Assembly (NCBI GenBank): GCA_963718615.1
Contig: OY970368.1
Location: 3,392,001-3,456,000 of the forward strand
Direction of reading: 5' to 3'
Origin: an uncultured cyanobacterium
Lineage (GTDB): Bacteria > Cyanobacteriota > Cyanobacteriia > PCC-9006 > JAAUQQ01
Length of the DNA: 64,000 bases
Numbering within the stretch: the first letter of the stretch is position 1; the number at the start of each line of letters is the position of its first letter. Below, piece by piece: positions 1 through 64,000 of the stretch. A program made the position numbers and the translations under genes. A model generated the notes under the pieces. The model was given only the letters and a program-made list of their open reading frames with translations, was not told the DNA's origin and made no database searches.

Positions 1-872
1 TCGATCTGATGAAAAACATGCAGGTTCCACTTCAAGCACTTGAAGAGGAATGGCTGTATGATCCCGAAATGATCTATGAGAATCTCGAAAAGAATGTCAA
101 GAGTGACGCTATCTTCTTGGTTGATCCTAACAATCCATCTGGATTTACGCTATATCAGCAAGGAATAGTCGGTTGGCAAGAGCTAATCCGGTTTGCGAAA
201 GAAAACAAAAAGTTGCTGATTTTTGACTTTTGCTTTGCAGCTTTCATGCTGAATAACAAAAATCTACAGCTCTTCGACATTTATGAAATGTTGGAGACTT
301 CTGGTGTAAGCTATATTGCGATGGAGGATACGGGTAAGACTTGGCCGCTACAAGATGCTAAGGTTGCTATGCTTAAAAGCAGTGCTGATCTTTACGCGGA
401 TATCTACAATCTTTATACTGCTTATCTTCTGAACGTATCACCTTTTATACTGAATATCGTAACTCAGTATATTCTTGATTCTGAAAAAGATAAATTTGCA
501 TCAGTGCACGGTTTGCTGAGCCGCAATCGTGCGATCGCTGAAGGAATTCTCAAAGATTCTATTTTAGAACCAATGACTCCTTTGGTGAATGTTAGTGTGA
601 TGTGGTGTCGAATCAACAGTGAACAGATTCAATCTAGTCAGCTCAAGACTTACTTGACAGAATTTGACATTCACATTTTACCTGGAACTTTCTTTTTCTG
701 GAATTCACCCCAGCGCGGCGAACGCTTTATTCGCTTGGCTTTAGCGCGTAATACTGAAACTTTCGAACCTGCCGTACGAGCCCTTCGAGATGCTGTTGAC
801 CAATACGAAGTTTTCCTCTCCGCTCAGAAAACTCAGCGGGATTTATGCTCCCCTAGTAACGCCCTTTTATAA
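1..872 (+). CDS. PLP-dependent fold-type I enzyme, RohP/Ind4/MppP-like O2-dependent L-arginine oxidase (5' end outside window)
   Basis: Frame is open to the window edge. Motifs LVDPNNPSGF, IFDFCFAAF, AMEDTGKTWPLQDAK (PLP lysine), LLNVSPFIL and HILPGTFFFW..RLALARN match my recollection of the RohP/Ind4 arginine oxidases rather than ordinary aminotransferases. Confidence 0.8.
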   Translation, partial: DLMKNMQVPLQALEEEWLYDPEMIYENLEKNVKSDAIFLVDPNNPSGFTLYQQGIVGWQELIRFAKENKKLLIFDFCFAAFMLNNKNLQLFDIYEMLETSGVSYIAMEDTGKTWPLQDAKVAMLKSSADLYADIYNLYTAYLLNVSPFILNIVTQYILDSEKDKFASVHGLLSRNRAIAEGILKDSILEPMTPLVNVSVMWCRINSEQIQSSQLKTYLTEFDIHILPGTFFFWNSPQRGERFIRLALARNTETFEPAVRALRDAVDQYEVFLSAQKTQRDLCSPSNALL

Positions 873-1644
873 GGGACAGTTTGATCAAGACTCACTCTAT
901 CGCCTGATGGATACGATTGAGCCCTTTGCAGAGGGATTTGTACCCTGTTTGAGTTCTGGCGAAGGTCAGTTTCTTTCCCTCTCAACTTGGCAGAATGTTA
1001 TCCAGGCAACGCGTCAATATACTCAGAAGGTAGTTATTGCGGGGATCAAACGTGAAACTCTACAAGAGACAATAGCGTTAGGTAAACTGGCACAACAGTT
1101 GGGTTGTGATGCCATTATTGTGCCGGTACCTGTCTCAGATGATAGGGTTACCGTTGGTTACTTCAATCAAATTACCGCTGCGATCGCCCTACCCATTGTT
1201 ATCTATAATACGGAAAGCCATTCTATTCAATCACTAGATGGTTTAAGGCAACTGGAGAGCTTACCTCAAATCATTGCTATTAAGGATTCTTCCATGAATG
1301 AAGAATTTTTTAAGCTCCTTTGTAATTTGAGAACTCAAGCGCAGCTCCGTCTTTCGGTTCTACAGGGATTTGAACATCTTTTGCAAGTCCCCCCTGGTTG
1401 TGATGGCTATCTCATTGCCTTGGCAAATCTTGAACCAGAGCTTTGCCATCGAATGTTGCTTGAAAATTCTGATGTGATCAATAGTGAAATTCTAGATTGC
1501 TTTTGGCGTTATAACCTGGGTGCTGATTGGTTTGTGAGTATGAAGGCAATTTTGATGGCTCGCCAAGTCATTCGCTCTGCGGAACAAGTTAATCTAATGG
1601 TTCAACCCGATCTTAAATCGGTTCCTAATTTGGCGATCGCATAG
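790..1644 (+). CDS. DapA/N-acetylneuraminate-lyase family class I aldolase (RohR-like candidate)
   Basis: GIYAPLVTPF N-terminus, LSSGEG in place of GTTGE, IVIYN, and Schiff-base lysine in AIKDSS. Overlaps the upstream ORF by 83 nt. Confidence 0.8.
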   Translation: MLLTNTKFSSPLRKLSGIYAPLVTPFYKGQFDQDSLYRLMDTIEPFAEGFVPCLSSGEGQFLSLSTWQNVIQATRQYTQKVVIAGIKRETLQETIALGKLAQQLGCDAIIVPVPVSDDRVTVGYFNQITAAIALPIVIYNTESHSIQSLDGLRQLESLPQIIAIKDSSMNEEFFKLLCNLRTQAQLRLSVLQGFEHLLQVPPGCDGYLIALANLEPELCHRMLLENSDVINSEILDCFWRYNLGADWFVSMKAILMARQVIRSAEQVNLMVQPDLKSVPNLAIA

Positions 1645-1716
1645 CCATCATCAAGCTTAACTAAGCATGCTTCCATCATTCCAATGATCGAGTGGATAAA
1701 AACAAGTTAACTGATT

Positions 1717-1750
1717 GCCTGCGATTTTTTTTATGAGTTGCAGGCTTTTT
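1717..1750 (+). terminator. Putative intrinsic terminator after the aldolase gene
   Basis: GCCTGCGA...TTGCAGGC stem followed by TTTTT. Confidence 0.5.
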
Positions 1751-1956
1751 CGATATTTAATTTGATCAATAACCCAATGCTGTGTAATTTACTTAAGCTT
1801 GAATGTTTTCAAATAAATTTGAAATTTTAGGCTACTTAGTCTGATATTGCTTTTGTTTTATTCATAAAAAGTTCGGATTGTATCTATGAACTAGGAAGAT
1901 GGAAATAGAGATGGCTATCACGGTTATTTCTTGCTTATCTTCATTGCTTTATTTCT

Positions 1957-2457
1957 ATGTTGGGCTGGATCTTCTTGGCTTTTGCAGTTTGTTTGGATGT
2001 TCTGGGCACATTTGCTGCAAAATATGCGAATGGGTTTACAACACTGATTCCATCACTCATTACTATTGGGGCCTATTGTTTATCATTTACAGCGTTGACC
2101 TTTTCGATCAAAACACTCGATGTCAGCGTGGCTTATCCGGTTTGGACTGGCTCTGCAATCTTTTTAGTGGCTGTTTTAGGGGCTGTATTCTTCCACGAAA
2201 CGGTCAATTTCTTTAAAGTCTTTTCAACACTTTTGGTCGTCTTTGGCATCGTTGGCTTAGTGGTTAGTAGCCAGCCCGATGCAGCGGCTTGTCCGCCGGA
2301 GGTAGAACAAACTCAGCACCTACTCCAGAGCAGTAATCGCCCAAGGCTGTCCATGTCTCCTGTCTTTCATCGATTAGGCACACCTGTACTCTATGCAACT
2401 GTTAAGGGATACTCTGCCAACGTCATTCGTTTAAAGCCAGAGTTTTCTGAAAACTAA
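1957..2457 (+). CDS. SMR (EmrE/Qac/Gdx-like) small multidrug resistance transporter with C-terminal extension
   Basis: Four hydrophobic segments; motifs W..L..A...DV.GT...K...GF, VAYPVWTG, FFHE and GIVGL. About 60 extra C-terminal residues. Confidence 0.85.
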   Translation: MLGWIFLAFAVCLDVLGTFAAKYANGFTTLIPSLITIGAYCLSFTALTFSIKTLDVSVAYPVWTGSAIFLVAVLGAVFFHETVNFFKVFSTLLVVFGIVGLVVSSQPDAAACPPEVEQTQHLLQSSNRPRLSMSPVFHRLGTPVLYATVKGYSANVIRLKPEFSEN

Positions 2458-2495
2458 GGATGGCAACGCAATCTCGTGCTTAGGTTGCCATCCTT
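2456..2495. terminator. Hairpin between the convergent SMR gene and pepA
   Basis: Perfect 12-bp inverted repeat AAGGATGGCAAC / GTTGCCATCCTT with a 16-nt loop. Confidence 0.6.
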
Positions 2496-2516
2496 GAGAG
2501 ACTCAACAGGAAATTT

Positions 2517-2551
2517 TAAGACAAGAATTCTAAGACAAGAATTCTAAGACA
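2517..2551. repeat. 14-bp tandem repeat (TAAGACAAGAATTC, 2.5 copies)
   Basis: Read directly from the sequence. Confidence 0.9.
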
Positions 2552-2558
2552 GAAACTC

Positions 2559-4049
2559 CTAGGACAATACCCAGTTGACTAGCGTCCGAACCCCATAACC
2601 AGTTGCTCCAGCCGGACTGTAACCATGCTCTTTGTCAGCCCAGACGGGTCCTGCAACGTCGAGATGTGCCCAAGCGGAGGTTTCTTTGACAAATTCCCGT
2701 AGGAATAAAGCCGCAGTGATCGACCCCCCTGCCCGTGGACCTGTGTTTTTCATGTCAGCGATCGGGGATTTGATGCCTTCAAAATACCGATCTTCTAGGG
2801 GCATTTGCCAAAGTTTTTCACCCGCCAAATCCGCTGCTGCCTTGAGGGAAGTTGCAAGATCATCATCAATGCTCCAGAGCCCCGCAATGTCATTGCCCAA
2901 GGCCACGACACAGGCTCCTGTCAAGGTTGCTAGGTCAACGATCGCATCCACTCCCAGCTGATCAGCATAGACCAAAGCATCTGCTAGCGTGAGCCGTCCT
3001 TCTGCGTCGGTGTTGTTCACTTCAATGGTTTTGCCGTTGGACGCGGTCAGAATGTCGCCGGGGCGCATGGCATGACCACTAATCATATTCTCCGTCACAG
3101 CGCTGATAAAATGAACCTCCACATCGGGTTTAAGTTGGGCGATCGCCTTAGCCGCACCCAGCGTCGCAGCCGCTCCCCCCATATCCATTTTCATCGTCTC
3201 AATACCACTCCCCGGCCCCTTGAGATTGAGTCCTCCGGAATCAAAAGTTAATCCTTTGCCGACGATCGCCAGCTTTTTGCGCGGGGACCCCTCGGGACGA
3301 TAGATCAAATGAATAAACTTAGGGGGTAAATCAGACGCCTGGGCAACGCCCAGGAATGCGCCCATACCTCGGGCCTCACAAGCCTCTTTTTCTAATATTT
3401 CCAAGCTTAAGCCATAATCATTGGCCAGTTGCTGAGCAATGTCTGCCATGGCCGGGGGATCAATCCGGTTCGGTGGTGCCGCGACCAACTGCCTTGCTAA
3501 AACTACACCGGAAACAATTTTTTCGGCTTGGGCGATCGCCGCCTCTTGCTGGTCCAGATCGAGTAAGCTTACTCTCTGAATTTCCGAAGGATTCTCATCG
3601 TCTGGTTTCGACTTAAAGCGATGATCTTCGTACAGTGCTAACAAGACCCCTTCCACCAAAGCTTGCGTGGTGGCTGCCGGATCGCCGCTCCAGCAAGGCA
3701 AACTCAATGCCAACGTCTGGCACCGCTGTTTTTGAGCCGCCTTGGCGGCGGTGGCCGCTGCGCGTCGCAGACCCTCCAGCGTCAACGTTTCTGAGGCCCC
3801 TAAGCCCACCAGGATGAGCTTTTTAACGGGACTGTCCCGCCCGACCCGTAGAACCGTACTGCTATTGCTTTTGCCTGTGAACTTGGCATCAGCGATCGCA
3901 TCCGAAAGAGCGCCCTCCAAGCGCTCATCCAACGCGCTCCAATTGCTTGAAACCGTCCCATCCTCTTGAATATCCGTCTCGCAGAGCCCCAACGCTAGGG
4001 CATCACCGGTCCAACTCAACGCGGAAGTAGAAGTTGCTTGAAAATCCAT
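2559..4049 (-). CDS. pepA: Leucyl aminopeptidase (M17)
   Basis: [40 protein letters not shown]. Confidence 0.97.
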
Positions 4050-4231
4050 GCTTGCTATTATCTTCGAAATCCTACTGATCTTGCTATCCTTCAGTCTGCC
4101 GTGATACCCGCATTCCCGGCAATCCTCTTCTCCAGATTCTCCCAGGGATTTGTGAAATAAGGCCCTGTCAAGGGCACGTTTGCCTCCGTGGGTGAGCGCT
4201 TAAAAATCGGCTAGCATCAGCCATATCATGC

Positions 4232-5776
4232 ATGGCTGGGAAATGGAGCCTCATATCAATGGAGATTGTTGCTGGGTTCGGGTTGCGCTCAGAGACTGCG
4301 TTAGGTGTTTTCTCAGACCCCCAGGGGATTGAATCCTGGGAGGGGATTGGGGTCGGGCTCGGAATGCTGGCTGGGACTGGGGCTGGGATTGGAATTGGAA
4401 TTGGAATTGGAGCAGAGACGCCACGAGAGGAGTTGGAGCGGTTGAGCGGGGCGATCGCCCAAGACTCGATCACCCTGGATCCCACCCAGGAATCGCTCAC
4501 GTTTTGGCCTAGTCACGACACCAATAATACGCTCACCACAGCCCAATCCTTAGGAATCTTAGAAGACTCGATTGTTCTCCAAGGCAGCCTGGGAGAAGCC
4601 GAATTTTTAGGACTGGATACCCAGGATTATTTCCAATTTCAAATTGAAGAGCCATCGCGCATTAACTTGACCTTGGACTATCTGAGTGCCGATGCCGATT
4701 TAGAGATTTTGGATGCTCAAGGCAATGTATTGCTTCAATCTAACCGTTGGGGAACCGCGACAGAGGCCATTACCTATCGGGTTGAGCAGACTGGGTTCTA
4801 CTATGCGCGAGTGATTTGGGAAGCACCTCAAACCTTTCCACTGACGTTGCCCGCAACGGATTACGAATTGCGTTTGGTGTCGCTGGAGAGCGATTTGCAG
4901 GTGGGCGATCGCACCTATCCCGATGGCGTTAGTTTCTGGCGTTACGATGCCCAAGGCCAAATTGAACAGGGGGTGGGTAATGAGGCGATCGCTACCAACC
5001 AAAATACAATCCTGGTTATCCATGGCAATAATCCCGATGGCCGGAGCCTCCGCGAAGACACCCAAATTGAGTCCCTCGCCAAGCAGGCAGCGACGGCCTA
5101 TCCTGCCTATCAAGTGCTAGCGCTAGACTGGAAAAAACCTGCGGCCAACGGCAAGGACTTGGTCCCGCTGGAATCGGCTCAGGCCATTCAGCCTGTGGCA
5201 CTGTGGGCCAAGGCTACGTTAGAATCTTTAGGATTAAGTGCCGATCAAATCAGTATATTTGGCCATAGTTTAGGCTCCTATGTGGGGGCCGAAATTGGCC
5301 GCTTGTTGAACCAAGTAAATGCATTAGTGGCCTTGGATCCAGCCTTTCCCGCCCAAAACTATGACATCAATGGCAATGAGCCAGGACAGCAAAAGATTAC
5401 GAATTTCAACTTGGCAGCTACGCGATCGATCGCCTTTGTGGCCTCCGATGAACGGGGTGGAATTGCTGGGGACAATAACCAAGCGGCAACGGCCCAGGCT
5501 TCGTTTATTGTGCAGTTTGAAGATCCCCGCTGGTTTGCCTTTACGGCTTTGGAGTATCACGGGGGCGTAGTTGAAGTATTTTCCAGCTTGCTACAACAGG
5601 ATCAGTTGATGTTTTCTGGCTATAGCAACAATTGGTTTGGTAATCGGGGCGGGCGCTATCGCAATCCCCGTGCAACGGCCCATGAAGGGGTTATTGTGGC
5701 CCATGAAGTCGATGGTGTTTGGCAGGCGGATCAATGGGGATTTGTGCCGGGGGATGGGGCGATCGCCTGGGTCTAG
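4232..5776 (+). CDS. PPC (pre-peptidase C-terminal) domain + alpha/beta-hydrolase lipase-like protein; start uncertain
   Basis: PPC-like DYFQF..LSADADLEILD..GFYYARV segment; VIHG oxyanion motif, ALDW, GHSLG nucleophile elbow, ALDPA. Confidence 0.75.
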   Translation: MAGKWSLISMEIVAGFGLRSETALGVFSDPQGIESWEGIGVGLGMLAGTGAGIGIGIGIGAETPREELERLSGAIAQDSITLDPTQESLTFWPSHDTNNTLTTAQSLGILEDSIVLQGSLGEAEFLGLDTQDYFQFQIEEPSRINLTLDYLSADADLEILDAQGNVLLQSNRWGTATEAITYRVEQTGFYYARVIWEAPQTFPLTLPATDYELRLVSLESDLQVGDRTYPDGVSFWRYDAQGQIEQGVGNEAIATNQNTILVIHGNNPDGRSLREDTQIESLAKQAATAYPAYQVLALDWKKPAANGKDLVPLESAQAIQPVALWAKATLESLGLSADQISIFGHSLGSYVGAEIGRLLNQVNALVALDPAFPAQNYDINGNEPGQQKITNFNLAATRSIAFVASDERGGIAGDNNQAATAQASFIVQFEDPRWFAFTALEYHGGVVEVFSSLLQQDQLMFSGYSNNWFGNRGGRYRNPRATAHEGVIVAHEVDGVWQADQWGFVPGDGAIAWV

Positions 5777-5910
5777 CCCTCAGGAAAACGATGAAGCGCT
5801 TTCCATTGACTCTCTGGCAGTAAATGTCAAAAATCGCTTTGCGATCGACAAATGAGTCCTATTGAATGGCAAACCTTTCTTCTTCCTTTCCCGAGTCGCG
5901 CGACCTGCTT

Positions 5911-7578
5911 TTAGAACCCCAGATCAGCCTTAGCGGCGGCGGCGGCTTCGAGCAAGTCCGCTGTGGCCATGGTGTCCCAGTCCATCGCCCCAATATCCCG
6001 ATAAAATTGCGAATCATAGGCTCGGGTTTGCACGACCACGGGCATGGGCACAGCATGACCCAAAAGCAACGCCTGTTGTTTAGAATCCAGTTTTGACAGA
6101 ACCGATCGCAAACTCTGTCCTCCTGAAACCCCGGTAAAAATCGCTTCGATATCCTTATCATCATTGAGCAACGCCGTAATTCTGGTGCCTACCTGGGACA
6201 TCACCTCCGGATCAATCCCCGAAGGGCGTTGGTCTACCACCAGCAGTGTGACAAAATACTTGCGCATTTCGCGAGCGATCGTCCCGAAAATCGTCTGACG
6301 CACCGTGGCTGAATCTAAAAATCGGTGGGCTTCTTCAATGGTAATAACCAGTTGCCGGGGGCGATCGCTCGGGTTCTTCGACTGCAAAAAACGATCGGCT
6401 TTGCGCACATAGGCTTCATGAATCCGGCGAGAAATGAGATTCGTGGCCAGCATATAGGACAACATATTCGACTGGGAACCAAACTCGATGACCACATGCT
6501 TCCCGGCCTCTAAAGCATCTAAAATTTGGCCAATATAGTTGCGCTTGCAGGAGTTTTGAATATATTTGAGATCATCCAATCGGGTGAGCTTGCGCTGCAA
6601 CGCCATAATCGACGCCTTACTGCCCATTTTGACTTCACAAAATTCCTGAATTTCGCCATTGGTCATCGTCAGTAACCGCTGAATCCAGGACTTGCCAAAC
6701 TCATTGCGCAGGATAATCGCATTTTCCAAACTCGCATCGGATAGGTTGAGCTCCTGGCGCACGAGGGCTAAATCCTCCACCGAAATCTGGTCATAGCCGA
6801 TATACAACTCTTGGGCATCGCGGACGCCACGTCGCTGGGTGGATTCCGGATCTAGGGTGTAGATTTGTACCTGATCTGGAAACAGTTGGCGCAGCCCCTT
6901 AACCATGGCAACCCGATGGCGATCGCCCCCTTCACTCGTGGCCTCCCAGCCATACTCCGAGTGCATATCAAAAATCAAATTCACCGCCGCCTGTTTGCGA
7001 ATAATTCCTGAAAGCAAGAGTCGGGTTAGAAACGATTTGCCCGTGCCGGATTTACCAAAAATCCCGTTGCTGCGCTCGACAAAACGGTCAAGATCCAAAC
7101 AAATCGGCACATCCATATCAATCGGACGACCCACGGCAAAATTGCAGCGATGGGGGTCATCTTCCCAGCCAAAGACGGCTCGAAAATCGCGTTCGCTCGC
7201 CTCATAAACCTGACTAAAATGGCTCGGAATTGTTTTCACCGGCAGCAGTTCTAGCTCCTGATCCCCCAGCGCCATGCCATCCTTGGGCGTAAACATCAGC
7301 ATCGGAGCCAGCTCCGCCATCCCGTAGGTTGCAGACCCGGCCAACACCTCCTGCAAAAACAGATTAGCCGGGTCCGGCGGATCCGCTAAAATTCTCGGAC
7401 TGCTGGTGCCTAAACTAACATCCGTGAGCATACAAAAAAAACGCGATCGCCGCCCCTGCACCACCAAAAACTTTCCCACCCGCAACTCTTCCACCGAGAT
7501 ATCCGGGTTGAGGCGAATCTCTAACCCTTTGCTCAGCGAACCTTGTACGACAACGCCAAGGGGGTAATCCAAATACAT
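5911..7578 (-). CDS. HerA-like (DUF87) ATPase with N-terminal HAS barrel
   Basis: LGVVVQGSL N-terminus, Walker A GKSGTGKS, FDMHSEYG, IEEAHRF, IAREMRKY, DQRPS. Start set at the ATG at 7578. Confidence 0.9.
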   Translation of the reverse strand: MYLDYPLGVVVQGSLSKGLEIRLNPDISVEELRVGKFLVVQGRRSRFFCMLTDVSLGTSSPRILADPPDPANLFLQEVLAGSATYGMAELAPMLMFTPKDGMALGDQELELLPVKTIPSHFSQVYEASERDFRAVFGWEDDPHRCNFAVGRPIDMDVPICLDLDRFVERSNGIFGKSGTGKSFLTRLLLSGIIRKQAAVNLIFDMHSEYGWEATSEGGDRHRVAMVKGLRQLFPDQVQIYTLDPESTQRRGVRDAQELYIGYDQISVEDLALVRQELNLSDASLENAIILRNEFGKSWIQRLLTMTNGEIQEFCEVKMGSKASIMALQRKLTRLDDLKYIQNSCKRNYIGQILDALEAGKHVVIEFGSQSNMLSYMLATNLISRRIHEAYVRKADRFLQSKNPSDRPRQLVITIEEAHRFLDSATVRQTIFGTIAREMRKYFVTLLVVDQRPSGIDPEVMSQVGTRITALLNDDKDIEAIFTGVSGGQSLRSVLSKLDSKQQALLLGHAVPMPVVVQTRAYDSQFYRDIGAMDWDTMATADLLEAAAAAKADLGF

Positions 7579-7685
7579 GGCGATCGGAGATAAACAGGAT
7601 AGGGCGCTATTTCTCAAGCGCTGTTTCCGAGTATAGAACAGGAATAGAAAAAATGTTCTATGGGAAATACTTCAGGGTTCAGGAC

Positions 7686-9464
7686 TTACCGCATTGGTTT
7701 AGGGTAGTTCATCCGCAGCTCAGTGATCGGGGGCGTACTATCCGGTAAGGTTTTAGCCTTTTGGTAGGCCAACCGATTGGGGGAAATCTGCCAGCGATCG
7801 ACCAGATACTGGCGAATGGCTCTATAACGCTGGATGGCGATCGCCTCCGGTTCCTGACGTTCCACATTGATTTCACAGATCGTTTGCAGCTGGGGATGGT
7901 CTTGCAATAACGTGCCTAAGCGATCGAGCGCCGTCTTACTCTCCTCGGAAAGCTCCACGCCATCTAGGTCAAACGTTAGCCGTCCGGCGATCGCCGGAAT
8001 TCGCTCAAACCGAACCTGGGCTTCGGGAAATTGCAGTCGTCGCAGCAACTCTTCCGTTAGCAGCAGTCGGGCATCGGGGTCAATCGCGCGGGGACTGAGA
8101 TAAACCAACGCCACGGTCAGCGGTTGTGCTGGACTGGTGATCACGTCATAGCGCAACAGTTGAGCGGGTTCCGGCAAACTCAAACCACTCAACGCCGTTT
8201 CCACAGCATTCAGCAACTGCTGCTGACTTTCAGTCACAGAGGGCAAGGTCTCAACCACGGGTTCCGGCGGAGCCTGAATGGTGCGTTGGATCAGCTCATT
8301 GGAGGTGGTAGGAATTTCAATCAATTGCAGCAGCACCGACTCTGAGGGACGGCGTAGTCGCTCGGCAACCTGCTGGGTAAAGACCGCTTTTTCCTCCGGT
8401 GAATAGTCTCGACTGGTAAACACCGTCATTTGCAAAATCAGTTGCTTCGGTTCAATTTGGGTTGAAAGCTGACTCAAATAGGCCCGAGGCTCACCATTGG
8501 CCGTGTTGGCAAAGCTATTCTGCCAAATGTCAGTGGCTACTCTGCGCACCTGATTGTTTTCCTGGCGGGCCAAAATATCCTTTTGTAACCGTCCGAGGGA
8601 CTGGTACAGCGGCACGAGCAAAATCACGAGGGGCAGCGCGATCGCCAAAAAGCGACTGGGCAAACTTCCCACAATCCGCAGCCGCCCCGACGCGGGAATC
8701 CGTCGCAAAAACGACAGCATCCAGCGGCTTTGGTCATCCCGCAAATGGATTTCCTTGATTTCTTTCTTCACCTCTGGCGTAGCAATATGCAAAATCGAAA
8801 ACACCACCATGGCCATAAACGTAATCGCAGCCAAATTGGTGACAAATAATAAAGCCCCCCCTCGGGCGATCGGCCAGCCTTCCACCGGATTAATGCTGAG
8901 GGCAAAGCCCAGCCCATACCCTGTGACACAGAGGGGCGGCATCAGGGCGACGGCGATCGCCACCCCTGGAATTGAAGTCACTACGCCCTTAGGCTCCTTG
9001 CAAGTGGCCACCGAGCCCAGTGCTCCGGAAAATAGCGCAATGACCAAATCCAACGCATTGGGTTGCGTCCGCGCCAAAATTTCAGCGGTTTGTTCCTTAA
9101 ACGGCATTACCGCAATCAGCAGCATGGCAAACAGCACTGCCACAACACAGCTTGCGGCCAAACTGGCGATCGCCCGCAGGGCCAAGACCACATCCCCCGC
9201 CGCAAAGGCCATACCGTTGGCCAAAATCGGCCCCATCAGCGGTGAAATCAGCATCGCCCCGATAATCACCGCCGGACTGTTGAGCAATAATCCCAGCGTG
9301 GCAATCCCCGCCGCAAACAACACCTGCAGCCAGTAGCTCACATCTGTCAGCGTCACCGATTGGATCAGGTCTGTATAGAGCTCTGCTTTGCGGACGGGGG
9401 TAATGCCGAGATTGTGGGTGAGGCGATCGCGCCAATCCCTCGGCGATTGAGATTTGAGTGTCAT
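7686..9464 (-). CDS. DUF389 membrane protein with C-terminal soluble region ending in a degenerate OmpA-C-like domain
   Basis: NSPAVIIGAMLISPLMGPI, EILART.P, PGVAIAVALMPPL; C-terminal LTFDLDGVELSEESKTALDRLGTLLQDHPQ...RAIRQYLVDRWQISPNRL. Confidence 0.8.
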   Translation of the reverse strand: MTLKSQSPRDWRDRLTHNLGITPVRKAELYTDLIQSVTLTDVSYWLQVLFAAGIATLGLLLNSPAVIIGAMLISPLMGPILANGMAFAAGDVVLALRAIASLAASCVVAVLFAMLLIAVMPFKEQTAEILARTQPNALDLVIALFSGALGSVATCKEPKGVVTSIPGVAIAVALMPPLCVTGYGLGFALSINPVEGWPIARGGALLFVTNLAAITFMAMVVFSILHIATPEVKKEIKEIHLRDDQSRWMLSFLRRIPASGRLRIVGSLPSRFLAIALPLVILLVPLYQSLGRLQKDILARQENNQVRRVATDIWQNSFANTANGEPRAYLSQLSTQIEPKQLILQMTVFTSRDYSPEEKAVFTQQVAERLRRPSESVLLQLIEIPTTSNELIQRTIQAPPEPVVETLPSVTESQQQLLNAVETALSGLSLPEPAQLLRYDVITSPAQPLTVALVYLSPRAIDPDARLLLTEELLRRLQFPEAQVRFERIPAIAGRLTFDLDGVELSEESKTALDRLGTLLQDHPQLQTICEINVERQEPEAIAIQRYRAIRQYLVDRWQISPNRLAYQKAKTLPDSTPPITELRMNYPKPMR

Positions 9465-9495
9465 TTTTCAGGATCCTTATAGTGTCATGCTCCTG

Positions 9496-9930
9496 CTAAT
9501 GCCACCCTTGATCCGCCTGATCGAGGACGTATTGGGCCACGGTTTTGATGTCCTCCGGGGAGAGGCGATCGCCAAAGGCCGACATAATCCCTTTTCCCTG
9601 GGTGATCAACGGTATCATCGTCTCTAAAGAATCCACCTGATAGCGCTGAAGCGCCTTGAGTTTGAGGGTTTTACCCCGCCGAATAATATTGCCCCCACCG
9701 GGATGACAACCGGAACAGTGCAGATCAAATAGGACTGCGCCGTTATCGTGCGGATTATCGTGCGGATGGGCCAGCTCCGCCGCTTCAACCCCTAAATCCA
9801 GCCCCAGGCTTAGACCTATCCATATCCCAAAGCAGACCCCCAGCCAGCCCGTCAGCCAGAGGCCCAGTCCCATGCCCCGGCTCAACCGCCGACCCCATTT
9901 GCGCCAGACCCGCTCCCTTGTTTGACCCAT
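9496..9930 (-). CDS. Cytochrome c6-like protein (c6B/c6C type)
   Basis: Hydrophobic leader, GAVLF..HCSGCH heme motif, NIIRRGKTL, axial Met in GIMSAFG. Start set at the ATG at 9930, which has AAGGGAG upstream. Confidence 0.88.
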   Translation of the reverse strand: MGQTRERVWRKWGRRLSRGMGLGLWLTGWLGVCFGIWIGLSLGLDLGVEAAELAHPHDNPHDNGAVLFDLHCSGCHPGGGNIIRRGKTLKLKALQRYQVDSLETMIPLITQGKGIMSAFGDRLSPEDIKTVAQYVLDQADQGWH

Positions 9931-10060
9931 GACGGCTCGCTCCCTTGTTGCGCTTAACATCAGTGATACGCTTAATGAGGCCATGACACTCGCCCTATTG
10001 CAACCCCAGGGGTTATTAAGTCGTGGAATTTGCTGACACCGGAAACCTTGACATGGGGCA

Positions 10061-10072
10061 ATTGTATACAAT
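10061..10072. promoter_or_regulatory. Perfect palindrome ATTGTATACAAT, putative operator between the divergent cytochrome c6-like gene and tldD
   Basis: 12-bp perfect palindrome in the intergenic region, near a TTGACA hexamer at 10048. Confidence 0.35.
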
Positions 10073-10442
10073 CGCATAGAGTGTAAAATATGACATTTTG
10101 CGGATGCATTTAGTCTCGATTTACCCTCATAAACCCACCGGATAGATGATTCAGTGGGTTTGTCGCCTATTCCTATTAATCTTTGGCCAAATTAATATCC
10201 TTCGCGGTACATTGAAGGGCACTACGCAAAGCTAGAGTTACTTTTGTGGCTCAAGTTTTTCGGTGCGTTGGAACGCATCCCGTTGGGATGATTGAGCGGC
10301 GATTAGCCGGTGTAATCATTTAACTTCGGGGTTTTGGGTCGTTCCAAAACGATGAAGCTAGGGCACACTTCAATCGTGGCCCCGTGTATGACGTTGCTGG
10401 CGTCCTATTCGCTGCTTTGTTCTTTGTGCCAAGAGTCAGGAC

Positions 10443-11900
10443 ATGCTATCCCTTTCTAAAACGATCGCTCCCGATCCCCATAGACTTTTAGATCAGATTA
10501 ATGTTTCTGCTGATTGGGTTGGACTGCGGGTCGTTAAAACCACAGAAACCCGACGGCGCGTTCGAGATGGCAAGCCCCAGGACAATAGTCGGCGGATGGG
10601 CTACGGTGCCATGGTTGAGGTTCTCCATCGAGGACAAATGGGCTACGGTGCCACGAGCTCGCTCTCGCCAGAGGCGATCCAAGCTGCTGCGGTGACCGCC
10701 AAGCTCCAAGCCGAATCAGCCTATCAGTGGTCCTTGGCTCCCTTTACCCCCCAGGTGCGACCTCGGGTAGTTGGACAGTTTGTCTCGGAGGTGGGGCAGG
10801 GATTAAAAGGTCTCAGCCCTCGGGAGATTAACGAACTGCTGATGCGGGTCTGTTACGGCCTCAAGGTCTCGGACAAAATTGTTCAAACCAGCGCCACGGC
10901 GATCGCCACCGAGCGAGAAACCTGGTTTGTGAGCAGCAATGGTTCAGATATCTATCAGCATTTTACCTCCGTGACCACGGATTACGATGCCACCGCCACA
11001 GCAGGATTGATTACCCAGAAACGCAGCGCCAATGGTTGGTTTGCGCGGGCCTATCAAGGGGGGTGGGAGCGGCTGATCAACGACGCACTCTGGGACCAGG
11101 TTCAGCAGGTGGGCGAACAGGCCGTTGAGCTGTTGAGCGCGCCGGAATGTCCCGATGAAACCCTGACGCTGGTGCTGGCTCCGGATCAGATGATGCTGCA
11201 AATTCATGAAAGCATCGGTCATCCCCTAGAGCTCGATCGCATTCTGGGTGACGAACGCAACTACGCCGGGGGCAGCTTTGTCAAACCGGCGGATTTTGGT
11301 CAACTGGCCTATGGTTCGGCGCTGATGAATGTGACGTTTGACCCCACGGTACCGGGAGAATTGGCCAGCTACCGATTTGACGATACCGGAGCCGCAGCGG
11401 AGCGCCAATATCTGATTCGCAATGGCATTTTGCAACGGGGGTTGGGGGGCCTCGAAAGTCAGACCCGCAGCAACTTACCCGGTGTGGCCTGTGCCCGAGC
11501 CTCCTCCTGGAATCGTCCCCCCATCGATCGCATGGCTAATCTCAATATTGAGCCGGGGGAGACCTGCTTAGCGGATCTGATTGGCGGGGTTAAACGCGGT
11601 GTCCTCATGCAATCGAATCGCTCTTGGTCCATTGATGATCAGCGCTATAAATTCCAGTTTGGCTGCGAATATGGCCAACTGATTGAAAATGGCGAAATCA
11701 CCCAAACCGTTCGCAATCCCAACTACCGCTCAACTACGCCTGACTTTTGGCGCAGTCTGGTGCAGGTGGGCAATCGCGACACCTGGGAAGTCTTCGGAAC
11801 CCCTATGTGCGGCAAAGGGGAACCCAACCAAATTATCTGGGTTGGCCACGCGGCCCCCGTCTGCGCCTTTGAGCAGATTGAAGTGTTTGGCGGCGGATAA
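10443..11900 (+). CDS. tldD: TldD family metalloprotease
   Basis: IHESIGHPLE (HExxxH), PIDRMAN, CGKGEP. Confidence 0.92.
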   Translation: MLSLSKTIAPDPHRLLDQINVSADWVGLRVVKTTETRRRVRDGKPQDNSRRMGYGAMVEVLHRGQMGYGATSSLSPEAIQAAAVTAKLQAESAYQWSLAPFTPQVRPRVVGQFVSEVGQGLKGLSPREINELLMRVCYGLKVSDKIVQTSATAIATERETWFVSSNGSDIYQHFTSVTTDYDATATAGLITQKRSANGWFARAYQGGWERLINDALWDQVQQVGEQAVELLSAPECPDETLTLVLAPDQMMLQIHESIGHPLELDRILGDERNYAGGSFVKPADFGQLAYGSALMNVTFDPTVPGELASYRFDDTGAAAERQYLIRNGILQRGLGGLESQTRSNLPGVACARASSWNRPPIDRMANLNIEPGETCLADLIGGVKRGVLMQSNRSWSIDDQRYKFQFGCEYGQLIENGEITQTVRNPNYRSTTPDFWRSLVQVGNRDTWEVFGTPMCGKGEPNQIIWVGHAAPVCAFEQIEVFGGG

Positions 11901-11986
11901 TTCGGCTGAGCCCGGATCCCTTCGGCTCCGGTCCTCTGTCGTGTCTCTCCGTTTTTCGTCTTTTTGCTTCGTCGGTTCGCTTTCGT

Positions 11987-12028
11987 CTTCTGGCTATTCC
12001 CTTCTGGCCATTCCCTTCTGGCCATTTC
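11987..12028. repeat. 14-bp tandem repeat (CTTCTGGCYATTCC, 3 copies)
   Basis: Read directly from the sequence; lies between tldD and tldE. Confidence 0.85.
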
Positions 12029-12134
12029 CTTCCTTCACCTAGCACTCTCTGTTGTAAGAACTCCCGTGCTCAATACTGGATCCCCTGACCTGTCTCCTGT
12101 CTCGGCTGCATTGCCCCTTGAACGTTCGTTTCCC

Positions 12135-13481
12135 ATGAATGCGAAAATTTTGGAGCGATGGGAAAAAACCTTCTATCGCCTCAGCGATGCGCTTCAAGAG
12201 GCCTGTGCTGCGGGCGAAGCGTTCACCCTGGCGCTCACTGCCGAAGACAGTCAATTTACTCGGTTTAACCAAGCCCGCGTCCGCCAGACGGGTAATGTCT
12301 GTGGCGGCACCCTCAAGCTTACCTGGATCTGCAATCAACGCACCTGTAGCGAATCCATTCCCTTTAGCGGCGAGTGGGAGCAGGACTGGGACTGGGTTCA
12401 GCAGGCCCTAGCCCGATTGCGGCAGGAAGTGTTGGAACTGCCCGAGGACCCCTATTTGGTGTTGCCCCAGGGTCAGGCCCAGAGTCGGGCGGTCTACCTG
12501 GGGAAGTTGCTGCCCCAGAAACGGGCGATCGCCGAACTCCTCGGTCCGGTGCAAGGCTTGGATTTTGCCGGAATTTATGCCGCAGGGCTTTCGGTTCGAG
12601 CCCAGGCGGATTCGGCAGGGCAACGCCATTGGTTTGCCACCGAGTCCTTTACGCTGGATTATTCGCTGTTTAATGAACAAAATCGGGCGGTGAAAGGGAC
12701 GTTTGCCGATCGCACCTGGGATGGTAAAGCCTACCGGGCCAATGTGACGCGATCGCGAGAACAGCTTGCCCTGCTCAACCGACCGATCAAAGTGGTTTCC
12801 AAGGGGAAATACCGCACCTATCTGGCTCCGGCAGCGGTTTCAGAATTGATTTTGATGCTCTCCTGGAGTGGCCTCAGCGAAGCCGCCATTCGCCAGGGGG
12901 GCAGCCCCATAGAGCACCTGCGAACCGGACGCCGAGCGCTTTCGCCCCTGTTTACGCTGCGGGAGAACTTTAGCCGAGGGCTGGTGCCCCAGTTTAATGG
13001 CGATGGCGACATGGCTCCAGATAACTTGCCGCTGATTGCACAGGGACGACTGGTGAATACGCCGATTAATGGCCGCACGGCTCAGGAATACGGGCTGCAG
13101 TCCAACGGAGCCATTGGCAGCGAGGATTTGCGCGCCGCTGAGGTGGATGCTGGAACCCTGGATCCTAGGGAGATTCTCCAGGCCCTCGACACTGGATTAT
13201 ATTTATCGAATTTGCACTATCTCAATTGGAGCGATCGCCCCGCAGGCCGCATCACCGGTATGACCCGCTACGCCTGTTTCTGGGTCGAAAAGGGCGAAAT
13301 CGTCGCCCCCATTGAAGATCTCCGCTTTGACGACAGCCTGTTTAACTTTTGGGGGGATAACCTGATCGCCCTGACCCGTCAGCAGGAACTGGTGCCTGCG
13401 GTCGATACCTATGACCATCGGGATCTGGGCGGAACTTGGACGCCGGGGATGCTAGTGGAAGACTTTACCTATACACTTTGA
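12135..13481 (+). CDS. TldE/PmbA family partner subunit
   Basis: FTRFNQARVRQ, LYLSNLHYLN, TGMTRYACFWVEKGEI, LRFDDS; no HExxxH; follows tldD. Start set at the ATG at 12135. Confidence 0.88.
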   Translation: MNAKILERWEKTFYRLSDALQEACAAGEAFTLALTAEDSQFTRFNQARVRQTGNVCGGTLKLTWICNQRTCSESIPFSGEWEQDWDWVQQALARLRQEVLELPEDPYLVLPQGQAQSRAVYLGKLLPQKRAIAELLGPVQGLDFAGIYAAGLSVRAQADSAGQRHWFATESFTLDYSLFNEQNRAVKGTFADRTWDGKAYRANVTRSREQLALLNRPIKVVSKGKYRTYLAPAAVSELILMLSWSGLSEAAIRQGGSPIEHLRTGRRALSPLFTLRENFSRGLVPQFNGDGDMAPDNLPLIAQGRLVNTPINGRTAQEYGLQSNGAIGSEDLRAAEVDAGTLDPREILQALDTGLYLSNLHYLNWSDRPAGRITGMTRYACFWVEKGEIVAPIEDLRFDDSLFNFWGDNLIALTRQQELVPAVDTYDHRDLGGTWTPGMLVEDFTYTL

Positions 13482-13523
13482 AGATTCCTTTTGTTGAATC
13501 ATCGGGTAATAGGACAAAAAACC

Positions 13524-14633
13524 ATGGCAAAGCAGCGGGTTGGGCTTCTCTTCGGCGGTCGTTCCGGAGAACACGAGGTTTCCATTACATCGGCACGGGC
13601 GATCGCCACCGCCCTCACCGACCCCCGCGAAGGTAGCCCCAGCAATGCCGAAAAATATGAACTTCACCCGTTCTATATTCGCAAAGACGGCGTTTGGCTG
13701 GCCGGGGCAGCGGCCCAAGCGGTTCTGGATTCCGGCCAGCCAGTTGCCTGCGATGATCGCCCCGCTAACCCGGCTCAACTCTGGCAGTTTCCGGCTGCGG
13801 TGGCTGACGTTGACCTCTGGTTTCCGATTTTGCATGGCCCCAATGGGGAAGACGGTACGATTCAGGGATTGTTGCAACTGATGCAGGTTCCCTTTGTCGG
13901 TTCCGGGGTCCTCGGATCCTCGGCAGGTATGGACAAAACGACAATGCGGATGATTTTTGCCCAGGCCGGGTTGCCCCAGGTGAACTATTTGGATGTGGAT
14001 CGCGCCGAAGTCTGGTCCGACCCTTGCCGCTATACCCATCTGATTGAGCAGATCGAAGCAAAACTGGGGTATCCCTGCTTTGTCAAACCGGCAAACTTGG
14101 GATCTTCGGTGGGGATTGCCAAGGCCAAAACCCAAAAAGAGCTGGAAGCCGCCCTCGATAGCGCTGCTAGTTATGATCGCCGTCTCATGGTCGAAGCCGG
14201 ACTCCAGGGGATTCGCGAAGTGGAATGTGCGGTCCTCGGTAATGATTTTCCCAAGGCGTCGGTGATTGGTGAGATTACTTACGATGCCGAGTTTTACGAT
14301 TATGAAACCAAATACACCGATGGTCGTGCCCAACTGATTATTCCAGCGGATTTGCCTCCGGCCCTGGTGCAGAAAATCCAGGAGATGGCGATCGCCGCGT
14401 TCAAAGCCGTCGATGCCGCTGGCCTTAGCCGGGTGGACTTTTTCTATCTAGAATCCACAGGTGAAGTTTTTATCAACGAGATCAACACCCTGCCCGGATT
14501 CACCGCCTTGAGTATGTATCCCCAACTGTGGCAAGCAACTGGGGTATCCTTTCCGGCCTTGGTCGATCGATTGGTGCAGTTGGCGCTTGAACGTCAGGGA
14601 AATACTGCCCCTGGGCCAACAGCCAACGGCTAA
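13524..14633 (+). CDS. ddl: D-alanine--D-alanine ligase
   Basis: [48 protein letters not shown]. Confidence 0.97.
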
Positions 14634-15585
14634 GGGACTGCCAAGCCTGCCCCTGAAGCAGGGCATCGAGATCGAGGGGATCCTGGCAAGCTGCGGAAAA
14701 CTGGGCAAAGCATTCGGCCCAATCCATCAACGTTGCAAGGGGGGAACGGTGGGAAAAACCATAGGCCTGCTGGAGATAATTCACCATGGCAGACGGATGT
14801 CCCGTGCGATAGAGATACCAAGCGGCCCAGGTGAGTGTGCCGTAGCGAATCCGTTTTTCGATGAGTCGGGCTGCGACGGGTAGGTTGGGGTGGTTAAAGG
14901 TTTTGTCTAGGAGTTGGGCCAGACATTGGGCCTGAACTAAGCCATTGCCCATGGCGCTGCTGCCGTGCTGTCGATAGGCGGTGGTGATCTGGGTGAGCCA
15001 GCGACTTTGGCAACCGGCGATCGCCAATCGCAACACCAAATCCACATCTTCCGCCGCTGCAAACCGGGGATCAAATCCTCCAACCTGCAAGAGCTGATCT
15101 CGCCGAAACATCATGGCACTGGGCAGAACAGGCTTAAATTGCAACCAGGTGTTTAGATCTAAAACGGGGTAATCTTCCCAAGGCTTGACCTCCGTGAGAT
15201 GTTGGCCTTGGGCATTCACCCGTTGCCAACCGCTATGAACTAGCCCTGTGTCTGGATAGGTTTGAAAGACCTGAAGCTGGTTCGCTAGCTTGTTGGGTAG
15301 GTAATAATCATCGGCATCTAAAAATGCAATAAACCGTCCCCTGGCGACTTGAATTCCATGATTGCGAGCCGCAGAAACCCCTTGATTTTGCTGACGGATA
15401 TACCGCAGGTTTTGAGCGTAGGGTTGAATCGCCTGAGCTGTTCCATCCGTTGAACCATCGTCAATCACAATGAGTTCAAAGGAGCAGTTTTGTTGGGAGA
15501 GAACGCTGGCGATCGCCGTTTCAATATAGAGTTTACAGTTATGGACTGGAATAATGACACTGATGTCGGGTGCAGATGCAATCAC
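14500..15585 (-). CDS. Glycosyltransferase family 2
   Basis: [33 protein letters not shown]. Confidence 0.92.
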
Positions 15586-15643
15586 TGCGAGTTTAGAAAT
15601 AGTGAGAATGGAACAACAGGATTAAACAACAGGGTTGAACAGC

Positions 15644-15686
15644 AGACTAGGCTTGCCAAGACAGTTTGCCCTCGCAAGCCTAGTCT
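15644..15686. terminator. Hairpin downstream of the PTPA-CTERM gene
   Basis: Perfect 13-bp inverted repeat AGACTAGGCTTGC / GCAAGCCTAGTCT. Confidence 0.6.
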
Positions 15687-15751
15687 TTGTCTTTAAAGAC
15701 GTTCAAAAGCAGCCAAAGGTTCCTTGAGAGGAAACCACAGATCCTAGAAAG

Positions 15752-16330
15752 TTAGGCGGCTTGCTCTTGCTTGCGGCGCAGACGACGACGCATGGCACCA
15801 CCCATGGCAATTACACCGGGCAACAGTGCAGGCGTAGGAACTGCCGTTGCGGGTTGAATGCTAGTTTGCCAATTTCCGAATACATCGTCTTCAACAAAGG
15901 AAGATCCACCTGGTAAAGTCGCTTGGGCGAAAATAGGACCATTGAAGTTGAGTGCAGCCGTAATATTGGGGTCAAACATGCCCTGAAAACTTAGATCTAG
16001 GCCAGTTCCATCCAGCGTAAAAATGGCTGACGTAATTGGATTATTGATCAGCTTCAGTGAAAAAGGACTTCCCCCAACACTGCCACTTAAATCTTGCAGA
16101 AGAGCCGAAAGATTAGTGAGGTTCGCAACGCGATTGCCATCAACAATATCACCAGTTACCGTTCCCGAGATTAGGAGTCTTTGACCCAGATCAGGTGCTT
16201 TGAAATCATTATTGTACTCGTAGGAGAAATTGATGACGCTGGCAGCCTCTGCACTACCAACACTCAAAGTCCCATAGGCCACCGTGGCCCCAACAACGAC
16301 GGTAAATACCGCTTTTGCAGCTATTTTCAT
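15752..16330 (-). CDS. PTPA-CTERM (PEP-CTERM-like, exosortase target) secreted protein
   Basis: Signal peptide ending AEA-A; C-terminal VPTPALLPG, hydrophobic segment and RRRLRRK. Confidence 0.88.
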   Translation of the reverse strand: MKIAAKAVFTVVVGATVAYGTLSVGSAEAASVINFSYEYNNDFKAPDLGQRLLISGTVTGDIVDGNRVANLTNLSALLQDLSGSVGGSPFSLKLINNPITSAIFTLDGTGLDLSFQGMFDPNITAALNFNGPIFAQATLPGGSSFVEDDVFGNWQTSIQPATAVPTPALLPGVIAMGGAMRRRLRRKQEQAA

Positions 16331-16913
16331 CGAAAACAATCCTCAGCTAGCTAAAACGCACAGACAAAAATCAGGCCAGCAGATTGAAATAGCAACGCGA
16401 GCATCTGACTTACGAAAGCACCGATCCAGGAAAGTCATTGTTGTGCGCAAGCTTTTCCTATACACCTCAACAACCGTCGCCATCGTAAGTAAACCAATGA
16501 TTCGCGTTCTTCTCAAAACCGCTGACTACAAGAAACCTGACAAAACCTATGTACGGTAGCACACCAAACGAGACCCCTTATGGCTGGCGTCCCATTAAAC
16601 TCTGCACAGCAGCATAACATGGGCCTCAGCTCCAAGACCATGTGACGATTATGGCACTCACGAAAGCTTTAAGAAACAGTAAAATTACGCTCACAGAAGG
16701 GATATTATCGGAGACTCCCCTTGCGATTCCTCTGGCCGTAAAGTATCTTAACTGACAGGCACCTCAGCCACTATCTAATTTTGTGCGCAAGTAAGTATCG
16801 CCGCATTCCCGTTCCTTGGCTGAATCGCTAGGGACTTGAGGTGCGGTTCTCTCTGAGTCATGGGCATTTCTATCGCAAGTTGATTGTGAAACCTAAGGGA
16901 GAACCCAAGTACA

Positions 16914-17648
16914 ATGTCAATTGTAGTCAATGAAACTACGCCACAGTCTTCTGTCGGTAATGATGCAGGCGGCCAGACGATTACTGGCAAAGCAGGAGAA
17001 ATCAACCGCATCAACGGCTCAACTGGTGACGATAACTACATTGGAGGTAGTAATACTGATCAGGTTGATGGCGGTCTAGGTGACGATGAGATTTTAGGTG
17101 AGGGAGGTAACGACCTGCTGTTTGGCGGTGCTGGTGACGACCTGCTGAGCGGGGGAGCGGGCCGAGATTTGCTAGAGGGCGGCACGGGTAACGATAAGTT
17201 GTCCGGTGGAGATGACAAAGACTTCCTTCGCGGTGGCTTTGGTGATGATGCTCTCTTTGGCGATGCCGGAAATGACTCTCTCTACGGCGATGCTGGCGAT
17301 GACATTCTGGATGGAGGCCTTGGCAACGACTTCCTCAGTGGGGGTGGGGGTCAAGACTGGCTGAAAGGTGGTGAAGGCGATGACGTTCTGATAGGGGGTG
17401 CAAATAGCGACATCCTTGAGGGTGGCGCAGGTAAAGATACCTTCATCTTTGATGTCAGCGAAACGGGTGTCGACCAAGTACTCGACTACAGCCAAGCTGA
17501 AGACGTGATTCGGATCTTGGGTGTTACAGATCCCAACAGCGTTACCTACAACGCCAATAACGGTGTTGTCTCGGTTAATGGTCAAGCCATCTTCAAGCTT
17601 GACACAAATCTGACCCTTAATCCTCAAACCGATTTTGAGCTGTTTTAA
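16914..17648 (+). CDS. Small RTX (hemolysin-type Ca-binding repeat) protein
   Basis: Long run of GGxGxDxLx nonapeptides, then GAGKDTFIF..GVDQVLDY; no Sec signal. Confidence 0.92.
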   Translation: MSIVVNETTPQSSVGNDAGGQTITGKAGEINRINGSTGDDNYIGGSNTDQVDGGLGDDEILGEGGNDLLFGGAGDDLLSGGAGRDLLEGGTGNDKLSGGDDKDFLRGGFGDDALFGDAGNDSLYGDAGDDILDGGLGNDFLSGGGGQDWLKGGEGDDVLIGGANSDILEGGAGKDTFIFDVSETGVDQVLDYSQAEDVIRILGVTDPNSVTYNANNGVVSVNGQAIFKLDTNLTLNPQTDFELF

Positions 17649-17833
17649 GCCTCTGATCCTATGATTGCCGAAGGCGCGATCGCGCTATCCTGTGTTTCCT
17701 GCTGTGTTCCCTAAAAATCGGTGGTTTAGTCTTCCTGTTACTGGCTGTATAGGTCTGAAGATCTCTCTACCTACTCAGCCAGTTCCGGGCAGTATTCAGG
17801 CAGATCGATACCGAAGACCGCGAAAGCAAAATT

Positions 17834-20347
17834 GTGAACCCAAGTTCTAGTCGTTCAATCCCGTCCACTCCAGCATCCCGTTATGAAGAATTTGAAAATC
17901 ACGTCAACCTAGGCCAACACTATAGTCAAAAGTCTCTATTCTCAAAAGCCTGTTGCCACTATCAGCAGGCATTGCAGCTGCAACCCCATGCACCTGAAAT
18001 TCACTACAACCTCGCAGTGGTATTTCATCATTGGGGCGAGTGGGATCTAGCAGAAACTCACTATCAAACTGCACTTCAGCAACAGCCCCATTATCCCCAT
18101 GCCTACTTTAACTTGGGGGTTTTGAAAGCTGACCAGCAGCGCCCTAGCGAGGCCATCGCCTACTATCAACAGGCCATCGCCCAACAGCCCAATTATTTGA
18201 ATGCCTATTTAAACTTAGGAGCCCTTTGGGTTCAGCAGGAAGCCTACGGGCAGGCGACGATACTTTATCGAGAGGCGATCGCCCGTTTTCCCCAACAGGC
18301 TTCCCTGCACAATAACCTGGGCCAACTCTATCAAAAACAGGGGGAATTTGCGATCGCCCTAACCCAGTACGAAACAGCCCTAGGGCTCGCTCCAGGCTTG
18401 GCTAAAGTGTACGAAAACCTGGGGTGTTTATGGCTTCAACATCAGGATTATGCGAAAGCCATTCATTATCTTAAGCAAGCGATCGCCTTTTCTCCCAATC
18501 CCAACCACGCCCTCAGCGACTGTGCCGCCGTTGCCCTAGAACAGGGGGATCTAGAGACGGCCCTAGCTGCCATTAAACAGTCGATAGATTTGCATCCTGA
18601 ACCCCTCGCTCGTTACTGCCAGATAACCTTAGAACAGAAAAAGTCTGATAATTTGCTAACTCAGACCCAGCGTGCTTGCTCATTGTTCATTCAGTCTCTT
18701 CAGCAGGGCGACTCCTTGCCGTCTGCCAGTCACAGGTTGTTTCAAGTTTATTGTGGATTGGGGGCGATCGCCTTTGAATCCAAAGCCTATGCTAGGGCCG
18801 CACAATGTTATCAAATGGCTGTGCAAATCGAGCCCCAGGCCCAAGCCCTCTATCGCAAAATTTCCGACTGTTTAGCTCAGCAAGGGCGTTGGGTCGCAGC
18901 CCAAACGGTTGTGCAACTTGCTAATACCTTGACGACTTCTGGGATACAAAAGCATCAAGCAAGCCTACAGCCTGAAACCCCAAGGATAGATTCTCCTCAC
19001 CCTAAACCCTCTGTTTATCCGGCGTTAACCACAGCCGAGTGGGTTGCTCAATCATTGCCTCACAAACCGGAACGTTTCTCCCAAGCGCCTGTCTATGAAT
19101 CGCTGAATTTTCAGGTTGAGCAGTGGTTAAGTCGATCGCAAAATTCCTTGATTCGCGTCCTCAATGCTAGCCCTCTTCCAGTCTGGGAAACTCCCTCGGC
19201 TGATTCCTCGACTGGCCAAACTGAACCCGGAAATGCCTGCGGTGGCGTGACTTGCCATCGCTGTATGGAACAACTGGTGCAAAGCTTTCGACCGCAACAG
19301 CTTGCTGCTGGTGTGTTTCAATGTAATCTCCAAGCTGCTCCTATCTTGCCCAATCCTGCTTTGTTCTGGGCAACTATTCCCTTGGGACGGGCCTGGGTTG
19401 CTCCCTATGAAAGTGATTGGGTCGCCTGTCACGAAGTAGCTGTGATGACACCAGACCAGTCATTGCTGAGTGATTTGTCGCGCTCCTATCCCTGGAAACT
19501 GCCGCCCTGTCCTCAGCGACCTCAATCGCAGTCTGGCAGAATCTCAGAGCGCACAACCTTGCCTCCTATTCAATATTTAAAGGGTTCTGTTGTACTGCTT
19601 TCAACCCTTTCGAGTCATATCTATTACCATTGGATGATTGACCTTTTGCCCCGTCTTCACCTCTTAAAGCTCGCCGGTGTAGACTTCAATCAAATTGATC
19701 GATTTGTGGTGAATAGCTTGCGCCATTCGTTTCAGCGAGAAACGCTGCAAAAACTTGGGATTCCCCTTGAAAAGGTGATTGAGAGCGATCGCACCCCCCA
19801 CATTCAAGCCGAACAGCTCATCGTTCCCTCGTTTCCAGGGCATTTAGACTGGATTCCTCCCCATACCATCGAGTTTTTACGACGGATTTTTGGAGCAGAG
19901 CATTCCCGAGCTCAACCGAAATCCCACCTCAAAATTTATATCAGTCGAGCGAAGGCTCGTTATCGCCGGGTCTTGAATGAAGCAGAAATTATCGCCGTTT
20001 TGAAACCTTTAGGATTTAAAGTCGTCACCTTAGAAAGCTTAACCGTTCAGGAACAGGCTGAGCTTTTTGCCCAAGCAGAGGTAATCATTTCTCCCCATGG
20101 TTCTGGATTAACCAATTTAGTTTTTTGTCAGTCCGGCGCTCAAATCATTGAACTTTTTTCACCTCACTACCTCAGGACTGATTACTGGATGGTTAGCCAA
20201 ACGTTAAAGTTGCAGCATTTCTACATTGTTGGGAAGTCTTTGGCCTGTACGGCCCTACGACGATTGATGTATCCTAGTTCGCTCATGGAAGATCTCTGGA
20301 TTGATCTAGGTGCATTGCGTTCGGCTTTGCGGCTCATTCAAACTTAG
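17834..20347 (+). CDS. TPR repeats + glycosyltransferase family 61 (DUF563) domain
   Basis: Multiple TPRs; YYHWMIDLLPRL, IYISRAKARYRRVLNE, QAELFAQAEVIISPHGSGLTNLVF. Confidence 0.9.
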   Translation: MNPSSSRSIPSTPASRYEEFENHVNLGQHYSQKSLFSKACCHYQQALQLQPHAPEIHYNLAVVFHHWGEWDLAETHYQTALQQQPHYPHAYFNLGVLKADQQRPSEAIAYYQQAIAQQPNYLNAYLNLGALWVQQEAYGQATILYREAIARFPQQASLHNNLGQLYQKQGEFAIALTQYETALGLAPGLAKVYENLGCLWLQHQDYAKAIHYLKQAIAFSPNPNHALSDCAAVALEQGDLETALAAIKQSIDLHPEPLARYCQITLEQKKSDNLLTQTQRACSLFIQSLQQGDSLPSASHRLFQVYCGLGAIAFESKAYARAAQCYQMAVQIEPQAQALYRKISDCLAQQGRWVAAQTVVQLANTLTTSGIQKHQASLQPETPRIDSPHPKPSVYPALTTAEWVAQSLPHKPERFSQAPVYESLNFQVEQWLSRSQNSLIRVLNASPLPVWETPSADSSTGQTEPGNACGGVTCHRCMEQLVQSFRPQQLAAGVFQCNLQAAPILPNPALFWATIPLGRAWVAPYESDWVACHEVAVMTPDQSLLSDLSRSYPWKLPPCPQRPQSQSGRISERTTLPPIQYLKGSVVLLSTLSSHIYYHWMIDLLPRLHLLKLAGVDFNQIDRFVVNSLRHSFQRETLQKLGIPLEKVIESDRTPHIQAEQLIVPSFPGHLDWIPPHTIEFLRRIFGAEHSRAQPKSHLKIYISRAKARYRRVLNEAEIIAVLKPLGFKVVTLESLTVQEQAELFAQAEVIISPHGSGLTNLVFCQSGAQIIELFSPHYLRTDYWMVSQTLKLQHFYIVGKSLACTALRRLMYPSSLMEDLWIDLGALRSALRLIQT

Positions 20348-20355
20348 GCAATTGT

Positions 20356-21837
20356 ATGATTAATCCTAGCCTTTCTCCCTATGTAAATGAAGCTCTAATA
20401 GCCTGTGAACAGGCTTTAGAACGACCAGAACGATGGTTTTCGTCCTGTGCCATCTTGAGTAATCTTCTGGCCAGTTCAGGGCTTAATCAAGATGCCTATC
20501 TCTGGCAAACCATGGCTCGACAAAATCAGCCCAGCCGTGTTCGCTATCATCTCCAGGCAGGTTTGTTGTATGCCCAGATTAAAAACTGGAAAGAGGCGAT
20601 CGCCCAGCATCATAAAGCCTTAGCTGTCAAGGGAAATCTGGCGATCGCCTACTTCAATTTATCCCAGATTCACCGCAGCATTGGTCAAGCGGACACGAGC
20701 ATCGAATACCTCTATCGCTTTACATCTCTGCGACCGGAGCAGCCCACAGCGGAAGAATGTGAGGCACTGGGTCAAGCGCTGGCTAAACGGGGGCAAAGCG
20801 AACGGGCGATTCAATGCTACCGTTGGGCGATCGAAAATAATCCCAAACATTGGACCGCCTATTATCGATTGGCAGATTTCTTGATCCAAGCAAATCAAGC
20901 CGATGCTGCAATTCGTTGCTATCAGCGATTGTTAACCCAAGATCATAATCAAACAGAGGCATTACAAAAGCTGGGCATGGCCTTGCTGGAGCAAAACCAA
21001 CCGGCCCAGGCAATTGATTTATTTCGGCGAGCAACGCAACTGGAACCGACGTTTGTTTGGCCCTATCTGGGTCTGGTCAAATGCTGGATGGCTTTGGAAC
21101 AATGGGAGGAGGCGATCGCCACCTGCAAAGCAACGCTGCACTTCGTGGGAGAGTTGCCCTGGGCCTATAGTCAGATGGCTAAAGCTTTTACTGCTATTGG
21201 GAATGGGGCTGAAGCCAGTTGCTGTTATCAGAAGGTCTGTGCCTTATCTCAGTGGCCCCAGGCTGAATCGCAGAACTATCAGTTTTCACGGGATACGTTT
21301 ACCCATCAAATTGAGCTTTGGTCTAAGTTGTTAGCGTCCTTAATGCAGCGGGAATCGACCTCTAAAATTCCATTAAAAGTCTTAGAAATTGGCTGTTCTG
21401 AAGGGATGATTAGCTGTTGGCTGCTGGATCAAGTGCTTGTGCGATCAACAGATCAATTAGTCTGTTTAGACCAGGATTTTTCAGCGCTATTTTTAGATAA
21501 TATTGAGCGATCGGGTGCATCAGATAAAGTGAGTTGCCATCAAGGTCCTCCGCCTCGGCTACTGGCAGAGCTGGATCAGAATGTCTATGATTTGGCCCTG
21601 ATTCAAGACCGATGCAAAAAAGCCGATCACCTCCATAAAGATGTATCTTTGACTTGGCCTCTACTCAAAGTCGGGGGCATTATGATTGTCAAAGATTACT
21701 TGTGGCCCCATCCCGAGGGCGCAATCCATTCGCCTAAGGCCGGGATTGATCGCTTTTTACAGACGATCCCTGGGGAATATAAGCTGCTCTACCAAAGCCA
21801 TCAATTAATTATTCAAAAATCTAACACGAAAATTTGA
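20356..21837 (+). CDS. TPR repeats + class I SAM-dependent methyltransferase-like (Methyltransf_24-type) domain
   Basis: TPRs; FSRDTF..I..W, VLEIGCSEG motif I, WPLLKVGGIMIVKDY, PKAGIDRFL. Confidence 0.8.
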   Translation: MINPSLSPYVNEALIACEQALERPERWFSSCAILSNLLASSGLNQDAYLWQTMARQNQPSRVRYHLQAGLLYAQIKNWKEAIAQHHKALAVKGNLAIAYFNLSQIHRSIGQADTSIEYLYRFTSLRPEQPTAEECEALGQALAKRGQSERAIQCYRWAIENNPKHWTAYYRLADFLIQANQADAAIRCYQRLLTQDHNQTEALQKLGMALLEQNQPAQAIDLFRRATQLEPTFVWPYLGLVKCWMALEQWEEAIATCKATLHFVGELPWAYSQMAKAFTAIGNGAEASCCYQKVCALSQWPQAESQNYQFSRDTFTHQIELWSKLLASLMQRESTSKIPLKVLEIGCSEGMISCWLLDQVLVRSTDQLVCLDQDFSALFLDNIERSGASDKVSCHQGPPPRLLAELDQNVYDLALIQDRCKKADHLHKDVSLTWPLLKVGGIMIVKDYLWPHPEGAIHSPKAGIDRFLQTIPGEYKLLYQSHQLIIQKSNTKI

Positions 21838-23942
21838 TGTCCAAAACCATATTGACCGAGGCTTTATCTTCAGCCCCGTCTTCAGCCCAGTCTTCAGTTC
21901 AACAAACTCAGTCGATGGCAATGATTGCTGACTCTTTACAAGAGGCTCAGACTGCCTGTGAGCAGCAGCAGTGGTCGGTGCTGATCGTCACTTGTCAGAC
22001 GATTATTGACCATTGTAATCAACATCTTTTGGTGACTGCTGCTCAAGCTTCAGAGGCTAAAGCTTTAGAGACGGTTACGGAGAACGTAGGAGAAGGTTTA
22101 GCGCAACATTCGATTCAAGATTCAATAGAAAATTCAGTCCCACAGACTCTTCAAGCATCTTCGTCTCAGCCATCTGATCATTCATCGGAACTAAAGCTGA
22201 GCAATCTGGAACGAGTTCAGATTGAAATGTATGATGCCAAAGGGGATGTTTTAAGTCAGCAAGGAGACTTGTCCTCCGCTCAGGCAGCCTATCGTGCGGC
22301 GCTGGTGCTTCAGCCTAACCTACCCTGGGTGATTGCAAAACTGGGTCGAATTTATGAACGAACTGAACAATGGCGGGAAGCGATCGCCCTCTATCAACAA
22401 GCGATTGAACATCAGCCCCAACAACCCCAGTTTTATCTACGACTGGCTCAAGTACTGCGTCGCACCAACCAGGGAGCAGCGGCCATTGAAGCCCAATATA
22501 CGGCTCTCAAACTCAATCCGAAATTGGCCAATGCTACTGGACATTATGCAGTGGGCAATGGGTTGCTACAGTTGTCTAAGCCTTCAGAGGCGATCGCCTG
22601 CTATCTGCAAGCGCTTGCCTTCGCGCCCCAGGAAGCCACCTATGCCTTGGCGATCGCGGATGTTTGGCTGGCTCAGCAACAGTGGTCCACCGCAGAGCCC
22701 TACTACCGTCGAGCGATTAGTCTAGATAAAACTTTGGCGAAGGCCCATGAGGGGTTGGGGTTGTGTTTCAATCATTTGGGCCAGGAGGAGGAAGCCGAAC
22801 GCTGTTTTTTGAAGGCGATCGCCCTCAGTCCAACAACGACGCTGGAGGCTTATCTGGCATTGAGCCAATCCTGCAAGCAAAGACGGGAGCTTAACCTAGC
22901 GGCCCATTATGCCATGCAAGCCTTGATGATCCATCCGAATGCCTCGGAGCCCTATGTTTGGTTGCGCTACAACTTTTTGCGCTATGAGGCGGTTCCGGGA
23001 TCGGAGATCATGGCAGAAATTGTGGCATCCTGTCGGCAAATCTTGGCGAAGAATGGAGGTTGGGTGAAGATCAACAGTTTGCTGGGCTATGCGTTGACAA
23101 AGCAGGGGTTGGGGGGAGAGGCGATCGCCCATTTCCAGGAGGCAAGCCGCCGCAAGTCCCGCATTATGAAGCCGCAAATTGCAGATACGCTCTGGCAATC
23201 TGCTCTGCCGAGTCAGCCGAGTTTCATCATTTTGGGTGGGTTCAAATGTGCGACGACTTCGCTCTATCAATATTTAACGGCTCATCCGCAGATTGTACCG
23301 GCCTTGGAGAAGGAGCTGGATTTCTTTGACCGTGAATTTGAGCAGGGTTTGGATTGGTATCTTTCGCATTTTCCGGCGTTGCCTGAGAATATGGGCTTAA
23401 TGACGGGAGAAGCGACGCCAAATTATTTATATTGTGAGGCTGCGCCGGAGCGAATTCAAAAGAGTTTGCCCACGACAAAGCTGATTGTAGTGTTGCGGGA
23501 TCCGATCGAACGAGCGCTTTCCCATTACTACTTTTTGCCGAAGAACGATCGCAGACCGGAGGCGATTGAGTCGGTTTTGATACGGGAGTTGCAGCAGTTA
23601 GAAACCGCCTTTGCAAAATCCGCTGAGCCGTGGGAGGTCATGGGGCACTGTGCCTACTTGGGGAATGGTCTCTATTTTTACTATTTACAACGCTGGCTGC
23701 ACTATTTCCCTCGGGAGCAGTTGCTGATTGTGCCGATGAATGCGCTGGAACATCGACCCGTGGAAACGATGGGGCGGGTGTTTGATTATTTGGGACTGTC
23801 TAATTACCCGTTGCCGGAGTATCAGCGGCACAAAGCAAGGGAGTATCCCAAAATTTCGTCGGCGTTGGAGGAGCAGTTGCGCGCGTTTTTTGAACCCTAT
23901 AATCGTCAGTTAAATGCATTAGGAATGGATTGGGATCAGTAG
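21837..23942 (+). CDS. TPR repeats + PAPS-dependent sulfotransferase domain
   Basis: TGATG stop/start overlap with the upstream gene; 5'-PSB motif GGFKCATTSL, KELDFF, GEATPNY, 3'-PB motif LRDPIERALSHY, FFEPYN. Confidence 0.9.
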   Translation: MSKTILTEALSSAPSSAQSSVQQTQSMAMIADSLQEAQTACEQQQWSVLIVTCQTIIDHCNQHLLVTAAQASEAKALETVTENVGEGLAQHSIQDSIENSVPQTLQASSSQPSDHSSELKLSNLERVQIEMYDAKGDVLSQQGDLSSAQAAYRAALVLQPNLPWVIAKLGRIYERTEQWREAIALYQQAIEHQPQQPQFYLRLAQVLRRTNQGAAAIEAQYTALKLNPKLANATGHYAVGNGLLQLSKPSEAIACYLQALAFAPQEATYALAIADVWLAQQQWSTAEPYYRRAISLDKTLAKAHEGLGLCFNHLGQEEEAERCFLKAIALSPTTTLEAYLALSQSCKQRRELNLAAHYAMQALMIHPNASEPYVWLRYNFLRYEAVPGSEIMAEIVASCRQILAKNGGWVKINSLLGYALTKQGLGGEAIAHFQEASRRKSRIMKPQIADTLWQSALPSQPSFIILGGFKCATTSLYQYLTAHPQIVPALEKELDFFDREFEQGLDWYLSHFPALPENMGLMTGEATPNYLYCEAAPERIQKSLPTTKLIVVLRDPIERALSHYYFLPKNDRRPEAIESVLIRELQQLETAFAKSAEPWEVMGHCAYLGNGLYFYYLQRWLHYFPREQLLIVPMNALEHRPVETMGRVFDYLGLSNYPLPEYQRHKAREYPKISSALEEQLRAFFEPYNRQLNALGMDWDQ

Positions 23943-23988
23943 GGGCTAAAGGCTAAAAACTCAAGCGCTCTACTGAGGGGCTAAAAGT

Positions 23989-24029
23989 AAAATCCGCCTG
24001 TGCAAAGGATGAGAGCAGAGGCGGATTTT
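23989..24029. terminator. Probable bidirectional terminator between convergent genes
   Basis: AAAATCCGCCTGTGC / GCAGAGGCGGATTTT inverted repeat, one mismatch. Confidence 0.65.
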
Positions 24030-24077
24030 GTGGATTGTTTTGTTGACTGTTTTGTGGATTGCCTGGATAGGGGGAAT

Positions 24078-25151
24078 TTAGGCGACCATCGCCCCCACCT
24101 CAACCTCGGGCAAGGTCTCCGCAACTTCCAGCAGGCGCTTGGCAACGCAGCGGGGCAGTTGGCGTTTGCTGCTGACGCGGGGGAAGCTCATGGGCAAAAG
24201 CGAGAGGATGTTGTGGTTGGGGTAGAGGGTTTCGTATTCGTCGCCGTTGTCGAAGGTTTCCCGACCTTGGTTTTGGGGCAGGTAGCTTTCGGCGTAGGTG
24301 CCTTCGGCGATCAGCAGGCTGTGGTTTTCGAGTTCGATGTGGTAGTAGGTGAAGGTTTCTTCGGGTTGGGTGGCGAGGATGGAAACCCCGTTTTCTAGGG
24401 CTCCGGCGTTGATCAGCAGACCGTCGACGAGGAGGGCGTGGTCGGGGGAGACGAAGAGGTCGCGGGTGGGGAGGTTGTCGCCGAGGGCTCCGGCTTTGAT
24501 TTGGATGGGGAGGGAGCGGAAGGGGTGGTGAGGGGCTTTGGGATTGACGGTTTGGTGGCCAATCCATTTGATGGTAACGAGATCGCCTTGAGCGGTTTGG
24601 ACTAGGTCTCCAATTTCCAAAGTTTCAACCGCAACCTCGTCTTGCTGTGTCAAGAGAAGAGTTCCCGTGAGGAAACACTCATTGATTGCACCAGGAGTAG
24701 CCGCAGCAACAGAAAAATTATCGCCACCATCCGGAAGCCGCTGAATGGAGAGCCCATCTTGATCGCTACCAAAATCATCAACTTCAGTAATGCCAATCAG
24801 GTCATTTGGGTCTTGCCCTCCGTTGTAGATCGCAGCAATGGAGTTACCCTGAGTATCGGTCAGAATCACTTCATCTCCAGTATCATTCAGTGAGGAACTG
24901 AAGCCTGTTTCTGCCAGATAGTATTCACCCGGCTGGAGAATCGTGTTTGCTGGAACAGTGTGATTAGCACCGTCCCCGTCATCCAGGGTCCAGCCACTGA
25001 TATCTACAGGTAAATTACTACTGTTGTATAGCTCAACAAATTCATCAGCCGCGCTGACTTGACCATCTCCATTAACGTCAACTTCCTGTGTCCCACCCGT
25101 GGGATCGGCCAGAATTTCGTTGATTACAATGCCTTGCAGATTGGCAGCCAT
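24078..25151 (-). CDS. Lamin-tail-domain + Hint (bacterial intein-like, Hint_2) protein
   Basis: IVINEILADP..DEFVELYN..VDISGWTL (LTD); CFLTGT at residue 159, VETLEIGDLV, DLFVSPDH, YYHIELENH..AEG..AESY. Confidence 0.88.
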   Translation of the reverse strand: MAANLQGIVINEILADPTGGTQEVDVNGDGQVSAADEFVELYNSSNLPVDISGWTLDDGDGANHTVPANTILQPGEYYLAETGFSSSLNDTGDEVILTDTQGNSIAAIYNGGQDPNDLIGITEVDDFGSDQDGLSIQRLPDGGDNFSVAAATPGAINECFLTGTLLLTQQDEVAVETLEIGDLVQTAQGDLVTIKWIGHQTVNPKAPHHPFRSLPIQIKAGALGDNLPTRDLFVSPDHALLVDGLLINAGALENGVSILATQPEETFTYYHIELENHSLLIAEGTYAESYLPQNQGRETFDNGDEYETLYPNHNILSLLPMSFPRVSSKRQLPRCVAKRLLEVAETLPEVEVGAMVA

Positions 25152-25598
25152 CTTTTGTACTCCGAGTCTTGAATAGGGGAATCTTCAAAGACCCTGACTC
25201 TGCGACCGTATTTAGTGAAGGTCAAGGGGGCGTCCATTAAGCGATCCCATGACTCCTACTGCTACAGCCGCTAGTCCTATAATTCCCCTAACACTTACAA
25301 AACTCTCTATTGAACTAAAAATTTGGTATAGCTGATTGTGGGTATGAATTCTGTAGGGACGTGGGCGATCGCCACAAATCCATAAAAAACGGAAAAAGCT
25401 GCCCACCCTTGAAAATGAGTGAACAGCTCAAAGAGCGTTTAGGGTTAATGATGGATCAAGTCTGAGACGCTATAACTAATGACTCTAGGCCAGTTGCAAT
25501 GCCTGCTCCGGCATCAGCGTTTCAGCGACTTCCAGCAACTGCTTCTGCACAAAACGAGGCAGTTGGCGTTTGCTGCTGACGCGGGGGAAGCTCATGGG
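24154..25598. repeat. Identical 41-bp direct repeat at 24154-24194 and 25558-25598, in the 3' ends of the two Hint genes
   Basis: GGCAGTTGGCGTTTGCTGCTGACGCGGGGGAAGCTCATGGG in both copies; encodes PMSFPRVSSKRQLP. Confidence 0.9.
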
Positions 25599-26510
25599 GA
25601 TGTGGATCTTGCGGCTATCGTCGGGATAGAGCGCTTCAAATTCTTCAACGTTGTCGAAGTTTTCGCGATCGTAGGTATTCGGCAAATAGCTTTCCGTGGG
25701 CGCACCCTCAGCTACGATCAGGCTATGCTGCTCTAGCTCAACGTGGTAATAGACAAAGGTTTCATCGGTGGGTGGGGTTTGCACAATCGAAATGCCGTTG
25801 GCCAGCGCACCTGCGTTGATCAACAAACCGTTGAAAAACATGGCATGGTCTGGGGAGACGCATAGATCCCGATGGGGCAAGCCATTGCCGAGGGAACCGG
25901 CTTTGATTTGCACGGGGTAGGACCGGAGAGGGTGGAGGTTGGCGGTGGCGATGGTTTCAATGCCAATCCATTTGATGGGAGCAAGTTCGCCGTCGCCGGT
26001 ACGAACCAAATCACCGATTTTCAGCGTTTCAACTGGTTTTTCGCCCTCAGCGGTGAGGATATGGGTGCCTGCGAGGAAGCAAACGACAGGTGTAGCATTG
26101 GCATATGTATCGTTAACAGCATCCCAAGTATTAGCAGGATCGCCACCGCCATTGCTGTAGGTTTCACTAACGGGATCCAAACTAGGGATCGTAATGGTAA
26201 CGGTACGACTAGTATCATTGCCTCCCGTGGGTAGATTAGTCCAGCCTGGTACTGGAATTGCGGTACTACCGGAAGAACCAGAAAAAGATAAGCCGCTTTG
26301 ATAGAAAACGGCGAACTCGCCAGGGTCAAGACTGACACTAGTACTAACCGTAACTGTTGTGCCGCCTAAATTGATCTGAGTATTATTGAGAGAAATGGAA
26401 TTAGAACCACTATTTTGAATTTCAACCCACTGAGCTGTGTCATTTCCAGTATTAGCTGGCTTAGGTTCAATCTCAGTAATTAGAATTGCTTCGGGACTTG
26501 GAATTGTCAT
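25485..26510 (-). CDS. LTD-like + Hint (Hint_2) protein, paralogue of the adjacent gene
   Basis: ILITEIEPKP..WVEIQN; CFLAGT at residue 144, VETLKIGDLV, DLCVSPDH, YYHVELEQH..AEGAPTESY. Confidence 0.88.
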   Translation of the reverse strand: MTIPSPEAILITEIEPKPANTGNDTAQWVEIQNSGSNSISLNNTQINLGGTTVTVSTSVSLDPGEFAVFYQSGLSFSGSSGSTAIPVPGWTNLPTGGNDTSRTVTITIPSLDPVSETYSNGGGDPANTWDAVNDTYANATPVVCFLAGTHILTAEGEKPVETLKIGDLVRTGDGELAPIKWIGIETIATANLHPLRSYPVQIKAGSLGNGLPHRDLCVSPDHAMFFNGLLINAGALANGISIVQTPPTDETFVYYHVELEQHSLIVAEGAPTESYLPNTYDRENFDNVEEFEALYPDDSRKIHIPMSFPRVSSKRQLPRFVQKQLLEVAETLMPEQALQLA

Positions 26511-27023
26511 TAAGTCTCAACGTTCCATAAATAAAGAGTCATTGTCAAACAAGGCTCACTTGTTCAGACAACTAGAAACATGCACCATAGCCACTCAGAC
26601 CCATGGATCTGAGGCAATTGCTTTATTTTGGTAGAGAACCCTACTCACTAGAACCTGACGATCTATCTCTTCAATGCATTTTCTTTCTTTAGAGTCTTAG
26701 TGCAAGCAGCCCCATAGGCACTAGTTATCAAAGCACATTGAATGTGATTTATATTACACTTTAATCTCTCGACAAAGACAAGAGTAGACAGTCCGTCTTT
26801 AATAGAACTTCATCAAATATTGACCGCAAAAAATAATGGCCATAAATTTGTCATGCTTAACTTTAGAGGATTAAGACAGATAAAATGACCTTTAGGGAAC
26901 AAGAGACATGAGAGACCGGTAAATCCAGAAAGTCCATTTAGTGCCTTGTCACACATAAAACTAGTTGGACTTTATGTCGGAAGGTTACTCTTTCTATCTT
27001 GTATCAATATTGCCAGTATGTAC

Positions 27024-29387
27024 CTAGAGCGTTTCCGCCACCTCCGCCGGAACCGGCGGCGAGAACAGAAAACCCTGCCCATAATCACACCCCAACGCTC
27101 GCAACAAACGAAGCTGTTCCCTGGTTTCAATGCCCTCCGCGATCGCCACCAACCCCAACCCCTGACACAACCGCACAATCGCCTCCGTAATCTGATGCTG
27201 CGGCCCCCCCAACTGCTGCACAAACGCCCGATCAATCTTCAGTACATCCACCGGAAAACGATGTAAATAGCTCAGAGAAGAATAACCCGTCCCAAAATCA
27301 TCCAAACTGATCTGAACGCCCAACCCCCGCAACGCCTCCAGACGCTCCGTCACCACCCGCGCCGAATCCATCAACACCGTCTCCGTAATCTCAAGCTTAA
27401 GCTGCTCAGCCGGAAACCCCGTCTCCCGCAAAACAGCCCGCACCGTCTCCACAAAATCCGGCTGCAAAAACTGACGACTCGACACATTCACACTCATCAA
27501 AATCGGCTCATGCTTTTCCCCTTGCCAAGTCGCCGCCTGCCGACAAGCAGACCGCAAAACCCACAAGCCAATCGGCACAATCAAACCCGTCTCCTCCGCC
27601 ACCGGAATAAACTCAAGCGGTGAAATCAGGCCCTCTTGGGGATGTTGCCAACGCACCAACGCCTCAAACCCCACAATCTTTTCCGTGGCGATCGCCACAA
27701 CCGGTTGATAATACACCCGAAACGGACTCGCCTCCCCCCGAGCCACTTGCTGCACCGCACACCGAAGCTCCGTTTCCAGCTTGAGCCGCGATCGCACCGA
27801 ATCATGCATATCCGGGTCAAACACCATAATGTGGGAGTGGCCCTCCGCCTTGGCGCGATACATGGCAATATCCGCATCCCGCAACATTTCCGTTGCCTGT
27901 TGATAGAGACCCGGTCCCTCCGTCATGCCAATGCTAACCGACGCAAAAATTTCTCGATCCTCGATCGAAAAGGGTAAAATCAGTTGCTTCCGCAAGCGTT
28001 CAGCCAAGGCAATCAGGGGCTCTGGGGCAGACCGGCGATCGCACAAAATCGCAAACTCATCTCCCCCCAACCGCGCAAAACAATCCGTCGGAGCCAGACA
28101 GGGCCGAAGTCGCTCGGCAATCGCCACCAATAGCTGATCCCCCACCCCATGGCCCCAACTATCATTCACCAGCTTGAAATCATCCAAATCTAAATAGAGC
28201 ACCGCAAACGGCGGCGTTGTGGCTTCCTCCAAGCGAGTCGCCTCCAAATGGGCCACCTCTAAATGGCGTTGCAGAATCTCGACAAAAGCAGCCCGGTTAT
28301 AGAGACCGGTTAATCGATCCTGTTGTGCTTGGGTGCGGAGGGTGATGAGATTGCGGTGATTTTCGGTGGCGATCGCCGCCAGATGGGTCGCCGTCATGAT
28401 CACCTGAGCATGGTAGGGCAGCGGCTGACAAGGTGCATGGTGAGAGAGCGCAAAGCTTCCCAGGGCCTGACCCGACTGGCTAAAAAAAGGTGTGGCCCAA
28501 CAGGCTTGGATATTATGGCTCAGGGCGAAATCCCGAAACGGCAGCCATAGGGGATCCGTCGCAATATTCTCCACAAACACCGGTTCCCGACGATAGAGCG
28601 CTGTCCCGCAGGAGGCAACCCCTTCGCCGATCGTCAACCCCTCTACCGCTTTTCCCCAGGCTTCGGGAAAGTGGGGAGCCGCCACTGGCTGCATTTTGGT
28701 GCCCGATTCGTCCAGCAGCATAATTGAGCACAGAGCGCTGGGGGTTTGTTCTTCGATCAACAAACAGAGACTGGTGAGAACCTCTGCCAGGGGGGCACCG
28801 AGGGCAAGCTGTTCGAGCACTGCACTTTGGGCACGCAGTAAGCCCTCGGACCGATGACGTTCCATTGCCATTGCCAACAGATGGGCAATCGATTGCAGAA
28901 ATTGTAGATCGTCCCGTTGAAAGGGCCGATGGGCCACAGTGTGGAGTTCTAGGAGCGCCAGGGGCTGGCTGGCCGGAAAGGCAAAGAGTAACGTCTGTGT
29001 GCTGTCCGAGGGGGGAGACAAAGTTTGCCAAAAGGCGGATGGCAGTTGTGCCGATAGACCCAGCCACAGGGGGTTCGTCCCTCGCAGCAGCGCTTCGCTC
29101 CAATTGTGATGGGCCGTCAGCGGCAAGACTCGGTTCGGCGGGGGCGGAAAGGCGGGGGTGCTGCTGCTGAGCCAAAGACTGCGATCGGACCGCAATTGCC
29201 AAAGTCGACAATGGGAGATGCCCAGGGCCTCTGCAATTTCCTGAACGGCCTCCTGGTACAGCTCGCTGAGGGAAGTGCTGGCGATCGCCCCTTGTCCCAA
29301 CTGATTCAAGGCTTGATATTGCCGTGCATGCTGGAAGTACAACAGCGGCGTGGGACCAGAACTCGGCGAGGGATGAGTCAGTTGCAT
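27024..29387 (-). CDS. GAF-GAF-GGDEF-EAL diguanylate cyclase/phosphodiesterase
   Basis: [49 protein letters not shown]. Confidence 0.95.
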
Positions 29388-29700
29388 AGCGGTTTAAGCG
29401 AAGTGGACCATTCGGGGATGGTGGGGGATGGTTCATGGGCGAACGCAACGAGTCTCCGATTCAGCCGCCTCATCTCAACCACGGTAAATTAACTCTATAT
29501 CATAAAAAACAGCGTTTCTAATGATGCGTATTCTGTATCTTCTTCCGAGAAAATACCGGTTCCCATGGATTTTCTAGAGATTTGGAACTACCCGTGGAGG
29601 GAGATTAGAGGTAAATTGACCAAGCTGAACGATTTTCCCGAAATCTCTGCCTTAGGATGAGGTCCATCCCTATTAGGGCGTTTTAAGGAGTAAATTGGGT

Positions 29701-31125
29701 ATGCATGAAGAGATGCAGGGACAAGTTCGGCCCAGTCCGGAAGCGGTGATGGAGATGGATCAGGGGGCGATCGCCCGTTGGTTTAAGTTTGCGCAAAATG
29801 GCACTACGCTTCGCACGGAAATTCTGGCAGGGTTCACGACGTTTATGACCATGGCTTATATCCTGGTCGTCAATCCTGCCATTCTGTCGGAGGCCATCTT
29901 TTTAAATCAGTCCGGTGACCTGTTTCCAGAGTTAGTTGTTGCGACATCGATTTCTGCGGCGGTGGGCACCTTGGTGATGGCTTTGGCCGCGAACTATCCC
30001 TTTTGCCTCGCACCGGGAATGGGCATTAATGCCTTTTTTACCTATTCCGTTGTCATTGGTTTGGGCATCGATTGGCGATTGGCCTTGGGCTGCGTTTTTG
30101 TGGAGGGTCTAATTTTTATTGCCCTGACGCTGACAGATATCCGGCGGCATATTATCAAGGCGATTCCAGATAGTTTGAAGAGTGCTACAGGGGCCGGAAT
30201 TGGCCTCTTTATTGCCTATATTGGACTCTCTGGCAATCCGGATCTAGGCGGTGCAGGATTGATTGTTGCGAATCCAGCGACGAAAACGGCCTTTGGCAGT
30301 TTGAAATCCATGCCAACGATGATGGCCGTGGTTGGGCTACTGATTACCGCTGCGTTTTTAGTCCGGCGGGTAAAGGGCGCATTGCTCTGGGGCATTTTGG
30401 CAACGGCGTTGCTTGGCTGGATCCTAGGTGTGACGCCTTGGCCCACAGGGATTGTTCAGATGCCACCAGGGTTTCAGGATTTGTTTGGCCAAGCGATTAC
30501 GGGCTTAAGTCAACTCAATGGTGCCAACTGGGTCAACTTTATTGCGGCGCTCTTTGTCTTCTTATTTGTCGATATTTTTGATACGATTGGAACCTTAAGT
30601 GGTGTAGGTAAGCGGGCCGGTTATATCGATGAAAAGGGTGAACTGCCTCGGGCCAATCAAGCCCTTTTAGCGGATGCGATCGCCACCACCACCGGCGCAA
30701 TCTTTGGAACTTCGTCCGTTACCACGTTTGTCGAATCCGCTTCTGGCATTGCGGAAGGGGGAAGAACCGGTTTTACGGCTGTCATTGCAGGCGTGTTGTT
30801 TCTGCTTTCAATGTTTTTGATTCCGCTGTTTTCGGCAATTCCTGCCTACGCCACTGCACCAGCGTTGGTTCTAGTGGGTGTCTTGATGATGTCCAATATT
30901 TTGAATATTCGCTGGGGCGATCTGGGGGAGGCGATTCCGGCGTTTCTGGTCATCTTTATGATTCCGTTGACCTACTCGATCGCCGAAGGCTTAGCAGTTG
31001 GATTCATTGCCTATCCATTAATTAAGTCTTTTCAGGGTAAAGCCCAAGAAGTGCCCCTGGCGACTTGGATTGTTGCGGCTATTTTTGTCGCCCGCTTTGT
31101 GTTTATGACCCTGCGTTTTGGCTAG
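29701..31125 (+). CDS. NCS2/AzgA family purine permease
   Basis: EILAGFTTFMTMAYIL, LAPGMGINAFF, FDTIGT, ESASGIAEGGRTG. Confidence 0.95.
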   Translation: MHEEMQGQVRPSPEAVMEMDQGAIARWFKFAQNGTTLRTEILAGFTTFMTMAYILVVNPAILSEAIFLNQSGDLFPELVVATSISAAVGTLVMALAANYPFCLAPGMGINAFFTYSVVIGLGIDWRLALGCVFVEGLIFIALTLTDIRRHIIKAIPDSLKSATGAGIGLFIAYIGLSGNPDLGGAGLIVANPATKTAFGSLKSMPTMMAVVGLLITAAFLVRRVKGALLWGILATALLGWILGVTPWPTGIVQMPPGFQDLFGQAITGLSQLNGANWVNFIAALFVFLFVDIFDTIGTLSGVGKRAGYIDEKGELPRANQALLADAIATTTGAIFGTSSVTTFVESASGIAEGGRTGFTAVIAGVLFLLSMFLIPLFSAIPAYATAPALVLVGVLMMSNILNIRWGDLGEAIPAFLVIFMIPLTYSIAEGLAVGFIAYPLIKSFQGKAQEVPLATWIVAAIFVARFVFMTLRFG

Positions 31126-31148
31126 GGATTGCCCCTTGGCAAGGGCGC

Positions 31149-32234
31149 TTAACGGGGTTGCTCTGGGGAGCGCAAATCGGTTTCAGCCAAATCTCGCCGC
31201 AGCACCCAGCCATGGGGGCTCTGAATGATTCGAGGCAGCTTGGCTTGCGCCAAGATCTCCAAGCTCGGCAAAACATAGGTGGTATAGAGCGTCTGGGGTG
31301 GTGCAGCCAGGGCATCCACCTCAATGACGGTCAAGGTTTTTCGAGCGGCCAAATCACTCCCGAGCAGTTGCCGAGGGCCGCTACCGATCGCCCCGGTATA
31401 TAAAAGCTCCAAGCCCCCTCGATGGCCGGGATAGTAAGCGTGGTGATGACCGCTGATGTAGGTATGAACCTGATACCGTTCGAGGAGCGATCGCAACCCA
31501 TCGCCCTCATCCAAAAATTCACCGGGGCGATCGCGATTGACAGCAACGGGATACAGCGGCAAATGGCCAATGACGATCCGCAGCCGCGCCTTGCGAGCGG
31601 CGGGGCTTTGTAACTGGGCCTCAACCCAGGCTAGCTGCTCGGTGTCTAGCTGCGCCGTCGAGGCGTCCCAAACCAAATAAAAAATTTCATCCTGGGCAAA
31701 GGTGTAATAGAACGGAAAATGACTGCGATCGAGAAAGGCCAATCCGGGGTCATGGGCTGGATCTGTCCAGTAGGCTTGGGCGAGGTGGCGATCGCGCTCG
31801 AAGGTATATCTGCCACCGCTGCGAGCCCCAGAACCATCATGGTTGCCCAGGGTAAAGCCGAGGGGAATTTGGGCTTGCGCTAAAGGTTTGCGAATATGGG
31901 CCTCAAACCCAGCCCACATAGCCTGAACCTGAGCATCGCTAAGGCTTTGTTTTTGCCCCGCCACCATGTCACCCCCACAAAGGACCAAATCCGGCTGCCA
32001 TTTCAGAATGAGCTGGACCGCCTGGTCAACTTCGGGTTCGTAATCGGTGGAGCCATACTGACTGTTGAGATCGCTAATCACCGCGATCTGCGTTTTAGAC
32101 CGCGTTTTTGGCTGTCTATCGGACGGCTGGTCTGGGTAGACTTGGCCCTGTAATCGCTGCTGCCCCAACCCCAAACCCCAAACCCCCGCAGCGGCTGTGG
32201 TTAATGCTAAAAAGTGGCGACGGGAAAAAGACAT
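31149..32234 (-). CDS. Tat-exported calcineurin-like metallophosphoesterase
   Basis: SRRHFL Tat motif; ISDLN, GGDMV, GNHD, GHLP, SGHHH. Confidence 0.9.
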   Translation of the reverse strand: MSFSRRHFLALTTAAAGVWGLGLGQQRLQGQVYPDQPSDRQPKTRSKTQIAVISDLNSQYGSTDYEPEVDQAVQLILKWQPDLVLCGGDMVAGQKQSLSDAQVQAMWAGFEAHIRKPLAQAQIPLGFTLGNHDGSGARSGGRYTFERDRHLAQAYWTDPAHDPGLAFLDRSHFPFYYTFAQDEIFYLVWDASTAQLDTEQLAWVEAQLQSPAARKARLRIVIGHLPLYPVAVNRDRPGEFLDEGDGLRSLLERYQVHTYISGHHHAYYPGHRGGLELLYTGAIGSGPRQLLGSDLAARKTLTVIEVDALAAPPQTLYTTYVLPSLEILAQAKLPRIIQSPHGWVLRRDLAETDLRSPEQPR

Positions 32235-32255
32235 ACAGCAACCATTGCCAGGGGG

Positions 32256-32864
32256 CTAAAACAAACCATTCCGGCGACTGCTGGACCGGAACCCCATTTG
32301 CGATCGCCCTAGGTCAATCCGACAGCCGGTCGCCTTAATTAACGGTTCTGCTGAGACAAAGTTGCAACGATAGCTCGCTAAGGCAGCACCACGGGTATCA
32401 AAAATCTCTGTTCCATAGCCAAAGTCCCGCGCCGCTAGACCAAAGGAATTGACAAACTCATAGCGCGTAAAATAATCCAGAAGGCTCCAAGCCTGGGGAT
32501 TGACAATTAGCTGAACCTTGCCTGCTTCCCCAGCAACTTCACGGGTTGCGATCCAGTTATTGACCAGTTTCTTGTTTTTCAGTTGGGAGGCCAGTTCCTC
32601 TTGGGTCCACCACAGACTCGGGGGGGTCAATCCCTGCTGGCAGACGGTGTCAGCCGTAAATCTTGTTCCGGCAGGATAGTCCGCCGCCGTCGCCGCACAA
32701 ACCATCGTTAGCTCCGCTGGTTCACCGGAGAGATTGGGAGAGAGAGGCTGGATGGCTAGTTTTTCCTGTGCCCCTACAAAGGACTGACCAACCAACAGAC
32801 CGCCCAAAAGGCCCAAGCCGCTGGGAAGCAAGGTGCGGGCAGCGCTGACAACAGAAAAAGACAT
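32256..32864 (-). CDS. Conserved cyanobacterial exported hypothetical protein
   Basis: Signal-like N-terminus; PPSLWW and WSLLDYFTRYEFVNSFGLAARDFGY. Confidence 0.7.
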   Translation of the reverse strand: MSFSVVSAARTLLPSGLGLLGGLLVGQSFVGAQEKLAIQPLSPNLSGEPAELTMVCAATAADYPAGTRFTADTVCQQGLTPPSLWWTQEELASQLKNKKLVNNWIATREVAGEAGKVQLIVNPQAWSLLDYFTRYEFVNSFGLAARDFGYGTEIFDTRGAALASYRCNFVSAEPLIKATGCRIDLGRSQMGFRSSSRRNGLF

Positions 32865-32893
32865 ATTGAAAATCGGTGAACGACGGTGTTGAA

Positions 32894-33400
32894 CTACCAG
32901 CTTGAGCGGATGCGGCCTGTTCTCAAATCAAATTGCCCTGCAGGCCGATCCTGGGAACGGCTTTGCCAGGACCGTTTTCCTTGACTAGCATCTTCCAAAA
33001 CGGTTTCCAACACATCCGGAAGATTATCCCAATCGAGCTCTGGCTGCTGCAAAATTCTCCGCATTGCCCGCAAGGCGCGTTGGGCTTTATCGTCCACCTG
33101 AATATCAAGGGGCACTGCATGTCTGAGGGGGTCACGCTCCACTGCTGCAATTCCCTGACGGACGGCGACCTGAATGTCCTTAGCCAGTTCGTGACGCGCC
33201 TTGTGCTCCTGAAATTCGTAGCCTTTCGCGCTGTTGGCATAGAGCGGAGACAAGCGGTTCAGTGCGTAGGTAATCACCTGCTCAGGCTTGAGGAAAGCGA
33301 GCTTTTTCGCCGTGACCAGCCCTAGCTGACGCTCCACCTCTTCGCTCACCAGCCTCTCCATCACATTGATCCATGTGGGTTGGGTTGAGACTTTTTTCAT
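32894..33400 (-). CDS. ComFB family protein
   Basis: NVMERLVSEEV, YALNRLSPLYA, AAVERDPLR. Confidence 0.88.
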   Translation of the reverse strand: MKKVSTQPTWINVMERLVSEEVERQLGLVTAKKLAFLKPEQVITYALNRLSPLYANSAKGYEFQEHKARHELAKDIQVAVRQGIAAVERDPLRHAVPLDIQVDDKAQRALRAMRRILQQPELDWDNLPDVLETVLEDASQGKRSWQSRSQDRPAGQFDLRTGRIRSSW

Positions 33401-33690
33401 GGAATACCCTGCAATCTTGTAAATAAACGGGTCGTGGATAGAGGATCCATTTTGCGCGATCGCTCATAGAAAGAACTCGGTCACGAAAAAAAGTCACCCT
33501 GATGATGCTCTAGTCCAAATATAGCGGTTTTCACCAGGAATGCTTGGAGGCTTCTAGCTCTTTATACCAGGTTGTCCTTCTCCCTATGGGCAAAAGCGCT
33601 GAGGGTTCAAGCAGGCTTCACAGAAAACTGGTGAACGTTTGTCGAAAGGGTCAAAATCTATCTGGAGAGAGGATCTACGCCCGGAGATCT

Positions 33691-34134
33691 CTAAGCCGTT
33701 TTGCGGTGGCGAGCTGCAACCTGGGCGAGGGCATGCTTAACCGCTGGCACCAGATTAGTCCAGTTCAGATTGGAGTAACCCAGAAACGTTGAAAGCTCCG
33801 TTAGGGCTCGTTGGGCATCGAACAAATTAGAGTCTGGGGAACAGAGCCGATTATCGTGGCGATCGGGCGCTTGGTGAACCACCATCATCCCTTGGCAAAC
33901 GGCATTGGCAATTTGAGGGGCTAATTCTTTTTGGGCACGGGTCTGTTGCCACTGCCACCCTGCTTCTGTGGTGGCATAGAGGGAGGGCAGAGAATTGAGC
34001 GCGTAGGCAATCACATCATCAGCGTTAACCATCTGAGCTACGCTGGGCGAGATTTGCTGCATCTGTCGCTGCACTTCCTGCACGACCAAAGGTTCCATCG
34101 CGTTGCGGTAGGTTTTGGAGGGCGGATTGATCAT
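33691..34134 (-). CDS. ComFB family protein (second copy)
   Basis: NAMEPLVVQEV, YALNSLPSLYAT. Confidence 0.85.
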   Translation of the reverse strand: MINPPSKTYRNAMEPLVVQEVQRQMQQISPSVAQMVNADDVIAYALNSLPSLYATTEAGWQWQQTRAQKELAPQIANAVCQGMMVVHQAPDRHDNRLCSPDSNLFDAQRALTELSTFLGYSNLNWTNLVPAVKHALAQVAARHRKTA

Positions 34135-34295
34135 GGCAGTGGAGAAGAAAGGCTGCTGAAGTACTGCGTACCTCAGCAGCTCATATGGGTGTTGTGAAGT
34201 AGTGGAGAACGGGGGTTGTTCTGTTAACTTTTACACCCTATACAGAGGGGGTCAGGAAACTCGTTACTGAAGGGAATGTTGGGTGAAATTATGAT

Positions 34296-35420
34296 CTATC
34301 CCCACAACCGTCGGCGATCGGGGCCATTGAGGCGTTCATGGGTATCTCTGAGCAGTTGGGGAATATTGAGCGCTTCTGGACACCGGGGTAAACAATCTCC
34401 GCAATCGGTGCAGTGCTGGGCTTTGCGGCCCGGAAACCAATGGCCCGCCTGCTCAAACATGCGGTAGCGGTATTGGCCAAACGGGGTCATGTCGTAGGCG
34501 ATCGCCAAGTTGCGCAGCCGCAGCACTTCAGGAATCTGAATCGCCTCGGGGCAGGGTAAGCAGGCATAGCATTGACTGCATTGCTCTAGGCCAAGGGCGG
34601 TTTGGCGCTGGCGATCGAGGCGATCGAGGACCATTTGTTCGGTGGCAGTGAGGGGGCCGTCGTGATCGGCGATCGCCAAGGCGGCGTCCAGTTCTGCGGG
34701 GTGGGCGGCCCCGAGGCTGAGGGTGGTAATGCGGGGGTCGCTGAGTAAGAATCGATAGTTGAGCTGTTGCGGGGAAAAAGGAGCGCAGAGGGTTCGCAAC
34801 TGCTCGGGGGGGGCGTAGAGTTGGCCCCCTTTATCGGTGGGGGAGATGATGAAAATTCCCAGATCGAGGTTTTGGGCGAGGGCGATCGCCGGAGCATGGC
34901 GTTGAAAGAAGAGATAGTAGTGCAAATTCACGAAATCAAAGCGATTCGTTTGGATCGCATCCAGAATTAAGGCCAAGCTGCCATGGGTCGAAAACCCAAG
35001 ATGTCGCACCAGTCCCTCTCTCCGGGCCTGCTCAAGGGCAGCCAAGGCTCCATCCGGTGCGAGGGCAGCCTGCAAATGGCTGTCTAAATTGATGCCGTGC
35101 AACGCCACACAGTCCACCCCATCGATTTGCAGGCGATTCAAGGATTCTTCAAGGGTTTGGCGGGTTTGAGCCGCATTTGCCGTTGGTGAGAGCTTGGTTG
35201 TAATCACGACTGACTCACGGGGCACTTGCAGGGATTGCAAGGCTTGGCCGATAAAGCGTTCGCTCTCTCCATAGCCCCGCGCAGTTTCGAGGTGATTAAT
35301 GCCTGACCGTAGGGCCTGGGCGAGCGTCACCTGAGCGGCCTGGGCTGAGGCCAAACGCATCGTCCCTAGGGAAAAAACCGAGAGCTGGAGATGGGTGCGG
35401 CCAAACCGTCGATATCGCAT
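34296..35420 (-). CDS. Aldo/keto reductase with C-terminal 4Fe-4S dicluster
   Basis: MRYRRFGRT, ETARGYG.SE, GFSTH, CSQCYACLPCP, CTDCGDCLPRCP. Confidence 0.92.
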   Translation of the reverse strand: MRYRRFGRTHLQLSVFSLGTMRLASAQAAQVTLAQALRSGINHLETARGYGESERFIGQALQSLQVPRESVVITTKLSPTANAAQTRQTLEESLNRLQIDGVDCVALHGINLDSHLQAALAPDGALAALEQARREGLVRHLGFSTHGSLALILDAIQTNRFDFVNLHYYLFFQRHAPAIALAQNLDLGIFIISPTDKGGQLYAPPEQLRTLCAPFSPQQLNYRFLLSDPRITTLSLGAAHPAELDAALAIADHDGPLTATEQMVLDRLDRQRQTALGLEQCSQCYACLPCPEAIQIPEVLRLRNLAIAYDMTPFGQYRYRMFEQAGHWFPGRKAQHCTDCGDCLPRCPEALNIPQLLRDTHERLNGPDRRRLWG

Positions 35421-35444
35421 GGCCTCAAGGGTCGACCTCATCGA

Positions 35445-35924
35445 CTAAAACTGGGCAAAATCACCTGGGCTAATGGTATCGAGAAACTGGCGGAACGCTC
35501 GCCGCTCTTCCTCATCTGCATCCCGATCCGCCGGAATTGAGGCATCGGCAATCACCTCTTCCATCACCCAAATCGGCGCATTGGTGCGCAGCGCCAGGAC
35601 AATGGCATCACTGGGACGGGCGTCAATATCTTTCTTGGCCTTATCCTTTTGTACCTGCAGAACCGCAAAGTAGGTATTATCTTGCAGGGAATGAATCACA
35701 ATGCGTTCAACGACCAGCTCCCATTCCTCCAGGATCTTCACCATGAGATCATGGGTCAAAGGACGCACGGATGTTTGCTGCTCAATGGCAAGCTTAATCG
35801 CCTTGGCCTGCTCTTGGCTGATCCAGATAGGCAATGCTCGACGCCCCTCTGTATCGATCAACATGACGATGGGGCTCATGGTTGCGGCATCAAAAGCGAT
35901 CCCGTCAACTTTCATCTCAATCAT
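35445..35924 (-). CDS. Bifunctional nuclease family (DUF151) protein
   Basis: LPIWI, RPLTHDL, IDARPSDAI. Start set at the ATG at 35924. Confidence 0.92.
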   Translation of the reverse strand: MIEMKVDGIAFDAATMSPIVMLIDTEGRRALPIWISQEQAKAIKLAIEQQTSVRPLTHDLMVKILEEWELVVERIVIHSLQDNTYFAVLQVQKDKAKKDIDARPSDAIVLALRTNAPIWVMEEVIADASIPADRDADEEERRAFRQFLDTISPGDFAQF

Positions 35925-36053
35925 GGCTCCGCCTCTGAACTCCCAAGAGCTAAAGAAAGGCAACGTCTTCATTATGACGGCCATTGCCCCCGGTTTGATG
36001 CAATTTGGTAATTCTTTTATGAAATCTCGAAAATCTAGCGGGAGGATGGGGCC

Positions 36054-36782
36054 ATGTTTACGGGTTTGATTCAGGGCTTAGGCTATCTCAAAGCGTTAAA
36101 TGCTTACCAGTTGCAGATCGACTGCGCTGATCAACCGGAGCAATCAGCCGCGCTGATTTTGGTGGATTTGGCCCTTGGGGATAGCGTGGCGGTTAATGGG
36201 GCCTGTTTGACGGTGGAGAAAATTTTGCCGCGAGGGTTTATTGTCTCCATTTCGCCCGAAACTTTGCGCCGCACAACCTTGGGTGAAAATCCCGCTGGAC
36301 TGCCGGTCAACCTAGAAACGTCTTTACGGGTGGGGAGTAAGCTGGGGGGACATTTTGTTTCGGGCCACGTGGATGGTCAAGCGACGTTGGCCAGTGCGCA
36401 ATCGACGGCAACCTCTTGGGAGATGCGGTTTACTCAGGTGAGTCCAGCCCTGCGTCCCTATTTGCTCGAAAAGGGGAGTATCGCGGTGAATGGGGTGAGT
36501 TTGACGATCGCCACCTGCGCTCCCAGGGGTGAGTGGTTTACGGTGGCCGTGATTCCCCATACCTACGCCTTAACGAATCTGCACTGCCTCAGCCCCGACA
36601 GTCCGGTCAATTTGGAAGCGGATCTGCTAGGCAAGTATGTGCATCGGCTACTCCAGTGGCCTTTGTCTTCAGGAGGTACATCGGCTGGTGGCTTTGATGG
36701 TGATGCCTTGGATGGTAATGCTCCGATGGCTAGACCCCAGGGAATTACAGCGGATTTTTTGGGGGAGCATGGTTATCTTTGA
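36054..36782 (+). CDS. ribE: Riboflavin synthase (alpha subunit)
   Basis: MFTGL N-terminus, GDSVAVNGACLTV, GGHFVSGHVD, KGSIAVNGVSLT. Confidence 0.97.
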   Translation: MFTGLIQGLGYLKALNAYQLQIDCADQPEQSAALILVDLALGDSVAVNGACLTVEKILPRGFIVSISPETLRRTTLGENPAGLPVNLETSLRVGSKLGGHFVSGHVDGQATLASAQSTATSWEMRFTQVSPALRPYLLEKGSIAVNGVSLTIATCAPRGEWFTVAVIPHTYALTNLHCLSPDSPVNLEADLLGKYVHRLLQWPLSSGGTSAGGFDGDALDGNAPMARPQGITADFLGEHGYL

Positions 36783-37018
36783 AAAGGCCATAAATTAAAC
36801 CCATTCGTTGCAAAAATTTCAAACTGATTAATTTCTGTGAGCCTTTCTGTCAGCATTGGGGTGGGGCGATCGCCCAGGGCTCCAGTCCATCCAGTATCTT
36901 GGATACCATTCACAATTTTTTTCGATGGATTTCGATGGATTTCGACGGATGATGTGGGCGGCGCGTCCGTCACCGTGTGTTTTTTGCTGTTTTATAAGAT
37001 ATTTCTTCGATTAATTCC

Positions 37019-37603
37019 ATGGCTTATTACTGGTTTAAGGCGTTTCACCTAGTTGGCATCGTTTCCTGGTTTGCAGGAATGTTTTATTTGCCTCGGCTGT
37101 TTGTCTATCACGCGGAAGCCTCCGAGCAGCCAGAACCGGCCCAGAGCATTCTCAAAAGCCAATACCAAATTATGGAAAAGCGGCTCTATCGGATCATCAT
37201 GACACCGGCCATGCTGCTTACCGTGGCCATGGGGGTGAGCCTGATTGTCACCGAGCCGGGTTTGCTGCACGATACCTGGCTCCATGTGAAGCTGACCTGC
37301 GTGGCAATTTTGCTGGGCTACCACCATTACTGCGGTCGCATCATGAAAAAACTGGCGGCTAATGAATGTGCCATGACCGGTCAGCAATTTCGCTGGTTTA
37401 ATGAGTTTCCCACAGTCTTTTTTGTGATTGTGGTGATGCTGGCGGTCTTTAAAGGTAACTTTCCCACCAGTGCAGCCAGTTGGAGTATTTTTGCCATGAT
37501 TGTGGCCATGGCTGCCGTGATTCAGCTCTATGCCCGCAAGCGTCGTCTCGATCGCGAACAGCAGGCGGCCAGTCCCGCTACGACCCTCGAAAATGCCTCA
37601 TGA
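37019..37603 (+). CDS. hemJ: Protoporphyrinogen oxidase HemJ
   Basis: WFKAFH..SWFAGMFYLPRLFVYH, MEKRLY, WLHVKL, RWFNE. Confidence 0.96.
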   Translation: MAYYWFKAFHLVGIVSWFAGMFYLPRLFVYHAEASEQPEPAQSILKSQYQIMEKRLYRIIMTPAMLLTVAMGVSLIVTEPGLLHDTWLHVKLTCVAILLGYHHYCGRIMKKLAANECAMTGQQFRWFNEFPTVFFVIVVMLAVFKGNFPTSAASWSIFAMIVAMAAVIQLYARKRRLDREQQAASPATTLENAS

Positions 37604-37907
37604 CCTGCCTTTGGTGTTGGTTCATGGGAGACAGTTTGTTGGGGGGCGATCGCTTAACTTAGGGCAATGGATTGCAATGGGTCATGGCGTAATTTTCGAA
37701 ATGTAATTTTCGAAACCCTGGACCTTGAAACTGTAGGCTTGAAAGTGGGCGATTTGTTGAGATTCGCTACAATGGATCTTCTATTCGGTCGTTACCTGCT
37801 TTTCCAACCTTTTGAATCCTGTTGGTTTGTTCTATGGGTTTGAATGCGCTTGGTTAGACTGTTGGTCAGAGCCCGTTCCCGTCGCTTTGCATTTCCCTTA
37901 AAGAATC

Positions 37908-38618
37908 GTGACTCGCTTAAGCCTTGATTTTGCGCCTCGACAATCTCCTTTAACTCCACAGGCTAAGAAGCTGTGGCAAGTTTTCGAGGGAATTGAGGCG
38001 GAGAGCTGTCCGCGAGTCTATAACTTTCACATGCATACGGTCCATTCCGATGGTCAGCTTCACCCCCAGGAGGTGATGGAGCAAGCCATGGAAATTGGCC
38101 TGCACGGCATGGCGATTACGGATCATCACAGCATCGAGGGCTATTGGGCGGCAGATCGATGGGTGCAAAATTTGCGCTGGAAATGGGGAAATCGGGTCAA
38201 GCCCCCAAAACTCTGGACGGGCGTTGAAATCAATGCTGAACTTTGTAGCGCAGAGGTCCATATTCTCGGCTATGCCTTTGATCCGGAGGGTCTATCACTC
38301 CGTCCTTATCTTCAAAGTCGGGTTTCTAAAGGCATTTGTCACCGGGCTCCAGTGGTGGTTGAAGCGATTCAGCAGGCCGGTGGCATTGCCATCTTGGCCC
38401 ATCCCGCTCGCTATCGACGCCCGCTCCCCAAACTCATTGCTGCCGCTGTAGAGTGTGGCATTGATGGCGTGGAGGCCTACTACGCCTATGACAATCCTTC
38501 GCCCTGGCGCTCTAGCGAGGAACAGACGGCAGAGGTCTGCCGCCTAGCGAAGCAGTACCACCTCTTGAGTAGTTGTGGGACAGATACCCACGGTAAGAGC
38601 TTACTCAAGCGGATCTAG
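37908..38618 (+). CDS. PHP domain phosphoesterase
   Basis: HMHTVHSDG, ITDHH, VHILGY, AHP, GTDTH. Confidence 0.9.
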   Translation: MTRLSLDFAPRQSPLTPQAKKLWQVFEGIEAESCPRVYNFHMHTVHSDGQLHPQEVMEQAMEIGLHGMAITDHHSIEGYWAADRWVQNLRWKWGNRVKPPKLWTGVEINAELCSAEVHILGYAFDPEGLSLRPYLQSRVSKGICHRAPVVVEAIQQAGGIAILAHPARYRRPLPKLIAAAVECGIDGVEAYYAYDNPSPWRSSEEQTAEVCRLAKQYHLLSSCGTDTHGKSLLKRI

Positions 38619-39099
38619 GTCTCTTCTAGCGCGTTGAACGATCTTCACAGAACACCGGATGCCATGGTCATTAGGGTTAGGAGCCCGATGCTGACGATGA
38701 GTAATCCGAGCACTAAGCTGATGAGATTGCCAGGGGTTTTTGAAATGTTCATGGTGTGATTCCCTCAGGAATGGGCGTGATGTAGAGGCGATCGGACAGA
38801 AATCTGAGAAGAAATTCACAAACTGTATCCGACTGTGTCTATCTGTAACGATAGCGATCGCTCTCCCAAAGCTTCACCAAGATTGCGGTTTCGCGATTAA
38901 ACGTTAGGGATCAACGCAATCGAGAGAGTCATTGCTGCGATCGCCCCTTCTCATAAAACTGGGCCTTTCAGCAGGCTTAAAAAGGGCTTAAAGCCAACGC
39001 CCATCTACTTTAAATCCGTAGCCTAGGACTCCTTTTAATTCTTAAGATAAGTTAAGCTTATTTAAGGAATAGTTACTCTCCCTCAGCAACGGACAAGCA

Positions 39100-39507
39100 A
39101 TGACTGGATTTATTCGTGGCCTCTTTGGTGGTGGCAACAAGAACAACGCTCAAAACGGAGATGTCTTTTATCTCGATCAAGATGAAGCGCAGTCTTTAGG
39201 GAATGCGAAATACATGCGCAAGGCCCAAACCATTCGCAGAACCTTCCCCAAGAGTCTAAGCAGCCCGGACAAGAAGGAACTGATTCAGGATGTTTCGGCC
39301 ATGGACAAACAAATTGTGAAGTCCTCAGGAACAATTTTGAGTGCCGGTGGCGTTAAGGCGAAACCTGCGCAGCCTGGATCTGGGGCAAGCTCCGGGGCCA
39401 GCAATACGGCTAATACGGCCAAGAGTAATGGGGCAGCGCCTCAGCCTCGGCGTTTGGATACTAATCTGGACATGTTCCGTAAGATGGCGAAGGACGTCCG
39501 TAAGTAG
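39100..39507 (+). CDS. Conserved cyanobacterial hypothetical protein
   Basis: FYLDQDEAQSLGNAKYMRK..IRRTFPK and C-terminal DMFRKMAKD. Confidence 0.75.
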   Translation: MTGFIRGLFGGGNKNNAQNGDVFYLDQDEAQSLGNAKYMRKAQTIRRTFPKSLSSPDKKELIQDVSAMDKQIVKSSGTILSAGGVKAKPAQPGSGASSGASNTANTAKSNGAAPQPRRLDTNLDMFRKMAKDVRK

Positions 39508-39611
39508 GGACAGGTGATTGCGTTAGACCGACAACGGTTCAGCAAGGTTTAGCAACCAAACAATCAACCAGACAATTTTTTAGCGTTTCGTTTTTTTAGC
39601 GTTTCGGTGGA

Positions 39612-42600
39612 CTAATTTAAACTGCGGGTTTCGATCTGCTCTTCGGCTTGGAGGGCGATCGCCCGCAGTTTTTCTATGAGTTCCCCATCCGGGTTTTTCC
39701 ACAGCCCCCGCTGACCCGCTTCAAGCAAGCGCTCGGCCATATCCCGCAAGGCCCAGGGATTATGTTGCTGGACAAAGGCTTGAACCGTTGGATCGAGGAG
39801 ATAGGTCTGGGCCACGCCTGCGTACATATGGTCTTCGACGCAGTGGGTCGTAGCGTCGTAGGCGAAGAGGTAATCGACAGTAGCAGCCAGTTCAAAGGCT
39901 CCTTTGTAACCGTGGCGCATCACTCCGGTGATCCATTTGGGATTGACGACGCGGGAGCGATAGACTCGGGCAATCTCTTCGGAGAGTGGGCGAACTTTGG
40001 GATTTTCAGGTCGGGCATGATCACCGAAGTAGACCGTAGGATTTTGACCTTGAACCGTGCGCACAGCGGCGGTGAGCCCCCCTTGAAATTGGTAGTAGTC
40101 GTCGGAATCCAGCAGGTCATGTTCGCGATTGTCCTGGTTGTGGAGGACAATTTGCAGGGTTTTGAGGCGCTGCTGGAAGGCTTCTGGGGCGGCGTGGCCT
40201 GGGGAGGCTCCAGAACCAGAACCAGACCCGTAGGCGTAGCTGCTCCAGTTGATGTAGGCCTGGGCGAGGTCGCGATCGCTCTCCCAGTTCTGCGCTTCAA
40301 TCAGTCCTTGCAGTCCGGCTCCATAGGCACCGGGTTTGGAACCGAAGATGCGGTATTGCGATCGCCGCTGGGCCTGGTCCGGGGATAACCCTTGCCCTTG
40401 CCAATCTTGGGTTTCTTGGCGAACGTGAGCGGCCAGGGGATTTTGCTCGGGCGATTCGTCGAGTTGTGCAACGGCGATCACGGCCTGGTCAAATAAATCG
40501 ATCAGATTGGGAAAGGCATCGCGGAAAAACCCGGAAATTCGCAAGGTCACGTCAACCCGAGGACGACCCAAAATTGATAGGGGCAAAATTTCAAAATCGA
40601 CGACGCGACGGGCGGGGCCTTCCCAAACGGGGCGAACGCCGAGGAGCGCAAGGGCTTCAGCCAAATCATCGCCACCGGTTCGCATCGTCGCCGTCCCCCA
40701 TAGCGATAGGCCAAGGGTACGGGGATAGTCGCCCTGGTCCTGGGTGTAGCGTTCGATGACCGCTTCGGCAGCACGGCGGCCCACATCCCAGGCGCTTTCG
40801 GTCGGCAGGGCGCGGGTATCGACGGAATAGAAGTTTCGCCCAGTGGGTAAAACGTCACTACGGCCTCGGGTGGGGGCTCCGGAGGGGCCGCTGGGGATGT
40901 ATTGGCCATCGAGGCCGCGCAGGAGGTTGTGGAGTTCGCGATCGGTTTGGCGGAGGCGGGGGAGGAGGTTGTGGCGAATCCAGGTGAGTTCGCGTTGGGT
41001 TTGGGGACCGGGGGTAGGGCTGTGATGGAGGGATGGGGGGATGGGGTCGGGGGGTGGGGTGTTGGGCGTGGAATTGGGGGTGGGGATGAATGGGTTGACC
41101 CAGGCGATGGCTTGTTGTTCGAGGGCTTCGATGCCATCCCCGAGGGTTCGTAGGGGTCCGTGGATACCTTGGCGGTGTAATTGGCGGTGTAATTGGTCGC
41201 GATCGCCCTCGCTTAAAGGTTTACCCATTTCGGCGGTGAGGGGATCGAACTCTAGGTTCCAATCCAGGGCGATCGCCCGAGTTAATCCCAAGCGGCCTGG
41301 GTCGGGGAGGCGGGCGATGGCGATGGCGAGGTCTCGCAACTGGGGGCCTTCGGGGCATTGGCCAAAAATGTGGAGGCCGTCGCGGATTTGGGCTTCTTTA
41401 AGTTCGCAGAGGTAGGTATCCAGGGGCGGGAGGACGGTGGTTTCAAAAGCGTTGGTTAATGGGGCATGGAGCAGATTGGCGGGTAATTCGATCCCTAGGT
41501 CTGTTTGTAAATGGGCGTCATGGAGGGCGGTGAGGAGGCGATCGCGAATAACGCTGACCCGCTTGGGATCGAGCCGCTGGGCGTCGTAATATTCATCGAC
41601 TAAGCTTTCAATTTGGCTGAGGGGTCCGTAGAGTTCGGCGCGGGTCAGGGGGGGCGTCAGGTGGTCGAGGATGACGGCCTGGGCGCGGCGTTTGGCCTGG
41701 GAGCCTTCGCCGGGGTCGTTGACGATGAAGGGATAGAGGTGGGGCAGGGGGCCAAGGGCAACTTCGGGGTAACAAGCTTCGGAGAGGGCGATGCTTTTGC
41801 CGGGGAGCCATTCCAGGTTGCCGTGTTTGCCGACGTGGACGATGGCCTGGGCTTGAAATTGCGATCGCAACCATCGATAAAACGCCAGGTAGGTATGGGT
41901 TGGCTCTAAGTCGGGCGCATGGTAGTTGAGCGATGGATCCTGGTCGTAGCCCCGCGAAGGCTGAATGCCCACGAAGACCGCGCCCAAATCCAGTCCCACC
42001 ACAGGAAATTGCAGGTCGGTGGGCGATGGTGATTCAACCTGAGGCACTCCCCAGCGCTGTTCAATGCCTTGCCGGACGGCTGCCGGTAATTGCAAAAAAT
42101 AGTCTTTGTAGTCTTCCAAAGACAGGCCTTGGAGGATTGGTCGAATGCCTTGGCCTTCCGGGTCGTTCGTTATTCCCGCCGTTAGCCATTCGATCAGCGC
42201 CTGCCCCGACGGGGGAATTCGCGTCAGCTCGTACCCCGCCGCCTGCATGGCCCGCAGAATGCGCACACAGCTTTCCGGTGTATCCAGGCCGACGCCATTG
42301 GCCAAGCGACCATCGCGGGTGGGGTAGTTGGCCAGAACCAGTGCAATGCGACGCTGGGCGATCGGGGTTTGCCGCAGTTGAACCCAGCGGGCGGCCAGTT
42401 CCGCAACGAAAGCAATGCGATCGCCCACGGGCTCATAGGACACCACCTCCGTTTCCAGCCGCTCATCCCGTGCCTGCACCGCCTTAAAGGAAATGGCCCG
42501 CGTAATAATCCGTCCATCGACCTCCGGCAGCGCCACATTCATTGCCATGTCCGCCGGGGAAAGACCCTGCCAGCCCGACCGCCAGCGCTCTTCGGTGCCA

Positions 42601-43544
42601 CCGCTGCAAATGGCTTGGAGAACGGGGACATTGAGCGATCGCCAAAATGAATGCTCCGAATCCGCAAACGTTTGCGCCGAATCGATCGCAAACCCCGTTG
42701 TATTGATCAAAACCTGAATATCAGCCCCAGCCTTGCCCAACCGTGCCAACACTTCAGCTTGAATGGCTGCTTCCCGTAATGACGAAATATAAAGGGGCAA
42801 GGGGTGGAGACCTTGCTGGGCGATCGCCTTACACAGCGCATCAATGGGAGCCGTATTACCCGCTAAATAGTGCGCCCGGTAAAACAGGATTCCGACCGTG
42901 GCTGGGGTTTGGGCGGTGGGGGCGGCAGAGGTGGGGGCGGCAGAGGCGGCAGAGGCGGGAGAGACAGAGACGGAGACGGAGACACCTGTTCCTTGCCAGT
43001 CGTAGGCTCCGACAGCGGGGACGGGGGTGGGGGGGTGGGGGCGTTCTAAGCGATTAAAAAATTGTTGACCCAGGAAGAGAAAGCCTTGGTGCAGATTGGC
43101 TAGGCCCCCCTCGCAGCAATAGCGCCAGAAGCGATTGGCGATCGCCAAGGGAACCGTTGAACGGCTGATCAGGTCTGGGTCCGGGCGATCGTCCCCCGGT
43201 AGCAGTAAGAGCTGGATGCCCTGATCCGCTGCCAGGTTCTGCACCACTTCTAAACCGTAGGACCAATAGGACTGTCCCCCCAACAAGCGGACAATGATCA
43301 CTTGGGCCTGACTCAGCACGTCTTCGGCATAGGTATCAACCGTCAACTGCTGCTGGAGCTGCAGTAAATTCGCCGCTCGCACTGCCGGAAAATTCTCGGG
43401 CAACACCCCACAGACCCGCGAGAGGGTTTGGATTTCCGTGTCCGCTGCGGTCAAAAAGACAATGGGAGCCGGGGCTTGCTCCACAAAAATCACCCCCTCG
43501 GTATCCGGTGTCCAACCACCGGGTGTGGCCGCAAGACGATGCAT
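39612..43544 (-). CDS. cobN: Cobaltochelatase subunit CobN
   Basis: MHRLAATPGGW, ALPEVDGRI, HVGKHGNLEWLPGK, LPTGRNFY, GRPRVDV, RISGFFRDAF. Confidence 0.97.
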   Translation of the reverse strand: MHRLAATPGGWTPDTEGVIFVEQAPAPIVFLTAADTEIQTLSRVCGVLPENFPAVRAANLLQLQQQLTVDTYAEDVLSQAQVIIVRLLGGQSYWSYGLEVVQNLAADQGIQLLLLPGDDRPDPDLISRSTVPLAIANRFWRYCCEGGLANLHQGFLFLGQQFFNRLERPHPPTPVPAVGAYDWQGTGVSVSVSVSPASAASAAPTSAAPTAQTPATVGILFYRAHYLAGNTAPIDALCKAIAQQGLHPLPLYISSLREAAIQAEVLARLGKAGADIQVLINTTGFAIDSAQTFADSEHSFWRSLNVPVLQAICSGGTEERWRSGWQGLSPADMAMNVALPEVDGRIITRAISFKAVQARDERLETEVVSYEPVGDRIAFVAELAARWVQLRQTPIAQRRIALVLANYPTRDGRLANGVGLDTPESCVRILRAMQAAGYELTRIPPSGQALIEWLTAGITNDPEGQGIRPILQGLSLEDYKDYFLQLPAAVRQGIEQRWGVPQVESPSPTDLQFPVVGLDLGAVFVGIQPSRGYDQDPSLNYHAPDLEPTHTYLAFYRWLRSQFQAQAIVHVGKHGNLEWLPGKSIALSEACYPEVALGPLPHLYPFIVNDPGEGSQAKRRAQAVILDHLTPPLTRAELYGPLSQIESLVDEYYDAQRLDPKRVSVIRDRLLTALHDAHLQTDLGIELPANLLHAPLTNAFETTVLPPLDTYLCELKEAQIRDGLHIFGQCPEGPQLRDLAIAIARLPDPGRLGLTRAIALDWNLEFDPLTAEMGKPLSEGDRDQLHRQLHRQGIHGPLRTLGDGIEALEQQAIAWVNPFIPTPNSTPNTPPPDPIPPSLHHSPTPGPQTQRELTWIRHNLLPRLRQTDRELHNLLRGLDGQYIPSGPSGAPTRGRSDVLPTGRNFYSVDTRALPTESAWDVGRRAAEAVIERYTQDQGDYPRTLGLSLWGTATMRTGGDDLAEALALLGVRPVWEGPARRVVDFEILPLSILGRPRVDVTLRISGFFRDAFPNLIDLFDQAVIAVAQLDESPEQNPLAAHVRQETQDWQGQGLSPDQAQRRSQYRIFGSKPGAYGAGLQGLIEAQNWESDRDLAQAYINWSSYAYGSGSGSGASPGHAAPEAFQQRLKTLQIVLHNQDNREHDLLDSDDYYQFQGGLTAAVRTVQGQNPTVYFGDHARPENPKVRPLSEEIARVYRSRVVNPKWITGVMRHGYKGAFELAATVDYLFAYDATTHCVEDHMYAGVAQTYLLDPTVQAFVQQHNPWALRDMAERLLEAGQRGLWKNPDGELIEKLRAIALQAEEQIETRSLN

Positions 43545-43792
43545 CTTAAATCCTCAATAACCCTCAATCGCCTTCAATAACCCTGGGTAGGCCGATCTAA
43601 TCCCTGCCAGCTTACCAACATCGAAGTCGGGGCATCCGGTTTACAAAAAAATAACCTTGTTGTTAGAAGGAGTGAGTTCCTAGGAACCGATTAAGATGGA
43701 AAAACCATGGCAAACGCCCAGAAAGTTTGGCATTCTGGCCCGTAGCCTCGCTCCCTTGGCTTTATTCGGCTGTTTCAGGCTATTGCTGCCCC

Positions 43793-45397
43793 ATGCAGGA
43801 TTCAGAGGTGGTTCATTCGCGAGAGTTTTCAATTCATACCTATCGCTGTTTAGAGGCTACCTTGCTGCGATGGTCGGAGGAACGTGCAGAGGCATTGCTC
43901 ATCCGGCCAGGGTCTTTGCATCAAACTGCTAGCACAACCCAAGCCCACAATTCCCAGGCCCACAATTCCCAGGCCCAAACCTTTTGCCTCTTTCTCTCCC
44001 CTCAGTTTAATTGCCTGCTCCAGCAATCGTCCTATCTAGAGCCAGGGCTTGGCGTCAATTTTCAACCCGATGTGATTCGCCGGTTTGCAGAAGGGTTGTT
44101 CAACCTAGACTTTGTTGAACCTGACCTCCTCAAACGCTTACGGGTCAAGCTTGAACAGGTTTGGCCGCCAAACGATGCGGATGATCACAGCCAATTTTTG
44201 CTCGCGGCCTTCCAACCGCCAGAATCAAGACCGCTCCGCCAAACGGAATTGTTGCCCGAACTCCAAGAAGCTTGGGATGCAGTGCGTACGGCTGAACGGG
44301 CGAAGGAAGAGTTTATGGCATTGATGAGTCATGAACTGCGGACGCCGCTGACCTGTGTAATTGGTATGTCTGCAACGATGCTGCGCTGGTCCTTTGGTCC
44401 GCTGAGCGATCGCCAACGGAATTGTCTGCAAACCATTCACGACAGCGGCAATCACCTCATGCAAATTATCGACAGCATTTTAGAGCTGTCCCAAGCCGCT
44501 TCGGGAAAAACGGCACTCAATATCCACCCCCTCTCCCTGCGCCACACCATTAAGTATTGTGTTCAGCTCTTTCAGGAAACTGCCTTTGAACGGGGCATTG
44601 AGCTGCGAACCTCCAGCAGCCTGGTGACGCCAGAAGATGATGTCTTTATTGGGGATGTTCAGCGACTGCGCCAAATTTTGATTAATTTGCTCGATAACGC
44701 GATTAAATTTACCGAGATTGGCGGCACCGTACGAGTGCGGATCAGCCGCGAGGACCGAGCCCTCTTGCTCCGGGTGGAAGATACAGGTATTGGGATTGAT
44801 CAGCGCGATCGCGATCGCCTCTTCCAAACCTTCCAGCAGCTCGAAGCCTCCCATCGCCGACGGTTTGGCGGTACAGGGCTGGGACTTGCCCTCACCAAGC
44901 AGTTGGTGGATTTACATGGGGGCAAAATCGAAATTGAATCCAACCCTGGCCAAGGCTCACGCTTTGTGGTTTGGTTGCCCGAACAAGCCATTCCCCCCCG
45001 GCCCCACAAAGCTCCGATCCCCCAGGGGGAGGTGGTTTTGCTCGAAGAAGATGAGTCTTCGGCAACGCTGATTTGCGAGTTGCTGACGGCGGCGGGCTAC
45101 AAGGTGTTTTGGCTGGTCGACAGCTCGACGGCCCTAGAGCAGATTCAGATGCTGCATCCCGTCGCGGTCATTGTGAATCTTCAGTTTCAAGGGAGCAGCG
45201 GTGAAGAGTTGGTGCGCCATGTCCGCCAGATTGCTTTAGCTCCAATACCCCGCATCATCGGCCTCTTGCCCCGAGAGGTGGTTGGAATTTCTGCGGCCAC
45301 AGTGCCAGAGCCGGGGGGGGTAGATGCCTATGTGTTTACGCCCTTCCATCCCGAGGAATTGGTCGCGCAACTGGACCCCTTTGAGCGAGAATCCTGA
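43793..45397 (+). CDS. cikA: CikA-like histidine kinase + pseudo-receiver, lacking the GAF domain
   Basis: MSHELRTPLTCVIGMSATMLRWSFGPL H-box and EEDESSATLICELLTAAGYKVFWLVD pseudo-receiver (Asn at the acceptor position) are CikA signatures as I recall them. Start set at the ATG at 43793. Confidence 0.75.
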   Translation: MQDSEVVHSREFSIHTYRCLEATLLRWSEERAEALLIRPGSLHQTASTTQAHNSQAHNSQAQTFCLFLSPQFNCLLQQSSYLEPGLGVNFQPDVIRRFAEGLFNLDFVEPDLLKRLRVKLEQVWPPNDADDHSQFLLAAFQPPESRPLRQTELLPELQEAWDAVRTAERAKEEFMALMSHELRTPLTCVIGMSATMLRWSFGPLSDRQRNCLQTIHDSGNHLMQIIDSILELSQAASGKTALNIHPLSLRHTIKYCVQLFQETAFERGIELRTSSSLVTPEDDVFIGDVQRLRQILINLLDNAIKFTEIGGTVRVRISREDRALLLRVEDTGIGIDQRDRDRLFQTFQQLEASHRRRFGGTGLGLALTKQLVDLHGGKIEIESNPGQGSRFVVWLPEQAIPPRPHKAPIPQGEVVLLEEDESSATLICELLTAAGYKVFWLVDSSTALEQIQMLHPVAVIVNLQFQGSSGEELVRHVRQIALAPIPRIIGLLPREVVGISAATVPEPGGVDAYVFTPFHPEELVAQLDPFERES

Positions 45398-45418
45398 TCG
45401 CCCTTCCCGCTCGTGATT

Positions 45419-46171
45419 ATGACTTTTCTCTTAACCAATGATGATGGCATCGATGCGCCGGGGCTGGCGGCACTGGCTGAGCTCATGGCTGATTTGCCCC
45501 ATTGGATTGTGGCTCCCCGCCATCCCCATTCTGGCTGTGGACATCAGGTCACGACCCAGCGCCCCCTGTCGCTCGAAGTCTTTGGATCTCGCCGCTACGC
45601 CGTTCATGGCACCCCCGCCGACTGTACGCGGTTGGCGATCGCCCAACTCTGCCCCGAAGCGCCCCACTGGGTTCTGTCGGGCATTAATCCGGGGGGCAAT
45701 CTTGGCGTCGATGTCTATACCTCTGGAACCGTAGCCGCCGTCCGCGAAGCGGCCTATCAAGGGATTCCTGGCATTGCCCTTTCCCAATATCTCCAGGGAC
45801 GTCAGCCGCTCAACTGGACGATTACCCAAGCCTGGGCCGGCAAAGTCATGGCCCATCTGCTCAAGCATCCGCCGGAACCGGGCCATTTCTGGAATGTTAA
45901 TTTGCCCTGGCCCGGACCGGATGCCACCGTCGAAGCGCTCCCGGACCTGGTGTTTTGTAAACCCTCACGGGATCCGCTGCCGTTGGTCTATCAGCGCCAG
46001 GGGTCAGAGGGTGGTCTGGCTCATCGCTCGGATGATGGCTCGGATGATGGCTTAGACTCCCTAACGGAGTTTGTGTATGTTGGTCGGTACGGCGATCGCC
46101 CCGCTGCCCCCGGTACTGATGTGGCGGTTTGTTTTAGCGGAGCCATTGCGATCACGCACCTCTCTTCCTAG
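45419..46171 (+). CDS. surE: 5'/3'-nucleotidase SurE
   Basis: LLTNDDGIDAPG, GTPADC, SGINPGGNLG, SGTVAA. Confidence 0.95.
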   Translation: MTFLLTNDDGIDAPGLAALAELMADLPHWIVAPRHPHSGCGHQVTTQRPLSLEVFGSRRYAVHGTPADCTRLAIAQLCPEAPHWVLSGINPGGNLGVDVYTSGTVAAVREAAYQGIPGIALSQYLQGRQPLNWTITQAWAGKVMAHLLKHPPEPGHFWNVNLPWPGPDATVEALPDLVFCKPSRDPLPLVYQRQGSEGGLAHRSDDGSDDGLDSLTEFVYVGRYGDRPAAPGTDVAVCFSGAIAITHLSS

Positions 46172-46246
46172 GATGAGAAAGGTTCTCGAACGGACCGAAA
46201 AACCATTACAACCATTACAACACCATCACAAGGGGCGAGATTGAGT

Positions 46247-47179
46247 ATGCGCATTTTGGTCATGGGCGGCACGCGCTTCATTGGCGTCTTTCTCACCCGG
46301 TTGCTACTGGAACAGGGTCATGAGGTGGTGTTATTTAATCGGGGCAATCGTGAAGCTCCGGCGGGTGTGGCGCAGATTCGGGGCGATCGCCAAGACCCCG
46401 AGCAGCTCAAAACCGCCCTTGCGGGTCAGTCCTTTGATGTCATTTTTGACAACAATGGTCGTGAACGGAGCGATACCCAGCCCCTGGTTGAGCTTTGTCA
46501 AGACAGCCTGCAGCAGCTAATCTACGTCAGTTCGGCTGGGGTTTATCAAAAATCCGATGAACTGCCCCTGCGGGAAACGGACCCCGTTGATCCCAAAAGT
46601 CGTCATCGCGGCAAATTTGAAACGGAAGCTTATCTACAGGAACAAAAAGTCCCGTTCACGGCCTTTCGCCCGGTTTATATCTATGGGCCACAAAATTACA
46701 ACCCCTTAGAAGCCTGGTTTTTTGACCGGATTGTTCATCAACGGCCCGTTCCCATTCCGGGCAACGGCTTGCATATTACCCAGCTCGGTCATGTGCAAGA
46801 TCTGGCGGCTGCCATGGTCGCGGCACTGGGAAATGAACAGGCCAAGGGACAGATTTATAATTTGGCGGGCGATCGCTACGTCACCTTTGATGGATTGGCG
46901 CGAGCCTGCGCGATCGCCGCAGGCCAATCCCCGGACTCTCTAGATATTGTTCATTACGAGCCAAAAGCCTTTGACTTTGGCAAACGCAAAGCCTTTCCCT
47001 TGCGTCTTCAGCATTTCTTCGCCGATATCCACAAAGCACAAACCGAACTGCACTGGTCGCCCCAATATAGTCTGATTGAGGGCCTGAAAGATTCTTTTCA
47101 AAATGACTACCAGCGGCAAGCCAACCCTAGCCACGAAATTGACTTTTCTCTTGATGATCAAATTTTGCAAGCCGTGTAA
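46247..47179 (+). CDS. NAD-dependent epimerase/dehydratase family protein (CSP41b-like)
   Basis: GGTRFIG, DNNGRE, SSAGVY, DPKSRH.GK, RPVYIYGP.NYNPLE.WFF. Confidence 0.9.
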   Translation: MRILVMGGTRFIGVFLTRLLLEQGHEVVLFNRGNREAPAGVAQIRGDRQDPEQLKTALAGQSFDVIFDNNGRERSDTQPLVELCQDSLQQLIYVSSAGVYQKSDELPLRETDPVDPKSRHRGKFETEAYLQEQKVPFTAFRPVYIYGPQNYNPLEAWFFDRIVHQRPVPIPGNGLHITQLGHVQDLAAAMVAALGNEQAKGQIYNLAGDRYVTFDGLARACAIAAGQSPDSLDIVHYEPKAFDFGKRKAFPLRLQHFFADIHKAQTELHWSPQYSLIEGLKDSFQNDYQRQANPSHEIDFSLDDQILQAV

Positions 47180-47694
47180 GCCTTGAACTCTGGCTTTTTA
47201 GCCTTCTCCGGCTGTAATTGTCCCGAATTCCACTGACTTCCCTGACTCCATCTATTTGGCGGGCATGGGTTTGTCTTTATATTTCCTTTATGGTTTTGCG
47301 ACAAGCTTCATTCTTTCTACATCCAGAAAACCCGTGATTTTACGATTTTTCTAGCGCTAGCTCTATGGATAAATAGGAATGTGTTTAGCGTCCCAGCGTT
47401 AGCCTCTGTATAACCTATTGAGTGAGTCTGCGTCCCCCTTTCCAAGTTTTATCTAATCCTAATCTCTAGCGCCAGAAGCCCTGTCAGATGCGTTAGTTTT
47501 TGGCTGATTCTTATTTCACTAGATATTTAGTGAGAGGGTCAGCTATTTTCACTGAAACTTTACTAAACGACCCAGAACTTCGGCATATCCTTAGGAACAG
47601 GGACTGCAGGCGCTTATTTTGGTCATCAGCTTACTTGATTTCCCTGAGAGCGTGAGGTGCAACTTCTTACTGTTCTGACTCTGGGACGCTTCGT

Positions 47695-48663
47695 ATGACT
47701 CAGGTTTATAAAGGGCTATCTTTTGTTCCGTCCATTTTGTTGGCGGGTTCAGTTTTTGCGATCTTAACGGTTCCGTTGGCAGCCTTTGGGGCTCGTCCAG
47801 TGGAGGTGGAGCTTCAAAACCGCACCGTATTTTCTGGTAGTTTAGAAGAAGTTGCTACTTCCTATCTCGGTACCACTGCGGCGCTCAGCCTTGCTGTCGG
47901 TCTTGCCGGTCATGGCTGGCGGCAGCGTGCTCGGACTAAGGCATCAGGCAAGGCTGTAGCTGATTCTACGGATGAAATGCTGCAACTCCGAGCTAAAGAA
48001 TTAGAAGAAAAACTAACTTTAGATCAGTTGCAGGCGTCAGGCCTCGACTTTTTTTTGGATAATAGCCAGTCTCCCGATGGGTTGGATGCGGTGATCCAGT
48101 CTCAATTATCCCCCTTGCCGCATCATCGTGCGTCCTTCCCGCAGTCTAATCCTTCACCTGGGATTGCTGCTGCCTCTAACCAGGTGGTTTCTGTGCAGGT
48201 CCATGCTACTGGACCTCAGGCTGCAGGACGGGTCATTCCCATGGCTCCGTCTGTAACGCCACCGACGGTTCGGGGGACTGCCAAGGCTCGGATGGCGATG
48301 CCGCATTTGCCTGCCGCACAGACCTATATGAGTTTTGCGCGATCGCCCTTGGGTGAGACGCTCCACTCGGTTCAGGCTAACCGCGATTTGCAAGCAGAGC
48401 TAGAGGCCCTCAAGCAGCTTGAGCAAATGCGCGAACAAATCCGCTCCCTCTCCATCAAGATGGAACAACTCCAAGTCAATCTGAATCGGGGAGGCCCGGA
48501 GGCACCGACGTATCGCCCTTCTGGTCCGCAGCGATTGGTCCCGCTCCGGTCTGTGCCCCAGCCGGTTCCCACCTATACCGTCCGCTCCATGGAAGTAGTG
48601 AGTCTGGAAGGGGGCCTTGCGGCTGATTCGGTCCGGTCTGGACGCCATCCTGCTGCGTCCTAA
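47695..48663 (+). CDS. Hypothetical membrane-anchored protein with coiled coil
   Basis: Two N-terminal hydrophobic segments, ASGLDFFL motif, C-terminal heptad region. Confidence 0.7.
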   Translation: MTQVYKGLSFVPSILLAGSVFAILTVPLAAFGARPVEVELQNRTVFSGSLEEVATSYLGTTAALSLAVGLAGHGWRQRARTKASGKAVADSTDEMLQLRAKELEEKLTLDQLQASGLDFFLDNSQSPDGLDAVIQSQLSPLPHHRASFPQSNPSPGIAAASNQVVSVQVHATGPQAAGRVIPMAPSVTPPTVRGTAKARMAMPHLPAAQTYMSFARSPLGETLHSVQANRDLQAELEALKQLEQMREQIRSLSIKMEQLQVNLNRGGPEAPTYRPSGPQRLVPLRSVPQPVPTYTVRSMEVVSLEGGLAADSVRSGRHPAAS

Positions 48664-48728
48664 TCTGTGCCCCTTGAAGGCAGAGCGGTAAACTAAGTAC
48701 CAACTGTTGTACTTTGTCGGTTTTGCTT

Positions 48729-49460
48729 ATGGATCTGCTGCTTTCTGGGTTTGCTGCTGTGCAGCGCCCGCTCCGATCGCTCCTGAGGGTGGCGATCGCC
48801 TGTTCTGCCGTCTTACTGCTCACATTTGGGAGCCCCTGGCTCTCGCCGGCAACAGCAACCGGAGTGAACGAGATTCCGGCGATCGGTCCTGGGGAAAAGA
48901 CCGGGGTCATTGATCAGTCAGATGTTCTGAGCCGTTTTAATGCGGGTCAACTGAACAGTCGGCTGGACCAAATTCGCGAAAAGACCGGTGCAGACGTTCA
49001 TTTTGTCCTGTTTCGTCGATTGGACTACGGCGATACAATTGAGAGTTTCACGGAAAAACTCTTTGACGCTTGGTTTCCCACGGAAGATGTACAGGCCAAT
49101 CAGGTACTGATTGCGTTTGACACCCTCACCAATCAAATCGCCTTGCGGGCGGGAAACGAGGTGCAGGATCGGCTGACCGCTGAAATCGGCGAAAGCATCA
49201 CCCAAGAAACCATGATGGCCCCGATTCGTAAGGGCGATCGCTACAATCAGTCGCTGTTTGATGCGAGCGATCGTCTGGCTGCCGTTCTGGCCGGCGAAGC
49301 GGATCCGGGTCCTCCGGCGGTAGAAGACGGGATTCGGGTGGAAGGCACCTTTGCGTCAGCGGAAGAAACCCAGGATAGTAACGCCACCGTGATCGTGATT
49401 ATCTTGCTGATCGTAGCGACCGTTGTTCCGATGGTGACTTATTTTGTTTACGTTCGCTAA
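48729..49460 (+). CDS. psb32: Photosystem II repair protein Psb32 (TPM domain); start uncertain
   Basis: RRLDYG.TI..F...LF..WFP, YNQ, L.GE.DPGPP, ATVVPMVTYF. Confidence 0.9.
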   Translation: MDLLLSGFAAVQRPLRSLLRVAIACSAVLLLTFGSPWLSPATATGVNEIPAIGPGEKTGVIDQSDVLSRFNAGQLNSRLDQIREKTGADVHFVLFRRLDYGDTIESFTEKLFDAWFPTEDVQANQVLIAFDTLTNQIALRAGNEVQDRLTAEIGESITQETMMAPIRKGDRYNQSLFDASDRLAAVLAGEADPGPPAVEDGIRVEGTFASAEETQDSNATVIVIILLIVATVVPMVTYFVYVR

Positions 49461-49562
49461 GGGGTGCATCACGAATCCTGCGTTGGGCGTGGAATGCACG
49501 CCCCTATGATTCGCTCGACGTCTTCCTGGTATCACCCTAATATCACCAATATCACTCTGATA

Positions 49563-50603
49563 TTACCGCTGATAAAGTCCTAGGACTTGTTCCAAAGGCA
49601 GCCGAGACTGGACCCCAAGCGTCAGTGCTGAGGTGCGGCCTCTGCTCAGGTGTTCGCTGGCGGCACAGGCGATCATCGCTGCATTGTCCGTGCAAAACTT
49701 CATCGGTGGAAACAGCACCTGAATGCCTAGGGGAATGGCGGCTTGGGTGAGCTGAGCTCGCAATCCTCGATTCGCCGCGACCCCTCCCCCAACGGCGATT
49801 GTCTTGAGGCCAAAATCCTGGGCGCAGGCGATCGCCCGCTTCGTCAAGGCCCGCGCCACCGTGGCTTGAAAGCTTGCCGATAGATCGGCCACGGGCAGCT
49901 CGCCCGCCGCTCGCAGCTTCTCTGTTAGCCGCAGCATCGCTGTTTTGAGGCCACTAAAGCTGGAATCGTAGGGATGATAACCTCCGCTGGGCAGAGAAAT
50001 TTTGCCTTCCGGCAGGGCAAACGCCGCGCTATTCCCCTCCTGGGCCCATTGATCAATCACCGGGCCACCAGGATACCCCAAGCCCAAAAGCCGAGCCACC
50101 TTATCAAACGCTTCACCCGCCGCATCATCACGGGTTTGGCCAAGGGTTTCATAGTGGCCACAATCTTTCACATAGATCAAACTGGTGTGGCCACCCGACA
50201 CCAGCAAACATAGAAATGGGGGCTGGAGTTGAGGCTGGTCCAAATAGGTCGCGCAGATATGTCCCTCTAGGTGATGAATTCCTAAAAACGGCTTGTCATA
50301 GAGCATCGCTAGGGTTTTACCTGCCATGGCACCCACCAGCAACGCGCCGACCAGCCCTGGAGCCACCGTTGCGGCAATGCCATCCAGGTCAGCCCAGGTG
50401 AGTCCCGACTCGGTGAGGGCTTGGGCGATCGCCGGATTGACCATTTCCAAATGTTGCCGAGACGCCAACTCCGGCACCACCCCCCCGTAGGTTCGGTGCA
50501 GCTCTATTTGAGAACTGACGATACTGCTTAAAACTTGACGATTTTTAACAATCGCCACGGCGGTTTCGTCACAACTTGTTTCGATCGCGAGAACTGCTGT
50601 CAT
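49563..50603 (-). CDS. tsaD: tRNA N6-adenosine threonylcarbamoyltransferase
   Basis: [48 protein letters not shown]. Confidence 0.98.
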
Positions 50604-50845
50604 GAGGCTGATACCGTTGATGGAGGCTAGGCAGAAATGTGTAGAACCTTAAACCCGTCGTAAAGAATTAGGTACTGTTCTGGGAACCTAGAGAATAGGT
50701 CTATGACTTAATATTCTAGGGTCCTTCATTTTAGGAAATGGCGTGCCTATCTGATTTTCTGGGTTTACCGGTGGAGCTTACTCTCTGCTTGTAGGCCAGC
50801 ACGCTCCCTATAGAACACTGCTTGAAATAACAAGGAAAAGTTTCC

Positions 50846-51325
50846 ATGAGACGATTGTTTGCGTTGGTGCTAGCAGTTTGTCTGTGGTTTAGTTTTGCGC
50901 CAACGGCTTCTGCCGATGTCGCGGGACTAACCCCCTGCAGCGAATCCCCTCGCTTTGTTGAGCGCGCTAAAGCGGCCACCACAGACCAGGCTAAGGCCCG
51001 GTTCGAACGCTACTCCCAGGCTGTTTGTGGTGAAGAAGGTCTGCCCCACCTGATCGTGGATGGCCGTCTGAGCCATGCAGGCGACTTTACTATTCCCGCC
51101 GTGATGTTCCTGTATATTGCAGGCTGCATTGGCTGGGCAGGTCGCTTGTACATTATCGGTTCCCGCTCCAAGAAGGATCCGGCGATGGAGGAGATCATTA
51201 TTGATATTCCTCGCGCCATTGGCTGCTTCGCGGGTGCGGCCCTTTGGCCTTTGGCTGCCTTTGGTGAGTTTGCGAGTGGCAAATTGCTAGCGAAGGAAAG
51301 CGAAATTACGGTTTCCCCCCGCTAA
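50846..51325 (+). CDS. psaF: Photosystem I subunit III
   Basis: [44 protein letters not shown]. Confidence 0.98.
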
Positions 51326-51410
51326 TTTCCCCCCGCGAATCTCCCTTTGCATGTCCTAAATTCTCATTTGGACGATTTGATTTCATTTTAGAAATTGGAG
51401 CTGATCCGCT

Positions 51411-51527
51411 ATGATGCGATACCTGTCGACCGCCCCGGTGGTCCTCACCCTTTGGTTATTTATGACCGCTGGCATTGTGATTGAATTCAATCGCTTTTTC
51501 CCTGACTTACTCTTCCACCCGATGTAG
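51411..51527 (+). CDS. psaJ: Photosystem I subunit IX (absent from the ORF track)
   Basis: Manual translation [38 protein letters not shown]; GGAG upstream; follows psaF. Confidence 0.97.
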
Positions 51528-51548
51528 GTCTTGGGGTCGTAAAGCTTA

Positions 51549-51577
51549 AAAAGGGAGCCCTTTACGGGCTCCCTTTT
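51549..51577. terminator. Bidirectional intrinsic terminator between psaJ and gmk
   Basis: AAAAGGGAGCCC-TTTAC-GGGCTCCCTTTT. Confidence 0.85.
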
Positions 51578-51641
51578 AGGTTGTTATTAGGGGTGAAATG
51601 AGTGGGGATGAAATGATTGGGAAGGAAATGAAATTTGGAAG

Positions 51642-52211
51642 TTAGACCGCTGCGGCAAACAGGGCGGATTCTAGGCGTCGCAGGGCATCTTGCAGATTGT
51701 CGTTGACGATTTGAATATCAAACTCATCCGCTGCATTGACCTCAATGCGAGCCCGCTGGAGTCGACGGGCGATCGCCGCCTCTGGATCCTGGCCCCGTTT
51801 CCGAATTCGGTCTTCGAGTTCCTCCAAGGAGGGGGGCATGACAAAAATCTGTAGTGCTTCTGGGAACGTTTGCCGCACCTGTCGCGCCCCTTCCAGCTCG
51901 ATTTCGAGAATGACGAGCTTGCCGTCTCGAACCTTCTGCAACACGGCTTCCCGAGGGGTTCCGTAGAGATTTCCGGCGAACTCAGCCCATTCCAAAAACT
52001 CCCCTTGGTTCACCAAGGACAGAAACTTTTCTCGGCCCATGAAGTAATAGTCCTGACCATCGATTTCCCCTAGACGAGGCGATCGCGTGGTCGCTGAAAT
52101 TGACAGATGTAGATCAGGATGTTGCGGGAGGAGCGATCGCAGCAAGGTTCCCTTGCCTACACCACTGGGTCCCGTAAACACGATCACTTGTCCTAAGCCC
52201 ATAAGCGACAC
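51642..52211 (-). CDS. gmk: Guanylate kinase
   Basis: [29 protein letters not shown]. Confidence 0.98.
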
Positions 52212-52369
52212 TCACACGATAACTCGGGTTTTCATGGTCCAATGCGGAGGAACAATTGACAAGCGGTCCTGTGACCAGCAGTCCTGTAACCAGTGTTCCT
52301 GACTCCCTGAGAAGCCTAGTGTTGAAACCTAGTTATAAAACCTAGTTATCTTGACAATAGCGCCGCAGG

Positions 52370-52651
52370 CTAGTGAGTAACAACCTTAGAATTGCTATCT
52401 ATTCCATCTTTGTTCAGTACAAAACGATTCGCCACCGTTTCCGGCTGAATGGCGGAAAGAATGGCGTGACCTGAGTCCATCACAATGACTGCCCTCGTTC
52501 GACGACCATAGGTCGCATCAATGAGCTGACCCCGCTCCCGTGCATCGCTGATGATACGCTTAATTGGAGCTGACTCAGGACTCACAATCGCAATGACCCG
52601 GTTAGCGGACACGATATTGCCAAAGCCGATATTTATGAGTCTAATGTCCAT
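52370..52651 (-). CDS. remA: RemA/DUF370 family protein
   Basis: [39 protein letters not shown]. Confidence 0.95.
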
Positions 52652-52911
52652 AGGTCTGAGATTCATCCATAGCGTATAATGCCACCAAAGAATCTTTAGA
52701 AAAACTTATATTTATCCTATCCAGCCGTATCCCCATCCCATCGCGACCGCAGGTATTGGTATTGATTCTTTGAAAATCTTTACAAAGCCGCAGATTTCAA
52801 CATCCTAATCAGCGCAGTTAATCACAAAAAATTATGTTTTCATCGATTCTTGACTATTTTTGGCGTCTTCTCGCCTAATCGTGCTGTTATCCTTTCTTAA
52901 CAAATTAGCCT

Positions 52912-54663
52912 GTGCAACCCTTTGATTTCACCACTCAATCTGCTGTTTGTGCTGATTTGTATCAGGCTTGGCTGCCAGCTCGGTTGGAATCTGTATATCA
53001 GCGCGATCGCCACACCCTCTATCTTGCTCTGCGCACGCTCCAGGGACGCGGCTGGCTGGTGATTTCCTGGCATCCCCAGGCGGCCCGGATTCACATGGGG
53101 GCTCCACCGCCCCGTGACCCGGATACGTTTACGTTTAGTCAGCAAATTCAGTCTCAGCTCAAGGGCTTGGCGCTGAGTGCGATCCAGCCGCTTACCCCCT
53201 GGGAGCGGGCGTTGGATTTACAGTTTGCGCGGCGTCCAGGGGAGGCGGTACTTTGGCATCTTTATGTGGAGATCATGGGTAAATACAGCAATGTCTTGCT
53301 GGTGAATGAAGACCATCGGGTGGTAACGGCGGCCCAGCAGGTCAATGCCCAGCAGTCGCGGGTGCGGCAAATCCAAACGGGCCAGGTCTATGAGCCGCCG
53401 CCTGGGCTCCGGGATGCGATTCCATCAGTGCAGGAAACCCAGGCCCGTTGGCAGGAACGGGTGGCGCTGGTGCCGGGACCGATCGCTAAGAATTTAATCC
53501 AGGTCTATCGCGGTGTGAGTTCGGCCTTGGCTCTGTCATTGGTCCAGGCGGCGGGGCTGGATCCCCAGGAGAATAGCGATCGCCTCACCACCTCTCAATG
53601 GCAGGCCCTGTTTGAGCAATGGCAGTTTTGGCTGCGATCCTTAGAAACCGAAATGTTTCAGCCCGGTTGGACGGCCTCGGGGTATACGGTGCTGGGCTTG
53701 GGGCAGGTTGAAGCAGCGGCGGATGTGCAGGTGATGTTGGATCGGTATTATGGGGGGGCACGCGATCGCCAACAGTTTGACCAAATTCGTCACCAGATTG
53801 CCCAGAAGTTGATGAATGGGCTAGGTAAGCTGCGGCAAAAGGCCAGCGGTTTTGCCCTGAGGCTTCAGCAGTCCGATGGGGCGGACCAGTATCGGGCTCA
53901 GGCCGATTTGCTTATGGCCCATTTGCATGAATGGACACCGGGGTTGAAGGTTTTAAACCTGGCGGACTTTGAAACGGGGCAGCCGGTAAAAATTGCCCTC
54001 AATCCTGAGAAAAGTGCAGTCCAAAATGCCCAAGCACTGTATAAGCAGCACCAGAAACTGAAACGAGCTCGCGCGGCGGTGGAGCCCTTGCTAGTAGCGG
54101 TGAATCAGGAAATTCGCTATCTCGAACAGGTGGAGACCAGTCTGGCGGAGCTGAGCCAGTTCCGGGACCCGAGCGATTTGTTGGCGTTGCTGGAAATTCG
54201 TGATGAGTTGGTTCAGCAGGGCTATTTGCCTGATCCCGAGGGGCGGCTGCGTCGAGGGGCGGAAGAGTCGAAAATTGATTTTTATCAGTATCGATCGCCC
54301 CAAGGGGTAATGCTGCTGGTGGGTCGCAACAATCGCCAAAATGACCAGCTCACGTTTCGCCAAGCCACGGATTACGATCTCTGGTTCCACACCCAGGAAA
54401 TTCCGGGGAGTCATGGACTGCTGCGGCTAGAGCCAGGTTCAGTGGCAGATGAAACAGAGTTGCAATGGGCGGCGGATATTGTGGCCTATCACAGTCGGGC
54501 ACGGGAAAGCGAACAGGCTCCAGTGGTCTATACGGAGCCGGCTAATGTCTATAAACCGAAAGGAGCCCAGCCGGGGATGGTGATTTATAAAAAAGAACGG
54601 GTCATTTGGGGCAATCCGCAGCGGGGAAAAGAGTTGATTTTGCGGAGTCGTTCTCTAGAATAA
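52912..54663 (+). CDS. rqcH: RqcH/NFACT (FbpA) ribosome quality control protein
   Basis: PFDF, EIMGKYSN, NAQ..YK...KLKR, VGRNNRQND, WFH...PGSH, KPKGA.PG.V. Confidence 0.93.
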   Translation: MQPFDFTTQSAVCADLYQAWLPARLESVYQRDRHTLYLALRTLQGRGWLVISWHPQAARIHMGAPPPRDPDTFTFSQQIQSQLKGLALSAIQPLTPWERALDLQFARRPGEAVLWHLYVEIMGKYSNVLLVNEDHRVVTAAQQVNAQQSRVRQIQTGQVYEPPPGLRDAIPSVQETQARWQERVALVPGPIAKNLIQVYRGVSSALALSLVQAAGLDPQENSDRLTTSQWQALFEQWQFWLRSLETEMFQPGWTASGYTVLGLGQVEAAADVQVMLDRYYGGARDRQQFDQIRHQIAQKLMNGLGKLRQKASGFALRLQQSDGADQYRAQADLLMAHLHEWTPGLKVLNLADFETGQPVKIALNPEKSAVQNAQALYKQHQKLKRARAAVEPLLVAVNQEIRYLEQVETSLAELSQFRDPSDLLALLEIRDELVQQGYLPDPEGRLRRGAEESKIDFYQYRSPQGVMLLVGRNNRQNDQLTFRQATDYDLWFHTQEIPGSHGLLRLEPGSVADETELQWAADIVAYHSRARESEQAPVVYTEPANVYKPKGAQPGMVIYKKERVIWGNPQRGKELILRSRSLE

Positions 54664-54697
54664 ATTGCCTGAGGACATGTCTGATGATTCCAAAACA

Positions 54698-55552
54698 TCA
54701 TTCCAAAACATCCTGATTTTTAGTCCGCACCCGATTGTAAAACTCTTCCATCGCTTCAATAAAGGAATTCTCGCGGCTCCAAAAGGCGGGAAAATCTCCC
54801 TGTTTTTTGATTAAAATCCCAGGGACAATAGCACTACTTCCCGATACTAGGGGAGCCTTGAATCGTTTCTCCCCCTGCCAAAAGCTGCGCAAACTGATGG
54901 CTTCTGATGTGGATGCGGGAGGATGAACTTGAGGGCGGGTAAACAAGGCTTCAACGGGTTCCGCAAGGGTTTGGGTCATGCCCATTTCTTGGGTTAGGGC
55001 TTGACCTAAAGGCGATTTAGCGAGCTCTTCTTTCAGTTCATCCCGCGATAGTCCCCGGAGTTCAAACAGTAAAAATGGATCGCGATCGAGTTCCTGGGCC
55101 ACCCGATAGTACACTCCAGCCACATGCTTACAAGGATTGCTATAGTCCGGACAAGTGCAGCTCGTAATACAGTCTTGTCGTCCCCGAGGCAAAAGATTGA
55201 GTCCTAGTTGGATAAAGCTTTCTTCAATGTCGTCTGGAATCTCATTCATCATCAGCTTGGAAATCGTGCCCGCCTGCAGGGCAATATGCGCAATGATGGC
55301 ATTCCAGCGCGATCGACTAATGGGCTGAAATTCGATTGTGGTCGTATAGGTCGGTTCTTCATACACGCCATAATAGGGATTTTTGTTGCCCCTAACCCGT
55401 GCAAAAACCAGACCATCCCGTTCTATTTCGAATTCCTTCAATCGATAATTGCTAGAGTAGGCTCGCCCTCGGGCCAAACGTCCTGCATCGGTGAAGCTTT
55501 CTAGGGCTTCTAAAAATTGCTTTTCCCACCAAGTCCGAATTTTTGTAGCCAT
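54698..55552 (-). CDS. SWIM zinc finger protein
   Basis: TWW, GRLARGRAY, CTCPDYSNPCKH, DPFLLFELRG. Confidence 0.92.
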   Translation of the reverse strand: MATKIRTWWEKQFLEALESFTDAGRLARGRAYSSNYRLKEFEIERDGLVFARVRGNKNPYYGVYEEPTYTTTIEFQPISRSRWNAIIAHIALQAGTISKLMMNEIPDDIEESFIQLGLNLLPRGRQDCITSCTCPDYSNPCKHVAGVYYRVAQELDRDPFLLFELRGLSRDELKEELAKSPLGQALTQEMGMTQTLAEPVEALFTRPQVHPPASTSEAISLRSFWQGEKRFKAPLVSGSSAIVPGILIKKQGDFPAFWSRENSFIEAMEEFYNRVRTKNQDVLE

Positions 55553-55633
55553 GGTCGTTTTCCAATTATTTTGATGATTATTTTGATGATTATCTTGATT
55601 GATTAGCTGAATTGATTATCTAAATTAATTTCT

Positions 55634-58600
55634 CTAATCCAAAACTGCATTTTTATTCAGAATGATCAACCGTTTGAGGGCCTCATTGTCTAATTCTGTT
55701 AACCAAGACTCATCATTCCCCACAACGACGCCTGCTAGTTTCTTCTTGTCTTCGATCATTTGATCGATACGTTCTTCTAGCGTGCCGATCGCCACAAATT
55801 TATGCACAAAAACATTCTTCTTTTGACCAATGCGGAAAGCTCGATCCGTTGCCTGATCCTCCACCGCCGGGTTCCACCAGCGATCGAAATGAAAGACATG
55901 GTTTGCCTTGGTCAGGGTAATCCCAACCCCCCCTGCTTTGAGCGATAAGACAAAAATGGAAGGTTCAGTCTCTGGATTTTGGAACTCCGCTATCATCTGC
56001 TCCCGCTTGTCACGATTTACACCCCCATGGATATAGTAGGTGTTGTAATGACCGCTATGGCGGAAATGATGTTCTAGGGCATCGCCCATTTCACGAAACT
56101 GGGTGAAGATTAAGAGGCTTTCGCCCTCTTCCATCACCTCATCAATCATTTCCGTTAGACGTTGGAACTTGTGCGATCGCTCCACCCCAAATTCACTACC
56201 ATCATGTAAAAACTGGGCTGGATGATTACAAATTTGTTTGAGCTTGGTCAAAGTGGCCAGAATTAAACCTTTGCGTTTGATGCCGTCATCTAGGTTATTT
56301 AAGCTGCCTTCCAGTTCTTTAACAGTGGCTTCGTAGAGGGATGCCTGTTCCTGGGTGAGATGGCAAAAGACCTTTTGCTCGACCTTGTCAGGTAAATCTT
56401 TGATGATGGTTGGATCGGTTTTAACGCGACGCAGAATAAAGGGTTCAACGAGTTGTTTGAGCGTCGCTGATTTGATCGGATCGTTATAGCGCTGGACTGG
56501 CCGTTCAAAGTTGCGGCGAAACTGATTTTCTTTGCCCAAATAACCAGGATTGAGAAAATTGAAAATGGACCACAGATCTAGGAGTCGGTTTTCCACTGGC
56601 GTGCCGGTTAAAGCTAAACGATGTTGGGCTTGGAGTTTTAGAATCGCTTTGGTTTGCGCCGCCTGCGGATTTTTGATGTTTTGAGCTTCGTCTAGAACAA
56701 TGCGTTGCCAGATTGCAGATTGAAAAAACTTGGCGTCTTTTCTGGCCAGGGTAAACGAGGTGATCACGACATCCATCGATTGGCAAGCGCTTTGAAATTC
56801 CTTGGCGTCCTGAAGGCGATCGCCCCCATGGTGAATCATCGCCCGCAGTTGCGGCGCAAACTTCTTGATTTCCCGCAGCCAGTTGCCCACAACAGAGGTG
56901 GGTGCGATCAGCAGCGTTGGCGCAATTTCCGCCTTGGCCTGCTCTCGCTCCTGTACCAGTCGAGCAATGACCTGCACGGTTTTACCCAAGCCCATATCAT
57001 CTGCCAAACAACCATTGAATCCCAATTGTTCTAGATAGTTGAGCCAGGCAACACCCCGCTTTTGGTAGTCCCGTAGATTACCTTCAAACTGATCCGGATC
57101 TTCAATTAATTCCATCTGACTGCTGTCGTGGAGTTTGCTCAGCATCTCTTGCAGCTTGCGATCGCGCGAGACATCCACTTCAATATCATCTCCCGCCTCC
57201 GCTGTCAGTTTCATAAAATCCATCAAACTCATGGCGGGATGCTTTTTTTGATGCTCCTGCCAAAAGTTCAACATCTCCTGCATTTTGTTAGGATCGAGCT
57301 GCATCCACTGCCCCCGAAAATGTACCAGCGGAGCCTTAGCGTTGACCAGTTGATTCCATTCTGCTTGGCTCACCGGCTCACCACCGATCGAAAGCTCATA
57401 CTGATAGCTAATCAGCTTATCGACTGAAAAATAGCTTTTCGCCCCTTGTCCTGCTTTTGCGGATTGTCCCTGGGCACGGAGTTTAATCTTGGCCCGTCGC
57501 CGTCCTTCTGGGGTCCACCAAGCAGGAACAATCACTTTATAGCCTGCATCTTCCAGGACCCACGCGGCCTCTTGCAAAAACTCGAAGGCTGTTGTTAAAT
57601 CCAGTGGAATTCCGTGGGGCTGATCAGTTTTGAGGGCTTCCCAAACTTTGGGATAGATTCGAGCTGCATAGCCCAAATTGAGCAAAAGATGTTGTTCAAA
57701 CGCCTCACCAAACTGTTGCCGCATGGCTTTTTGCTGATTTTTGCGTAATCGCCAATAATCGAACAATGTCAACTTTAAGGAGGGATCGGATTTGGGGGCT
57801 ACCTGAAAAATCAGCTGCCAGGGAGATTCCGCTTGAGCGGGTTCTTGCAAGACAAAATAGAGCCAAAAAGGTAGGTTGGTTTGGGTGCGGGTGATGCGAT
57901 CGCGCCAAGCCTGCCACTGTTGATAGGTTTCGAGCTTTTCAGGGGAGACATTGGCCAGAAGGGGAGATTTGGGAGAACGACATTGTTCAATTAAAGAGCC
58001 TTCGATCTTTTTCTGAAAACTGATGGGAAGTTCCGTTGAGGTGACCAAGTGGCTGAGCAGATATTCCGAAAAATGGCGTAACAGGGTTTCGCCGTCGTAC
58101 AGTTGAGGGGTTGCAGGACGGTCTGAAAATCCTGCCCCACAAATTCGGGGCATGGCGGCGATCGCCTGTTCTAAAGCCTCATCGTACTGACGACTCACGA
58201 TTTCCCAGGTGGGATAAATCTCGAACTTGCCTTGGCTAGACTTACCTTGGCTAGACTTGCCTTTCAGTTTGCGGTATTTCAGCGCTGGAATATATTGATC
58301 TTTGAGAATAACGGTTTTGAAGCTTTGACTATAGTTAAGCCAAAATAGCAGGTCTGCCCCTAACTGAATTTCTGCCAGTTGATGCTGTGCAATAAAATGG
58401 AGTTCGGGCAAGAGTTGAAATAAATAGGCGAGGCGATCGCGATAGTCTTTGCTCCCTTTGGCATAGGTCCCCACCTGATAACAATCAATTCGCCAATATT
58501 GCCAATCAAAGGTGTCAGGCAGTTCGGCTTCGAGATAGCGCGATAATTCGAGAGAGGGCAGTGGTACCTTTTCCGCACTAGGTAACAGGAAAAAACGGCT

Positions 58601-58813
58601 GACGATGAAATCCTTAAGCTGGCGATGGGGTGAAACGCGAAACCCCAGGTCTTGGCTCAAACAATCAGCCAGATCGGCCTGGGGTAAATGGCGGGGATGC
58701 CGATCGTCTTTCCAACGGCGTGGCTGATCGGTTTCAACCCAGAGATAAAATCCCCCACCCTGGTGGAAATCATTGGTAAAATCTGGAATCCAAGTACCGT
58801 GAAGAATCTTCAT
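55634..58813 (-). CDS. SNF2-family (DEAD/DEAH-like) helicase/ATPase
   Basis: MKILHGTW start, LRDYQ, LADDMGLGKT, LDEAQNIKN, TGTPVEN, SLKAGGVG, WWNPAVEDQATDR. Confidence 0.95.
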   Translation of the reverse strand: MKILHGTWIPDFTNDFHQGGGFYLWVETDQPRRWKDDRHPRHLPQADLADCLSQDLGFRVSPHRQLKDFIVSRFFLLPSAEKVPLPSLELSRYLEAELPDTFDWQYWRIDCYQVGTYAKGSKDYRDRLAYLFQLLPELHFIAQHQLAEIQLGADLLFWLNYSQSFKTVILKDQYIPALKYRKLKGKSSQGKSSQGKFEIYPTWEIVSRQYDEALEQAIAAMPRICGAGFSDRPATPQLYDGETLLRHFSEYLLSHLVTSTELPISFQKKIEGSLIEQCRSPKSPLLANVSPEKLETYQQWQAWRDRITRTQTNLPFWLYFVLQEPAQAESPWQLIFQVAPKSDPSLKLTLFDYWRLRKNQQKAMRQQFGEAFEQHLLLNLGYAARIYPKVWEALKTDQPHGIPLDLTTAFEFLQEAAWVLEDAGYKVIVPAWWTPEGRRRAKIKLRAQGQSAKAGQGAKSYFSVDKLISYQYELSIGGEPVSQAEWNQLVNAKAPLVHFRGQWMQLDPNKMQEMLNFWQEHQKKHPAMSLMDFMKLTAEAGDDIEVDVSRDRKLQEMLSKLHDSSQMELIEDPDQFEGNLRDYQKRGVAWLNYLEQLGFNGCLADDMGLGKTVQVIARLVQEREQAKAEIAPTLLIAPTSVVGNWLREIKKFAPQLRAMIHHGGDRLQDAKEFQSACQSMDVVITSFTLARKDAKFFQSAIWQRIVLDEAQNIKNPQAAQTKAILKLQAQHRLALTGTPVENRLLDLWSIFNFLNPGYLGKENQFRRNFERPVQRYNDPIKSATLKQLVEPFILRRVKTDPTIIKDLPDKVEQKVFCHLTQEQASLYEATVKELEGSLNNLDDGIKRKGLILATLTKLKQICNHPAQFLHDGSEFGVERSHKFQRLTEMIDEVMEEGESLLIFTQFREMGDALEHHFRHSGHYNTYYIHGGVNRDKREQMIAEFQNPETEPSIFVLSLKAGGVGITLTKANHVFHFDRWWNPAVEDQATDRAFRIGQKKNVFVHKFVAIGTLEERIDQMIEDKKKLAGVVVGNDESWLTELDNEALKRLIILNKNAVLD

Positions 58814-58878
58814 GCATACTGCCACATCTCTTGCTATGACTGTAGCAGACCTCTGTTGATCAGCAAGGGAATGGATAT

Positions 58879-60600
58879 ATGCCGCAATACTGCCAAGGAC
58901 CCCAACGACTCCAGTCACCTCGATGGCGGTGGAGTCTAGGTTTAGGGCTCGGGTTGAGCCTAGGGGTTGGGATTTGGGGCTGTCAACGCTCGATGCCTGC
59001 GCCTGTATCGTCATCGGTTCCAGGCTCGCCTGTATCGTCTGTATCGCCGGACTGCGGTAGCCCTAGCGGGGGTCCTCGCCAAAACCCGGTGGCTCAACGG
59101 TATCCCCAGGAGATTCCAGGGGCGTTGGCCTGGACCCAAACCCTTCCCTGGGGCTGTGTCTACAACATTGAGGATTTTGAGGGTAAAACCGATGGCGATC
59201 GCTATCAAGCGGCGAAAACTGCGGCGATCGCCCAAGGCGGTGGTGTCATTTACTTCCCCGCAGGGGTCTATCAATTCACGGAAGATTTGGTTTTGGCCCA
59301 GGGCATTGTTCTGCGGGGAGAAGCCTCGCGACAGCCGGATGCCAAAGCAGCAGCCTACAAACCGTTAACGGAATTTCAGTTTCCTCGCTATGAGCCCAGT
59401 GCCACGGGAACCGGGACCGCCAACACCACGGCGTTTAAAAAAATTCGCACCGAGTCGCCAGATACAGATAGCAATCTCGGCTTAGTTGACTTGGACATTA
59501 ATCGCGCGGGAATTGAGTGGGTGGCCGATGCAGACCGGGGGACCAATCGCAATTTGCTAGTCTTGGGTATTCGCAGTAACAATGTTGCTGAGCCTGACCC
59601 TAAGGTTCCGGATTTGAGCTTTCAACCGGCGAGTTTGCGATACAGCTATCGCTTTGCCGCCAATGTGCGGCTTCAAGCGACGGGTCAGATTTTGGTCGCA
59701 AATAATCGTCTCAATGATGCCATTACCGATAGCTACGACCAACCGGGATATGTGGTTAAGGCCTTGAAGGGAGATGGAACTGTGACTTATCGCGACGGCG
59801 ATCGCGTGCCCTTTGATTATGGCAATCACTATGGCATTGTGGTCAACCGATCGAAGGCCGGTGGCTTTCGGTATGCTAGTGAACCTGCTCAAGAACCCAG
59901 TCTATTTCGCCCTGGCATTGTGATTTTAGACAACTGGGTTTACCACACAATGCGAGTAGGCATTCAAGCCTCTGGCCAGGGTCTGCGGATTCAAGGCAAT
60001 GTGATTCAAGACCAGCCCGACAAACAAACCTGGACAGACCCAACGGGACTCAAACAGCCCCAGGGTTCAGTCACCTTGGAAAATCGGGCGATCGACTGGT
60101 CGGGTCATGAGGTTGTGATTGCCAATAATCTCTACGAAGTCTATCGCCACAAAATCATGGATACGCCCTATTTTAGCGTTGATGGCGAAGGGATTCTGAT
60201 TCAAGAATGCTGCGGTGGCACCAGTGTCCAGGGTCTAAAACTCCTGCGCAATCGAGGGAATGGCTACATTGGCCTTTATAAAGTGCCCCAAATTCAGAAC
60301 GTTCAAATTCGAGAGAATAGGGTTGAGGCTGACGGTGAAGCCTTGTTTGTCAGTGCAGATACGAATCATCAACCGGGTCGATTGGAGCAAGTGGCGATCG
60401 AACACAATCGTTTCCAGGGTGACATTCGAGTCATCGGCAGTGCAGGGGGGCAAGAAAATACGGTTGACCAAAACCAAGGCAGCGGTACCATCCGTTCCAC
60501 CTGCAACGTCGAGGTTGGGGAGAATCCAGGGTTTGCGATCGAGCCTTGCAAAACCAATGCACCCAATTCAAACAACACAAATGGTTCTAACGATTCCTAG
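58879..60600 (+). CDS. Lipoprotein with pectin-lyase-like beta-helix fold
   Basis: Lipobox-like IWG-C; VYNIEDF..AIAQGGGVIYFPAGVY..LRGE (pectate lyase 3-type start); repeated I..N stacks. Confidence 0.7.
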   Translation: MPQYCQGPQRLQSPRWRWSLGLGLGLSLGVGIWGCQRSMPAPVSSSVPGSPVSSVSPDCGSPSGGPRQNPVAQRYPQEIPGALAWTQTLPWGCVYNIEDFEGKTDGDRYQAAKTAAIAQGGGVIYFPAGVYQFTEDLVLAQGIVLRGEASRQPDAKAAAYKPLTEFQFPRYEPSATGTGTANTTAFKKIRTESPDTDSNLGLVDLDINRAGIEWVADADRGTNRNLLVLGIRSNNVAEPDPKVPDLSFQPASLRYSYRFAANVRLQATGQILVANNRLNDAITDSYDQPGYVVKALKGDGTVTYRDGDRVPFDYGNHYGIVVNRSKAGGFRYASEPAQEPSLFRPGIVILDNWVYHTMRVGIQASGQGLRIQGNVIQDQPDKQTWTDPTGLKQPQGSVTLENRAIDWSGHEVVIANNLYEVYRHKIMDTPYFSVDGEGILIQECCGGTSVQGLKLLRNRGNGYIGLYKVPQIQNVQIRENRVEADGEALFVSADTNHQPGRLEQVAIEHNRFQGDIRVIGSAGGQENTVDQNQGSGTIRSTCNVEVGENPGFAIEPCKTNAPNSNNTNGSNDS

Positions 60601-60604
60601 AAAG

Positions 60605-60995
60605 CTAAGCCTTTTTGGTGTAGCTCAACCCACTGGCAAACTCTTCACTATAGGCTTCTTCTCCATGCTCACTGATATCCAAGCCTTCGTTCTCTGCTTG
60701 GGGGCTAACTCGTAAATCCATCACTAAACTGAGGCCCTTAATGATGATAAAAGTTCCCACCGCTGCAAAGATATAGGTTGCTACGACGCCCACAAACTGT
60801 TCCCATAGCTGGGCAGGATTGCCAAACAAAAGGCCGTTGTCTCCAAACTCATTGATGGCCTTTTGAGCAAAGACTCCTGTTAATAGAGCACCGATAGTTC
60901 CGCCCAAGCCATGCACAGGAAAGGTATCCAACGAGTCATCGAAGACTAGTTTTACCCGCAGACTGACTGCATAGAAGCAGCATACTGACGTGGTT
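60605..60995 (-). pseudogene. amt: 3' remnant of an ammonium transporter gene
   Basis: CFYAVSL..DDSLDTFPVHGLGG..GLLFGN..LRVS...E.EGLDISEHGEEAY; in-frame TAG at 61016-61018 and no ATG, so most of the gene is missing. Confidence 0.88.
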
Positions 60996-61087
60996 GTGTT
61001 CGAAACGAGACAACCCTACAGGGGATGTTCAGGCATCAATTTTGTATAGCTAACCTTACCAAAGACAACAAAACACCCCTTGATTTT

Positions 61088-61103
61088 TGTATTTTGTGCT
61101 ACA
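61088..61103. promoter_or_regulatory. NtcA-binding site
   Basis: TGTA-TTTTGTGC-TACA matches GTA-N8-TAC exactly, about 90 bp upstream of the amt remnant. Confidence 0.75.
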
Positions 61104-61304
61104 TTCCTATCGAGCTTAATAATTCTGAATAGTGTAAAAGCGTGGTGTCGTAGGAGACTCGACTGTCTCCGTCGTTCTTCCAAAAGTTTTACAGAGCTAA
61201 ACCCCTGTGGGGTCTAGCTCTTGGGGCGATCGCCCCTCCATCTCCTAAACCGGCTGGACAGAGCTAGGGCCGATGCTCATGTTTCTTCATTTACCTTTCT
61301 AGGC

Positions 61305-62426
61305 TTACTTTTCTAGGCGATTCCAGGCCTTAATCACCGCTTGCAAAGCCTGGGGCAGGCGGTCCTGTGCCAAGTCAATGTACTCAACAGCCGCACCGGA
61401 AGTCTCTAGGCGCGTCGTGGGATAATCGGCAAAGGCGGCTTGGGTGAGATAGCGCATGCGGTTCAGATTGAGAAACCGTTGTGTCTGCAAGAGACTCTGA
61501 AAATCATCGACTTCCCGCTGGGACAGTTTGCGCAACACCGTGCGAGTGGGCTGATTGCCTGGAGTCCCCGGTCGAAACTGTTCGCGATAGAGAGTCCCAT
61601 CGGTGGCCAAGATCGTCTTTTGTACCGACCCTGTGAGATCGCCACTGAGCTGGCTCTGGAAAAGAATTTGGGGTTCGAGATCGGGCGAGGGATTGCCTAA
61701 CGGGAAAAACGAGGTTAATAGCTGGCTACCGCCACCGCTCGCGGTTCGGTTTTGGGCAAGGCGGGAGCCATCTTCACTCAGATGATAAACCCACTGCGAT
61801 TGTCCAGGGGTGAGGATCACTCGAAACCCGGCTACTGCCTGTTGTGTACAAAAGCGATCGGGTTCAAAGATGCCTAGACAACCGTCCCAAACCGCAGGCT
61901 GAACCTCCAGAATTTGTAAGCGTCTAACCGGCTGCTTGAGGTCCTGGGCAGCCTTTTTAAGCAATCGTTGGCTGACTTCTTGGGTAAATTCTCCTCGGGC
62001 AAAATCAGCAGCCCCGTCTAGGGGTTCGAGGCGGAGTAGCTGTTGGCCATTGCGATCGCTCCGGTAAAACCACTGCTGTTGGCGACTCGCTATCTGTACT
62101 CGCCAGCCTTCAACCGTTCCACCTTTGCATCGCTCGTTAGGACGACCCAAGCCCAAACATTGGTCCGGCCAAATACTAGGGGTTGCTTGAACAATCTGGA
62201 GAGTTTCTGGGGCAACATTGAGCCGATTGCTTAAGTCTCGCTGCATGCGCCGCGCGAGGGCAAAAGGAATCCTAGAGCCAGTGGCCTGACTCAGAACCTG
62301 GGACTTGACAGAAGGGGATACAGGAGAAGGGGATACAGGAGAGAGTTGGGGGGCTGCGATCGCAGCCATTCCACTCCCCAACACCACCAAACTCACCAAC
62401 ACACTGACAGAACGCAGAGAAGCCAT
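61305..62426 (-). CDS. Secreted hypothetical protein with two internal W-x-D-x-CLG repeats
   Basis: Signal peptide; WPDQCLG..C...VEGWRV..WFY and WDGCLG..C...VAGFRV..WVY. Confidence 0.75.
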   Translation of the reverse strand: MASLRSVSVLVSLVVLGSGMAAIAAPQLSPVSPSPVSPSVKSQVLSQATGSRIPFALARRMQRDLSNRLNVAPETLQIVQATPSIWPDQCLGLGRPNERCKGGTVEGWRVQIASRQQQWFYRSDRNGQQLLRLEPLDGAADFARGEFTQEVSQRLLKKAAQDLKQPVRRLQILEVQPAVWDGCLGIFEPDRFCTQQAVAGFRVILTPGQSQWVYHLSEDGSRLAQNRTASGGGSQLLTSFFPLGNPSPDLEPQILFQSQLSGDLTGSVQKTILATDGTLYREQFRPGTPGNQPTRTVLRKLSQREVDDFQSLLQTQRFLNLNRMRYLTQAAFADYPTTRLETSGAAVEYIDLAQDRLPQALQAVIKAWNRLEK

Positions 62427-62514
62427 ATAGAGAGTGACCTTGCAAGATAAATGAGCGTTACTCCGTTTTTATGAAGCATTCGCCCGATGGGATGTTTCCA
62501 ACCTAAGTCAAGGT

Positions 62515-63183
62515 TTACAATCCAATGGCTCGGTTACCAAATGGGTTACCATCCGGTTGTTCACGAGAGGAACTGAGGTCTGTACTAGGCCCTAAATATC
62601 GTTCCAGATACGGGGAAAACACTTCGTAAATCAACGTCAACGGTTGGCCATGGTGCCAAAACAAATAGTGCCGTCCCCAAAACGGGCCTGACTGACTAAA
62701 GGCTTTTTCAAGGGATTGGGAATGACCATAATGAATGCCTTGGACATCGCGATAGAGCTCCGTGCGCAGCCGCGCCAGACTCAGCCAAATGGGCAGCGAT
62801 CGATTCTGTAAATACTCATCCACATGGGACGCCTCCCACCAGGATGTCGCATAGGCCAATCGCTGCCCCGAGGCCGTGCGCAACCACACCTGCCGCCGCA
62901 CCCTTGGGCCGGGTACCACCTGGACCCGCTCCGGTGCCCCATCCCCGGCCTCCTCGACCCGCGACATATCAATGACATCCACCTCCGTCCGCTCTCCGGT
63001 CAAGAGCTGCAGGTGCCGGGTGGGTGAGCCATCGCCCAAGAGCAACATCTGCCAGGCCGGAGCCAGTTTCTCGTGGGGCAGCCCCTGCTGAACTACTGCC
63101 TCTCCCCCTTCCCACAGCGGTGTGAGACTATGCCAGGTCTTAGGATTGAGCTTGCCGTCTCGTTTATCGATCGTTGCTGTCAC
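62515..63183 (-). CDS. Chorismate pyruvate-lyase (UbiC-like, DUF98)
   Basis: LLGDGSPTRHL, RRQVWL, YATSWW, WGRHYLF, TLIYEVFS. Confidence 0.88.
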   Translation of the reverse strand: MTATIDKRDGKLNPKTWHSLTPLWEGGEAVVQQGLPHEKLAPAWQMLLLGDGSPTRHLQLLTGERTEVDVIDMSRVEEAGDGAPERVQVVPGPRVRRQVWLRTASGQRLAYATSWWEASHVDEYLQNRSLPIWLSLARLRTELYRDVQGIHYGHSQSLEKAFSQSGPFWGRHYLFWHHGQPLTLIYEVFSPYLERYLGPSTDLSSSREQPDGNPFGNRAIGL

Positions 63184-63538
63184 GCCGCTTTACACAACTT
63201 AACCTCTCCCCCATCATAACGAGGTCTTGCGAGGCAGGCTGCAATGGGAGCCTTTTGCACCTGTGGCCCTCGGCCCCCAGAACCCTTCTCCCATCAGCCG
63301 ATGACCAAGTCCCGCTAAATTTGCGCGTATTCTCGGAGGAAAATCTTTTATCATGGATAAAGGGTCATCGCCTTGGGCATCTGCATTAAAGAAGCTTCAG
63401 TAAAATTACTGCTGGCTACACTAAATCTAAACAATTTTACTGCGGGATATTGCGTACCATAGGGTTACGTATTACACGCGCTTGATTGGCATGAACAGCG
63501 TTCGGCTTCCTACACCCGTGCAGACTCAGGAAGGGGCA

Positions 63539-64000
63539 ATGTCCTCTATGGCGAAGGTTTTGGTGATTGAAGATGAAGAGTCCGTACGCTTCAACATTTT
63601 GGAATTGTTGGAGGCTGAGGGCTTTGATGCCGTTGGAGCCGCCGGGGGTCAACAGGGGGTGGCGCTGGCCTTGGCGCTTAAGCCGGATCTGATTCTTTGT
63701 GATGTAATGATGGCGGATTTGGATGGCTATGGCGTTCTAGAGCAATTGCGGACGCGGCCCGACACCTCCATGATTCCGCTCATTTTTGTTACTGCTAAAA
63801 CCGCCCGTTCAGATCTGCGCCAGGGCATGAATTTAGGTGCGGATGATTACCTGACTAAACCGTTTAGCCATCGAGAATTATTGGAGGCGGTCAAGGTTCG
63901 CATTCGTCGTCATCATCAGGTGACAAAGCTGCAACAGCAGCTCCAAGCCTTGCAACGGTTGAATATTCTCAAGGATGATCTGATTAGTTCGGTATCCCAC
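63539..64000 (+). CDS. Hybrid response regulator / histidine kinase (runs off the window)
   Basis: Manual translation KVLVIEDE..PDLILCDVMM..LTKPF..LKDDLISSVSH (receiver domain, then the start of an H-box). Confidence 0.9.
   Translation, partial: MSSMAKVLVIEDEESVRFNILELLEAEGFDAVGAAGGQQGVALALALKPDLILCDVMMADLDGYGVLEQLRTRPDTSMIPLIFVTAKTARSDLRQGMNLGADDYLTKPFSHRELLEAVKVRIRRHHQVTKLQQQLQALQRLNILKDDLISSVSH

Follow-up and report, generated by a model that had tools for sequence, protein, structure and literature searches.

Arginine oxidase clusters and the cyanobacterial locus

PLP- and O2-dependent arginine oxidases have been described from a handful of antibiotic pathways of actinomycetes and Pseudomonas. 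In the rohPQRST clusters of Streptomyces and Pseudomonas, the oxidase is encoded together with an aldolase of the DHDPS family, and RohP is described as the oxidase, RohR as the retro-aldolase, RohQ as the cyclodehydratase, and RohS as the N-oxygenase (PMC10724926). The structures of RohP are 6C3A and 6C3C, and the enzyme yields 2-ketoarginine over the hydroxylated product at a ratio of 2:1. The MilM/MilN (mildiomycin) and MppP/MppR/MppQ (enduracididine) systems start in the same way, with a homologous PLP oxidase that converts arginine to 4-hydroxy-2-ketoarginine, a step that is also predicted from sequence for the enzyme analyzed here.

The window, which is the whole 64,000-nucleotide stretch of cyanobacterial DNA that was analyzed, opens with the following features:

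1..872, + strand: predicted RohP-like PLP/O2-dependent L-arginine oxidase/hydroxylase gene, 3' two thirds (289 of 407 codons)
3..872, + strand: ORF1, the called part of this gene, with an open 5' end; it contains both motifs quoted in the sequence-only reading and matches PF00155 (ORF calling, Pfam)
790..1644, + strand: ORF2, 284 aa, predicted RohR-like class I (Schiff-base) pyruvate aldolase of the DHDPS/NAL family (PF00701 DHDPS, 74.6 bits)
1717..1745, + strand: terminator-like hairpin with a T run after it, in the aldolase–SMR spacer
1819..1848, + strand: promoter-like site upstream of the SMR gene, 9 of 12 consensus matches
1957..2457, + strand: ORF3, 166 aa, SMR-family transporter (PF00893, 77.2 bits) that ends in a conserved tail of about 60 aa and has Asp in place of the membrane-embedded Glu
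2456..2495, no strand: perfect inverted repeat of 12 nt immediately downstream of the stop codon of the SMR gene, where a low-GC island ends on the right

The sequence-only reading had described a PLP enzyme gene overlapping a DapA-family aldolase gene and followed by an SMR gene in AT-rich DNA, and the ORF calls, Pfam matches, and GC content agree with this description. The PLP gene is cut by the window edge; it starts 352 nt to the left of position 1, and the whole gene (L002 17649–18872) encodes 407 aa from an ATG. The two genes overlap by 83 nt in different frames, and the overlap is real because the N-terminus of ORF2 is kept in relatives, with tblastn matches that begin at residue 1–2 in L004–L008. 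The aldolase gene is probably translationally coupled to the PLP gene.

The GC content is 0.36–0.46 at positions 1–2500, compared with 0.50–0.57 further right, and the low-GC stretch runs on leftward for about 12.5 kb (L002 about 5500–18000). The GC3 values of the island genes are 0.29–0.44 (0.44 for the SMR gene), against 0.55–0.59 in the flanks, and the RohP/RohR-like pair sits, as judged from this composition, on a foreign-looking stretch of DNA. The island is common to only part of one cyanobacterial family: four of seven genomes from that family carry the PLP gene, and all 33 genomes sampled from other cyanobacterial families lack it. The remainder of a biosynthetic cluster had been expected to the left of the window, but the 18 kb there encode signaling proteins, namely two NMT1-type binding proteins, a hybrid kinase, receivers, a PP2C phosphatase, slr1658/slr1659 regulators, and a GGDEF-EAL protein, and this region contains no RohQ, RohS, halogenase, or NRPS gene. 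The enzyme pair and the adjoining signaling genes probably arrived together on the island.

The PLP enzyme and its partner aldolase

The PLP enzyme resembles RohP, a characterized PLP/O2 arginine oxidase, over its full length: phmmer against the PDB aligns it to 6c3a with an E-value of 9.4e-126 and 423 bits over 379 gapless columns, at about 49% identity by hand count on the printed alignment. The same search gives an E-value of 4.3e-47 for MppP (5dj1) and 147 bits for 7n79, and the closer match to RohP than to 7n79 is only suggestive of a hydroxylated rather than a desaturated product. The NCBIfam MppP model TIGR04462 scores 164.2 bits, with GntC next at 63.7, and as its cut-off is 450, identity with the MppP equivalog was rejected, which is consistent with a RohP-like enzyme instead. 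An ordinary aminotransferase was likewise rejected, as no NCBIfam aminotransferase model exceeds 40 bits, and the proposal of a RohP/MppP-type enzyme is upheld. The catalytic lysine and histidine are retained, as are the residues that bind PLP and arginine. Of the 14 active-site positions reported for MilM (catalytic, PLP-binding, or substrate), 13 (T12, E15, H29, Y87, S90, F114, N116, N162, D193, K230, K238, T257, and R362) are invariant, as mapped by a constant offset of −2 rather than by direct alignment to MilM. The sole change is MilM Ser260, which is Ala258 in the clade of the window enzyme.

ORF2 is predicted to adopt a DHDPS/NAL barrel with a Schiff-base lysine and a catalytic tyrosine, and these residues (K165 and Y139) are invariant among 15 aldolases from RohP-like loci. 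Its AlphaFold model (pLDDT 88.9) finds N-acetylneuraminate lyases as the best Foldseek matches, with TM scores of 0.76–0.82, so that the predicted fold agrees with pyruvate lyases; an Atlas look-up returned DHDPS clusters only. A true dihydrodipicolinate synthase, which the sequence-only reading had named as the alternative, is ruled out, because TIGR00674 scores 75.8 bits against a cut-off of 206.15 and the true dapA of the genome lies elsewhere (C1:445206–446057, 359.5 bits). The identity of ORF2 to the aldolases of canonical P-Q-R-S loci is 31–33%, and RohR likeness was judged against these proteins rather than against a characterized RohR sequence. Such low identity and the Ser-to-Ala change in the PLP clade are observations that count against the pathway reading.

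The aldolase gene is linked to, and evolves with, a RohP-like gene. In 21 of 33 related loci, the RohP-like gene has an aldolase gene after it; 11 others lie on contigs that end too early, and one (L031) is without it. The PLP and aldolase trees, the latter computed with row L030 left out, agree in placing the cyanobacterial and P-R-Q types together and the P-Q-R-S type apart, and the genome's own DapA is distant in the aldolase tree. Fused proteins are also found, in which a RohP-like enzyme is joined to an aldolase (P0036), an aldolase to DUF6190 (P0018), or DUF6190 to an aldolase (P0040). This grouping with aldolases encoded beside RohP-like genes bears out the assignment of ORF2 as the partner of the PLP enzyme.

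The closest non-cyanobacterial homologues are encoded in proteobacterial P-R-DUF6190 loci (L008–L011, L013, and L021), with identities of 45–68% for the PLP enzyme and 43–52% for the aldolase. No RohS-like gene was seen in these loci, as in the window, and in L008 and L010 the module is again lower in GC than its flanks; unlike the window, they keep DUF6190 and have no SMR gene. Where Q exists in the closest relatives, the order is P-R-Q, in contrast to P-Q-R-S in the azomycin type. A scan of 150 relatives of G041 for further proteobacterial loci returned only five already known genomes, and a metagenome scan for related loci gave mostly short contigs.

Missing azomycin genes, predicted chemistry, and the SMR transporter

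The locus shares with rohPQRST a predicted PLP/O2 arginine oxidase gene followed by the gene of a DHDPS-family aldolase, but its host is a cyanobacterium and no RohQ, RohS, or PRMT-like RohT is encoded beside the pair. RohQ (DUF6190, PF19689) was not found in the 100% complete genome (G000) with either the family model or the L008 protein as the query; the control searches gave matches in G193 (177.8 bits) and G041 and none in the cyanobacterial genomes G194 and G195. No RohS N-oxygenase gene is present in the 18 kb of L002 or at positions 1–2457 of the window, and the only RohS-type match genome-wide is a PF14518 protein of 393 aa, encoded at a distance of 457 kb, with 33% identity across 174 aa. 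The suggestion of an azomycin-like cluster finds no support on either count, and the locus is a variant reduced to two enzymes rather than an azomycin cluster. It also differs from the MilM and MppP systems, as the window enzyme scores only 164 bits to MppP and the island contains no MppR-like, MppQ-like, nucleoside, second-substrate, or tailoring gene.

By homology with RohP, the PLP enzyme would use O2 to convert L-arginine into 2-ketoarginine and (S)-4-hydroxy-2-ketoarginine, with the release of H2O2 and ammonia. The aldolase, as its homology and gene linkage suggest, would then form a Schiff base through Lys165 and cleave 4-hydroxy-2-ketoarginine in a retro-aldol reaction. The likely products of the pair are pyruvate and guanidinoacetaldehyde, and the latter may form 2-aminoimidazole non-enzymatically. 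As RohP prefers 2-ketoarginine 2:1, little of the flux may reach the aldolase. With no RohQ, the cyclization and dehydration of guanidinoacetaldehyde would proceed without an enzyme and more slowly; the RohQ reaction is reportedly called spontaneous in the title of a JACS 2025 paper. With no RohS, no nitro group would be added, and the expected end product here is 2-aminoimidazole or its aldehyde precursor, whereas that of the azomycin cluster is a nitroimidazole. The loss of DUF6190 in this cyanobacterium might point to another fate for the aldehyde; among the non-cyanobacterial loci, every one of sufficient length either keeps DUF6190 or has space for it.

The tailed SMR protein may export the cationic product, which is the least supported step of the scheme. 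Like Gdx (SugE) and EmrE, it has a four-helix core with the conserved Y60, W63, and KY..GFT motif; unlike them, it carries the conserved C-terminal tail of about 60 aa and has Asp rather than the key Glu at position 14, which counts against an export role. Eight tailed homologues were found, including the window's own, of which two have Asp and six have Glu. The best PDB scores are 66.4 bits for 8vxu, 64.7 for 6wk5, and 60.7 for EmrE, and the protein falls below every NCBIfam cut-off (SugE model, 73.3 bits against 126). A Trp three residues after the Glu weighs as a Gdx trait. The SMR protein has a Gly aligned with this Trp of 6wk5, unlike Gdx-Clo, and with the low SugE score and no Rfam match to a guanidine or other riboswitch ahead of the gene in L001 at E-values up to 1, the guanidinium exporter subtype was rejected.

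The pair had also been credited with an exporter of its own, and this part of the proposal is weak. The SMR gene shares the composition of the island, but the hairpin and the promoter-like site intervene, and the gene looks, from the sequence, like a separate transcription unit from the aldolase gene. The hairpin is suggestive only, because such sites are not above their frequency in shuffled sequence (three terminator-like sites in the region versus 2.3 in shuffles, with promoter-like counts likewise not above shuffles), and the aldolase–SMR spacer shows no conservation between the window and L004. Besides the window, two of four related cyanobacterial loci (L004 and L006) have an SMR gene next to or close to the pair; it is absent near the pair in L005, L007, and all proteobacterial loci. 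The SMR gene could be a mere neighbor, since it always adjoins pepA, and its link to the RohP/RohR-like pair is weak.

Competing readings and biological meaning

We consider it fairly probable that the pair is a two-enzyme module derived from an azomycin-type pathway, which leads from arginine to pyruvate and guanidinoacetaldehyde and on to 2-aminoimidazole, with SMR export as a possible addition. The same chemistry gives pyruvate and NH3, no tailoring genes lie nearby, and guanidine is described as both a nutrient and a toxin handled by cyanobacteria (PMC12704784), all of which would also suit a catabolic or nitrogen-scavenging route that gains pyruvate and ammonia from arginine and leaves the guanidino fragment as waste for the SMR protein to remove. 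Such a route is nevertheless unlikely, as the characterized relatives are slow (MilM kcat 5.6 per min), produce H2O2, and have been described only in secondary metabolism, while the island has no aldehyde dehydrogenase or guanidino-hydrolase gene and the pair is patchily distributed within the family and absent from the other families sampled. The aldolase could instead join its substrate to another, or act on a different partner, in the way suggested for MilN and MilM in mildiomycin synthesis, and make a larger guanidino compound: MilM, 60% identical to RohP, has the DHDPS-like MilN as its partner, and MilN may act in C–C coupling. This seems very unlikely here, given that no second-substrate or tailoring gene accompanies the pair in the island and that the closest aldolases belong to P-R-Q loci with the cyclodehydratase family, some of them fused to it, an arrangement that fits cleavage followed by ring closure.

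The signaling genes invite a further reading, in which 2-aminoimidazole or its aldehyde precursor is released as a signal and perceived by the pair of orphan NMT1-type binding proteins together with the divergently encoded hybrid kinase, with an output through PP2C, partner switching, and c-di-GMP. Both gene sets lie on one low-GC island, and within the family four genomes have both the binding protein and the PLP gene and three have neither, although genomes of one family are not independent and signaling genes are frequent chance neighbors. Loci L008 and L012, from an unrelated proteobacterial lineage, have an NMT1-type binding protein and a chemoreceptor directly upstream of their P-R-Q genes, and L040 has a divergent PAS kinase and a receiver; however, SBP1 and the binding protein of L008 fail the reciprocal-best-hit test, and their orthology was rejected. 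SBP1-like proteins (39–41% identity) also occur in three cyanobacterial genomes without the PLP gene. The cyanobacterial binding protein GimA is reported to bind guanidine at 97 nM (PMC12704784). No GimA-type protein (TIGR03427) scores above the cut-off in the genome, in which SBP1 is the second-best sub-threshold match, and SBP1, SBP2, and the L008 binding protein have only weak PDB matches to sulfonate, taurine, and nitrate binders, which give no clue to the ligand. A signal role is quite unlikely on this balance, and distinctly doubtful is its fullest form, in which the enzymes make 2-aminoimidazole, the SMR protein releases it, and the two transporter-less binding proteins and the hybrid kinase detect it and reset c-di-GMP through the PP2C, partner-switch, and GGDEF-EAL proteins. 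2-Aminoimidazole is an anti-biofilm scaffold from synthetic chemistry, and if this fullest form were true, the island would represent an arginine-derived autoinducer in cyanobacteria.

Under the preferred reading of a two-enzyme module, the first two steps of the azomycin pathway stand alone in a cyanobacterium, on an island common to part of one family. A tailed SMR subgroup is now defined, and the pair supplies a concrete candidate ligand for the adjoining orphan binding-protein/kinase sensor. Should the predicted chemistry be correct, the pathway would end at 2-aminoimidazole or guanidinoacetaldehyde instead of passing through it, a property that a small, unstudied group of proteobacterial P-R(-Q) loci would share.

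Gene layout and composition of the island

The three open reading frames proposed in the sequence-only reading were confirmed in position by ORF calling and Pfam; the window corresponds to G000:C1:3392001–3456000 of the genome.

Genes of the pair and the adjacent transporter
3..872, + strand: ORF1, PLP enzyme (PF00155), open at the window edge, carrying both motifs quoted in that reading
790..1644, + strand: ORF2, aldolase of 284 aa (PF00701)
1957..2457, + strand: ORF3, SMR transporter of 166 aa (PF00893)
17649–18872 of the left flank (L002): complete PLP gene, 407 aa counted from ATG

The last 83 nt of ORF1 are shared with ORF2. Start-codon choice does not explain this overlap, because relatives conserve the ORF2 N-terminus. 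For the PLP gene, a TTG 23 codons upstream is a less likely start, since relatives align from about residue 14–25 of the longer form.

GC content is 0.36–0.46 across window 1–2500, compared with 0.50–0.57 further right, and with the left flank fetched the low-GC stretch spans ~15 kb, from about L002 5500 to window 2500. GC3 is 0.29–0.44 in the island genes, the SMR gene included, versus 0.55–0.59 in the flanks. The GC-rich part of L002 encodes, in order, GuaB3, a thioredoxin, and a LOG-like protein; the island then encodes a GGDEF-EAL protein, slr1659- and slr1658-family regulators, a receiver-PP2C phosphatase, a receiver, a hybrid kinase, and two NMT1/SsuA-type binding proteins, whose genes are divergent from the PLP gene. 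At the right island edge, a 14-nt unit occurs twice in tandem in the spacer between the SMR and aminopeptidase genes (window 2512–2539). In a 514-aa ORF at window 4232–5776, the first residues form a Gly-Ile dipeptide repeat (GIGIGIGIG), read as a Pro-Ile repeat on the opposite strand.

Assignment of the two enzymes

The best solved-structure match of the PLP enzyme is 6c3a (E 9.4e-126, 423 bits, 379 gap-free columns, about 49% identity by hand count on the alignment), followed by MppP (5dj1, E 4.3e-47) and 7n79 (E 6.3e-42). A preprint describes 6C3A and 6C3C as RohP complexes. Among NCBIfam models, MppP ranks highest at 164 bits, below its cut-off of 450, GntC is second (63.7), and all ordinary aminotransferase models score at most 40 bits. 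Of the 14 active-site residues listed for MilM, 13 are invariant across eleven aligned homologues, with numbering shifted uniformly by −2; the one exception is Ser260, replaced by Ala258. According to PMC12464687, RohP, MppP, and MilM use O2 to form 2-ketoarginine and (S)-4-hydroxy-2-ketoarginine, in a 2:1 ratio for RohP, and MilM turns over 5.6 times per min.

ORF2 is not a true DapA, the outcome that would have refuted the sequence-only reading: the dapA model gives it 75.8 bits against a cut-off of 206, and the genuine dapA of the genome lies at C1:445206–446057 (359.5 bits). Tyr139 and Lys165 are invariant in 15 aldolases of RohP-like loci, among 28 invariant columns overall, and Lys165 is assigned as the Schiff-base lysine because of its alignment with DapA proteins. 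The folds closest to an AlphaFold model of the aldolase (pLDDT 88.9) are N-acetylneuraminate lyases (TM 0.76–0.82, 20–22% identity), which are retro-aldolases that release pyruvate. Just 29 of 1.84 billion representatives reach E 1e-30 with the aldolase as query, so the family is small. In L010 (9423–10233) and L024 (1612–2381), the aldolase match is split in two, each part in its own frame, so that these records seem to contain a frameshift or a sequencing error.

Linkage of the pair and search for azomycin genes

When genome and metagenome contigs were scanned, RohP-like genes turned up in 33 distinct loci. The RohP-like gene is followed by an aldolase gene in 21; the contig ends first in 11, and the remaining locus, L031, has no aldolase within 8 kb. 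Three layouts occur.

Layouts of RohP-like loci
A: PLP enzyme, DUF6190 (the RohQ family), aldolase, PF14518 oxygenase (RohS-like), often a PRMT-like methyltransferase; L014, L026, L030, L033, and fragments
B: PLP enzyme, aldolase, DUF6190, no oxygenase; L008–L011, L013, L021
C: PLP enzyme and aldolase only; cyanobacterial

Layout A agrees with rohPQRST as given in PMC12713392 and PMC10724926. Type B proteins are nearest to those of the window (PLP 45–68%, aldolase 43–52% identity), whereas type A proteins are more distant (46–51% and 31–33%). The two trees agree: the PLP proteins of cyanobacteria fall into a single clade (SH-aLRT 100) next to type B, and B and C aldolases share a clade (85/99) that stands apart from type A and is distant from DapA. 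Natural fusions join RohP-like and aldolase parts (P0036, 647 aa, 45% identity to the window's PLP enzyme), aldolase and DUF6190 (P0018, 445 aa), and DUF6190 and aldolase (P0040, 417 aa); these could be gene-calling errors, yet all three, though different, support the same link. The stretch with the PLP enzyme, aldolase, and DUF6190 is also lower in GC than flanking DNA in L008 and L010, suggesting that it is a mobile module. In two related cyanobacterial loci, L006 (10593–13682) and L007 (10584–13704), a DUF2282/MbnB-TglH-ChrH-like/DUF2063/Rce1-like set of genes that looks like a peptide-modification cassette is inserted immediately 3′ of the aldolase.

The rest of an azomycin-like cluster had been expected left of the window, but the 18 kb there contain no RohQ, RohS, halogenase, or NRPS gene. 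Neither the family model nor the L008 protein as query found DUF6190 in the complete genome; the family search matched in two genomes expected to have DUF6190 and gave no match in two further cyanobacterial genomes. Genome-wide, RohS-like similarity was confined to one PF14518 protein of 393 aa, encoded 457 kb away. The locus therefore does not qualify as an azomycin cluster. The title of a cited paper terms the RohQ reaction "a spontaneous cyclodehydration", and because of this 2-aminoimidazole could nonetheless form without RohQ. The PF14518 (heme-oxygenase-like di-iron) protein, at G000:C1:3848345–3849526 (L050 5345–6526), has 33% identity to a RohS-like protein, and its gene adjoins agmatine-deiminase-like and Mn-catalase genes.

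Among seven further genomes from the same family, four carry the PLP gene; none of 33 sampled genomes from 26 other cyanobacterial families does. SBP1, one of the two divergently encoded binding proteins, is present in the same four and absent from the same three, and the island has therefore been gained or lost as a block. A literature search, incomplete in coverage and thus no proof of absence, returned no paper that places a RohP/RohR pair in a cyanobacterium or describes loci with RohP, RohR, and RohQ genes but no oxygenase.

Transporter, sensory genes, and overall reading

The case for an exporter belonging to the pair is weaker. The SMR gene shares its composition with the island, and it adjoins the pair in L004 and lies 4 kb off in L006; it is not near the pair in L005, L007, or any proteobacterial locus. 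A terminator-like hairpin (1717–1745) and a promoter-like site (1819–1848), of a kind no more frequent than in shuffled sequence, separate it from the aldolase, and a riboswitch search found none. In all three loci having the SMR gene, it adjoins a leucyl-aminopeptidase-like gene, assigned by size and position. The SMR group comprises eight proteins (the window's and P0003–P0009) in a 5.8-billion-cluster collection, sharing a conserved C-terminal tail of ~60 aa (window 2275–2457) that ends in NVIxLKPEFS; position 14 is Asp in two (window, L004) and Glu in six. The protein falls under all NCBIfam cut-offs and scores nearly equally against 8vxu/6wk5 (66.4/64.7 bits) and EmrE (60.7 bits). We take 6wk5 to be the guanidinium exporter Gdx-Clo, a name absent from the PDB listing; a Gly of the window's SMR aligns with a Trp of that protein. 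A dedicated exporter is a possible but doubtful role, and the link to the pair is weak.

The neighbouring signalling genes raise a minority reading, in which the island both produces and detects the product of the pair. In L008 and L012, from one proteobacterial lineage, genes for a chemoreceptor and an NMT1-type binding protein lie directly upstream of the PLP, aldolase, and DUF6190 genes, a PAS kinase and a receiver are divergently encoded in L040, and luxRI adjoins Pseudomonas roh clusters according to PMC12713392. However, a reciprocal best-hit comparison did not pair the L008 binding protein with SBP1, and three cyanobacteria lacking the PLP gene have SBP1-like proteins; we regard this reading as improbable. 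Guanidine is bound at 97 nM by GimA, a binding protein from cyanobacteria that may or may not be of NMT1 type (PMC12704784), which shows that such a protein is able to recognise guanidinium; no GimA-type protein was above cut-off in the genome. Ahead of the PLP, aldolase, and DUF6190 genes, L008 (2976–7253) and L012 (324–4533) encode a PRMT-like methyltransferase (minus strand) together with the binding protein and the chemoreceptor, which is of the four-helix-bundle kind.

The observation thus stands, with good support for the assignment of both enzymes. Rather than an azomycin-like cluster continuing leftward, the gene pair is a pared-down variant of the known pathway.
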